This document shows positions 1 to 64,000 of a DNA stretch of 64,000 bases, piece after piece. Below the pieces are notes generated by a model. The model was not told where the DNA came from and ran no database searches. It saw only the letters and a program-made list of their open reading frames with translations. Source of the DNA: Macrostomum lignano (Eukaryota). Every line of letters begins with the position of its first letter. The first letter of the stretch is position 1. Both the position numbers and the translations under genes were made by a program. The DNA lies in the NCBI GenBank assembly GCA_002269645.1, contig NIVC01000265.1:1-64000 (forward strand), written 5' to 3'.

Positions 1-42
1 TCGCCGCTATCAGCGCCGCAACCTGCGAGGACTGCGGCAACC

Positions 43-3000
43 TCAAGTACCTGCCGCGACGTTTACCGCTACTACCAGCCAGCAGAGCCGTAAGATAGCG
101 CCTGCCACCTTCCAGCTGCTTACAACGCCGCTATTGCCGCTATCATCGGAATCCTCTCCAGCATCAACAAAATCCTCAGAATCTTCATCATCATCATCCT
201 CATCATCGTAATCGAACTCATCCGAGTCGCCATTCTCTTTTGCCGATAGTTTCTGCCCATTGCTGCGATTTCTACGAAACCTGCTGTTACCGCTGGCGCC
301 AACTGTTGATGGCGGGAATCGCCAGACTTGAGTCTCAAGTCCGGCTGGATTTTTCATTGTAGAGTTTGAACGGGCAAAACCTGATTGAATTCACAGTGCA
401 GTTTTGTGTTCAATGCGAATTGCGAATACTAACGATATGTAGTGATGCTTTCGCTTCGCATTATCAATAAGTCAAACTGAGTCAAATTGGAGCGCGTTAT
501 AAAACGAGTCGCATTAGGTCATAAAAATGCTCGAATAAATTAGAGGAAAACTGGGTCATATCATGGCCTCAAAAATGGGTCTTATCCTCAATAAATACAT
601 CATATCATCATGGCCTCATTAAATGGGTCATATCATCATGGCCTCATTAAATAGATCATATCATCATGGCCTCATTAAATGGGTCATATCATCATGGCCT
701 CATTAAATAGGTCATATCATCATGGCCTCATTAAATGGGTCATATCATCATGGCCTCATTAAATAGGTCATATCATCATGGCCTCATTAAATAGGTCATA
801 TCATCATGGCCTCATTAAATAGGTCATATCATCATGGCCTCATTAAATGGGTCATATCATCATGGCCTCATTAAATAGGTCATATCATCATGGCCTCATT
901 AAATGGGTCATATCATCATGGCCTCATTAAATAGGTCATATCATCATGGCCTCATTAAATAGTTCATATCATCATGGCCTCATTAAATGGGTCATATCAT
1001 CATGGCCTCATTAAATAGGTCATATCATCATGGCCTCATTAAATGGTCATATCATCATGGCCTCATTAAATAGATCATATCATCATGGCCTCATTAAATA
1101 GGTCATATCATCATGGCCTCATTAAATAGGTCATATCATCATGGCCTCATTAAATGGGTCATATCATCATGGCCTCATTAAATAGGTCATATCATCATGG
1201 CCTCATTAAATAGGTCATATCATCATGGCCTCATTAAATAGGTCATACCATCATGGCCTCATTAAATGGGTCATATCATCATGGCATCATTAAATAGATC
1301 ATATCATCATGGCCTCATTAAATAGGTCATATCATCATGGCCTCATTAAATAGGTCATACCATCATGGCCTCATTAAATGGGTCATATCATCATGGCATC
1401 ATTAAATAGATCATATCATCATGGCCTCATTAAATAGGTCATATCATCATCGCCTCATTAAATGGGTCATATCATCATGGCCTCATTAAATAGGTCATAT
1501 CATCATGGCCTCATTAAATGGGTCTTATCATCATGACATCATTAAATAGGTCATATCATCATGGCCTCATTAAATGGGTCATATCATCATGGCCTCATTA
1601 AATGGGTCTTATCATCATGGCATCATTAAATAGGTCATATCATCATGGCCTCATTAAATGGGTCTTATCATCATGGCATCATTAAATAGGTCATATCATC
1701 ATGGCCTCATTAAATGGGTCATATCATCATGGCCTCATTAAATAGGTCATATCATCATGGCCTCATTAAATAGGTCATATCATCATGGCCTCATTAAATA
1801 GGTCATATCATCATGGCCTCATTAAATAGGTCATATCATCATGGCCTCATTAAATCGGTCATATCATCATGGCCTCATTAAATGGGTCATATCATCATGG
1901 CCTCATTAAATGGGTCATATCATCATGGCCTCATTAAAAGGGTCATATCAGGACATCACTAAATATCATAAAAGTGACGTCATAAAACGTCATAAAAGTG
2001 ACTGCAAGCGGGCCATAAGGACTTTAAGTAAATTAAATCGTTATTGCATAAAAACTGGTCCACCAAGTGCTTCAAAGAAAGATATTTCGTAAAATTGAAT
2101 TATAAAAAATCAGTACAAAAACACAATTTTCTACTTGCATAGAATGATAAATTTCAACCACCGTGTTAATATTAGTAACACTTCTTAGAGAAAAATATTT
2201 TTAATCTTATAGAAAACAGTTACAAGATTACAAATTTCTTTTAACATCCTGTTAAGCTTTTCTTCTCTTCCTTACTCTCTTTCTACCGCGTCGTATACTC
2301 GTATAGCAGAGTTATAAAAACCCGCTACACGAAGGCCATCACATTATAACTACGCTCGTATGTTAATACCTCTAGCTAGAACATATTGAAATTTGTAGCA
2401 GAAAACTATATCATGCCATGTAGCAGCTATCATTTATAAAGTTATTGGCACTCTGGCATAAATTATGCATAAATTTAACATGCAGATTTCCTAATGTTTC
2501 TGAAGTCTACTGAAGTAAAAATATGTGCACTCACAAAATAGCGAGTATGTTAAATTTAACTCATTTGGCATCTTGCCAAACGCTGTTAGAATTGAAATTA
2601 ATCATAGTGATCAGATTTCTGCTACATGAATACCTCTAATCATATCCTGTAACTCTAGGCTGCCTATCCCCTTAAATCTATCCCCTACCTACCTCTCCCC
2701 TTGCCTACCTCTCCCCTTGCCTATCTCTCCCCTGCCTACCTCTCCCCTGCCTACCTCTCCCCTGTATATCTCTCCCCTGTCTACCTCTCCCCTGCCTACC
2801 TCTCCCCTGTCTATCTCTCCCCTGCCTACCTCTCCCCAGCCTGTCTCTCTCCTGCCTACCTCTCCCCTGCCTACCTCTCCTCAGCCTGTCTCTCTCCTGC
2901 CTACCTCTCCCCTGCCTTACCTATACCTTATCTACTTCTTCCCCTTGCCTACCTCTATCCCTGCCTACCTCTCCCCTTGCCTACTTATACCTTATCTACT

Positions 3001-5059
3001 TCTTCCCTATCTACCTCTCCCCTGTCTACCTCTCTCATTTCTACCTCTCCCCTGTCTACCTCTCCTGTCTACCTCTCCCCTGTTTACCTCTCCTGTCTAC
3101 CTCTCCCCTGTTTACCTCTCCAGTGTCTACCTCTTCTATAACTAGTGTCTACTCCAGTGTCTACTCTCTACATCTCCCCTGTCTACCCCTGACCCCTCTA
3201 CCCAGTCCCCCCTCTATGTCAAGGTTTAGAAAACAAAAACTTTCAGAACATGATCATCCACCATATTTAACAAAGCAATAATTATATTGATTAAATCACT
3301 GAGACAGAACCAGACAGACCCAAACAGCACTCACCGCCAAACCGATTGTCTGTTGTCGACACTGAACGACTCAAACTGTCTGGAGAAGCTGCAGCCGCCG
3401 GTGCTACTGCTGCGGCAGCGGCGGCAGGACGGCTCCCAGCCGACTGAGTCGAATGGCCATTGGACGCACCGGTAGCTGTTGGTGCAGCAGAGTAGCCAGT
3501 GCTACTATAAGTAGCATTGCCGCTATTGCCATAGAACGGATGAGAATGTTCGTAGAGTCCGGTTGATGGAATCGGAGGACTTGAGGGCTGATGAGTCTGT
3601 TGCTGCTGCGCTTGCGATGAGGTGGACTGTGGGCTTCTGGGAATAGTAGAAATCACAACAATATTATTAGGTTTTGATAATCCTTAATGTTTTTGATTCA
3701 GCTAATACCTAACCTTTTATGACTCAGCTAATCCTTAATCTTTTATGACTCATCTAATCCTTAATCCCTTATGACTCAGCTAATCATTGCTCCTTTACGA
3801 CTCAGCTAATCATTGATACTTTACGACTCAGCTAATCCTTAATCTTTTACGACTCAGCTAATCCTTAATCTTTTACGACTCAGCTAATCCTTAATCTTTT
3901 ACGACTCAGCTAATCCTTAATCCCTTATGACTCAGCTAATCTTTAATCCCTTATGACTCAGCTAATCATTGATCCTTTATGACTCAGCTAATCCTTAATC
4001 TTTTACGACTCAGCTAATCCTTAATCTCTTATGACTCAGCTAATCATTGATCCTTTATGACTCAGCTAATTCTTAATCTTTTACGACTCAGCTAATCCTT
4101 AATCTTTTACGACTCAGCTAATCCTTAATCTTTTACGACTCAGCTAATCCTTAATCCTTTACGACTCAGCTAATCCTTAATCTTTTACGACTCAGCTAAT
4201 CCTTAATCTTTTACGACTCAGCTAATCCTTAATCTTTTACGACTCAGATAATCCTTAATATTTTACGACTCAGCAAATCCTTAATCCTTGGTTATTCTGC
4301 AGTTTAAATAACATTTGCAAAGTCCTAAATATATTAAATAGCTACTCACGGCATGCGAACCCACACTCCGTCACTGGGATCGCTGGTCTGTTGTTGGTCC
4401 GCCCTCCCACCGCCACCTCCATTGCTGGAACCGCCGCCGCCTATTCCAGACTTGACCGAAGGTAGCGGCCTCCTCTGTTGAGCAATTGCCCGTTTAATAT
4501 CCCGGATATCATTAGCAATGTCAGCTACCACATTCGGGTTTAGCAGTCCTCCCCCTCCTACAGCACCAGAGTAGGATCCACCTGTAGCTCCACTGTCATC
4601 ATCAAAATCATTATCGCAGTTTTGATTTTCATCATTATCGTAGGCGGAATATTGTTCAAAACCAGCTGTAGCAGCGCTAGTACTACTGCTAGTAGCTGCT
4701 GCGCTGGTAGTTGGTTCGGAAGCGTCAAGAGCAATATCGGTTAATTCTGTATGAAACTCTGGTGCACAAGTGTAAGCTGATCCAGCGCGTTGAGATTGGT
4801 TGCTAGGCAACCGACTCGATGATGGGTAGATAACTTCCTCATTGTCATAATTGTATTTGCCATTGCCATTGTCATTTGGTGGTATTGCATTAAGAGACTC
4901 GCTAGATGATGAAGAGTTTGCTAATCGCATGCCAACATAAGCATCTGGTTCTGGTGGTGGTGCTTGAGGAGGCTTTGACTGCTGCTGCTGACCCTGGTCA
5001 GATGAAGCAGCCATAGACAGTAGGTGAGGCTGCAGACTATAGTCATTAGTCAGATCCAT
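43..5059 (-). CDS. Orphan low-complexity (Q/S/G/D-rich) protein, about 449 aa; exons 5059-4350, 3636-3335, 380-43 (3' end uncertain)
   Basis: Three GC-rich open frames join in phase. Donor CC|GTGAGT at 4349 (phase 2) goes to acceptor ttcccag|A at 3636. Donor GGC G|GTGAGT at 3334 (phase 1) goes to acceptor aatcag|GT at 380. No recognisable domain. The last exon could instead splice out at GTAAGC (123). Confidence 0.65.
601..1945. repeat. 28-bp minisatellite (aggtcatatcatcatggcctcattaaat), about 47 copies, intronic
   Basis: Read directly; near-identical head-to-tail units. Confidence 0.97.
2660..3205. repeat. 15-bp CT-rich minisatellite (cctgcctacctctcc), intronic
   Basis: Read directly; source of the AYLSP/PTSPL pseudo-ORFs. 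Confidence 0.95.
3695..4288. repeat. 26-bp minisatellite (gactcagctaatccttaatcttttac), intronic
   Basis: Read directly; fills the 3637-4349 intron. Confidence 0.96.
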
Positions 5060-8000
5060 TGTGCAATGCAGATCTACTGCACCAGCATTTAATAAGCAAT
5101 TGTTTTATACTTATTGCTTCTATGTTAAAGTATAGAGTGCACAAAGAATGTACACTTATACACACTAATTTTAATTAGCTATATACTTGACAGTATTTTT
5201 TCTTGATTTTAAATCAATATTTAATTACATAAATTGAGATACAACAGAGAATAGTCAATTTTTAGCTTTAAATTATAGTTGAACCTAAAATTAAAGATGG
5301 TTGCATGTGATCAACTTTCAGATTATAAAAATCAGGATCCTAATTTTTACTCAGAATTGCTAATAAAAAAGCCAATTTTTTTAGAAAACTCTTATATTCA
5401 ATATAACTAGAAAATATTTAACTTGGCATTAATATTTTAAGTCCTAAGCAACTCTTATTGAACAAGTTAGAAAATAAAAGAAATGAAGTCTATTTAGCAC
5501 TAATTAGATAATAAAGCATCATTAATATATATTATATAATAGCAATATATAATTTTTAATTGGCTTTAATAAGTATAAGCAAAAAAGTAACGTCTATATC
5601 TGAAACATATGAAAATAATATTAATAATAAAAAATTATATTTGTTATAAATGTTGCTATAAAACTATATAGAAACAATTTTTGCAAAACAACAATTTTTT
5701 CTTAAATTCAAAAGGATTTAAATTGTTAGTGATTTGAAATAGAAAGGATTCTAGGAATACAAAAAAATTCAAGAAAAAATCCTAAGACAATTATGTATTG
5801 ATATTTAACCCTTGTATATTGGGTAATTCTAGTGTTCATTTTGCCTTCTGATCTATGGTGCTAGGTTTTATTTAGCTAGGGCCTAGGTTTATTTTTTATA
5901 TAATATAGATGCTATAGCATCTTGACTTTCAAAATTGCAGTTTTGGTTCCACTGGTTTCTAATTAGCTTATTCTATCTGTAGTCAGTATAGATATTGCAT
6001 GTATATTGTAAATAGTTAGTTAAAATTATAGAACCCAGAGCATTTAAACAATATTAACAAAGACATTATTAAGTGGCGTCCTATCCTTTTCCCTATCCTA
6101 TCCCAATTTCTAAATAGATAAACAGTTGTAGAAGAAAATGCTTTTTATCCACTTAGCAGAAAAACTATTAGCAGACAAATGAACTATTATAGAAACCTTG
6201 GCAGCAATGCAGTGTCATATGGTTATCTAGCTAAAAATTAATGTTGATTATGTACAATAACTATAGCATAGTACATATATTTGGTAAAATAAATAATGTA
6301 TTTCTATTTCTCCTTTTATGTATCAACATTGCCAACTAGGCCAAATTAGGCCTATTAATATATTCGTATATATAATGTTACATTTATACATCACAAAGTA
6401 TATTGCATTTTTTACAAAGCCAAATTAAAAATTGTTTGCACTACCTTTGTTGTGAAGTCTATAGCCAGTAGTATTAACTAGCAAAGAAAAATTTAGCAAA
6501 GTATCAAAAGCAATAATAGATTCTATTAAAAAATATAATATAAAAACCAGGACTTTAGTTTATTTACAAAGTCAAAACTTGAATCTTTAAAAGTTCAATT
6601 GAATAGCATTTATTTGCATCTTTAAATGGCAGTTAAACAACACTAATTCACATTAGCTTCTTCTCTTCAGTAATTTTCAATTTTGTTGTACACCTTCACT
6701 TTTTTGCTAAGTGAACTCTGACTATTGCACCAGTGATACAAGGGAATTCTAACAAACAATTTAGCCATTACCCTTGTGTAGCATTCATTATGATTTGAGA
6801 CCAAGCTGTGTGTGTGTGAGAATAGCAAGAACAATGGGAAAGAACTTTTCTTGCAGCCATTGACCTCAACCCTTACAAAATAAATAGCTATCTATTATCA
6901 TGAAGGTATGCTCTTTTTGATAGACTATAGATAAGACAAACTGCCTTTTGAGGATGACCAAGTTTCTAGTTCTATCCTTTTTTAGCTATAGAAAGTATAT
7001 CACTTCTAAACCATTAACTTTCAATGCTTACTAGCATTCTTTGCACTTGCACATAGATTTGAAGAGTTTAAAAAAGCAACTAGGCCTAGCCCCTAATGTA
7101 AATGCATTTCTTGCTCTTAATAATGCCAAATATACTAACTAGTAATTTGTGAGCTTTCTTAATTAGTGCAATGAAGTCCACTTAAATTAGATCATTGCCT
7201 TATAACCAAGGACTCTATGTATTTGCACTTGTAGCTAGCTACTTAACTTGGGCCTAAAATTTGCCTAGCAGAATGTTGTTATCATTCTTGCAGTTGCTAT
7301 TATCTGTAATTGACAACCTAATAGCCAGTTAAGTTGAGTTAACAGACAAGGATTGCAAAGCTCCCATGGCTTCTTAGCAGTCATATCTATTATTGAAACT
7401 GTCTTTATACTTCTAAAAAAATTGCAAGTAGGCCTATAGTCTAATGATATTTTTTTCTTGAATGCTTTTTATTAAATTGTCAATTTTTAGCATTCTGAGT
7501 AATTTCTATAGATGATTTTGTCACTTGCTCTAACTTTATACTTTAGCAGTGGTTAGGCCCTACAATGCCTTAACCTCACTTTCTATTAACTTACCCGTAA
7601 CTTGCCCATCTTTTATAATCTATGGCTAGGTCTAGTTATATATATAATATTTGTCTATAGATGTGCTTACAACAATTAAGCACTAAGGGAAGTGACTTCA
7701 TTTGCAAAGATAAATGAAGGGCACACTCATAGGGCCTACCCTTTCTAGTCTACCCAAAAAAGAGAATGGGAGTAATATATATATCCTCTGCTAAAATATA
7801 TTTATAGGCCTAGTAGGTCCTAAGTGAAGTGCCATTTGCAAAGTCATCTAGGATAAACAAACATGGCTAAGTGCCATTTAGCCTACTTAGTTTTACTTAG
7901 TTTTAGGAATCATGCAGTGCATTGAAAAAGTTTTGAATATTTTAAAATTGGCTAAAATTAAATAAAACATCAAGATTTACATGCGACATTAATAACTCCT

Positions 8001-8828
8001 AATCTATTGATCCCTCTCTAAGTTAACTAGACCTAAACAATGGTTTTAGGACTGTTTTATTTTAAACAGTCAGTAAAATTAACTATCTGAATTGACTGAA
8101 TAAAATTATGTTATTATGTTTATAATTTTGTGCCTATTTTTAAAGTCAAAAAATTAAATTATTCAAATCAATTTTATTACATTAGCTAGGCCTAGGCCTG
8201 GTTAAAAAAATAAATACAGATGCCTGAATGCTTGAATGAATTGAATGCTTGAACCTCAATACCAACATTTTTTATTGTATTTTTAAACGGAATGGGTATA
8301 ATTTTTCTAAGAACACCCCTAATCAAATACAATACATTTTATACAAAAAATTTAGTACTGACTAAAAAGTGCTAGACTTTTGTTTCTTTTCACTAAACTT
8401 ATTATTGCGCATCTGTGTAACTTACTTGGCTTTTGTTATTTTTGCCTTTGCCTCTAGATATATAACAAATATGTAAATTCGCGCAAATTCAAGTTTAATA
8501 GTTTCGTAGAAAATATTCATTTTAATGCAACAACAGCAGCCTACTACAGCCAAGTCAAGGGCCGCCAAGCCAAGGCCAACAAACAACGATTTTTAGTTCT
8601 TTTAGTCCGCTCACTGTCCATTGTCTTTGTATGAACTCAAAATTACTATAGAAATATTGCCCAATTATTAAGTTATTTTAAACAAATGTTAGCCATAGTT
8701 ACTATTTTTTACGGTCTGCGGTCATTTCGTCTGCCGCCTTTTCGTCTGCCAAAGAATTTTAGCAGACGAAACGACTTTTTTATTTATGTTTATTTTGGTT
8801 CACAAAAAGTTTCACAAAAATATTGAAA

Positions 8829-9208
8829 TTGAGCCTCTTCACGGCAATCGGTTCTAGAACCAGAATAAATTCGAGTTCTAGAACCAGAACCAGTGTGAAA
8901 TGAGGAGCTTAGAACCCATTTCATGTTTGACAGTCTACAATTTAATTTTGTCATTCTTTGACTTTGTTTCCTCTTGGATATGACAAAAAAGGAATATTTA
9001 TATAACAATAATAAAAAATTGCCGATTTCAAATATGTTTACTGGTAAAGTGTAAACATGACAACGGTTCGAGAAAATTTCTTGAACCATATTCTAGAACC
9101 AGAACCATGTTCCAGAACTGATTCTGTTTTTCGAACCATTGATATGAAGAGCGTCAAACTGGTTCGGAACCAGTTCTGTTATCAAACCGGCGATATAAAG
9201 AGGCTCAA
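8829..9208. mobile_element. Possible MITE-like element with 11-bp terminal inverted repeats
   Basis: ttgagcctctt (8829-8839) and aagaggctcaa (9198-9208); internal repeated ttctagaaccagaa motifs; no clear TSD. Confidence 0.3.
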
Positions 9209-11981
9209 GGATATATAATTTTTTTTGTAAACTCAAGTCAAAGTTCTAGTTTTTTATTCTTTGATTCTTTGACAGTTTCTTTCTTTCTTTCTTTGACATA
9301 GGTTCTTTGATAATTTTTTTATTCTTTGACATATACAGACTTAGGCCTACTTAGTTGGTGGCTCAGTGCTAACACAATAGGGGTAGGCCTAACCAACCCT
9401 AGCCATAGTTTAGAAGAAAACATGTATAATATATAATATTTATAATAGGCCTATCTATATATAGAGATTCTAGTTAATCTAGCAACAGGACAATCCAGCA
9501 AGAGATGATTTGGTGATAGTCAAAATGGTAATAGTCAATCTGAATCTGGCAACAAGGTGTAGTAAAAAGCTATTAAATCGGCTAGGGGCCTATTTGATAT
9601 TTAAACAGATTAGAGAGCTTTTATCTGTATAATTATAATTATTTGAAATTGTTATTTATAGTTAGGGCCTATTAATAATCATTATATTATTTTTTAATAA
9701 AATAAGGGTATATGTTAGAGTTCCATATATTGAAATTTAGTGGGTAGTGGGTTCAAAATCTTTGGGTTTTAATAGCGTTTTTTCTTAGGCCTATATTGAT
9801 AATACTGCTATAAAAAGGGAAAATACATTGAATAATTGATATGTTATTTATTTTTACTAAGGGACAGGACACACATTAGTTAGGCTATATAAGCAAATGC
9901 CAAACCACCTAGTAGTTCCACATTGTAGCTTAATAGAAATATCAATTGGAAGTTAGAACTAGATAGATAGCTCTAACAATTGTTACATATAAAAATTAGT
10001 ACTATTATAATATTAAAATATTTTGATATGATGTACTAAACTATATTAGAAGTATAGCCATAATGTTCAATATTTATTTTTATTACAAAGATACTATCCT
10101 AATATGAATTCTTTATATAAGCCTATATAAAATTAAAACTCATGTTAAATTTTGTTTGTATCTTAAATCTATATAAAATTTATAATATAAAATATATTGC
10201 TAGATTGTTTATTGCCATTGCCTATTTTGAATATTGTCAGATTATCTGTTGCTAGATTGTCTTGTTGCTATTTTGATTGTCACTAGATTGTCTATTGCCA
10301 AATCGTCTTATAGCTAGATTGACTAAAAGCCATAAGTACATTAGGATTTCCTGATTTACAACAAGGATATTTCCTAATTTTCAACCTATATCCACATATA
10401 TTTTTGGCATACTACATATATGATGCAGTGGACACATTGTGTCAATGACAATTTTTTTTTAATGTATAAATGAGGTCTCATAATTTTTTCTAGCATTAGA
10501 CTTGGGGTATACTAATAGGCCCACAATTTGAAGAATGGGTAACCAGTCCTTTTGGTTACAATTGTCAATTGTCAATGACTCAATATCTATACACATGTAC
10601 TATAGCTATAATATCTATTGTTTATAGAATAAAAAACCTTTGTCATTGTTTACTAACAAATTAGCACTGAAATCTTTAATCTTATTAAAGCATCTACTAC
10701 TGTATATACATTGTCAAAGTCTTAAAGGTAAATGAAATTAGGTCAAAGGTCAGAACAAAAACATCAATAAATATTTGCTAGATCAAAGCTTTTTATAGTT
10801 GTTAGCAATATACATTAATTCTAGATATTTGATTCTACTTTATTATTATTATACTAAAGCCAATTTTTTATATAGCAATAATTGTGTCCTTAGTCAAGTG
10901 CTACTTATAAAGCATTATATATGTGTGCATATGTTATTTCTTTATAAGTATTGCCTAAGCCTAGGCCTAAGGAACTTTTTATCATCTACACAAACTAGAA
11001 AATCTATAATATAGGTCTATTTTAGCTTTAGAACTTAGAACTTGAACTATCAGTTTAAAAATTATAGGCCTTATTTCTATTATTTTTGTGCTTATACAAT
11101 TTTTCACTAATTTCTATGGCAAAATTATTTGCCAACTAAGGAATATAAAATCTTTAGTTTTGCCAAGCCTAGGATTCTTTCAATCAGGATATCCCAGACT
11201 TAAAAAATCCTAGGATTCTCAAGATTGAGATATTCCAGACTTTAGGTTTACAAAGGTTTACAAAGAAATATAGGTTTAACTGTTTACAAATTCATCTTAT
11301 CTGGTTTTAAAGGGCCTTCAATAATAAAATTACAATAAAATAAAATATTTTACAAACAACAAACTAACAGTGAGCTGTAAATTAGAGTGTAATGTATGGG
11401 CTGGCCTAATAGATGTGCTTTTTTGTATGCCAGTATTAGCTTAGGAAAATCATACTTGATTATGATGTAACTTAGGGAATGATACCTTATAGAGATATGG
11501 TCCATGGTAATGATATCAGGGTAGAGGGGCTTTAAACCTCACCCCAGACAATATTTTCTGAATCTTTGTATCTTAACTCTTTTCTATTATGTTTAACAAA
11601 TATTTGTTTGTTTAGAAAAGTTATTGCTTAGTCTAGAAAATCTAGAAAAGTTATTGCTTAGTCTGCAATTAATTATTGATATTTCAATAGTTGTGGCTAA
11701 ATAAAACTAAGTATGTTAGAAAACTTTTCAATATTTTTCTAAACTGGATGATATTTATTTGATTTATTTCAAAGTAGAGTTAAAATAATTCTAGAGTCTG
11801 GGGATTTCTGCAACTGTTGTGGGTCTTAGAGGCTTTGCAATATGAAGTGATAAGATAGAGATAGGGGTTGCATTTTAATTGGTATTACATTTTTTTCAAA
11901 TTCATGTTCTGACATTGGTTCGACTTGATTAAAGTTAACTACTTTGGTTTAGTTATTTAGTTGAAGACTCCAGTTGTTTGC

Positions 11982-14900
11982 ATGGCTGAAGGCGCAGAGA
12001 GACTGGCCTCTTCTGTCCAGCAGCTGCAGCTTGTAGAGGACGCACCTCTGGATCAGCCATCCTTGGTCGATTGGTCAAAATTCTCGTTGCGTAATGCTGA
12101 ACTTTTGCGCACAGTTGGCACCGGCACCTTCGGCCGTGTCATGGTCATCCGAGAGAAAAACACTGATGAATATTTTGCGCTGAAAATTCTAGTTATTGAC
12201 GATGTGATGCGATTGAAGCAGGTGGAGCATGTCAAGAATGAGAAAGCTATATTGAACACCGTGAGTCACCCATTCCTAGTGAAGCTGTACTGGACCAATC
12301 ACGACATTAAGTTTCTCTACATGGTGTTCGAGTTTGTCTGCGGCGGTGAGATATTCTCCTATTTAAGAACATCGGGTACTTTTTCTAATGCTGCCACGCT
12401 GTTCTATGCTGCGGAGATTCTGTCAGCTATCATGTACCTGCACGACATGTCAGTTGTGTATCGGGATCTGAAGCCGGAGAATCTGCTACTTGATGCTCGG
12501 GGTCATTTGAAGATCACGGACTTTGGTTTCGCTAAAGTGCTGAAGGATAGGACTTATACTATGTGCGGCACGCCCGAGTATCTGGGTGAGTTCTGGTAGC
12601 CTATTTTTTTGAGTTTCCATCCCAAATCCCCGATCTCCCATTTTCTCTCAGTTTTAACCGGGGGGGGGGTTGATTCTGAAGCAGGAGACTTCAAAGTACA
12701 AGCTTTTTGTTTTGCGTTAAATATTTAGCAAAATTTTTTCGGTGACTAAGCCGGAGAATCGGCCTTGGTGTCGGCTACTGCAGTAGATGCAATTTGATCT
12801 AAGGAATGAAATTTTGAATAAGGGTGAAAATTTTTTGTTGAAAAGGAGTGACATTTTGCAGCTAAAAAGGGGTGAGATTTTAGAGTCGAGGGGCTGAGAT
12901 TGTAGAGTCGAGTGGCTGAGATTGTAGAGTCGAGGGGCTGAGATTGTAGAGTCGAGGGGCTGAGATTGTAGAGTCGAGGGGGTGAGATTTTAGAGTCCAG
13001 GGGCTGAGATTTTAGAGTCCAGGGGCTGAGATTGTAGAGTCGAGGGGCTGAGATTTTAGAGTCGAGTTGCTGAGATTTTAGAGTCGAGGGGCTGATATTT
13101 GAGAATCGATGGGTGAGAGTTGAGAATTGAAGGTGTGAAATTTGAGAGTCAAGGGGTGAGATTTTAGAGTTGAGGGTGAGATTTTAGAGTCAAGGGGTGA
13201 GATTTTAGAGTTGAAGGTAGATTTTAGAGTCGAGGGGTGAGATTTTAGAGTCGAGGGGTGAGATTTTAGAGTTGAGGGTAGATTTTAGAGTCGAGGGGTG
13301 AGATTTTAGAGTTGAGAATTGAAGGTGTGAAATTTGAGAGTCGAGGGGTGAGATTTTAGAGTTGAGAATTGAAGGTGTGAAATTTGAGAGTTGAGGGGTG
13401 AGATTTTAGTAGCCTAAAGCGGTGAGATTTTGAAATGAATTAAAATAAAATGGTAGTTAAAATTTCAGGCAAAAAGTTGAACCATGATTAAAACTATTCA
13501 ACTAAAAGACTGCCAGAATAATATTTCAGCAGGAGAAAATGCGCTGTATATTGTATGCGATGTACTTTAGAGAGTACATTGAGAACAAACTGAGATATAT
13601 TGAGATTGGGAAATTAGTCAGCTGTTTCTAATCACAGAATTCCAGGTAGTTGCCTTCATTCGGGGCTATCTAAGGTCAATTTGAGCTGGAATTCTTTAAG
13701 GTCAATATTTAATTCTGCGCGAGTGTCACAGAGCATTGCTAGTGAAAATGGTTAGGCTTATAAAATTGTCTTGTATCTGTCCCTGCCCTGCATTTTTAAC
13801 CTAATTTATTTGGTGTAAAATATTTAAACCCCCTAGTTTAAATTGGCTTATCTAAATAGGGCGCTCGCTCAATGGAAAAATGTAATTGCGTAAATGACCG
13901 GTCATGAAGAAGGTCATGCGAAGGACAATTGGTCATATAAAATAAGTCAGTTCTTTTGTTTATGACTGATCATAAAATTGGTCATAGAGTTGCAATCACG
14001 GATCAAAAATTGGTCATGTGGATGCAATGATCGATCATAAAATTGGTCAGATGGATGCAATGATCGATCATAAAATTGGTCAGATGGGTGCAATGACCAA
14101 TCATAAAATTGGTCAGATGGATGCAATGATCGATCATAAAATTGGTCAGATGGATGCAATGATCGATCATAAAATTGGTCAGATGGATGCAATGATCGAT
14201 CATAAAATTGGTCAGATGGATGCAATGACCGAGCATAAAATTGGTCATAGAGTTGCGATGACCAGTCATACCATAAGCCTCTATCACCCACCAAGCACCC
14301 CTCAAAATGACTGTCTTCGCAGCGCCCGAGATCATCATGGGCAAGGGCTACAATCGCGCAGTTGACTACTGGGCTCTCGGTGTTCTCATCTACGAGATGC
14401 TGGTTGGAACTCCGCCATTTTACGACGACAGTCCCATGCAGATCTATCAAAAAATTCTCAATGGCCGGTTTGAGTTTCCCGTCTCGGCTCAAGCAGATCC
14501 TCAGGTTGGTATGATTTTCCATTTTTTAAAACAGTTTTCATTCTGGTTTTATAAGTGATTTACAACAATGTTTTTCATACTCGTAGTTAGGAAGTCATTA
14601 ATAATTCAAGTTGATTCTATCTAGAAAACGTTTGCTTTTTACCTACTAATGTGTACCTACTATTTTTTTAAATTTTGTCTACTCTAAGTAGACAAAAGTA
14701 GACTTATAATTTTTTTTAAAGATTTAATTTAAAAAAGCGGTAACTTGTCTATTTAGTCTACTGTAAGTAAAAATAGAAACATTTTTAGAAAATTGTTTTT
14801 TTCAAAAACGGTAACTTGCCTTTTTAGTCTACTGTAAGTAGAAATATAAACATTTAACTGCTATTTACATCGCAGGCCCGCGATCTAGTCCGCAAACTGC

Positions 14901-15142
14901 TAGTCCAAGACCGAACTAAACGCCTTGGCAACATGAAAAGCGGCGCCGAGGACGTCCGCTCTCATCGCTGGTTCCGCGGCCTCGACTGGGACCAGGTCTA
15001 TTCGAGGAAACTGGCGCCGCCCATCGTGCCGCAGGTGCAGCACCCGGGCGACACCAGCTGCTACGACAAGTACGAGGAGCAGGACTGGAAACGGGTGCCC
15101 TCGTCCAGCGCCATCGGCCAGGAGTATTTTCGTGACTTCTAA
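11982..15142 (+). CDS. PRKX: PRKX-type cAMP-dependent protein kinase catalytic subunit, 350 aa; exons 11982-12585, 14323-14504, 14876-15142
   Basis: Motifs [34 protein letters not shown]|[31 protein letters not shown] and the terminal F-x-x-F are typical of PRKX rather than PKA-C alpha. GT-AG junctions are in phase (604+182+267=1053 nt). Confidence 0.92.
12868..13430. repeat. About 22-bp minisatellite (gagattttagagtcgaggggct) in PRKX intron 1
   Basis: Read directly. Confidence 0.93.
13965..14255. repeat. 33-bp minisatellite (gatgcaatgatcgatcataaaattggtcagatg) in PRKX intron 1
   Basis: Read directly; source of the [11 protein letters not shown] pseudo-ORFs. Confidence 0.93.
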
Positions 15143-15326
15143 ATATTGGCCTCGATTGGATTGATTGATTAACAGACGATAGATTGATAGAGACTCAAAA
15201 CAGCACCAATGGTCCGCGATCTGATTGATGTATTCATTTTTTTGTCTAACTTTTAGGAATTTCGTTGATTTGTTTCTTTTTAGACTAATAATAATTGATT
15301 TCACCTGCCCTAATAGGCAGACATGT

Positions 15327-15509
15327 GACAGCTCAGCCGCAGCTATTGACAAGGACTGGGGGGTTGCCACACACGCCCTCAATTACCCCAGCTAATGCTG
15401 GCACCCATTTTACAGCTAAGTGAGCTGAAGCAATGCAGAGTTCAAGTGTCTTGCTCTCAAGGACACAGATTGTTCCGAGTGGGTCAAGAATCGAACCCCC
15501 GACCTTTCA
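15327..15509 (-). mobile_element. tRNA-derived SINE with CORE-like domain, 5'-truncated copy (family 1)
   Basis: Reverse complement matches 50152-50410: B box GGTTCGATTC and CORE-like tgtgtccttgag...gcaagacac...ctgtaaaatgggtgcc. Confidence 0.8.
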
Positions 15510-16680
15510 GGGTAAATGTTTAGATCCATAAAAGTGCTTTATAATATTCAACTTTCTTAAACTATTGTATAACTGTTCAAGTCTATAACTTGTGTAAACA
15601 GCTGAACATATTGAATACTGGCGTCGTGAATTGCAGATTGCAAACTATTATTTATCACCCATTGCACTTGCATCAGGACCAAAGCAGCCTTGAGTCAATC
15701 GATAAATGATTAATAATTTTCTTTTCTAATTATAGGCCATCTTTGTGTATATATATAATATCATTTTGAATATGAATTCTGCAACTATAACAAATGCAAT
15801 TAACAATTCGTGCAAATATTGGAATATGCAATCAAACAATATAATTTCTCAGTCACAATTTTCTTCTATTGAGCTTTTCTGTTTATCAGATTGTTTATTG
15901 TTTAATCTGGCTTCTAAATAGTGAAACTTGATAAATAAACGAAATGCGTTTTTTGTTTCTTTTTCTAAATTTTTGCCTTCATAACAAAAATTTGCGCCAA
16001 AGATTTGTTGTTGAATTTGTTTTTTTTTCCTGTCTCCCTGTTTGAATTTTGGCCTGCATGTTTTGTTATAATTTGTGTAAGTTTTATAATCTGCAATTTA
16101 TTGAAGGTTGTCACCCGTTGGATTGTTCATGAATGGCAGTTTACCAAATTTCTATGGTCAAAATATTCTTTATTCAATGTACTTATGCCAGGTATGTAGG
16201 TTTGCTGTGCCCCCCCCCCCTACCTCAAATAATCTTTGCTTCAATTATAATCTTATAATCAATTTTCAATCCCTTCGTTAACAAGCGGTTTATTTGGTTG
16301 TAAATTTTACCGAAATTTTCTTATAGCCTACTGACTATATTCAAGTAGTATCGTAGCCTTTTCTCCCTCAAATGTACTTACAAATTAAAAAGTACTATAT
16401 GATTTTTGCCTATGTATCACTTAAAACCTATGCAGATTATTTTAGTATTTATTTACAAATATATGTTGCAAAAAAACGTATCTAACATTGCGTACAGATC
16501 TCTGACTGACCTGTTCTAAAAATATAAATTGAAACAAACTGTAATCCATTTAAACCGACTTTATTTTTATTTTTTATTTAAATAATAATACACAAAAGAC
16601 TTACAACAATTGTCTGTAAAATATTGTATAAGCATGAGATAACAGCATTGTGTAGTACTGTACTGTCTTTGTAGCCTTAC

Positions 16681-18911
16681 TTAATCGATATTGACAGCCT
16701 TGAGTTGTGGTCTTATGCTCGCTTGTCTTGGCGTGCCTGCGAAAAGCAGAAGTTTATTGATTCTCTGTGTGAGTTCATAACTCGATGTGGGATCAAAACC
16801 CTGAAAAATCTCATCTCAAATCGATGGAAGTCCTACAAAATTTCATCTCAAATCAATCAAAACCCTACAAAATCTCACCTCAAATCGATCAAAATCTTAC
16901 AAAATCTCATCTCAAAGTGATCAAAGTCCTACAGAATCTCATCTCAAATCAATCAAAACCCTACAAAATCTCACCTCAAATCGATCAAAATCTTACAAAA
17001 TCTCATCTCAAATCGATCAAAATCTTACAAAATCTCATCGCAAATTAATCAAAACCCTACAAAATCTTATCCCAAACTGATCAATTTGGCTCACCTCCAG
17101 CGACCTCTGCCACTCGACCCTGTAGTAGCTCCACCGCGGCTTGTCGTTGATGTTGCAGAGCTGCAGGCAGCGCACTGGTTGCTGGCCAAACTGGCTGTAC
17201 ATCAGCGGCATCCACAGATCGTCTTGGATTTTCAGGCCTCCTGAGAATTTTGAGTTTTTATGTCCCTGTTAGATTTCAGTTGACACCTGTTAGATTTTGA
17301 TTGTCACATGTTAGGTTTTGGTCGTCACCTGTTAGATTTTGGTTGTCACTTGTTAGATTTTTATTGTTACCTGTTAAATTTTGGTTTTCACCTGTTAGAT
17401 TTTGGTTGTCACCTGTTAGGTTTTGGTTGACCCCTGTTAGATTTTGATTGTCACCTGTTAAATTTTGATTGCCACCTGTTAGATTTTGGTTGTCACATGT
17501 TAGATTTTGAATGTCACATGTTAGATTTTGAATGTCACATGTTAGATTTTGAATGTCGCATGTTAGATTTTGATTGTCACCTGTTAGATTTTGGTTGACA
17601 CCTGTTAGATTTTGATTGTCATCCGTTAAATTTTGATTGCCACCTGTTAAATTTTGGTTTTAACCTGTTAGATTTTGGTTGACACCTATTAGATTTTGGT
17701 GGTATCTGTTAGATTTTGGTGGTATCTGTTAGATTTTGGTGGTATCTGTTAGATTTTGGTGGTATCTGTTAGATTTTGCGGGCACCAGTTAGTCTCAGCT
17801 GTAAACCTGAGCCCAAATCCTCAGCCCTATGCACTCACTCGCAACCTGATCTTCGTTATACTTAAACACCGTGATCTGGCCAACGAAGCTTTTCTGCGGC
17901 AGCACGTGGACCCCAGACGCCAACAGGGCGCTTCGAATTGTGGCTGAAATATGAAAGTGATAATTATTTGACAGGTACCTTATTAGATAATTATGTAACA
18001 GGTAGCTCCAATGTTTAATTATAATGATCGCTACTAACTGGACACATCTTTGAGAGTTCGCAGAGCGTCATCGTTGAACACCTGCATGTACAGTTCCGTC
18101 TCGTTCAGCAGTCCGAGTCCTTGGAAGGTCAGCACGAGGCCGTCTTGTACTAAACGGCTGATTTTGTCGTGGTAGAGATCGAGGATGTGCTTCACCCTGA
18201 GGAGCAACACGCGAATGACATCAGACGCAATAGAGAGGCGGTTTTTTGAGGTCTGAGCTTCAGGGGCGATTTTGGTTCAGGTTGGAGCTTCAGGGGCGAT
18301 TTTGGTTCAGGTTGGAGCTTCAGGGGCGATTTTGGTTCAGGTTGGAGCTTCAGGGGCGATTTTGGCTCAGGTTGGAGCTTCAGGGGCGATTTTGGTTCAG
18401 GTTGGAGCTTCAGGGGCGATTTTGCTTCAGGTTGGAGCTTCAGGGGCGATTTTGATTCAGGTTGGAGCTTCAGGGGCGATTTTGCTTCAGGTTGGAGCTT
18501 CAGGGGCGATTTTGATTCAGGTTGGAGCTTCAGGGGCGATTTTGATTCAGGTTGGAGCTTCAGGGGCGATTTTGGTTCAGGTTGGAGCTTCAGGACATGT
18601 ACATGTATTCCGACGTTACTGATCTATTAAATATTGAAGCGATCAACATAGTCACAAGATGTTTAGGAAGTGACCATGAATTATAATTACTTTTCCATCT
18701 CCTCGTCAGTTCGAATGCACAGATTTGCTACGAGCAGGTGAGTTGAGTACAGATCAACCATGGCTTTGCGCAGATCGTGTTTCTGATAGAACGCATTGGT
18801 GTAGATTGTCTCCTGCAGTTTGCGCATCGCGTCCACAATCTGCAGTTTCGTGGTATCGAATAATTGTTTTTTTGGCAGATTGTTTGATAGACCTTGTACT
18901 GTCTGACTTAG
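16681..18911 (-). CDS. AKAP7/AKAP18-like 2H-phosphoesterase (2'-5' RNA ligase-like) domain protein, at least 249 aa, catalytic motifs degenerate; exons 18911-18691, 18196-18039, 17943-17839, 17240-17095, 16800-16681; 5' end unresolved
   Basis: Five short exons join with GT-AG sites and consistent phases (2,1,1,0). Translation LRKAMVDLYSTHLLV...LVLTFQGLGLL...KSFVGQITVFK...QFGQQPVRCLQLC...SYY is colinear with the AKAP7 central domain as I recall it (LAKAMV.DGSFHITL...LTLPFQGIGTF...RSFKPHLTFMK...RFGEEILYRIDLC...GYY). Confidence 0.8.
16800..17075. repeat. About 32-bp minisatellite (aaatcgatcaaaatcttacaaaatctcatctc), intronic
   Basis: Read directly. Confidence 0.9.
17265..17778. repeat. 21-bp minisatellite (ctgttagattttggttgtcac), intronic
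   Basis: Read directly. Confidence 0.93.
18255..18593. repeat. 30-bp minisatellite (ggttggagcttcaggggcgattttggttca), intronic
   Basis: Read directly; about 11 copies. Confidence 0.95.
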
Positions 18912-18944
18912 CTATGCATGTCTGTGAGAGTCTTCATAATAGCA

Positions 18945-19432
18945 TTTCTATAGTGTAATATCTGTGTTGAGTCTATAGAATAACATCTCTATAGTGTAAT
19001 ATCTGTGTTGAGTCTACAGAATAGCATCTCTATAGTGTAATATCTGTGTTGAGTCTACAGAATAGCATCTCTATAGTGTAATATCTGTGTTGAGTCTACA
19101 GAATAGCATCTCTATAGTGTAATATCTGTGACAGTCTACAGAATAGCATCTCTATAGTGTAATATCTGTGTTGAGTCTACAGAATAGCATCTCTATAGTG
19201 TAATATCTGTGTTGAGTCTACAGAATAGCATCTCTATAGTGTAATATCTGTGACAGTCTACAGAATAGCATCTCTATAGTGTAATATCAGTGACAGTTTA
19301 CAGAATAGCATCTCTATAGTGTAATATCTGTGACAGTCTACAGAATAGCATCTCTATAGTGTAATATCTGTGACAGTCTACAGAATAGCATCTCTATAGT
19401 GTAATATCTGTGACAGTCTACAGAATAACATC
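18945..19432. repeat. 40-41-bp minisatellite (agaatagcatctctatagtgtaatatctgtgttgagtctac)
   Basis: Read directly; begins just beyond the acceptor at 18912. Confidence 0.95.
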
Positions 19433-20475
19433 TATGATACATGTAGTTGTGACAATCTATAGAACGTTACATCACAAATACAATACGCTCGTACATATAC
19501 AAAAACAGCTGTTGTGACTGCACTGTCTATAAAAGTAGCGTTTCAGTAATTTATTAAGCTCTAAATATTAAAGCTCAAATTTAAGTGAGCTACTGCCACA
19601 CATTACCTGTTGATTGTTGACTGGAAAGCAAATAATATGAGTTGTCTCTCGCATTGTTAACTAATTAATTAATTAGTTAGTTAAATTGCCTGTTGGATTT
19701 GAACCTGTGAACTTGTACAGTTTGAGAGCTACGCAACTTTCTGCAACCAGGTGTGCTTGCAAGCATTTAAGCTGGGCTGCACCTTCTTATCGCTGAGAAA
19801 CTTTTCTACCCAAACCCGTCTGGCCCCGGCAGTTGCTAGGGGCCACCATTCTTACAGATTGCATTCTATACAGCTTCTATATAGTCATTTCCATTTCTGC
19901 AGAGCTGCATAAAATGGATGGAAATTGCACTTAGTAAGGCATTTTCTCTGTCAGCTCTTTACCTCTCCCGACGGGCGCTCGGCCTCGCCCTCAGCCTCAG
20001 TCTGCATCATGCCTTTATAAAAGTTTTTGCCAATTTTAGCTGCAGAAATTGTGATGGGGCTTTTTTATACATGTATACCCTGCCGTTCCGGACTAGACTG
20101 AAAAAGTGCATCCCAAAATAGATTGTTATATTAGTATAGAAGCTATTTTGAATTCTGTAACCCATAAGAAAGTTTTAAATACGTGTAATTAATTTAAATC
20201 TACGCAACAAAAAAGGTACCATGCACACTCTTTCGTACAGCACTACTCGTTGGCCATCAGCAGTAGTAAAGCCAGGAACATATTTTACTTATAGTTTTAC
20301 AATCGAAACGATTTCAGGGCGTTATTCGCCGTGAAAATCTTGTGAGAATATTCTCACGCCTTGCTTAAACCGTATATTATTCAGAACACTGCCATTAGAT
20401 GGAGTCACTATGTGTAACAAAAAGTAGAACTCAACACTTTGAGCAAAACATATAATCAGACTCAAATCTGAAACC

Positions 20476-23400
20476 ATGGGCGCCAGATCGACAAAAGCTA
20501 AAATACTTCGCTGGTTGGTTTTTATGGGCGGCGTCAGCGCTTTGATCTCCGGTATTGGATCCTTGATCTTGAATTTCTGGCGTATGGGAGAGTGCAGCAC
20601 CAATTCTGCATGCAAGTGGCACCAGGGAATGCCGTGGACTTATCACAGCTACGTCGGTGAGTCTGCGCTAGTGAGCAAATATAATGTTCAGGGTGAAGAT
20701 TGCAGCCTCAGTCCTGATTATTCAGGGTGAAGATTGCAGCCTCAGTCCTGATTATTCAGGGTGAAGATTGTAGCCTCGAGTCCTGATTATTCAGGGTGAA
20801 GATTGCAGCCTCAGTCCTGATTATTCAGGGTGAAGATTGCAGCCTCAGTCCTGATTATTCAGGGTGAAGATTGCAGCCTCAGTCCTGATTATTCAGGGTG
20901 AAGATTGTAGCCTCACTCCTGATTATTCAGGGTGAAGATTGTAGCCTCAGTCCTGATTATTCAGGGTGAAGATTGTAGCCTCAGTCCTGATTAATCAGGG
21001 TGAAGATTGTAGCCTCAGTCCTGATTATTCAGGGTGAAGATTGTAGCCTCAGTCCTGATTATTCAGGGTGAAGATTGCAGCCTCAGTCCTGATTATTCAG
21101 GGTGAAGATTGCAGCCTCACTCCTGATTATTCAGGGTGAAGATTGCAGCCTCAGTCCTGATTATTCAGGGTGAAGATTGTAGCCTCAGTCCTGATTATTC
21201 AGGGTGAAGATTGTAGCCTCAGTCCTGATTATTCAGGGTGAAGATTGTAGCCTCAGTCCTGATTATTCAGGGTGAAGATTGTAGCCTCACTCCTGATTAT
21301 TCAGGGTGAAGATTGCAGCCTCACTCCTGATTATTCAGGGTGAAGATTGCAGCCTCACTCCTGATTATTCAGGGTGAAGATTGCAGCCTCAGTCCTGATT
21401 ATTCAGGGTGAAGATTGCAGCCTCAGTCCTGATTATTCAGGGTGAAGATTGTAGCCTCAGTCCTGATTATTCAGGGTGAAGATTGTAGCCTCAGTCCTGA
21501 TTATTCAGGGTGAAGATTGTAGCCTCAGTCCTGATTATTCAGGGTGAAGATTGTAGCCTCAGTCCTGATTATTCAGGGTGAAGATTGTAGCCTCAGTCCT
21601 GATTATTCAGGGTGAAGATTGTAGCCTCAGTCCTGAATATTCAGGGTGAAGATTGTAGCCTCAGTCCTGATTATTCAGGGTGAAGATTGTAGCCTCAGTC
21701 CTGATTATTCAGGGTGAAGATTGTAGCCTCAGTCCTGATTATTCAGGGTGAAGATTGTAGCCTCAGTCCTGAATATTCAGGGTGAAGATTGTAGCCTCAG
21801 TCCTGATTATTCAGGGTGAAGATTGCAGCCTCAGTCCTGATTATTCAGGGTAAAGATTTTAGGCTCAGTCCTGATTATTCAGGGTGAAGATTGCAGCCTC
21901 AGTCCTGATTATTCAGGGTGAAGATTGTAGCCTCAGTCCTGATTATTCAGGGTGAAGATTGTAGCCTTGAGTCCTGATTATTCAGGGTGAGATTGTAGCC
22001 TCAGTCCTGAATATTCAGGGTGAAGATTGTAGCCTCAGTCCTGATTATTCAGGGTGAAGATTGTAGCCTCAGTCCTGAATATTCAGGGTGAAGATTGTAG
22101 CCTCAGTCCTGAATATTCAGGGTGAAGATTGTAGCCTCAGTCCTGATTATTCAGGGTGAAGATTGTAGCCTCAGTCCTGAATATTCAGGGTGAAGATTGT
22201 AGCCTCACTCCTGATTATTCAGGGTGAAGATTGTAGCCTCAGTCCTGATTATTCAGGGTGAAGATTGCAGCCTCAGTCCTGATTATTCAGGGTGAAGATT
22301 GTAGCCTCAGTCCTGATTATTCAGGGTGAAGATTGTAGCCTCACTCCTGATTATTCAGGGTGAAGATTGTAGCCTCAGTCCTGATTATTCAGGGTGAAGA
22401 TTGTAGCCTCAGTCCTGATTATTCAGGGTGAAGATTGTAGCCTCACTCCTGATTATTCAGGGTGAAGATTGTAGCCTCAGTCCTGAATATTCAGGGTGAA
22501 GATTGCAGCCTCAGTCCTGATTATTCAGGGTGAAGATTGTAGCCTCAGTCCTGATTATTCAGGGTGAAGATTGCAGCCTCAGTCCTGATTATTCAGGGTG
22601 AAGATTGTAGCCTCAGTCATGAATATTCAGGGTGAAGATTGCAGCCTCAGTCCTGATTATTCAGGGTAAAGATTTTAGGCTCAGTCCTGAATATTCAGGG
22701 TGAAGATTGCAGCCTCAGTCCTGACAATATTCAGGGTCAAGATTGCGGCCTCAGTCCTGACAATATTCAGGGTCAAGATTGCGGCCTCAGTCCTGACAAT
22801 ATTCAGGGTCAAGATTGCAGCCTCAATCCTGACAATATTCAGGGTGAAGATTGCAGGCTCAGACCTGAGTATTCAGGATGAAGTTTGTAGTCTTAGTCAT
22901 GAATATTCAGGATGAAGTTTGTAGTCTTAGTCATGAATATTCAGGATTAAGATTGTAGTCTTAGTCCTGAATATTCAGGATGAAGTTTGTAGTCTTAGTC
23001 CTGAATATTCAGGATGAAGTTTGTAGTCTTAGTCATGAATATTCAGGATGAAGTTTGTAGTCTTAGTCATGAACATTCAGGATGAAGTTTGTAGTCTTAG
23101 TCATGAATATTCAGGATGAAGTTTGTAGTCTTAGTCATGAATATTCAGAATGAAGACTAACAACCAAAGTTTGTAAAACTCTACCAAGAATTCTGGTTAG
23201 TTTGGTAGACTCTCCAAATATTCAATTTTTATTGCTTGCAGCTTAATAATAATGATGAAGAGCAACCGCAAATAAATAATTGCAATCAATCCGCAGCATT
23301 CCCATTGGCGGTGCTGATATTTGCTGTCCTGTCCCTGCTGGTAGTCCTGGTCGTGATAATCATTGTCCTAGTAGAGCTGTGCACTCCAAGAGTTAAACTC

Positions 23401-23628
23401 AACGTTCGAGTCATGTGGTCGGTCGTGATCCTGCTAATCGTGTCAGGTGTACTGTTCCTCATCACCTGGATTCTGTACATCATCTGGTCGGACTATCAAG
23501 GAGGCTACCCGGCATTCAGCTTCTGGTTCTGGGTGATGGCCAATATAAATTTATTCCTGAGCGCCCCGGTGTACCGGCTGGCTATGAAGTGGGACGAGCA
23601 GCGCGGCACCAAACGAGGATTCCGTTGA
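20476..23628 (+). CDS. Claudin/PMP22-like four-TM protein, about 193 aa; exons 20476-20670, 23242-23628
   Basis: Four hydrophobic segments. W...GMPW after TM1 resembles the claudin W-GLW motif, and AFSFWFW starts TM4. Donor CTA|GTGAGC (phase 0) joins acceptor ttttattgcttgcag| at 23242. Confidence 0.7.
20685..23150. repeat. 34-bp minisatellite (cagggtgaagattgtagcctcagtcctgattatt), about 70 copies, fills the claudin-like intron
   Basis: Read directly; units diverge toward the 3' end; no spacers. Confidence 0.97.
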
Positions 23629-24374
23629 CTTTTTTCTGACTAACAAACAATATTAAACTGCCGAGTGATCAACATGCTACTCATAACAGTAATATAACAA
23701 GATAAAGCAACAATTCTAAATGATAAAAATTCACTCAAAAATTGCTGAAATTAAAACTAACACTTGATCACCATTTAGATTGTGTTCGATATGTACACGG
23801 GCGATGCAATTCCTAAAATAAATATTCAACTACTTTTTTCGTATTTTTGTTTTTCATATTAATTTTCTAAAAACACATAGAGTAAAGAACACGGATTATT
23901 GCAAGTAATATAGTGGATTTAATGTTGATTTTTTTTCAATAGACGTATATATTTACAGCGATTGATGCTTGAAAATTTGTGTCAAAAAGTTTGATAGACA
24001 TGAAAATGGAGAACATTTTACTTGTGTGTGTATATATATATATATATATGAAACATTATTTATTTTATTATAATAAATGCCCTAGAAAAATACAAAGACC
24101 GAATATAAAAAATATTGTTGAACTAGCTTATAAAAAACTGACTTTTTAAAAATCATATTCAGCTGCCACTACTATAAGACATCCAAATGCGGTGTTAATA
24201 AAATAAAATTCAATTTAGTTTAGGAAGTGTAAGTTTAACAAACGGGCATTTGGCAAATGCACAGCTATAAATTGGCTAAAATGTAGAGATTAAAACATGG
24301 GAAAGGCCAGAGAGATAAGAGATAAGAGAAAGAGAGACTGAGATAAGATCTGAAACTGAGATGAGAGGCCTTAG

Positions 24375-26122
24375 ACAGAGATTAGAGATATCAAATCAAG
24401 ATAAGAGATATCAGACTGCAATCAGAGATCTCAGACTAAGAAGAGAGATCTCAGACTAAGATGAGAGATGTCTGTCAGACTAAGATAAGATATGTCAGAC
24501 TAAGATGAGAGATCTCAGACTAAGAAGAGAGATCTCAGACTAAGATGAGAGATGTCTGTCAGACTAAGATAAGAGATGTCAGACTAAGATGAGAGATCTC
24601 AGACTAAGATAAGAGATTTCAGACTAAGATGAGAGATCTCAGACTAAGATGATACATGTCAGACTAAGATGAGAGATCTCAGACTAAGATGAGAGATGTC
24701 TGTCAGACTAAGATAAGAGATGTCAGACTAAGATGAGAGATCTCAGACTAAGATAAGAGATTTCAGACTAAGATGAGAGATCTCAGACTAAGATGATATA
24801 TGTCAGACTAAGATGAGAGATCTCAGACTAAGAAGAGAGATCTCAGACTAAGATGAGAGATGTCTGTCAGACTAAGATAAGAGATGTCAGACTAAGATGA
24901 GAGATGTTAGACTAAGATGAGAGATCTCAGACTAAGATGAGAGATCTCAGACTAAGATGAGAGATGTCAGACTAAGATGAGAGATCTCAGACTAAGAAGA
25001 GAGATCTCAGACTAAGATGAGAGATGTCTGTCAGACTAAGATAAGAGATGTCAGACTAAGATGAGAGATCTCAGACTAAGATAAGAGATTTCAGACTAAG
25101 ATGAGAGATCTCAGACTAAGATGATACATGTCAGACTAAGATGAGAGATCTCAGACTAAGATGAGAGATGTCTGTCAGACTAAGATAAGAGATGTCAGAC
25201 TAAGATGAGAGATCTCAGACTAAGAAGAGAGATCTCAGACTAAGATGAGAGATGTCTGTCAGACTAAGATAAGAGATGTCAGACTAAGATGAGAGATGTT
25301 AGACTAAGAAGAGAGATCTCAGACTAAGATGAGAGATGTCTGTCAGACTAAGATAAGAGATGTCAGACTAAGATGAGAGATGTCAGACTAAGATAAGAGA
25401 TGTCAGACTAAGATGAGAGATCTCAGACTAAGATAAGAGATTTCAGACTAAGATGAGAGATCTCAGACTAAGATAAGAGATTTCAGACTAAGATGAGAGA
25501 TCTCAGACTAAGATGATACATGTCAGACTAAGATGAGAGATCTCAGACTAAGAAGAGAGATCTCAGACTAAGATGAGAGATGTCTGTCAGACTAAGATAA
25601 GAGATGTCAGACTAAGATGAGAGATGTTAGACTAAGATGAGAGATCTCAGACTAAGATGAGAGATCTCAGACTAAGATGAGAGATGTCGACTAAGATGAG
25701 AGATCTCAGACTAAGATGAGAGATCTCAGACTAAGATGAGAGATCTCAGACTAAGATGAGAGATCTCAGACTAAGATGAGAGATCTCAGACTAAGAAGAG
25801 AGATCTCAGACTAAGATGAGAGATGTCTGTCAGACTAAGATAAGAGATGTCAGACTAAGATAAGAGATGTCAGACTAAGATGAGAGATCTCAGACTAAGA
25901 TGAGAGATCTCAGACTAAGATGATACATGTCAGACTAAGATGAGAGATCTCAGACTAAGATGAGAGATGTCAGACTAAGATGAGAGATCTCAGACTAAGA
26001 TGATACATGTCAGACTAAGATGAGAGATCTCAGACTAAGAAGAGAGATCTCAGACTAAGAAGAGAGATCTCAGACTAAGATGAGAGATCTCAGACTAAGA
26101 TGAGAGATGTCAGACTAAGATA
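24375..26122. repeat. 20-bp minisatellite (cagactaagatgagagatct) with higher-order variant blocks
   Basis: Read directly. Confidence 0.96.
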
Positions 26123-26516
26123 AGAGATCTGGGAGAGATAAAAGCCGCCAAAGTGAGATTGTAAACAGCTCTCACAAGAGACGCAGCTAAAAACTTACGG
26201 ACGCAACACAAAAGTAAGAGTACATTTTTGCAGTTCAAAACAGATGTAAAAAGGCAGACTAATTAATTAGAAATTTTATACAGAACTAAACAGATACAAT
26301 AATATTGCTAAACAGTTCACACATGAAGTAAGCAACAAGCTACTGACAACAAGTAATACGGTATATGGCACTAATTATTCTTCTTTGCAAAAAAGAATGG
26401 TAAAATGTCCTAATTTCTACTCACGCGACTGAGTAGGCTAGTGAGGACATGGATTTTTCTTTTTAGAATTTTATAATAATTGATAAGTATTGATGGGTGA
26501 TAATTACGCATAATTG

Positions 26517-28302
26517 CTAGCGATTATCTTGAATTTGACGCCGAACCACTTCGCTAGGCGGAGTGTCCCACAGAGCCGAGCTACCGCGGCGACTCAGCCA
26601 GCACCGCCTCCTCCTCCGGCTATGGCCATCATCATCATTATTATTAATAGAATCCTCATCATTAACGTCATCTGTTGAATCGCTTTTTGTCGCAACATCT
26701 TCGAATGCTCGGAACAGGCTGTCGGCCAGTTTGCTTCCGGCATCCACTGGGCGGAACACGTGCCACCAGCGAAGGCCTTCGACAGCCTGGCGAGAGAACA
26801 TCCAGTGCAGATTGTCCTCGGTCACCCAGTCGGCCAGAGCATCGTCCGCGAATTCTGGCCGGCTGAAATCCGGCTCGTCCTTTTCGTCTTCATAGTCTGA
26901 TAAATCTTCATCGGGCTCTGCTTCAGGTGGCTTGGCGTCTTCTGCTTTTGAGGCTTGGTCTTCGATCTGTTGCTGCTGCTGCTGCTGCAACTGGCTGGGA
27001 TGATGATTCTCGTCCTGCTCAAACTCAATTGTGACGTCGCTGATTGACAGGTCGAGTTGGGGAGGCAGCGGCGTCGGTGGCGGCGGAGGCTGAGACTCCG
27101 GCTGCAGCTGATTGGAGCTCTGCAGGGCCTGCGGAGGTTTTTCGGGGCAGATAGAATTGGTAGATTGATATCTAGCAGGGCAGATAGATTTGGTAGATTG
27201 ATATCTAGCGGGGCAGATAGATTTGGTAGATTGATATCTAGCGGGGCAGATAGATTTGGTAGATTGATATATAGCAGAGCAGATAGATTTGGTAGATTGA
27301 TATCTAGCGGGGCAGATAGATTTGGTAGATTGATATCTAGCAGGGCAGATAGATTTGGTAGATTGATATCTAGCAGGGCAGATAGATTTGGTAGATTGAT
27401 ATCTAGCGGGGCAGATAGATTTGGTAGATTGATATCTAGCAGGGCAGATAGATTTGGTAGATTGATATCTAGCAGGGCAGATAGATTTGGTAGATTGATA
27501 TCTAGCGGGGCAGATAGATTTGGTAGATTGATATCTAGCAGGGCAGATAGATTTGGTAGATTGATATCTAGCGGGGCAGATAGATTTGGTAGATTGATAT
27601 ATAGCAGGGCAGATAGATTTGGTAGATTGATATCTAGCGGGGCAGATAGATTTGGTAGATTGAAATCTAGCAGGGCAGATAGATTTGGTAGATTGATATA
27701 TAGCAGGGCAGATAGATTTTGTAGATTTATATCTAGCAGGGCAGATATATTTGGTAGATTGATATCTAGCAGGGCAGATAGATTTAGTAAATTGATATCT
27801 AGCAGGGCAGATAGATGATGAAACGAAAGTCAGGGAATTGGTATATTCTTACCAAGCTTCCACAACTATCAAGCAGCGGCTTGCGCAGTTCAACAATCTG
27901 CTCCAATTTCTGCATCTGCTGCGGCGATGCAGCACTAAAAACAGCCTTGACAGCGGTGGACTGCTCGCAGCAGACCTGTCGATGCTTTGCTGTCCGCGGA
28001 GTTTTCAAATTAATTTTCTTTGTCTGAGTTTGAGGCGGCTGGACAGCATGGGCTGCGGCAGCGCCAGACTTCAGTCGCTGCAGCCGCTCGCGCTGCAGTC
28101 GCTGCGCCGTCTCAAGCACGCGTCTTCTGCGCGCCTCAGCCTGAGCCGCTTTCTCAGCTCTTAACCGGTTTGCCTCGTCGCGTTGGCGTTGAAGACGCTC
28201 GGCGTCGGCGGCCAGTTTGGCTTCCAGCTGTTGCTGACGACGGCGCAACTGTTCAGCAGCATGACGCTGCCACTGCTGCTGCTGACGACGCATGAAATTC
28301 AT
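26517..28302 (-). CDS. Uncharacterised coiled-coil, polyQ and acidic protein, about 353 aa; exons 28302-27853, 27128-26517
   Basis: Donor TTG|GTAAGA and acceptor ctccgcag|GCC are both phase 0. N-terminal R/Q/E-rich coiled coil; Trp-rich block DWVTEDNLHWMFSRQAVEGLRWWHVFRP. May have further 5' exons (in-frame AG at 28315). Confidence 0.7.
27145..27815. repeat. 33-bp minisatellite (gcagatagatttggtagattgatatctagcagg), intronic
   Basis: Read directly; source of the RADRFGRLISS pseudo-ORF. Confidence 0.96.
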
Positions 28303-28875
28303 TTGAAAAAAAAACTATTAGAATGCTTTTAACTAAAATAATGGTAAAATGTCTTACTTTCTACTGATCCAATTGAGCAGGCTATAGAGAATATGAAATC
28401 TATTTAAATTTATTATTTTAAATGTTCGCACAAAAAATGATGCTAAAATGTTCTACTTTCTACTATCAAGATTGAGTAGTAGGCTACTGAGGACATGGAA
28501 TTTATTTAGGCTTCAATTTTAATTTCCATGAAAATGGTGTAACATAGTTTGCTTCTATGATAACTCAAGGGTTGTAGAGTCGAAGTTGAGGCATGCCAGA
28601 GTCGACGTAGAGTCACTGACTTGATAACTGGCGTAAAGCGCATCTGCGTCACTTTATGAATTAGAACCGCCATTTCGAATCTACTTCGAATTTAGTTTTG
28701 CTAAAAAATAGCATGAAATAAACTGCTAACAGTAATAAAGTAGTCGATAAACACGCATACACTGATTTATTTGCAAGATAAATAAATAAACAAATAAATA
28801 CATGTAAACACAATGAACTGACCGACACCATAAGCTGAAAAGACAAATGTGGATAAAAGCAACTCAGACTCAAAC

Positions 28876-30558
28876 TCAATCAGTTTTAGTAACTTTTGAG
28901 AGGCCTTTACCGGCGCACAGGCACACTGCAATGATGCAAGCCATCAGCACAAACAGGCCGGCGCAGATGGCAATGTAAACTGGCGATACGCCAACTCCAT
29001 TGAAGGACAACAGGAATGCGACCACAGCGTCAACAGCGTGATCGAATGGCGTGGGAGCCGCCGGCACAGGGAATTTCTTGGCATCTGAGTAGCCATGCCT
29101 GGCAAATGCCAGCACAAGTCTCCAGCTGTGCAGCTGGTGCGGCAGCTTATAGAAGGCCCCGGACCGGAACAGCAGCAGACTGTTGGGCTTGGCAATGCCG
29201 AATCGAGCAGCCGTGGCATGGGAGGCTTCGGTCAGCAGCACTCGAGCTGCGCTGACGTGCAGCGGGCGAAGCGACTGGGCCAAGCCGGTGAGGATGCGGG
29301 TTTTTGATGACAGCTGCGCATCTTTGGGATCCAGGAATGCGACAAGCCAGTGGCCTGTGGTGCTGCCTGGGTGGAGTGGGGGAGATCTTCATTCAATCTG
29401 ACTTTCTAATCTGACTTCTCAGATCCTCAGTTGCTGGGCCAGCCTCCCAGATCCTCAGTTGCTGGGCCAGCCTCCTAAGATCCTCAGTTGCTGGGCCAGC
29501 CTCCCAGATCCTCAGTTGCTAGGCCAGCCTCCTAAGATCCTCAGTTGCTGGGCCAGCCTCCTAAGATCCTCAGTTGCTGGGCCAGTCTTCTATGATCCTA
29601 AGTTGCCAGGCTATCAAAAGATCCTCAGTTGCTAGGCCCCCAGACTCCCAGTTGCTGAGCCACAGCCTCCCAGAGTGTCAGTTGCTGGGCCAGCCTATCA
29701 GATCCTCAGTTGCTGTGCCAGCCTCCAGATCCTCAGTTGCTGGGCCAGCCTCCCAGATCCTCAGTTGCTGGGCCAGCCTCCCAGATCCCCAGTTGCTGGG
29801 CCAGTCTATCAGATCCTCAGTTGCTGGGCCAGCCTCCCAGATCCTCAGTTGCTGGGCCAGTCTATCAGATCCTCAGTTGCTGGGTCAGCCTATCAGATCC
29901 TCAGTTGCTGGGCCAGCCTCCCAGATCCACAGTTGCTGGATCAGCCTCCCAGATCCCCAGTTGCTAGGCCAACCACCACACCACTCAAATGTAACAAATT
30001 ATCTGAAGAACAATTTTAAAAGGGAATAGGTAACTTCGCATAGATATTAATGGTTATCTACTCACCTGTGGCAGCCTGGGTTAAGCCTTCAAAATTGCCA
30101 TCATCCAAGTCCTGAACAACAGCCGGTTGCTCGGTCAACCTGGCCAGCAGCTTGTCTCCAGTGAGCTCAGTCTCAGCAAACAGCAACGGTTGCCAGTCAG
30201 TCTGGCCCAGGAGCAGCAGATAAGCAACTGGCAGCTGGGCTGTCAGCTGAGGCGCCAAAGGATCTGCCTCGCCAGCTGACAGCAACCGGTAGCGACATTC
30301 AATTGACTGACCAGACATTTGAATGGCGTGACTCACTGCAGTTGAGACAGTGGCTAATTGTTTGTCAGCATTGGAATCTGAATGCTGGATGTGAGCTAGC
30401 AGCACATGCGCATCATTGTTGGCTGATGGCTTTGTGGCGGCAGTTGCTTCTACCTTCTGGCACAAGTGCAGCTTCTTATTTGAGTCACTATTGCCAGTGA
30501 TGAGTGTTGGTATGAACAATAGCAATATGATCAGGAATGCAATGCAGGTGATTTTCAT
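28876..30558 (-). CDS. Type I membrane thioredoxin-domain protein without a CxxC site, 327 aa; exons 30558-30066, 29366-28876
   Basis: Signal peptide MKITCIAFLIILLLFIP. DLDDGNFEGLTQAATG|STTGHWLVAF matches the 'L.D.NFEH.TQA.TG.TTG.W.V.F' start of thioredoxin domains. C-terminal TM and Lys-containing tail. Phase-1 GT-AG junction. Confidence 0.82.
29415..29968. repeat. 28-bp minisatellite family (cagatcctcagttgctgggccagcctcc), locus 1, intronic
   Basis: Read directly; same unit at 47845-48497 and 49325-49600. Confidence 0.95.
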
Positions 30559-30662
30559 TGTTGAATTCTAAAATAAAGGATATGAAATTATTACATGTTA
30601 AAGCATTCCTTTTAAACAATTAGACCTATGCAAAAAAGTTTGCTAAAATATTTTTAAGAATG

Positions 30663-30707
30663 TTAGGGTTAGGGTTAGGGTTAGGGTTAGGCTAGGGTTA
30701 GGGTTAG
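30663..30707 (+). repeat. Interstitial telomeric repeat (TTAGGG) x about 7
   Basis: ttagggttagggttagggttagggttaggctagggttagggttag. Confidence 0.85.
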
Positions 30708-30859
30708 AAGGTTGACAGATATTTTTAGATTTCCAAGGCTTATTGGGGGCATTGCTGAGATGTCAAGGGGGGGAGTTGATATGTTAAAGCTTGTGGTGGG
30801 GAATTACTGACATGTCAAGGCTTACAAGGTTTGACAGGAGATTTTTTAAGATTTCAAGG

Positions 30860-30934
30860 ATACATGTAGCTTATTAAAAAAACGTGTAGCGATTGCATTT
30901 CTTTGGCTCCCCAACGGGGGGCGTAGATTGCTAG
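30860..30934 (+). mobile_element. Helitron-like 3' terminus
   Basis: Hairpin cccc-aac-gggg followed after a short spacer by CTAG|T; near-identical motif at 44381-44408. Confidence 0.55.
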
Positions 30935-33900
30935 TTAGAATTCTGTTATTGTTTCAAACTGGATACCAGTTAAATAAAGTCATGTTTTTTTAAATTGAAA
31001 CGTGGTTAAATTTCAAATATCAGACATGCTATAATAAGTAGGATTCTTGAAATTTCAAGACTTCTACTATAAATTTTAATTTGCAAATATTTTGCAAAAC
31101 ATAGAGGCTTTATAGACTTCAACAAACTTTTGCAGCTCACAAAGGCTTAGAACTATAAAAAAAGAATTTTAGATTAAATTTTTACAAATTATTTTAAAAA
31201 CTTATAAAACTACATTCTGTACAATTTTTAAAAAAATTCTTAAATAAAAGTGTTTTTATCTTATTACTATCTCTATAAAATTTAAGCACTGACATTATAC
31301 TTAATATTTTGTGGTAAACAAAATGATTGCATTATATTTTTTGCAAACAAAAGTGGCAGAAAAATTGGCAATAGACAAAATGACAGTCAACAACTCTGAC
31401 ATTAACATATATATAAAATTATAAATAATATATATGACTATGACACAAACCTAGACAGATTTTTAATTTTTTAAATTTTTTAGTACTTTTTTACTTTCTA
31501 AAAGTTATTCTCCATCTAGCTGAATAGGAAGCAATCGCATAGGTTGAGGTCTTGACTATATGCCATAGTCCAGATGAGGTAGCATGTCATAGTCCAGATC
31601 ATGCTAGGTGCATGCCTGAACAAAAAATAAATAATTACAAATGCATACAAAAAAAATTAAGTGCATAACCACATTTGCAAATCTATACTAATGTTGCAAT
31701 AATAAATGATCTTTTTTATGTTGCAACAATAAATGACATTTATTGCATTGCATAAAGTACCCCTTTTGGCTTATAATTTGATTGATTATTTTGCTTTTTT
31801 GCTTATACTATTTACAAATACAATCTACTTTGGTAACAGCCACTCTGGTAACTGCCACAGTGCCACTTCAGTAACAAAAAATGACAGCTTTGGTAACAGC
31901 CACTTTTATAACAGCCAGTTCAATAGCAAAGCAGATTTACAATTGTCAACTTTATATCTTTATGGTAATTACCTCTTGCAACAATTAGATAATTAATTTT
32001 AATCTTGAATACTTAATTACCATGTATGGTTTAATTTTCTAGTTGAGCTATATTTTAATTTGTTTTAAATTTGCATGTTAACTTTATGAAACATTTGAAA
32101 GCAAAGAAAATTAAGCATTGAAATTGAAAATGAAGTAATTAATGAAGGATAAAAGTAGATTCTGTAGTTTTAAGTTGTTAACTTAGATAATCTAATGTGC
32201 ATCATATTTGATCAATTACAAGATGTCACAGTAGGCTCATTTCATATAAGATGAACATTTTTGGAAAATAGAAAAAAGTCAATATTTTTGCTTGCCATTG
32301 CCTTATCAGCCAATTTTTTTTACCAAATGTGTTTTATGTGTAATATCTACAATCTAAGAATAAATAAATGATAAAATGTTGGATTAGTATGTTATCAAGT
32401 GGCAAAAAGTCATTTTTGTAAAAATTTGGACATTTTTCTAAGCAAAAGACATCATTAAGTTTGTGTACCTTTTAAAAATAAATAGAAAGCTTTGGAAGGT
32501 TGAAACAAACTATAGATAAAAGTATAGTACTTGCATCATCAGATAAAAGTATTGGTGACCAAATAATCTATTATATTTTTAATATATTGGTACCTCAAAG
32601 TTACTGAATTGACAGAAAAAAATATGTTACGACCATAATGTTACGACCATAAGGCTGCCTTTTCTTTTGTATCTTTGTTGCCTTTTGAGTTTATATATTC
32701 TACAAAAAGAGTATGATTACTGAAGATGTTGTTAGTCAAATTTTAAAAAATGTATTGCAAAATATCAAAAATAAAAAAATGTTATAAGACTTTTACCTTT
32801 TAGTTTCTATATGTCAAAAATCCTGTTGTTACAACCATAAGTGCCATTCAAGGTTTAATAGCATCTATACTAATGATGATATCTATATGAAACTCTATAA
32901 ATATATTCTTGACAAAATTATCTTTCATTTAAATATTGGTTTAGTATATTCTATTATTATATTTCATTTTATAAGTAAAAATAGTCTGTCATGTTACGAC
33001 CGTGCTTATATGGAATGAGCCAGTACATGTATCTAAGGTATCCCAAAATTAAAATAGATTGATAAAAACACTTTTTTAAAAGATAAACATATGCAGATTT
33101 GCAGTTTATTTCATCAATCTAAATCTCTCAAAGTGTACGAGAATGTTTCTTAGGCCTAATTATTTTTGTTGTTCTTTTTAAAAAGTTCATTGGTGCATTC
33201 TTTTGGACCATATCAATTAACATACATTCCCAACACCTGTCCAACCTGTTTGAACTAGATAGGTGAAATGGCCACAAGCCAAGGTAAGTCACAAAATCAA
33301 AAACATGAAAAATGAAAAATTGGTAGAAGAAAGGAGAGGAAAAGAAAAGGAAAAGAAAGAAAAGAAAATAGAGAGAAAGGAAGAGAAGAGAGAAAGAAAA
33401 AGAGAAAAAAGAGAAAAAGGCAAGAAAAATTATATAGAGTGAAATTAAGTTGCAATCACGGGGAACTAAGTTGCAATCGAGAGGAACTAAGTCACAATTA
33501 GGAGAATCTAATTCACAAATCTAGACAAAAGTCAAAACCAAGTTGCACCAGATAGATGAAATTTTGAGGTTGGGCATATATGTCAATAATATGGCTATAG
33601 GCCCTATACATGTACTATTATTGTCATTTGTTACTAAAGTGGCTATTACCAAAATGGCTATTACCAAAGTAGTAATTTTTGCTACCAAAGCATAAAATTT
33701 ACAACATAAAATCAATATAAGCAAGGCTTTGTTTAAATGCCTTACTAATAAGCTTTAAAAACTATAATGCTTGAAACTAACACTTAAAAATGAATGAACT
33801 TTCTTTATCTTTTTTTTATTTAATACTAACTTTTCTATCTGTTTTGTTATATAAAGTGCATGCTAGGTGTATATATATATTATTTTTTAAGAGTAATGAA

Positions 33901-35111
33901 TGTCAACTATGCATGCCTACTTTTGATGTGCAAGCCAATGGCAATGCATATCTAAAATTTTGGGCATATTACTATATTAACTACATGATCCAAAATGTGG
34001 ATTGCATACTAAAAAATGTAGGCCCTAGCCTGATTAGTGATTTCATAAAAAATATTTTATATTGCATTAGCTAAATATAAAACAAAGTAATTACATTTAA
34101 AACAAAGTCATAATAAGCTTGAAGATTAAAGAAAGTAGATGCTTAATTAGGATTTATATCAGGGGGAGGGGCAGATATAAATATATCTTTACATATGGCA
34201 ATATCCAAGGGGGCAATATTTCCCTAGGCCTAACTAACTGTACAGCCACTGGCAAACTCGTCGTTTCGTCAACTAAGCCTGGTTCTCGAGTAAATTCACC
34301 AACTGTTACTGTTGAATGAAATTTCAAAATTAATTCGGTGGACGAGGACGAGTTCACCGTTTAAACGGACCCAATCCAATTGAACAGCATAATTTCAAAA
34401 CAACTTCTATATTTCTGTTGACTAGACCCCTGCGTAAGAACTCTCACACCGTAATGAAACACGGTTCCACACAGCAATTTAATGTATCAATAAAAGCTTA
34501 TTATATCAAGTTATTATATTGTTAGTTCTTATTATATCCTCTATCCCATGAGTTGTTTCATGTTTGTGCACTCAAATGCTACAATGAAGCTGTGTTTAAA
34601 CTTTTCTTCGAAAATGCCTGACACAACAAACTGTTTTGTACTGCTGTATTTATTTTTAATTATATTAAAAAATAAAATAAAAATTTAAGCAAAAACTTTA
34701 CAAAACATGAGTTATTTAAACATTCATGCATTTTTAAGGCCTTTTTGCTTAAATTATCAAATGGTTTCATGGAAGAACTTATTTCAGAAACCAGGCAGAA
34801 TCAGGCAGGTCTAGGCAGGGAGCGGGACCTCAGTAGCGAGCATCCCTCGTCTGTTCTTTTTGTGTTCATAGTATTTTTTCTATTGCTTCATACAATCTCT
34901 CTCATAGCATTAAAAAATTATATTATTTAAAATATTCAGCAAATGTCAACTTTCTTCTTATAAAAGAGTTCCTAGACGGTCTTGACCTAGTCTGCTCCTG
35001 GACACTTCGTCATCTAACCACTTCGTCATCTTGATAACAAAGTGACCATGGTTTTTGGACTCTTCGTCATATCAAAAAATTGTTAGTAAATCTAGATGAC
35101 GAAGTGACCAA

Positions 35112-35555
35112 ATTTTGAGGACACTTCGTCATCCCAAGATTTAGCAAGGCTGTAAATTGTTACTCGATTGTTATTGTTATAAATTGTTACTCAATTAATT
35201 TAGTCTGTAAAATATAGGATTAAAATACACACTTAGAGATTCAACTTGTCGCTATAATTGGCATCCAATGTACACAATGTATACACAGTTTGCATATGCA
35301 TGCTTTAATGTACAAGTAGTGCTCTTGAGCACTTGAGATCTTGAGCACTACTTGTACATTAAAGCATGCATATGCAAACTGTGTATACATTGTGTACATT
35401 GGATGCCAATTATAGCGACAAGTTGAATCTCTAAGTGTGTATTTTAATCCTATATTTTACAGACTAAATTAATTGAGTAACAATTTATAACAATAACAAT
35501 CGAGTAACAATTTACAGCCTTGCTAAATCTTGGGATGACGAAGTGTCCTCAAAAT
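35112..35555. repeat. Perfect inverted repeat, 213-bp arms (35112-35324 / 35343-35555), 18-nt loop
   Basis: Base-by-base comparison of the arms found no mismatch. Confidence 0.95.
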
Positions 35556-35559
35556 ACAT

Positions 35560-35718
35560 GCGCAACCTTGGGAATCACCCGGCCGTTTCTATTGGCAACA
35601 CACACATGTAAGTCGCTATTGGCTGAGAGCAGTCACGTGACTACTATTCTGTCCAATAGCGACTTACGTGTGTGTGTTGCCAATAGAAACGGCCGGGTGA
35701 ATCCCTAGGTTGCGCCCA
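35560..35718. mobile_element. About 160-bp imperfect hairpin element (MITE-like)
   Basis: gcgcaacct...ccggccgtttctattggcaacacacac vs gtgtgtgttgccaatagaaacggccgg...aggttgcgc, centred on agtcacgtgact. Confidence 0.65.
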
Positions 35719-38700
35719 AGCATGGTGCTCATTGTAATTTTAGGCATAGTGCAGTTTCGTTTGTGAAATTATTTTTCGTTTAAATTTGAAAGTTCCAAAC
35801 CAGAAAACAATAACAACAATAAAAATTGATGTTTTAAACCATTCTAACAATTGTGGCAGAGACCGTGGCAGCCATCAGGTCGCGCATTTAGCGCATTAAG
35901 AAACTGCACTATTGCCTAATTTTATTCTATGTTTAAACTTGCCAAGCTCTAATAATTATTTTTGCTTCTTTGCTTAATGCCTTAAGCATAAAATTGGCAT
36001 TATCACTTCTACAACCCAGGGAAGGCAACAAAGTATGTGGCCATGGATTTCTCCTTGCTCTACTTGCAGGGACTTAACCAACCCTTGAATCACAACCTTA
36101 TAGTACAATCTAAGCTAGAGTGATGTTACTTAATGCAATGGATTTCTCCTTGTTCTACCTGCAGGGAATTAACCAACCTTTCACACACATATAGTCTAAG
36201 CTAGACTGTCTATAAGTGCAACATGCCAATTCTCCAACCAACTAACCTAACCACAATGGTAGATCCAAGAGGGATGCAAGTGCAAAGATGGTCACTTAAC
36301 CCCTCAAGACTGAAGTGGCCAGCATACTCTAACCCAGAATTTTATTATAAATATGGTGTATGAAATCACATATAAGAAGCAAATACATTTAAGAAACAGC
36401 TAGTTTATAAGTGAAAATAGTAGACATCTTACATTTTTGCCAAGAGCCAATTAGCAAAAAACAGCAAGCGCTTCAAAGTTAAGATTTTTTTGTTTTAATT
36501 CTAATGCTTCTGCCATTAACAGAAGTTAAGATTTTCATTAATGGTGCCTAACACTGGAAGCAGATTAAAGAGATTTTAACTGTCTTTTTTCCAAGCAATT
36601 TTGAATCTTTTGGCAAATACACGATCAAAATCGGTAAAGAAAATTTGTGAGCTCTAGAGTGTTATGGACATACAAACAAACAAACAAACAAATATTAGAG
36701 ATTTAGATAGATTTAGAAAAAAAGGATTGAATTAATTTTGCAATTTTTATGTATAGGTCTTAATGCTATTTTCTTTGTGCTTTGTGAACTTTTTGATCTT
36801 TGTGCCTATATGTAGCTACAAATCACAATATTTATTGACTATCTTTATAGGTTGTGACTCCGCCATTGTCTGGTTCCAAGCCCAGAATATGAAAGGAAGA
36901 GGGCAGCTATATGTAGATATATATGCATGTATAATGTTTAATCTTTATCTTTATATTGTTATATAGTTATATAGTTGCATATATGAGTATACATGTTACA
37001 TATAACAAATTTTTCCATACAAAAAGTGGATAACAAAGTGTCCAGGGAGTAGATGACAAAGTTCCACATTAGTAATATGGATGACCAAGTGATAAGATAA
37101 TGTAGTGTCTAACAATAAGAGTGGATAACAAAGTGGTAAGATGACAAAGTGTCTAGGAACCACCTAGTCAAGTCATTTTGTCATCTGGGTGTCTGGGGTG
37201 CTCACCTTGACTATAGTCACTTGTCATCTTAATTAACATACACTATCTAAAAAGAGTCATTTTGTCATCCACCAATCATATTAGTTCCAAATTCAAGTGA
37301 TATAATGTGGCAATAAAACATATTTAAGCCTACTTGGAATCCTATGATCCCAGTAATTTTGTAGCTAGTGATGAGATATTGTCATCTCAATTGATAAAAC
37401 CTGTCGATCAATTAGTTCTACTTGCCACAGCTTATAGTTATTAAAAAATAGTTTACACTAACTCGAATCACTCATAGATTGATTGGTAATGACAAAGTAT
37501 CTAGCATAACTGAATATTCAGTCACTTTGTCATATTATTTTTCAAGCTACTTTGCTTCTGGTCACTTTGTTATCCGATATAACAAAATAGAATATGACAA
37601 TCTGACCAGTGACTGCTAAAACAGGCCTACCGCCTAATTGCTATAACTTTGGGCTATCTTTCAATTTTCTGCGTTAAATTTTTATGGGATGTGAGCATAA
37701 CAAAAAATGAAAAATACAATATAGGAAGCTAGTCAATTGGTCATTCAATCAATCCACTACAGTGTAGATAGTAAGGGCTAATTTAGTTTATAGTACCTTA
37801 TTTCCGTAGGAGGTAAAATTGTAGTTGGTGCTGGTCTTCTAGCTAGCCATGGTAGTAACGCTAGAATGCATAATGCATGTTAAAATAATTTAATGTGGGA
37901 AACCAAAAGAATGCCTAACTTTGTTTAGTTGCATCCAGTTAAGAATTAGGCCTAAGCCTTAGTAGTTAGGCTTTGTAGACCCTTGCCATTTAGGTTAGCA
38001 ACTTCAGTCAGATTTTAAAGGCATTTTTAGTGTTTTTTCAATTCTATTTACCAAAACTCATTTCATTTGCCACCTTTGCCTAAAAAAGGAACCTTAGGGC
38101 CTATAGAGGTCAGATGGGATCCTTATCTTGATCTCAAAATCTTGGGATCCCAAGGAAAATTGGATTCCCATGGGACTAGAATCCCAACCCTAAAAACATG
38201 AGAATTGAGAATAGGTCTTTTGATTAAAAATTTATAAAACTAGTGATTACTTAAATGTATTTTGTTTTAACTTGTACTCATTACATTATTACTTTGTTAG
38301 TTACAAAACTTTGCATTGATTTTGTTAAATGTTTTACTTTTTGATCTTGACATTTTTGCTTAATTTTGTTTACTTTTATATGAACCTACAAACTACAATA
38401 CACTAAAAGACCTGATCTAAAAGACCTGACCTATCTGTCCTGACCTGACCTAAAAGACCTTAGAAAAAAATTATTCCCGATCCTAATCTCACCTGAAGAT
38501 TTCAATCCCATTTGACCTCTAAAGGCCTATACCTAAAAAAACTAAAATAGCTTATCAGCTTGAAACTGGTCAGCTTGGTTAGGTAATGAAAAAATCTGTC
38601 TTTAAGAATCAAAATAATAGCTAGAAGCTAAGGAATAATCCTGCAAAATTGTTTGTTAAATTCTTCTCATTGTTTAACTGATTCTTAATGTTTGAAAAAT

Positions 38701-40614
38701 CCAATAAAGCATATTAAACAAATATCAGCTAACTGCCTAGTGTTTTAATTATATGCATAGCAGCTGTCCACCATGTGTTTTAATTGTATGCGTAGACATA
38801 ATAATTGTTGCATCTTTTAAATATTAAAAAATAATATAGATTGTCTATATAGGCCCTATGTATTATATAACTAATATAACAGGCCTTGCATGAGATGCTA
38901 GAGACAAAAGTGACTATAGTTTTGGAACAAAGCAATTTTTGTATTTAAATAATCATCTTCTATAATTGAAATAGTATATTTTATATGAGATGCTCATTTA
39001 TAAAAAAGATATGGTTCTATAACTGCTTGAAATTAGCAAAATTGACTAGAAATGCTATAGTTTTGGAACACTATCATTTTAATGCAATTTTTGTAATTAA
39101 ATGATTCTCATCCAAAATGGATATAATACATAAGGTATTAAGATATATAAGTGCTAAAAGGGTTATTTGTTACATAAAGTCAATCTCTGGAAATCACTTC
39201 AAATGGAACAAACTTATGGTAGGCCTGAGTTAATTTTAAGACTCAAAGTTTTGTATAATTGTATCAAAATAGTTAAAGATTGTTTGTGTCAAATTCTAAG
39301 AAGGTTAGTTAAACTAAAGTGGTGCTATAGAAAATTTAGTGAAAAATTCACAGTTTTTCTAGGTAAGAAGACTTAGATTTAGAAAATTTTAAGGTAGTTT
39401 AAGACATTCTCAATAATAAGTTTAGGATAGATGCAAAATTTGGTATAATATAGTTGAGCAGTTTGGAAGTACATAGCAAATAAATTTATACATAAATATA
39501 TACAAATAGTATACATTCATTTTTATTGGTAGAGTAGAGATTATATAAATAAAAGCATATTTTTTAATTATAAACTTCTATAAATTTAAATTTATCCATT
39601 GTCATTGTTTCTTTTTTATGCTGCATTCATAGATGGCCTGCTATCCCTTTCTAGTCCATTATCCCAAGTGTATAGTGGCCTAAGTCTGGCATAAATGATA
39701 AAAGTTCATCAATTTTCTTCCATCATTATTCCAAGCATGAAATGAACACTATGGCTCTAGTATCAAATAGATTATAGCTCATATATTAAAAATATTGCTA
39801 CCTTCTATGTCAAAGTGTGCATGAATTCATTCAATATTAATGATATGGCTTATTAATACTTTCACTGTCTCCAATGTGAGACACATTGTATATTATGGAT
39901 ATGGGTGCTTTGTTTATAAGCTCTAATATTATTTTAGATATGCTAGCCATAGACATGTCTATACAACTATAAGTATAAAGCTAGGCAATATTACAGATAT
40001 ACTAATAGCTGCCATTTCTATAAGTTTGTGCATTCTAGACATGATTGCCATATCTAAGTGTGTTATTTGTTTTATATAAAAGGATTATTTGGTAGGCTTC
40101 CCTAAGAATGCAGTTAGAAATTAGATCAAGTTTGGTCTCCATTGAGGTTACTATATCAACTTAGTTATCTCAATGGAGACCCTATTTGAATCTACATTGT
40201 GGCTAATATAATATACTTTTTTCATTTCTTAACTAATCTATTGTTTTAGATATACTTGAAAGTTTAACAAAAGTATCACTTTTTACTTTTAAAACAGGTT
40301 AGTTTGTTGGCCCCATAAATTAAGTTGATTAAACTTTGTTTTAAAAGCCTTAACTTTGAAATAAAAAAGTTAAGATCACTATTTTTTCAGGCTAGGAAAG
40401 AATTAGTTAAAAAATATATGCATAAAAGCCATCTAAAAACTTTAAAAGTACACATTTTACTTGGATACAAGCTAAATAGTAAATTGTATTTCATTATCAA
40501 AGATACGCTACAACATAGAACTTTTCTTTTTGATGTGAATTTGCAAACAAAGACGTTAGATCATTTCAAGGAATTCATTGGTTTTGCTTACAAAGGAAGA
40601 CAGTACAAGACTTG

Positions 40615-43600
40615 ATGGCAATGGTCAATCTACTTGGCCTAGCCCTGCTTTTAATTGCAACTGCTACTGCTGCTGATCCATGCCCTAAAAGCAGGGGTTG
40701 GCTTTCAGTTGGTAGCACTGGAGATTGTGTATTTCTATCTGACAGCTTCTTGGGAAGCTACAGACAGGCTGAGGCAAAATGTCGCAGTCTTGGCGATAAC
40801 AAAGATTTCCATCTGACATTCCTGCGAGATACTTTGTTTGTCGAACAACTGGAAGCAGCACTGAATACTCAGTTAAATGTTACCAACATCAACAGCACTT
40901 ACTGGATTGCAGCGCATCGAAACCTGGTTAATAATCGGGTAATCTGGCTTAACGATACTTATATCGATGGAAGTCTGTCTCCACTAAGACTAGTCTTTGA
41001 CCCTTCGCCTACTGATGCTAAAGGTTTCGGCTATCTAATACTGCAAGAATCCATTGAGGGGAATAGCACCACTAACAGTAGTAGCAACAGTAGCACACCA
41101 ACACGTGCTAGCCTACAGATGAGATTCGATAAATCCGAGTCCACTCCAAGACGCGCACTTTGCGCCCGACAGGCTGTGAATCCGGCAGTTCCCAGGTCCA
41201 ATTTGCAAATTACAGGCGGTTACTGTCCTAAAATTGCTGGCAAAACTAAGGCAACTGTGCATTATATCTCTGATCGTTGCTACGCTGTTGTTCCCGGAAT
41301 CGCTGATGATGCATGCGCTAGTCTTGGCTCAAATTATCTCCCAGCAATGCTGAATGATTGGACTGCTCAACAGGTTGCTACAGTGTTGGCTGATAAGCAT
41401 CCACTGGTTTTTGGTTTACGCTTCGTGCCTGGTCGAGGTTATTTGTGGCACAATCAGTCTGAGAAGGCTTCTGTTCTGCTCACTGCATGGTCAGCCAATC
41501 AGCCTGCGACTGACAAGGCTTGCGTTGCTATTGGCAACGGTACAGCTACATGGCGCAGTCTGGATTGCAATGCAAATTCCGCTAGTTTATACAGCCTCTG
41601 TCATACGCCTGCCAGTGTTGATGCTAGTAACCCGTTCGATTCGAAGTTGACCAACTTTCTTAATAGTGGCGTCAGTTGTCTGCCTGGATTTGTTAATTTT
41701 GATTCTTCTTGCTACTACCTTGGCGATACCCCAATTGCTGGTAATTCTTCAATAACCGACTGGTGCTCGGAAAAGTACAATGCTAGCGCTGTTTGGTTTG
41801 ATAGACCAGCTCAGCTAGCTTTAGTATCGTTGCTTGGACTGCAGCCAAATCGTTATTACGCTATTGATAAACCTGTTTCATTTGATGCAGGTTGGCTGTC
41901 TCTACCAGATAGCCTGCCACAGGCTAATGGCTCCTGTCTAGCCTTTTCAACAGGTACTGGCGGCTTGATTAACCAAAATAGCAGTGCTCAGTGCGCCAAT
42001 CTTTTACCCGCTTGTCGCTATCCAAAGCCTCAGTCGGAAACGAGGGCTATTAGTCATTCTCCAACTGCGGCTACAACTGCCATTGTAGAGACAACATGTC
42101 CGCGGGGTTTTATCTTAGCCGACAATAAATGTCTAGCAACAAGTTCGAACTATTCCGATTGGCACAACGCCAACATCGCCTGCCAAGGATTATTTCCATC
42201 AGCTTTTGTTGCTAGCTTACACTCGAGCATTAAGGCCTCCGTTGTCGCAAAGTTGCTACCCACTTCAAACACTTATGGAGCCTGGCTTGGTCTCAGCATT
42301 CGTCGTTCGTCTGGGCTTCTCTATCCGACGTGGACCGATTCTACTCAGTTTGATTATTATCCACCGCATTCAGCTAATAGCATTAAGATACAATCATCCT
42401 TTCAATGCGCCTACGTTTTATCTGACAGTAGTAAAGGCTTTATATGGCATCTGACAAATGACTGCAACGCTGCAAAGAGGCTTGTACTATGTCAGGCTGC
42501 GCCAAATGTTACTAATAAATACTCGACTCCGGTTCAATCGACTCTATCCGCTGCCATGACAACTATGCCACCCGTGAAAACCGCCACGCCAAAAGTTCTT
42601 AGTTTTGCTGAATCATGCCAGAGCATTAATGGTCAGAGACTATCGGACGATGGTAGACGGTGTTACTCGTATCGGGTGCTAACTAACAAAACTTATAACT
42701 GGTTTGAAGCTTTTGCTGCCTGTCAAAAAATCGACTCAAGCAATGCTAGCAATTTGGCTTCTATCGAATCGGAGTCTGAGAACAACTTTGTTAGAAAGTT
42801 GCATCTAGCCCATGGTTTAGTTTGGCTTGGCTTGAACGAAGCTTACGAGCAAGTTCCAGATAAATTGACAACTTGGTCAGATGGTACTCCGGTTCAGTAC
42901 GTTAACTTTGACAATAGCAAACCAGATCTTTACGGTCAGTGCGGCGCGATGATGACGCAACTTATAAAGAGTTCAGAATATTCGTCATCTAAGAATCTAT
43001 TACGCTCGGGACTTTGGTATGATCGAGATTGTGGAGAGTCTTTGTCGGTAGTGTGTAAAACTTTAGTGTCAAAGTTGCCCGATCAGGATGCTTCTACTTC
43101 TCAGCCGTCGACTGGTAATAGTTCGAAGGTTGAGCGTTACTGTCCAGCAGACTGGCTAGCAACTCCAGATAACACCGCTTGTTATCGCCTGCTACCTAAG
43201 CCGGCTAGATTTGCCGATGCTCGCTCCAGCTGTCAGAGTCTGGACGGCGATTTAGCGTCCTATCAGACTTCTGGTCAGCACGATTTTCTAGTTAGCCTAG
43301 TTGCTAGCCTAGGTAGAAGAGCCGGCTTAGTCTGGCTTGGTTTGCAATGGGCCGGTAGCGCCTTTAATTGGCTGGACGGTTCCAAGGTGAACTTTCTGGT
43401 GTGGCCTCACGCGCCATCTATACCGTCAACGCATTGTTTAGCTACTAGATACCATCCATTGCTAAGCAAATCTGGCTATCATTTAGCCGAGCTGTGCAGC
43501 TTGCCTTTGCCGGCTCTGTGCCGTAGGCCGCTTACTGTGATACCGCCGTCTTCTCCGCAGCCTAAGATATGCAAGGATGGCTATGTAGCCTTCAATGGAA

Positions 43601-45928
43601 CTTGGTGTTATAGATTTCACAGTGCGGCGGCAGATTTTGAAACTGCTCAAACTAATTGTAAAAATGATAGCGCTGAACTACTTTGGTTGGAGGCGTCGTC
43701 TGAGGTGAGCCTAATTAACTTAACTTTATGGAATAGATTCCGTGCTCGGTCAAATTCATCTGGTGCTTGTATGCACGAAAATCCGTCATCTGTGATCCCA
43801 GAGTCGTTGCAGATTACGCAGGTAAACTTGGAAGGAATGACTCTAAACTACTCTAAAACGACGAGATGTCATGGTATGGTACAAGCCGCCAAAAAGTCAA
43901 AGAGTTGCTTAAGAATCACTTTAAAGTGTTTTATTGCCTGCAAATCTGAAACGGCTTTAGGGCGACGCAGGTGATTTGCCCCCGTAAAGTGGTATTTAAG
44001 GCGATGCCACAGTCTGTAGAGTCGTTAGTTTGTGTTTGAAGCGCATTAGCATTGGTTGATGAATTAGAGTCGCATCTCTAGCGAAAGCTAGGCGCCAACA
44101 CAACGATTCTTGGTCGACTCTTTCGCGACTCTACGATTCTACCACTGACGTGACGCGCTTTTGACGCAACAGTTGCCTCTCCGTCGCATTAGATGGATTC
44201 TAGTCTTTAAAAATTCACGAGTTGCCCCAGAGGCGATAGTCACTAGTGAGTTGTTGGCAATGACTCTAGCGATTCTTTTCAGAGTTGATGCTTTTTTGCT
44301 TTAGACAATAGCGACTGTAGAAGTTCAAATGCTACATTTAGTTTATTGTAAACATTCTTATTCCTCTCTTTGTTGCCTGCCTCCCCAACGGGGGTGCAGA
44401 TTGCTAGTCCAATATACTAAAATCTACGACTAAGGGTCAATACCCTATTACCCTTCAATCCTAGCTATGAGTGCAAATATTTCAATAACGTACAGTCGAC
44501 ATTTAATAACAACAACAAACATTTTCAGGTACATTTTATTCGCAGTTTGGCTTCATCAATCAGTAACCCGCCGCCCAGCGATATTTGGCTAAATTTGCGT
44601 TCCAACACTGAACAGATTACTGGCTTGAATTGGGCTACTGCTAGTAGTAGTGATAGCGACAAATTCAATCCTGTTCGATTCGACTATGTACTGCCAGAAT
44701 TTCGTCATTACAACTTGGACAAACTGTCTGGTTGCTATGGTTACCGACTGTACAACAGGGCCACTCCGTCGGTCATGGGTTTGAATAGAATCAGCGGCGG
44801 TCCAGCCGAGGACTGCGGCAAGCCGAAACCATTCGTTTGTAAGGCTGCCGCTATTGCTGATTTGGCATCGCCAGACTCTGATACTAATCATAATAAAAAC
44901 ATCGGTTGCTATGGCGTTGCTAAGCGCTATTCCGGCTACGCTAGTCGATCTATAGACGGTCGAGAATGCGTTCGATGGGATTTAGTTAGATTGATCTACG
45001 AGCAGACCGATGTTTATCGATTTTACAATAATACCAATGACTCGAATACGGCTATGCACCTGCTGCCGATAGGATCTCCGTTTGCTAGCGAGGTGGTGGA
45101 TATTGAGACCGACAATAGTCAGGTTAGTTATGTGATGTCTGATAAAATAAGATTGAAATATAAAACTACTTAGCTGACGAGGCATTGTAGTTAATAAATA
45201 AGTTTATGGTTACTCCTGCTGTTTACCCAAATTTCCAAAATATAAATATTTACTTTATTGTTGTTTATGTATTTTGGGCCTCTGCTGTATGTATGCCATC
45301 CCGGTTTATTATTTTGTATAAACTAGTCAATGTAGTAATGTACATATCTTATGTGCCGATATGTATCGAAAAATAACTTCATGCATCGGTCTGTTTTCTA
45401 TACTGTAGCTATCTCCGTCTGCCGATATGTATCGTAAGTAATATTTTTTTAACCTCACCCAAGGAAACCCTTGGCGAAGCGGCTAATTTCTGTCGCTCAC
45501 CGCCAACATCTGTCACCGGCGGCGTCAACGGCTTGGCTCTGGGCGTCGGTCGGCCGGTCTGTTTCGCGCGTCACAACCTACCTGGCAACAAAAACTACAC
45601 ATTAAAACTGGAATTCTGTCCGGTACCGTTGTGTCCGGGTGAATCTGAGGCCAACTCGGACCGACATGCCGAGCCAGACAGCCACCAGCATAGCGGCGGC
45701 GTCAGCATCGGTGTCCTGACTGTCATCGTGCTTGTCTGCGCGCTAGGCGTTGCCGGCGTTGGCGTTCTGGGCTTCTGCATCTGGAAGCGCGGCCGCTGGG
45801 CTGCCGGTTACCGACCGCAGTTGAATCTCGACGCCGGCTCTGGCGGCGGCGGCGTCTTTGGCGGCGTGAGCATCGGCGGCGGTGGCACCTCGTTTCATAA
45901 TCCGATTTATATGCCCGCTAACTGTTGA
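40615..45928 (+). CDS. Mannose-receptor-like type I membrane protein: signal peptide, 7 C-type lectin domains, kringle, TM, FxNPxY tail; 1382 aa; exons 40615-43704, 44529-45122, 45464-45928
   Basis: Repeated C..CY...C...L.S...WLGL...C...C CTLD patterns. The junction SE|VHFIRSL...IWLNL restores CTLD7. Kringle motifs CYGVAKRYSG...CVRW, NFCRSP, PVCF, EFCPVPLC. TM GVLTVIVLVCALGVAGVGVLGFCIW; tail FHNPIY. All junctions phase 0 GT-AG. Confidence 0.88.
44330..44407 (+). mobile_element. Helitron-like 3' terminus inside lectin-receptor intron 1
   Basis: ctccccaacgggggtgcagattgCTAG|T, matching 30907-30935. Confidence 0.55.
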
Positions 45929-45984
45929 CTGGATGCTGGGCTTGGTTGAGGCTGGCATTGTTGGGTCAATTTTGGGGTCTGGCA

Positions 45985-47355
45985 CATTGATATCTGAACA
46001 GTCTGACACTTTGATATCTGAACAGTCTGACACTTTGATATCTGAACAGTCTGACACTTTGATATCTGAACAGTCTGACACTTTGATATCTGAACAGTCT
46101 GACACTTTGATATCTGAACAGTCTGACACTTTGATATCTGAACAGTCTGACACTTTGATATCTGAACAGTCTGACACTTTGATATCTAAACAATCTGACA
46201 CTTTGATATCTAAACAGTCTGACACTTTGATATCTAAACAATCTGACACTTTGATATCTAAACAATCTGACACTTTGATATCTAAACAGTCTGACACTTT
46301 GATATCTAAACAGTCTGACACTTTGATATCTGAACAGTCTGACACTTTGATATCTAAACAATCTGACACTTTGATATCTAAACAGTCTGACACTTTGATA
46401 TCTAAACAGTCTGACACTTTGATATCTGAACAGTCTGACACTTTGATATCTAAACAATCTGACACTTTGATATCTAAACAGTCTGACACTTTGATATCTA
46501 AACAGTCTGACACTTTGATATCTAAACAGTCTGACACTTTGATATCTGAACAGTCTGACACTTTGATATCTAAACAATCTGACACTTTGATATCTAAACA
46601 GTCTGACACTTTGATATCTAAACAGTCTGACACTTTGATATCTAAACAGTCTGACACTTTGATATCTAAACAGTCCGACACTTTGATATCTGAACAGTCT
46701 GACACTTTGATATCTAAACAGCCTGTCACTTTGATGTATATCTTGTCTGACACTTTGATGTCTATATAGTCTGACACGTTGATATCTATGCAGTCTGACA
46801 CATTGTGATCTATATAGCCTGACACATTAATATCCATATAGTCCGACACATAGATGTCTATATAGTCGGACAGACATAGTCTGACTTTGATGTCTGTATA
46901 GTTTAACACATTTTGATCTATATAGTCTTGACACATTGTGATTTATATAGTCTGACACATTGTTGTCTATATAGTCTGACACATTGATATCTATATAGTC
47001 TGACACTTTGATATCTATACAGTCTGACACATTGTTGTCTATATAGTCTGACGCATTGATATATATATATATATATATAGTCTGACACATTGGTATCTCT
47101 ATTGTCTGACACATTAGTATCTAAATAGTCTGACACATTGTTGTCTATATAGTCTGACACATTGATATCTATATAGTCTGACACTTTGATATCTATACAG
47201 TCTGACACATTGTTGTCTATATAGTCTGACGCATTGATATATATATATATAGTCTGACACATTGGTATCTCTATTGTCTGACACATTAGTATCTAAATAG
47301 TCTGGCACATTGTTGTCTATATAGTCTGACGCATTGTTGTCTATATAGTCTGACT
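45985..47355. repeat. 24-bp minisatellite (gatatctaaacagtctgacacttt) to about 46725, then a diverged tail
   Basis: Read directly; starts about 57 bp after the lectin-receptor stop; source of the IKVSDCLD pseudo-ORFs. Confidence 0.96.
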
Positions 47356-47844
47356 CGAAAATGCTTCTAGGATGATTAATTAATACCGCTTGTTATACTT
47401 AACACCATGCCCTTTTTAACTTTAGTAAGTCCTCTTTTTCCTTTAAGTGAAGCAGCCCCGAATTTCACAGCTGTACATCGGAGAAATGTATAATCAGCTG
47501 ACACAAACTCTTTCGCCATAATTTTGTTTTGCACAATACTGACTGACACACGCAGAAGCATTATATCTGGATTTTTATTCTAATTAATTAGCTATTTATG
47601 TGCCGTATATCACTTGTAACAAGTTGTAAAATTACCTTCAACAGATTTCATAATTTAGCTTTTTTTCTACGTATGTTATTCCTTTATAGTTAAACTATCG
47701 TTAAAACAACCCGTTTTACAGTTGCTAGGAACTTGAGCTTGTACTGTTTTTGCTTTTTTGTTACGCTAACGAGTTAGACTTGTGTTAATATTAGTTGGAT
47801 TTTAATTGCAAAAGGTATTTTGGCTACTTTATCACTTCACAGGG

Positions 47845-48497
47845 AGTGTCAGTTGCTGCTCCAGCCTCCCAGATCCTCAGTTGCTGGGCCAGCCTCCCAG
47901 TGTCAGTTGCTGGGCCAGCCTCCCAGATCCCCAGTTGCTGGACCAGCCTCCCAGATCCCCAGTTGCTGGGCCAGCCTCCCAGATCCTCAGTTGCTGAGCC
48001 AGCCTCCCAGATCCTCAGTTGCTGAGCCAGCCTCCCAGATCCTCAGTTGCTGGGACAGCCTCCCAGATCCTCAGTTGCTGGGCCAGCCTCCCAGATCCTC
48101 AGTTGCTGGGCCAGCCTCCCAGATCCTCAGTTGCTGGGACATGCAGCCTCCCAGATCCTCAGTTGCTGAGCCAGCCTCCCAGATCCTCAGTTGCTGGGAC
48201 AGCCTCCCAGATCCTCAGTTTCTGGGCCAGCCTCCCAGATCCTCAGTTGCTGGGACATGCAGCCTCCCAGATCCTCAGTTGCTGAGCCAGCCTCCCAGAG
48301 TGTCAGTTGCTGGGCCAGCCTCCCAGATCCCCAGTTGTTGGGCCAGCCTCCCAGATCCTCAGTTGCTGGACCAGCCTCCCAGACCCTCAGTTGCTGAGCC
48401 AGCCTCCCAGAGTGTCAGTTGCTGAGCCAACCTCCCAGATCCTCAGTTGCTGAGCCAGCCTCCCAGAGTGTCAGTTGCTGGGCCAGCCTCCCAGATC
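47845..48497. repeat. 28-bp minisatellite family (cagatcctcagttgctgggccagcctcc), locus 2
   Basis: Read directly. Confidence 0.95.
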
Positions 48498-49324
48498 TTC
48501 TATTACATATTTTAGTCAACACAGTTAAAAACTGTATTTTTAACCTGGTGAATCTGTAATTAGTAAAAGCACTAAATCAAATATTAAAGCACTTTTATCG
48601 CATGTATTTTATTTTTTTGCCTTGAATTTCTTAATGTAAATTTGTCAATACATTTTAAAGCTTTCCTTTGATCTCATTGCTATTGGATTGGCACCCAGTC
48701 TCATCTCTATCAAGCAGTTGTAACTTCGTATTACATTCTAGAACTAACACCACTCTGTCACGTGCTGCGTTAATGCTTTTCTCTTCTTGTGCGTCAAACT
48801 CTATTATTCTATTTCGTTAGTTTTATACTACTTAGTAATTGAATTCCCGGCTTCAGTAGTACGCTGCGCCTATGTAACCAATACGAACTATTTTTGTGTG
48901 ATTTTTGCCCGTTCACCTGCAGATGTTTTTATTCAGTTTCTATATTTTTTCTTCAATATATTTTAAACGCATTGTTTCATGTAGTACAGCTGCGTTAGGC
49001 ACCCTTTTTTTGTCTGACCTCTACTTCTGTCCGATTTCTCTTCTACTGCTACTTGAAGTACTATAAAGTTCAGCTGCGTATACTAGCAATTACTTGTAGA
49101 TCGCTTAGCCCAGAGAGTGATTCACTTGTTAAAACAATTTGTCTATCAAAGAGGAAATTCAAAATTACAATAATTTTTCCCGGCCCGCCCGGCTTTCCTG
49201 TTTTTGTTTTGTTCTTTGTTGTCATGACTTGTTCTTTGTTACTTTTTCATTTTGGCGAATAGACTGTTTTGCTGTGTTTTAGATAGTTCGTCTTTCTGTT
49301 AAGACTCCATTCTGCACTATCCTT

Positions 49325-49600
49325 CTCAAATCCTCAGTTGCTGGGCCAGCCTCCCAGAGTGTCAGTTGCTGGGCCAGCCTCCCAGATCCTCAGTTGCTGG
49401 ACCAGCCCCCCAGATCCCCAGTTGCTGGACCAGCCTCCCAGATCCTCAGTTGCTGGGCCAGCCTCCCAGATCCCCAGTTGCTGGGCCAGCCTCCCAGAGT
49501 GTCAGTTGCTGGGCCAGCCTCCCAGATCCCCAGTTGCTGGACCAGCATCCTCTCAGATCCCCAGTTGTTGGGGCCAGTCTCCCAGATCCCCAATTGCAGG
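49325..49600. repeat. 28-bp minisatellite family, locus 3
   Basis: Read directly. Confidence 0.93.
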
Positions 49601-50151
49601 GCTGTTGGCCACTCAAAATTTTCCTCATAGGCTTCCTCATATCCATCCAGTTCATTTTAAGTGCGCCAGTTCACCCATCACTAAGTCTTGGCAAAGTGAG
49701 TCAGTGCTCAATTTCTTATTAAATCCTGCAGTTGATGATAAGAAAGGATTCTGAAGTGTAGAGTATAGTAAGTCACTCTATTGACCGTTTTTGCTTCCAG
49801 TCTCTTATCTGGGTTTTTTTTGCTCTGAATTTCCTATTTTAACCGTCATTTGCTATCTATCAGGGCTTCTAGATCGTTTCATGCAGCTCCTGCACTCCGT
49901 GGCCAATGGGAGATTTGGTAGAAATCTCCAATTAGAGAAATTTCGAAACGGGTAGAAACGGTAGAAAAATTTCAAACGGGCATCAACTCAGGCCGATGAA
50001 CTTTAGATTTGACTGGTTTTTTGCTGCAGTTTTGCATCTATAAGTTGAGTTTGAATTGTCTTCCTAGTGAGCGTAAGTGCTAATCTGCATCAGTTTTTTT
50101 GGGACCAACCCTCAAGGCACAAAAAGTTTACATTCTTGACGACATACTTGA

Positions 50152-50410
50152 GAGGGGGGTTGTAGTCAGAGCGTCAGACTCACGACTTGAAAGGTCGGGG
50201 GTTCGATTCTCGACCCACTCGGAACAATTTGTGTCCTTGAGCAAGACACCTAACTCTGCATTGCTTCAGTTCACCCAGAGCTGTAAAATGGGTGCCAGCA
50301 TTAGCTGGGGTAATTGAGGCTGTGTGGAGACCCCCCCCCCCCAGTCCTTGGACTGAACAGCCGTACGCAGCCTTCAGATGCGCCGCGCAATAGCTGCGGC
50401 TGAGCTGTCG
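50152..50410 (+). mobile_element. tRNA-derived SINE with CORE-like domain, near full-length copy (family 1)
   Basis: A-box-like TAGTCAGAGCG, B box GGTTCGATTC, then TGTGTCCTTGAGCAAGACACCTAAC...TCAGTTCACCCA..CTGTAAAATGGG, resembling the MIR/CORE domain; second copy at 15327-15509. Confidence 0.82.
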
Positions 50411-51205
50411 GTTATCTGGCATCATGGCCGAATTAGGGCGCCTGTACATCCTGTGTGAGCGAGTGTGCGTGTTTTGGTTGTCTTTGCCACAGCATAAGAC
50501 GCACAGTAGGCATGGGTTAATTTGACTTCCAACTGGTATAGTGCGCAAATAGCATGTATGCATGTTTCCTATGGGTTCTAGAATGAATAAGGCCTGTTGT
50601 TAGCTAAGCTGGCTTCAGAATATTGTTCAGTCGTGTATCAATTTACCGATCTTTCTGTCTTATACTAATTTTTTATATATAATTCTACTTAGTCTTTTTC
50701 TACATATAGCTGCGTTTTCAATTGGAAAAAATGATGCAAAAGTCAAGTGCACAAGTAATGGCTTCTTTGGCTTTTAATTTGATCATTCAGCTCTGTCTTT
50801 AACCCACTGTTTCTTCGCCTCCCTCTCTCTCCTTCTCTTCATTATATATATATCTAGGCTAGCTGGAATAATTTTATCTAAACTAGTTCCTCATAATATA
50901 GCCTATTATAATGAATGCTAAAAAGAATACGGCATACAATAACAAAAGATTTAGCGTTGCTGAATTGAAATTGCATTGGGATGCCTTGGCTTTAAAGTCG
51001 TCTGCTGTGCTGTGAGTAATAATCAAGGATTGTGAATGCTCTTTTAGGATACTTTTTAGTTGGAGGCAGGGGGGTTGTGTGCACCTACCGGCGAGAGGCA
51101 TTGCTGCCCATTCCGCCGACTCCCCTGAGCAGGCACACAAGCGCGCGGATACGTACGCAGTCATACGCACAGGCACACACTTACACAGAAATGTACAGCC
51201 GCCCT

Positions 51206-51372
51206 GACTTTATTTTATCGTTAGGCATGTACACTTCACTGTGCCTTGGGTCTGGCCTTCAAGGCCGCGTTAATTGCACGAGCAGAGCCAAGCCGAAATT
51301 CCAGTTTAGCCTCAAAATGAATGCGACTGCACTTGGAATCGAGCCTGGGCCGCTGGCAAATCAGAGCGCCCC
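51206..51372 (-). mobile_element. tRNA-related SINE, family 2, copy 1
   Basis: Reverse complement matches 61822-62009 over about 165 bp; B-box-like GGCTCGATTCC; 3' ...gataaaataaagtc. Confidence 0.7.
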
Positions 51373-51536
51373 CCCCCCGAGGAGTAGCTCTGGGATTGTT
51401 TAAGTTATTAAAATGTAAAATTCTAAATCAAATGTGAAACGCTAAAAGCAGCCGATCCAAAAAAACTTGCAGCCCAAAATCTGGCCGCCCATTGTCGGGT
51501 CGTCGCCAATTGCCGCCGCTACCAATCGATACAACA

Positions 51537-54500
51537 ATGTCCACTGCAGTAGCAGCACCTGATCTGGCGTCAACTAATAACAATGCTACTTATAGTAGCA
51601 GTTCGGATGAAGCTGTTAAAAATCAATGGCGACCCTGCGCAGAGTGGCTGTTCCGGTGCTTAGAAAATGTGCCGGATATTTTGCAGACTGCTCAGACTGT
51701 GCTTGGCGATCCGCAGGCTACAGTGGTGGATCTGCTGAGCTTATTGAAGGATGGCATTTTACTGTGCCACATCCTGCCGGCGCTCAGCTGCAACGACATC
51801 ACTCTGAAAACTCTTGACGGATTCAAACTGATGACACTGAATTCTCCGTTCGTATTTAAAAAGAATATTGGCGCTTTTCTGAATCAGTGCGAATCTTATT
51901 TCGGTTTGAAACGATCTGACCTGTTTCGCGCCGAGGATCTGCTTGAACAGGAGAATATAATTGGCATTATTGATGCGCTATCAACCTTGTCCAGGTGTCC
52001 CAGGGCTAGGCAGAGTGGCATTGCCGGGTTCGAAATTGCCCGATGCAGTCCGCAGGCGGAGTCAGACTATTACAGTTTTGTTGCAGACTCAGTGCCGGAG
52101 CCAGCGCCTGTGCACAGCAGGCACCGGCTGCAGCAGAAACACGGTACAGACCAGCAGCAGCAGCAGCAGTTGAACCAAGCAATTGCTGATGTCAGTCTCG
52201 ACACCAGCGGCGTCAGCAGCTGCTGCTCTCAACAAGTCGAAGAGAAAGTCTACGATTGCATCATCAACTTGAGGGGGAAGCAGCCACAGCAGCCTCAGCA
52301 GCAGCAACAGAAGCAACAGCAACAACAGCAGCAGCAGCAGCCGGTCAAAGGTCTGACACCGCAGGATCTGTGCATCCAGGAGATGGTAGACACCGAACGT
52401 AACTACGTTGAGACACTTCGTCTCCTAGTAGAAGACGTCATGCAGCCAATGAAAGCCAAGCAGTCGGCTTGGTCAGCCGATGAAGTCGATACAATATTCA
52501 AATTTCTGCCCGAGCTGTCCAGCTTGCATCAGAAACTGCTGCAGGAGCTTCAAATTGCTGTAGTGTTGAAGCCTGAGCACGCCAAGTCTCTGCCTCAAGT
52601 GTTCAGCTCATTCAAAGACCGGATGCTGGTTTATGGTCAGTACAGCGGCCACTTGGCCAGGGCGCAGAAACTGGTTGAGAACGCTTGCAAATGCGACAAG
52701 CGTAAAAGCGACGAATTGCAACAGCATCTCAGCAATTGTCGGGCATTGTTTAAACTGAGCGAATATCTCACCGTACCGGTGCAACGGGTGCTCAAGTATC
52801 ACCTGCTACTCCGCAGCCTCATCAGTATTGAAGAGAAGCTGGCAGCTCAGCCGCAGCAGCAGCAGTCAGCTTCCCAATTAGATTTATCCCAATTACGCGA
52901 AGCTCACGAAGCGATGTGCGAAGTTGCGGACTATGTTAACGAAGTGAAACGCGACCTGGAAATGATGGCATTGATTGATCAGATTCAGAACACCATTGAC
53001 GATTTGGACCTGCCACCCTCTATGCGACTCATCGATTATGGCCGCTTGCAGATTGACGAAGAATTGAAGGTGGCTAACGATCCTAACAGGCCTACTTCCG
53101 GTAGTAAATTGCGCTACTGTTTCCTATGGAACCGGATCTGCATGCTGGTAAAGAGTCGGGGACCCGGCAAAGAAGGCTACATATTTAAAAATGTGTTCGC
53201 CATTAAAACCGATCTGGTTATTAAACCGATTGACTGCCCGCCGACTGGGAAGAAGAGCGTTGCACAGCTGCAACAGACGGTGAGGCTTCCGGCTTGTGCT
53301 GCTTTTTTATTTGTTTATTGGCTTCTTTATTCTTTAGACTTCTCAGAGTCTTATTTAAGACTGTATAGGGTGAGATTAGATATTATCAATAGATTGACAA
53401 TTCGCTAGGGTGAGAAAGGAGATTCTGTAGAGTAGGATAGGAGATTCTATAGGGTGTGATAAGAGATTTTACAGGGTGAGATTAGAGATTCTATAGGTTA
53501 GAATAGGATAGGAGATTCTATGGGGTGAGATAAAAGATTCTATCTAGAGTAAGATAGGATAAGAGATTCTGTGTAGAGTAAGATAGGAGATTCTAAAGGG
53601 TGAGATAAGAGATTCTATAGAGTGAAAAAGAAGATTGTTTAGAGTGAGATAATAGTTTTTTAGGGTGCGATTAGACATTCTTTAGGGTGAGTTCGGAGAT
53701 TCTTTATTGGAAGACTGGAGTTTTTAGGGTTAGATTGGAGATTCCATAATTCCATAGGTTGAGATCATAGGTTCTTTAGGGTGAGATTAGGCATTTTTAT
53801 CGTGAGATTAGAGATCGTATGGAATGAGATAGTGGGGCTACAAATCGCTAATAATTGCCACTGCAGACTGCTCAGCAGCAGGTGTCACCCCAGCAACAGC
53901 AGCAGCCGCAACCTGCTGGCAACACCAAATGGACCTGGCTGTTCTCAGTCAGCGACCAGCCGCAACCGCAACAGCAGCAGCAGCAGCAGCAGGGCTCCAA
54001 AGACGGCATCAACATGGTGTTCATAGCCAAGACCAAGGAGTCCCGGCGGCGCTGGCTGGAAGCATTCCAGCGCTCTAAAGAGGTGCTCGCTCCGCCGAAT
54101 TTCAACATGTTTGGCCACTACTTCGAGCCGGCCACGTTCGATCTGCCAACCTATTGTTCGGTGTGCAATAGGCTCATTCTTGGCTGCTTCTATCAGGGCT
54201 ACAGGTGCAGGAAGACTGGCAAGAAAGTGCATCCCGCCTGCATACCTAGCCGGCCCGATCGGTCCAATTCTGAGATCATTGCGCCGCGCTTTGGCGAATT
54301 TGGCGCCGGCGCCAATTCCGCGCCAGGAGGTCCCAATAGTGCGCCAGCTGTTCAGACTAGTGAGTTTCGATTGTGGCTACTTATGAGTAGCATGCTTTGT
54401 ATTTCCCATAAGCGTCAGTGTATTCAGTACTGAGAACCACCCTGAAAATCTCCCTCTAATCTACCTGAGAATCGCCCTCCAATCCACCCTGAGAATCGCC

Positions 54501-56954
54501 CTCAAATCCACCCTGAGAATCGCCCTCAAATCCACCCTGAGAATCTCCTTCTAATCCACCCTGAGAATCTCCCTCAAATCCACCCTGAGAATCGCCCTCT
54601 AATCCACCTGAGAATCGCCCTCTAATCTACCCTGAGAATCGCCCTCAAATCCACCCTGAGAATCGCCCTCTAATCCACCTGAGAATCGCCCTCTAATCTA
54701 CCCTGAGAATCGCCCTCAAATCCACCCTGAGAATCGCCCTCTAATCCACCTGAGAATCGCCCTCTAATCTACCCTGAGAATCGCCCTCAAATCCACCCTG
54801 AGAATCGCCCTCTAATCCACCTGAGAATCGCCCTCTAATCTACCCTGAGAATCGCCCTCTAATTCACCCTGAGAATCGCCCTCAAATCCACCCTGAGAAT
54901 CGCCCTCTAATCCACCTGAGAATCGCCCTCTAATCTACCCTGAGAATCGCCCTCTAATTCACCCTGAGAATCGCCCTCTAATCTACCCTGAGAATCGTCC
55001 TCTAATCTACCCTGAGAATCGCCCTCTAATCTACCCTGAGAATCGCCCTCTAATCCACCCTGAGAATCGTCCTCTAATCCACCCTGAGAATCGCCCTCTA
55101 ATCTACCCTGAGAATCGCCCTCTAATCCACCCTGAGAATCGCCCTCTAATCTACCCTGAGAATCGCCCTCTCAAGCGCTCAATCCCACTCGACTCCGCAG
55201 GACATTCAACAGACGCCACGGAGTTCTCGCCGTCCGCTCCCAATCAGCTGATGCCATTGAGAATTCCCGCTGCTGTTATCGAGGAATTCTCGCCGTCGCC
55301 GAAGCCCCAGCCGGTCAACGGCGATCAGCCTCCTCCTGCTCCTGACCAGATCACGCGGCGGTTTAGTCGAGGCGGATCGACAGACAGCACTGGCCACCCC
55401 CTGGACCATCACGACTGGTTCGTCGGTCCCATGTCCCGCGAGATGGCGCGTGACGCCCTGCTGGGTCAGCCGGTTGGCACATTTCTAGTGCGGCTTAGCC
55501 TAACTAGCAGCATGGACTATGCGATCAGCCTGCGGTATAGGGAGACCATCAAGCATATGAGAATTCAACAGGTTAGTTCTGCAGCAGTCATGCGTTATCG
55601 GGTGATAAATGGGTCAGTCTGGGTCCGTCTCTAAGTTTGTCAGTAGGTTGTTTAGTAGGTTAATTAGTAGGTTAATTAGTAGGTTAATAGGTAGACTATT
55701 TAGTACGTTAATAAGTAAGGAGATTAGTAGGTTAATAAATATGTTGTTTAGTATGTTATTAAGTAGATTATTTTGTAGTGTAATAAGTAGGTTATTTAGT
55801 AGGTTAATTAGTAGTTTAATAGGTACGTTATTTAGTAGGTTAATAAGTGGGTTATTTAGTAGGTAATTAGTAGCTTAATTAGTAGCTTAATAGGTAGGTT
55901 ATTTAGTAGGTTAATGTGTAGCTTATTTAGTAGGTTAATGTGTAGCTTATTTAGTAGGTTAATGTGTAGCTTATTTAGTAGGTTAATAAGTGGATTTTTT
56001 AGTAGGTTATAGAGTAGGCTTTTTCTTACGTTAATTAGTAGGTTAATGAGTAGGTTGATGAGTAGTTTGATGAGTTAGGCTATTTAGTACGTTAATTAGT
56101 AGGTTATTTAGTAGGTTAATTAGTAGGTTATTTAGTAGGTTAATTAGTAGGTTATTTAGTAGGTTAATTAGTAGGTTATTTAGTAGGTTAATTAGTAGGT
56201 TATTTAGTAGGTTAATTAGTAGGTTATTTAGTAGGTTAATTAGTAGGTTATTTAGTAGGTTAATTAGTAGGTTATTTAGTAGGTTAATTAGTAGGTTATT
56301 TAGTAGGTTAATTAGTAGGTTAATAAGTGGGCTATTTAAAGTACTAACACGCATGTTATTCAGTGTCTAACTGAGCACTTTAAGCACTTTAATAGCTCAT
56401 TAATTCCACAACACTCCACACTCCAGGCCTCCAACTGGTACTACCTGGGCGAGATCAGGACATTCCCCAGCATCCCAGCTCTAGTGGAGCACTATAGCCT
56501 CAACTCGTTGTGCGAATGCTTCACCGATCTGGACGCCACTCTGGCCAGGCCGATCAAACTGGATTTGCCTCGGCCGTTGCCGCCGCCGCCTCCGCCTCCA
56601 ACGCAGCAGCAGCAGCCGCCTGCTGTGTACTCGAGAAGCAACAGCCAGAGCAGCGGCCTCGGCACTGCTCAACCGGCATCTGGCGCCGCCCTGCTGGGCA
56701 CGTCAACTCCAAGACGCAGTAGCGTTGTTGGCTACGCCCTGGCGCTGCGGGACTATGCCGTCCCGGGACATCTGGCTCTCGTGGCTGGCGAGACCGTCAC
56801 CCTGCTGGGCCAGTGCCAGCCGGCCGGGGTCAACGGCACTCTTTGGCGAGGCCGGCGGGCCAACGGTTCGGTTGGCGTGTTCTCTCCAGAAGTTGTACAG
56901 CTGGTGTCTACGCCTGGGACAGAGTTCTTTGCTGCTGGCGGATTCGCTGCTTGA
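51537..56954 (+). CDS. VAV: Vav-family Rho/Rac guanine nucleotide exchange factor (CH-acidic-DH-PH-C1-SH2-SH3), 1044 aa; exons 51537-53279, 53867-54359, 55201-55571, 56427-56954
   Basis: CH: WRPCAEWL...LKDGILLC...NIGAFL..C...FGLKRSDLF. Acidic tyrosines DYY and KVYD. DH: EMVDTERNYV...PVQRVLKYHLLL...VNEVKRD. C1: CSVC..ILGCFYQGYRC. SH2: WFVG...GTFLVR. C-terminal SH3. Phases 0,1,0; total 3135 nt. Confidence 0.92.
53400..53830. repeat. Degenerate minisatellite of about 21-22 bp (gggtgagattagagattctata) in Vav intron 1
   Basis: Read directly. Confidence 0.8.
54430..55172. repeat. 24-bp minisatellite (accctgagaatcgccctctaatct) in Vav intron 2
   Basis: Read directly. Confidence 0.95.
55635..56345. 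repeat. 12-bp-based minisatellite (ttagtaggttaa/ttagtaggttat) in Vav intron 3
   Basis: Read directly. Confidence 0.93.
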
Positions 56955-57004
56955 CGATTAATTATCTGGGGTGGGGTCTTTGGTGCGGCATTTCTTTTTT
57001 ATGG

Positions 57005-57675
57005 TCGCGAGTTCGAGTTTTGAGTTCGAGTTCGAGCTTTGAGTTCCAATTCTAGCTTTGAGTTCGAGTTCGAGATTTGAGTTCTAGCTTTGAGTTCGAG
57101 TTCGAGCTTCGAGTTCGAGCTTCGAATTCGAGCTTTTGAGTTCGAGTTCGAGCTTTGAGTTCGAGTTCGAGCTTTGAGTTCGAGTTCGAGCTTTGAGTTC
57201 GAGTTCGAGCTTTGAGTTCCAGCTTTGAGTTCGAGCTTTGAGTTCGAGTTCGAGCTTTGAGTTCGAGTTCGAGCTTCGAGTTCGAGCTTCGAATTCGAGC
57301 TTTTGAGTTCGAGTTCGAGCTTCGAGTTCGAGCTTTTGAGTTCGAGTTCGAGCTTTGAGTTCGAGTTCGAGCTTTGAGTTCGAGTTCGAGCTTTGAGTTC
57401 GAGTTCGAGCTTCGAGTTCGAGTTCGAGCTTCGAGTTCGAGCTTTTAAGTTCGAGTTCGAGCTTCGAGTTCGAGCTTTTGAGTTCGAGTTCGAGCTTCGA
57501 GTTCGAGCTTCGAATTCGAGCTTTTGAGTTCGAGTTCGAGCTTCGAGTTCGAGCTTTTGAGTTCGAGTTCGAGCTTCGAGTTCGAGCTTCGAATTCGAGC
57601 TTTTGAGTTCGAGTTCGAGCTTCGAGTTCGAGCTTTTGAGTTCGAGTTCGAGCTTTGAGTTCCAGCTTTGAGTTC
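57005..57675. repeat. GAGTTC/GAGCTT hexamer-based satellite just after the Vav stop codon
   Basis: Read directly; source of the SSNSKLELEL pseudo-ORFs. Confidence 0.95.
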
Positions 57676-58887
57676 GCACACAATTCGAATTCTAGTTTAC
57701 TATTAAGCCAATTAGAATCGAGTTTTAAAATAGATTTCGATTTCGAGCTTGTCTTTGAGTTTAAATTCAAGCTTGGGTCTAACAAGCTTTAATTGTATAA
57801 TTTTCGGATCAGGTTAAAGAACTTGGCTTTTATATTGGGTTCAAGTTTTGAAAGGAACCAATCTGAAATGCTCATAAATAACACTGGCCCGAGGCTGTTC
57901 CATAAATAATTGCCCAATTGCACACTCTCGAATCTCCCAATGGTTTTTTATATCGATCTGCAGACTTTGCCTATTCCAGCTTTTAATGCAGAAAGCCTAC
58001 ATGAAAAATAATCGATATTTATCGCGACTGTTTCCTGTTTGTTGCGGTCTAAGTAGCGCCCCGAACTCCCTCCACTTCAGTTGATTAATTTTGCAACCGT
58101 AGTAGCTAAAATAATAATAGACTTAGTTTTAAGTTCGCTTCCATTCGATTAAAAGTAAAATGTTTCAATGTTTTCCGCAATTTTATATTTTGGTTTTACA
58201 TATTTTTTTAGTAATGTATATATACATATTTTTACTGTTTTCCAACCTCCTGCTGTAATGTTATTAACGTGTAACATTGATTGATTTTTTTGTTAAAAAG
58301 GTGTGCAAGTTTACCAATTTTTTTCCAATTTCTTAAACATTTATTGATTTATCCATGCACTAGGGCTTTCGGTGGTAATGAAATTATTATTGATAAATTT
58401 ACTTCAAATTTATTGCTAGTCTGGCCTAATTTAATCAAACAGAATTAGTTTAGCTAATAGATAAATCGTCTGTGTTCTAATAATTAATTAATTAATCGTC
58501 CTAATATTACAATTAGATATATTTTTCTCAAAATTATGAATAGAATTAGCCTATGCTCAATAGCAGTTCTTCTTATTTTATCTATCAACAATAATTTGTT
58601 TAAACGACTGTATTTTTGTAATAAACTATTAATTTTTATATCGAGTATGTATATTATTATGTTCTTATCTGTTTTTTTTTCTTTTTGTACATGAAAAACA
58701 AACAAAGTTAAAAATTATACACAGCATGATCTGATAATTTGTTTGTCATTTTCCATCCAGCAATACGCACTTTTGCTGCTGCACTTCATTTATCTAATTT
58801 ATCTGTGTCGAGTAAATATTTCGATACAAGTTTCTGTCTGTGTACTTTTATGTTGGACACATTTTAATTGCAATGAATATTGCCTCA

Positions 58888-61575
58888 TTCTACCCTGACA
58901 ATCACCCCTAAATCACCCTGAGTATCACCCCTAAATCACCCTGAGTATCACCCCTACAGCACTCTGAGAATCACCCCTTAATCACCCTGAGAATCACCCC
59001 CAAATCACTCTGAGAATCACCCCTACATCACTCTGAGAATCACCCCTACAGCACTCTGAGAATCACCCCTACAGCACTCTGAGAATCACCCCTTAATCAC
59101 CCTGAGAATCACCCCCAAATCACTCTGAGAATCACCCCTACATCACTCTGAGAATCACCCCTACAGCACTCTGAGAATCACCCCTTAATCACCCTGAGAA
59201 TCACCCCCAAATCACTCTGAGAATCACCCCTACATCACTCTGAGAATCACCCCTACATCACTCTGAGAATCACCCTAAATCACCCTGAGAATCACCCTAA
59301 ATCACCCTGAGAATCACCCCTACATCACTCTGACAATCACCCCTAAATCACCCTGAGAATCACCCCTAAATCACCCTGAGAATCACCCCTAAATCACCTT
59401 GAGAATCACCCTAAATCACCCTGAGAATCACCCCTACATCACTCTGAGAATCACCCCTAACTCACCCTGAGAATCACCCCCAAATCACTCTGAGAATCAC
59501 CCCTACATCACTCTGAGAATCACCCCTACATCACTCTGAGAATCACCCTAAATCACCCTGAGAATCACCCCTAAATCACCCCTAAATCACCCTGAGAATC
59601 ACCCCTAAATCACCTTGAGAATCACCCTAAATCACCCTGAGAATCACCCCTAAATCACCTTGAGAATCACCCTAAATCACCCTGAGAATCACCCCTACAT
59701 CACTCTGAGAATCACCCCTAACTCACCCTGAGAATCACCCCTAAATCACTCTGAGAATCACCCCTACATCACTCTGAGAATCACCCCTAAATCACCCTGA
59801 GAATCACCCTAAATCACCCCTAAATCACCCTGAGAATCACCCTAAATCACCCTGAGAATCACCCCTAAATCACCCTGAGAATCACCCCTACATCACCCCT
59901 AAATCACCCTGAGAATCACCCATACATCACTCTGAGAATCACCCCTAATCACCCTGAGAATCACCCCTAAATCACTCTGAGAATCACCCCTACATCACTC
60001 TGAGAATCACCCTAAATCACCCTGAGAATCACCCCTAAATCACCCTGAGAATCACCCCTAAATCACCCCTACATCACTCTGAGAATCACCCCTACATCAC
60101 TCTGAGAATCACCCCTAAATCACCCTGAGAATCACCCCTGCATCACCCCTAAATCACCCTGAGAATCACCCATACATCACTCTGAGAATCACCCCTAAAT
60201 CACCCTGAGAATCACCCCTACATCACTCTGAGAATCACCCCTAAATCACCCCTAAATCACCCCTAAATCACCCTGAGAATCACCCCTACATCACTCTGAC
60301 AATCACCCCTAAATCACCCTGAGAATCACCCCTAAATCACCCTGAGAATCACCCCTAAATCACCTTGAGAATCACCCTAAATCACCCTGAGAATCACCCC
60401 TACATCACCCTGAGAATCACCCTAAATCACCGAGAATCATCCCTAAATCACCCTGAGAATCACCCCTACATCACTCTGAGAATCACCCCTAACTCACCCT
60501 GAGAATCACCCCTAAATCACTCTGAGAATCACCCCTACATCACTCTGAGAATCACCCCTAAATCACCCTGAGAATCACCCTAAATCACCCCTAAATCACC
60601 CTGAGAATCACCCTAAATCACCCTGAGAATCACCCCTAATCACCCTGAGAATCACCCCTAAATCACCCTGAGAATCACCCTAAATCACCCTGAGAATCAC
60701 CCCTAAATCACCCTGAGAATCACCCTAAATCACCCTGAGAATCACCCTAAATCACCCTGAGAATCACCCCTAAATCACCCTGAGAATCACCCCTACATCA
60801 CCCCTACATCACTCTGAGAATCACCCCTAAATCACCCTAAATCACCCCTAAATCACCCTGAGAATTACCCTAAATCACCCTGAGAATCACCCCTAAATCA
60901 CCCCTACATCACTCTGAGAATCACCCCTACATCACTCTGAGAATCACCCCTAAATCACCCTGAGAATCACCCCTACATCACCCCTAAATCACCCTGAGAA
61001 TCACCCTAAATCACCGAGAATCATCCCTTAATCACTCTGAGAATCACCCTAAATCACCCTGAGAATCACCCCTACATCACTCTGAGAATCACCCCTAACT
61101 CACCCTGAGAATCACCCTAAGAATCACCCCTACATCACCCTGAGAACCACCCTACATCACCCTGAGAATCACCCTGAGAATCACCCCTACATCACCCTGA
61201 GAATCACCCTAAATCACCGAGAATCATCCCTAAATCACTCTGAGAATCACCCTAAATCACCCTGAGAATCACCCCTACATCACTCTGAGAATCACCCCTA
61301 ACTCACCCTGAGAATCACCCTAAATCACCCTAAGAATCACCCCTACATCACCCTGAGAATCACCCTACATCACCCTGAGAATCACCCTGAGAATCACCCC
61401 TACATCACCCTAAGAATCACCCTAAATCACCCTGAGAATCACCCTAAATCACCCTGAGAATCACCCCTACATCACTCTGAGAATCACCCCTAAATCACCC
61501 TAAGAATCACCCCTACATCACCCTGAGAATCACCCTACATCACCCTGAGAATCACCCTTACATCACCCTGAGAAT
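58888..61575. repeat. About 23-bp minisatellite (caccctgagaatcacccctaaat), 2.7 kb
   Basis: Read directly; unit related to the 54430-55172 array. Confidence 0.96.
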
Positions 61576-61821
61576 TGCCATTAAACCTGCTGAGAAATCA
61601 GTCCTGTAATCAATACCGTTATATTACATGTAGGTTTTATCGCAGCGAAGTCAAAGGTTTCTATAATAATATTTGGAATAATCGAGACTTGTTTGTTTTC
61701 AAATATTAGGCAATTTATTAGGGTTTGCAGTGCAGTCTGTTTCGGAGTTAGTCTTAGCATAATTAATTATTTATCATTAGGCAACGCTGATAGCAATGTT
61801 ATCGCTTCTATCTATGTACCG

Positions 61822-62009
61822 GCTCTTCAGCCCAGAAATGGCAGATGGGAGCCCTGATGTGCCAGCGGCCCAGGCTCGATTCCAAGTGCAGTCGCATTAA
61901 TTTGGGGCTGAACTGGAATCTCGGCTTGGCTCTGCTCGTGCAATTAACGGCCTTGATGGCCAACCCCCAAGGCACAGTGAAGCCTACATGCCTACCGATA
62001 AATAAAGTC
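61822..62009 (+). mobile_element. tRNA-related SINE, family 2, copy 2
   Basis: A-box-like AGCCCAGAAATGG, B-box-like GGCTCGATTCC, body shared with 51206-51372, ends gataaataaagtc. Confidence 0.7.
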
Positions 62010-62044
62010 ATCTGTCAGTGTTTATCTGCCAACGGTTTTTAAAA

Positions 62045-64000
62045 TCACGCTTGGCTCTTCGCTCCGTCGGGTTCACCTTCGTCAGCCGCGGCGCTGGGCA
62101 CAGCCTCGCGAAGCTGGCGCCGACGATGCTGATGACGCTGCAGCTCCGTCCGCGGCCTCCTGGCCTCCATGAGGATGCGGATGCTTTCCTCTGTCCGGCA
62201 AGTTGTCCGAATCTCCCTAGCCTGACTGTCCGGTTGTCCCGGCAACCGGACAACTACAACGCGACTGTCCCGCTGGCCAGGCGGACCCGCCGAGGCCGCC
62301 GTCGACACTCTGGACGGTCGAGCCGATGTTGAAATTGAAATCGAAGCCGACGGAGTTGCCGCTGTCGTTGATTGCAGCTCCGTCGTTGAGGCGCCAGTAG
62401 CTGACGGCACCTGTCTGTGTGCGTAGGTGATTCTCGAGCGGCCGCCGCCGGGTCCCTGACGAATCCGCGGTCGGCCATCAGCGCGCCGCTGATCCAGCAG
62501 GCTGTAGATGTTCACCAGGGCGCCCTCCACTTGCTGCCTGTGCTCCGCCTGCGGATTTGTGATGGCCGCTGGAGATGATTAGAAATGTTTTAACCGGAAA
62601 CATACTACTTTTTACCAGTTTACTCAGTAGCAACTGCACAAGATAATTGTCTAGACCGTAGCTGCTGTTTCGTGTAAAACAATAAATTGTTGATCTTGAT
62701 TATCTATTGCGACCATCCACCTCCTGGACTGTCCGGAGGGGGACCGCGCTGCAGACACCGCGGCACCACCGGATCTCCCTGCGCGACACCACAACGAGCA
62801 GCTCCCGAGTCCCGGTGTACTCAGTTGCTCAGAACCCCCTGCAGCTGAGTCAAGTCAAAAGTGCTCAAATTGGGTCCAATGACTACTCAAGTAAGAAGGA
62901 CGGGAAACCGCGATCGTTTCTTAGAAAATTTTAGGTAGGCAGGCTTTTCCGAAGAAATACACTACGGAGATAGGAAGTTTTGATTTTTCATCAAAAAATT
63001 GTTATTGCTTTCGATAGGAGGCAGACCCAATGCTCCTCTTTTGGTATTTTGTGCCTTTTTTACAGCTGTATTGATATTCACAAAGCTTTTCCTTTAGATA
63101 ATTAGGATTCTATTATGTAATTTCTTATTCTACGTAAATTCCCTGTACCTAAAAATCATAGAATGCATTGCAGAGTTCGACTAATTGGTTTTATGACCTC
63201 TGTTCCACAGTCAGCTAAGAATCATAAAAATGCATTGCAGAGTTCGACTAATCGGTTTTATGACCTCTGTTCCACAGTCAGCTAAGAATCATAAAAATGC
63301 ATTGCAGAGTTCGACTAATCGGTTTTATGACCTCTGTTCCACAGTCAGCTAAGAATCATAAAATAGATTTATGCCGTGGAATTTTAATGGTTTTTAAGAA
63401 CAGGACATGTACAATTGTACGTAAAATAAAAAATTAACATGGAATCCTAATTTTCAGAACGAAAAGCACAATTCATATCTAAAGATGGACATTGGGTCTG
63501 CCTCCTATAGAAAACAATAACAATTTTTGTGCTGAAAAATGAAAACTTTCTATCTCCGTAACGTATTTTTTCGGTAAATCCTGCCTCCTAAAATTTTCCT
63601 AGAAACGAAGTCTCCCCTTCTACTTAAGTCGTCCTTGATTGGGTCATGACCGTAATTCCTTCAGCTTAAATGGGCACCCGAGCGATAGACCATAAATCAA
63701 GCAAGGCAGCATATGTCAATAACACACCTGTTTCACTTTCTTAGTATCGTCCCGAGCTTCAAACAGCAGCAAATCGTGATGATGAGGCTCCTGCTGCTGC
63801 TGAGGCTGCTGAGTTGCCCCGGATTTCACCTGCGACCGCCGCGGTTGCAGTTGGCTCTGCGGCAGCTGGGTAACGAACACTGGCTCTGCTTCATCAGGTT
63901 GCGGCTCCTCGACCTCCAGCGGGTCACTGCGCAGCGATTCTTCTTCATCATCCTCCGTGTAGCCCGGAGTGGAGATGCCATCGAGCAGGTCGTTCGCCAG
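62045..64000 (-). CDS. 3' part of an uncharacterised low-complexity protein; exons >64000-63728, tentative 62819-62714, 62568-62045
   Basis: Open GC-rich frame LANDLLDGISTPGYTEDDEEE...KKVKQ with donor CAG|GTGTGT. Terminal exon follows the acceptor catctccag. The middle exon is phase-consistent but has weak splice sites. Confidence 0.5.
62872..63645. mobile_element. MITE-like element with about 120-bp imperfect TIRs (62914-63032 / 63490-63608) and an internal 67-bp x3 tandem repeat (63162-63365)
   Basis: tcgtttcttagaaaattttagg...ggaggcagacccaatg pairs with cattgggtctgcctcc...cctaaaattttcctagaaacga; weaker similarity extends about 40 bp further outward. Confidence 0.75.

What the first reader, a model, noticed from the sequence alone, without database searches (positions are those of the whole stretch)
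16681..18911. Hidden AKAP7/AKAP18-like 2H-phosphoesterase gene with both catalytic motifs broken
Invisible to the ORF track: five exons of 105-221 nt among minisatellites join into at least 249 aa colinear with the AKAP7 central domain. 2H phosphoesterases need two H-x-T/S motifs. Here the first is H-L-L (STHLLV, Thr lost) and the second is Q-I-T (GQITV, His lost). The frame is intact, so it is probably a maintained pseudo-enzyme, for example a nucleotide-binding or scaffold module rather than a 2',5'-phosphodiesterase. Family assignment is from remembered sequence.
Basis: partly seen in the sequence, partly recalled or inferred. Interest (0 to 1): 0.7.

Follow-up and report, generated by a model that had tools for sequence, protein, structure and literature searches.

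The report
Flatworm AKAP7-like gene, catalytic motifs lost
This is an already annotated gene of the flatworm Macrostomum lignano whose small protein has the AKAP7-type "two-histidine" phosphoesterase fold but has lost half of each catalytic motif and still looks selectively maintained, so it is probably a non-catalytic relative of an enzyme: a modest curiosity, not a hidden gene.

Summary
The core of the finding holds, but the gene model needed correcting and the gene is not hidden.

- **Identity.** The window is Macrostomum lignano contig NIVC01000265.1. The gene is the RNA-seq-based GenBank model BOX15_Mlig029747g1 (PAA86767.1, 209 aa), on the minus strand.
- **Exons.** The first runs 72 nt past the true acceptor and misses an upstream 48-nt exon that encodes beta-strand 1. 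The last uses an acceptor inside a minisatellite, whereas the annotated last exon is 24 nt.
- **Family.** Pfam AKAP7_NLS scores 66.6 bits (cut-off 24.4). The AlphaFold2 model has pLDDT 94 and matches the human AKAP18 central domain at TM 0.87.
- **Motifs.** Motif 1 is H-L-L and motif 2 is Q-I-T in all three genomic copies. Among 119 aligned homologues, 118 have H-x-T in motif 1 and all 119 have H-x-T/S in motif 2.
- **Divergence.** The protein departs from the family residue at 14 of 29 conserved columns, against a median of 2.
- **Selection.** The three copies differ by 6 synonymous and 3 non-synonymous changes (omega about 0.14, P = 0.005).
- **Not an AKAP.** It has no PKA-binding helix and no NLS.

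Most likely it is a maintained, catalytically dead 2H-fold protein. Its actual role is unknown and untested.

The parts
19607..19654 (-). Coding exon 1b (48 nt): MRETTHIICFPVNNQQ, start codon at 19654-19652. It encodes beta-strand 1 of the domain.
   Evidence: It is part of the CDS that equals PAA86767.1. It raises the Pfam score from 50.7 to 66.6 bits.
19963..20010 (-). Alternative first coding exon 1a (48 nt): MMQTEAEGEAERPSGE, donor GT at 19962-19961. The older UniProt/WormBase-type models use it in place of exon 1b, and that isoform would lack beta-strand 1.
   Evidence: Sequence read. Proteins P0004 and P0005. Pfam 50.7 bits.
18691..18839 (-). Coding exon 2 (149 nt), acceptor ctgcag|ATTGTG, donor AAAA|gtaatt. 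It holds degenerate motif 1, S-T-H50-L51-L52-V (H50-L52 = 18740-18732).
18039..18196 (-). Coding exon 3 (158 nt).
17839..17943 (-). Coding exon 4 (105 nt). It holds degenerate motif 2, G140-Q141-I142-T143 (Q141-T143 = 17878-17870).
17095..17240 (-). Coding exon 5 (146 nt). It covers the end of the 2H domain (…YYRVEWQRSLE).
16713..16736 (-). Coding exon 6 (24 nt): ARQDKRA plus stop (TAA at 16715-16713), acceptor ttctgcttttcgcag|GCACGC.
18921..19433 (.). Intron 1 minisatellite: 41-bp unit, 12.7 copies.
   Evidence: The same array is present in the g2 and g3 copies with other copy numbers.
18255..18594 (.). Intron 2 minisatellite: 30-bp unit, 11.3 copies.
17261..17778 (.). Intron 4 minisatellite: 21-bp unit, 24.9 copies.
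16791..17084 (.). Intron 5 minisatellite: 32-bp unit, 9.2 copies.

Best explanation
The locus is the Macrostomum lignano gene BOX15_Mlig029747g1. It has six coding exons on the minus strand (CDS 19654-16713). It encodes a 209-residue protein that is nothing but one AKAP7/AKAP18-type 2H (two-histidine) phosphoesterase-fold domain.

The domain descends from the metazoan 'AKAP7-like phosphoesterase' clade, and its active site has been remodelled:
- Motif 1 keeps His50 but has Leu where the phosphate-binding Thr should be.
- Motif 2 keeps Thr143 but has Gly-Gln where the family has Pro-His.

2H enzymes use both histidines for transesterification, and single second-motif His substitutions kill AKAP7 and its relatives. 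The protein is therefore most likely unable to cleave 2',5'- or cyclic-phosphate bonds.

It is nevertheless transcribed, folds confidently, is intact in all three genomic copies, and evolves under purifying selection. So it most likely works as a non-catalytic module that uses the conserved cleft or surface to bind something (a nucleotide, an RNA end or a protein) rather than to hydrolyse it.

What is shown: gene structure, homology, fold, motif state, its uniqueness in the family, and constraint between copies. What is inferred: loss of activity, and any binding or scaffold role.
For: **Gene and organism**
- The window equals NIVC01000265.1, and the corrected CDS equals PAA86767.1.
- The GenBank models derive from StringTie/TACO RNA-seq assemblies plus TransDecoder (PMC5730564).

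**Homology and fold**
- Pfam AKAP7_NLS 66.6 bits, E 3.8e-18.
- PDB sequence hits to AKAP7 gamma and AKAP18 delta.
- AF2 pLDDT 94.
- Foldseek top hits 5jj2, 3j4q, 2vfy and 2vfk at TM 0.85-0.87, followed by trypanosomatid mitoribosomal mS64, ASCC1 and LigT.

**Motifs**
- HMMER and MAFFT both align H50 and Q141 to the two catalytic His columns.
- 118 of 119 homologues have HxT in motif 1, and 119 of 119 have HxT/S in motif 2.
- 31 further family members are all intact wherever the column is present.
- The M. lignano protein differs at 14 of 29 columns that are at least 80% conserved. The median for other members is 2.
- The codons are identical in three independently assembled copies, so this is not a sequencing error.

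**Constraint**
- g1 against g3: 6 synonymous and 3 non-synonymous differences, dS 0.045, dN 0.006, omega 0.14. The binomial P for 3 or fewer non-synonymous changes out of 9 is 0.005.
- Unique intron 3 differs by 5.3%, about the same as dS.

**Catalytic requirement**
- AKAP7 H93A;H185R and H185R are inactive (PMC4161237).
- NS4b H182R, NS2 H126R and VP3 H718A are inactive (PMC8406329).
Against: - No biochemical data exist, and one residue of each motif (His50, Thr143) survives. A reduced or altered activity cannot be excluded.
- The selection test rests on only nine substitutions between very recent copies (about 1.4% CDS divergence), which could also be homogenised by gene conversion.
- No orthologue from another flatworm was found. 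The age of the loss and long-term constraint are therefore unknown.
- Transcription is taken from the provenance of the annotation, not from reads I could inspect. No expression data for the gene were found in paper texts or supplements.
- The proposed binding or scaffold role has no direct support.
Confidence: 0.72

Rival explanations
1. It is still an enzyme. The remodelled site (His50, Thr143, Gln141 and perhaps other residues) supports a different or weaker phosphoesterase, cyclic phosphodiesterase or ligase-type chemistry.
For: - One residue of each motif is retained, and the fold and cleft are predicted with high confidence.
- Purifying selection fits any function, including catalysis.
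Against: - Every one of 119+31 relatives keeps the second-motif His.
- Single substitutions of that His abolish activity in four family members.
- The neighbouring conserved Pro140 and several other cleft-strand residues have also changed.
- The only nearby extra His (H131) is Tyr in copy g3, so it is not a fixed replacement.
Confidence: 0.13
2. It is a decaying relic: a gene that lost its function recently and is drifting, with frames intact only because too little time has passed.
For: - It is strongly divergent from the family, at 14 of 29 conserved columns and a Pfam score of 66.6 bits against 127-162 for relatives.
- The copies are young (dS 0.015-0.045), so intact frames alone prove little.
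Against: - Non-synonymous changes are about seven-fold under-represented relative to synonymous changes and to intron divergence.
- Replacing 14 conserved positions implies a long history after the loss, yet there is no stop or frameshift in any of three copies.
- AF2 predicts a compact, confident fold.
- The gene passed an expression-filtered transcript annotation.
Confidence: 0.08
3. The reader's longer model, or another isoform, is the real product. Candidates are use of the 16800 acceptor giving a 40-residue tail, or use of exon 1a instead of, or in front of, exon 1b.
For: - The 16800 acceptor is a canonical AG in phase 0, and the tail frame is open in all three copies.
- Older public models use exon 1a (P0004 and P0005).
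- Exon 1a would also read in frame into exon 1b through a possible acceptor 6 nt upstream of the ATG. This is my reading and is unverified.
Against: - The RNA-seq-derived GenBank model uses 16736 and exon 1b in all three copies.
- The 16800 site is a variant minisatellite unit.
- All 4 substitutions in the tail are non-synonymous.
- An exon-1a-only isoform lacks a core beta-strand.
- None of this changes the domain or the motif states.
Confidence: 0.07

Closest known systems
Vertebrate AKAP7/AKAP18 gamma/delta central domain (PDB 5JJ2, 2VFK, 2VFY); a 2',5'-phosphodiesterase that binds 5'-AMP
   Same: - It is the best sequence and fold match: E 2e-8, TM 0.87, rmsd 2.0 A over about 203 residues.
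- It belongs to the same Pfam family, PF10469, and is colinear over the whole domain.
   Different: - Only 19-23% identical.
- Lacks Thr of motif 1 and His of motif 2.
- Lacks the N-terminal NLS region and the C-terminal PKA RI/RII-binding helix, so it is not an anchoring protein.
- Stand-alone domain of 209 aa.
Invertebrate and other 'AKAP7-like phosphoesterase domain-containing proteins' (for example Rotaria, Tubulanus, Lingula, Batillaria, Ramazzottius, Acanthaster, Desmophyllum)
   Same: - These are the nearest relatives by full-library HMMER search, at E 2e-13 and weaker and 21-30% identity.
- Several are likewise short, single-domain proteins.
   Different: - All keep both H-x-T motifs.
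- They score 127-162 bits against PF10469, compared with 66.6 bits here.
Kinetoplastid mitoribosomal protein mS64 (AKAP7_NLS domain; PDB 6HIV/6HIW, 7AOR, 7ANE)
   Same: - Same fold, TM 0.74-0.81.
- It is a precedent for this domain serving as a structural, presumably non-enzymatic, component.
   Different: - mS64 still carries both H-x-T motifs in the alignment.
- It has extra N-terminal sequence.
- Nothing suggests that the flatworm protein is ribosomal.
ASCC1 phosphodiesterase/ligase domain (PDB 8TLY, 8TUK) and bacterial/archaeal LigT
   Same: 2H fold, TM 0.78-0.81 for ASCC1 and 0.54-0.67 for the LigT-type proteins.
   Different: - ASCC1 has an N-terminal KH domain, which is absent here.
- They are more distant in both sequence and structure than AKAP7.
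Viral AKAP7-derived 2',5'-PDEs with degraded motifs (an inactive rotavirus G PDE with a second-motif Thr substitution; a viral PDE with a degraded second motif)
   Same: They are precedents for natural loss of a catalytic-motif residue in this fold with little structural change (PMC10835031).
   Different: Those are viral proteins judged non-functional. Here a cellular gene has changes in both motifs and shows signs of constraint.

Membership tests
Pfam PF10469 AKAP7_NLS (AKAP7 2'5' RNA ligase-like domain): homology | Profile-HMM score above the curated gathering threshold, over most of the profile | tested here: met
66.6 bits against 24.4, E 3.8e-18, profile positions 2-203 of 208.
2H phosphoesterase superfamily: fold | Bilobed alpha+beta 2H fold, superposable on solved members | tested here: met
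   AF2 pLDDT 94 and pTM 0.88. Foldseek TM 0.87 and rmsd 2.0 A to 5jj2, with further hits to ASCC1, LigT, plant CPDase and Usb1. This is a predicted structure, not an experimental one.
2H phosphoesterase superfamily: catalytic signature | Two H-x-T/S motifs (His plus Thr/Ser in each) | tested here: not met
   Motif 1 is H50-L-L52 and motif 2 is Q141-I-T143. The family shows 118/119 and 119/119 intact, and a further 31 members are intact wherever the column is present. No Thr or Ser lies within four residues after His50, under any plausible alignment.
2H phosphoesterase superfamily: activity | Metal-independent cleavage of 2',5'- or cyclic phosphodiester bonds | not testable with these tools
   Needs recombinant protein and substrates. 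Loss of activity is inferred from His mutants of relatives.
A-kinase anchoring protein 7/18 (AKAP function) | C-terminal amphipathic PKA RI/RII-binding helix (Pfam AKAP7_RIRII_bdg) | tested here: not met
   No Pfam hit other than AKAP7_NLS at E<=1, apart from a sub-threshold HTH_Card1. The protein ends within about 13 residues of the domain.
A-kinase anchoring protein 7/18 (AKAP function) | N-terminal basic nuclear localisation region preceding the domain | tested here: not met
   The domain starts at residue 5 of 209. Alternative exon 1a is acidic (MMQTEAEGEAERPSGE), not basic.
ASCC1 | KH domain N-terminal to the 2H domain | tested here: not met
   No KH hit. The nearest relatives lack KH too.

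The most novel reading that the evidence does not exclude
The flatworm has turned an AKAP7-type 2',5'-phosphodiesterase into a dedicated non-catalytic 'reader' or adaptor. It would be the first cellular pseudo-enzyme of the AKAP7 clade, retaining nucleotide or RNA-end binding without hydrolysis. It might be tied to cAMP/PKA signalling, since a PKA catalytic-subunit gene is its immediate convergent neighbour in all three copies.
Probability: 0.1. Interest if true: 0.5.

Novelty: new variant of a known kind. Interest (0 to 1): 0.3.

Why it matters
**Possible value.** 2H phosphoesterases of the AKAP7 clade are the cellular source of the viral 2',5'-phosphodiesterases that oppose the OAS-RNase L pathway. 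The non-catalytic roles of the AKAP7 central domain are poorly understood. A naturally 'dead' but maintained member would be a clean natural experiment on what the fold does besides catalysis, in an animal where RNAi and transgenesis work.

**Limits.** It is one small gene in one lineage, it is already annotated, no function is attached to it, and pseudo-enzymes are common across enzyme families. The practical value is small. The result mainly adds a curated note to an existing automatic annotation that calls the protein a 'phosphoesterase domain-containing protein' without noting that its catalytic signature is gone.

Tried and rejected
Rejected at both ends.
- **Close orthologues.** The word-indexed search found only the species' own cluster. 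The profile search returned 20 proteins and no other Macrostomum or flatworm entry. The full-library HMMER search found nothing closer than 30% identity. Twenty cluster look-ups named no platyhelminth.
- **Catalytically intact paralogues in M. lignano.** Their presence could not be tested, because no M. lignano proteome or genome can be searched here beyond the three loci.
- **Transcript contigs.** The exact-protein look-ups returned only the GenBank genome contigs, so splice junctions rest on the provenance of the annotation.
- **Expression or phenotype data.** 'Mlig029747' occurs in no paper text and in none of the held supplements of three M. lignano papers.
- **Literature on 2H pseudo-enzymes.** No paper pairs '2H phosphoesterase' with 'pseudoenzyme'.
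- **PKA-C adjacency as conserved microsynteny.** There is no kinase next to the AKAP7-like genes of Actinia, Nematostella or a third contig.
- **A compensating His.** H131 is polymorphic (Tyr in g3), and no other lineage-specific His is evident.
- **RNA genes.** The window has no tRNA and no Rfam hit.
Full report
**What is in the sequence**

The region 16.6-20.0 kb is AT-rich eukaryotic DNA in which short GC-richer blocks alternate with tandem arrays. Translating the minus strand gives open segments that join through canonical AG/GT sites with matching phases.

It holds three Macrostomum lignano proteins of 209 aa, BOX15_Mlig029747g1, g2 and g3, which UniProt names 'A-kinase anchor protein 7-like phosphoesterase domain-containing protein'. 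Looking up where PAA86767.1 is encoded returned contig NIVC01000265.1 of assembly GCA_002269645.1. Its bases 6713-29654 are identical to the same window coordinates. The window is therefore that contig, and the gene is already annotated.

**Corrected gene model**

The annotated protein starts MRETTHIICFPVNNQQ. Exon 2 begins at 18839 (ctgcag|ATTGTG), not at 18911.

The annotated C-terminus, ARQDKRA-stop, is a 24-nt exon at 16736-16713 behind a pyrimidine-rich acceptor.

That is what non-coding sequence looks like.

The six exons (48, 149, 158, 105, 146 and 24 nt) give 630 nt and translate exactly to PAA86767.1. According to the genome paper, the GenBank models come from a genome-guided RNA-seq assembly (StringTie and TACO, plus mapped de novo transcripts, with ORFs called by TransDecoder). 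The junctions therefore reflect transcripts (PMC5730564). I could not inspect reads myself.

An alternative first exon at 20010-19963 (MMQTEAEGEAERPSGE) is used by older UniProt models. That isoform lacks beta-strand 1 and scores 50.7 rather than 66.6 bits against Pfam.

**Family and fold**

- The 209-aa protein matches Pfam AKAP7_NLS (PF10469) at 66.6 bits, against a cut-off of 24.4, with E 3.8e-18 over profile positions 2-203 of 208. No other domain is detected.
- Against PDB sequences the best hit is the human AKAP7 gamma central domain (5jj2, E 2e-8). Next come kinetoplastid mitoribosomal mS64 and AKAP18 delta.
- An AlphaFold2 model built on a 30-sequence alignment has mean pLDDT 94 and pTM 0.88.
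- Foldseek places the model on the AKAP18 central domain (5jj2, TM 0.87, rmsd 2.0 A, E 1.6e-16). After that come mS64, ASCC1, archaeal and bacterial LigT, the viral 2',5'-PDEs, plant CPDase and Usb1.

**The two motifs**

HMMER pairwise alignments and a MAFFT alignment of the query with 119 homologue domains agree.

| Motif | M. lignano | Family |
|---|---|---|
| 1 | S-T-H50-L-L52-V | x-x-H-Φ-T-Φ |
| 2 | V-G140-Q141-I-T143-V | x-P-H-Φ-T-Φ |

Each of the 119 homologues represents a 50%-identity cluster from a search of 1.84 billion proteins. Of these, 118 have H-x-T in motif 1 (one has H-x-N), and all 119 have H-x-T/S in motif 2. The flatworm protein is the only one with H-x-L or with Q-x-T. Thirty-one further family members fetched later are also intact wherever the column is present.

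The gap near motif 1 could be placed differently, but no placement puts a Thr or Ser after His50. The codons (CAC CTG CTC and CAG ATC ACG) are identical in the three separately assembled copies, which rules out a base-calling error.

The remodelling goes beyond the motifs. The protein departs from the family residue at 14 of the 29 columns that are at least 80% conserved. These include the N-terminal P-N-x-F, V55, F96 and P140. The median for other members is 2, and the maximum is 12, in a truncated sequence. Its Pfam score is less than half that of its relatives, which score 127-162 bits.

**Is it maintained?**

The three copies (g1 in the window, g2 in L003, g3 in L001) sit in the same gene order. 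They have the same six exons and the same intronic minisatellites with different copy numbers. The genome paper describes substantial recent duplication in the sequenced DV1 line.

- g1 against g3 shows 6 synonymous and 3 non-synonymous differences: dS 0.045, dN 0.006, omega 0.14.
- The other two pairs give the same ratio.
- With 78% of sites non-synonymous, 3 or fewer non-synonymous changes out of 9 has binomial P = 0.005.
- The only repeat-free intron (95 nt) differs by 5.3% between g1 and g3, similar to dS.

This is real but thin evidence for purifying selection. There are nine substitutions in all, the copies are young, and gene conversion is not excluded.

**Mechanism**

In this family both histidines are required.

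- Mouse AKAP7 H93A;H185R does not cleave 2-5A, and H185R alone abolishes function (PMC4161237).
- Single second-motif His mutants of three other family members are inactive (PMC8406329).

A protein with Gln at that position, and Leu in place of the first motif's Thr, is therefore most likely catalytically dead. That is an inference. It has a confident fold, intact frames and signs of constraint. The best reading is a non-catalytic 2H-fold module that binds rather than cleaves. The ligand or partner is unknown.

It is not an AKAP. There is no RII-binding helix and no NLS, and the protein is essentially the bare domain. Kinetoplastid mS64 shows that the fold can serve structurally, although it keeps its motifs.

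**Relatives and novelty**

The nearest relatives are 'AKAP7-like' proteins of a lizard, coelacanth, hagfish, echinoderms, a hemichordate, corals and anemones, rotifers, a nemertean, a brachiopod, a snail and a tardigrade. They are 21-30% identical and all have intact motifs. No flatworm orthologue was identified, so the age of the loss is unknown.

No paper mentions the gene. None pairs 2H phosphoesterases with the pseudo-enzyme concept. Degraded motifs have been reported in some viral homologues (PMC10835031).

The gene itself is known. The observation that its catalytic signature is gone appears to be new, but it is a variant of a familiar theme.

**Verdict**

- Observation: partly confirmed. 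The middle exons and the motif states are right, and both ends of the model are wrong.
- Interpretation: supported.
- Interest: modest, 0.3.

Noticed in passing
window 11982-15142 (+); first long exon ORF 11961-12596: The gene immediately downstream, convergent with its 3' end about 1.6 kb from the AKAP7-like stop, encodes a 350-aa kinase. Its N-terminal exon matches PKA catalytic subunits (E 8e-59 to 1e-57) far better than PKG (1e-43). So an 'A-kinase anchor-like' domain gene sits next to an A-kinase catalytic-subunit gene in all three paralogous loci. The adjacency is absent around the AKAP7-like genes of Actinia, Nematostella and a third contig, so it is probably coincidence.
   Followed up: partly
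window 16791-17084, 17261-17778, 18255-18594, 18921-19433; L001 and L003 introns: Four of the five introns are each dominated by a different minisatellite (32-, 21-, 30- and 41-bp units). The same arrays occur in the g2 and g3 copies with very different copy numbers. Intron lengths in g1/g2/g3 are 767/2310/17026, 494/1736/501, 95/95/95, 598/1070/1512 and 358/380/946 nt, while the exons stay 94-100% identical.
   Followed up: partly
whole window, e.g. 586-1950, 20687-23156, 24335-26130, 45977-47354, 58892-61575: The window carries about twenty long minisatellite arrays with units of roughly 12-46 bp and up to about 118 copies. This fits the high tandem-repeat content reported for this genome (PMC5730564).
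   Followed up: no
window 19963-20010 (-): Older UniProt models use alternative first coding exon 1a (MMQTEAEGEAERPSGE). It would also read in frame into exon 1b if a weak acceptor 6 nt upstream of the exon-1b ATG (…aattag|TTAACAATG) were used. Alternatively, that AG could be a spliced-leader acceptor. Neither possibility was checked against reads.
   Followed up: no
L001 11197-13537 (-), inside the 17-kb intron 1 of copy g3: A called 608-aa gene on the opposite strand lies inside the greatly expanded first intron of the g3 copy. No Pfam hit is on record for it. It may be an inserted element.
   Followed up: no
window 40612-43974 (+) and 51492-53408 (+): There are two long uninterrupted ORFs. 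One is 1120 aa with three C-type lectin domains. The other is 638 aa with a calponin-homology domain plus a RhoGEF domain.
   Followed up: partly
window 26520-27848 (-): A 443-aa open frame has an N-terminal half that is a translated 33-bp minisatellite (…STKSICPARYQ… repeats, array 27145-27816). Its C-terminal 177 aa is acidic with no Pfam hit. It overlaps an annotated 345-aa gene.
   Followed up: no
L004 10001-11164, L005 10001-10663, L006 10001-11665: The cnidarian-type AKAP7-like genes are intronless, because gene span equals protein length times three. The flatworm gene has five introns.
   Followed up: no
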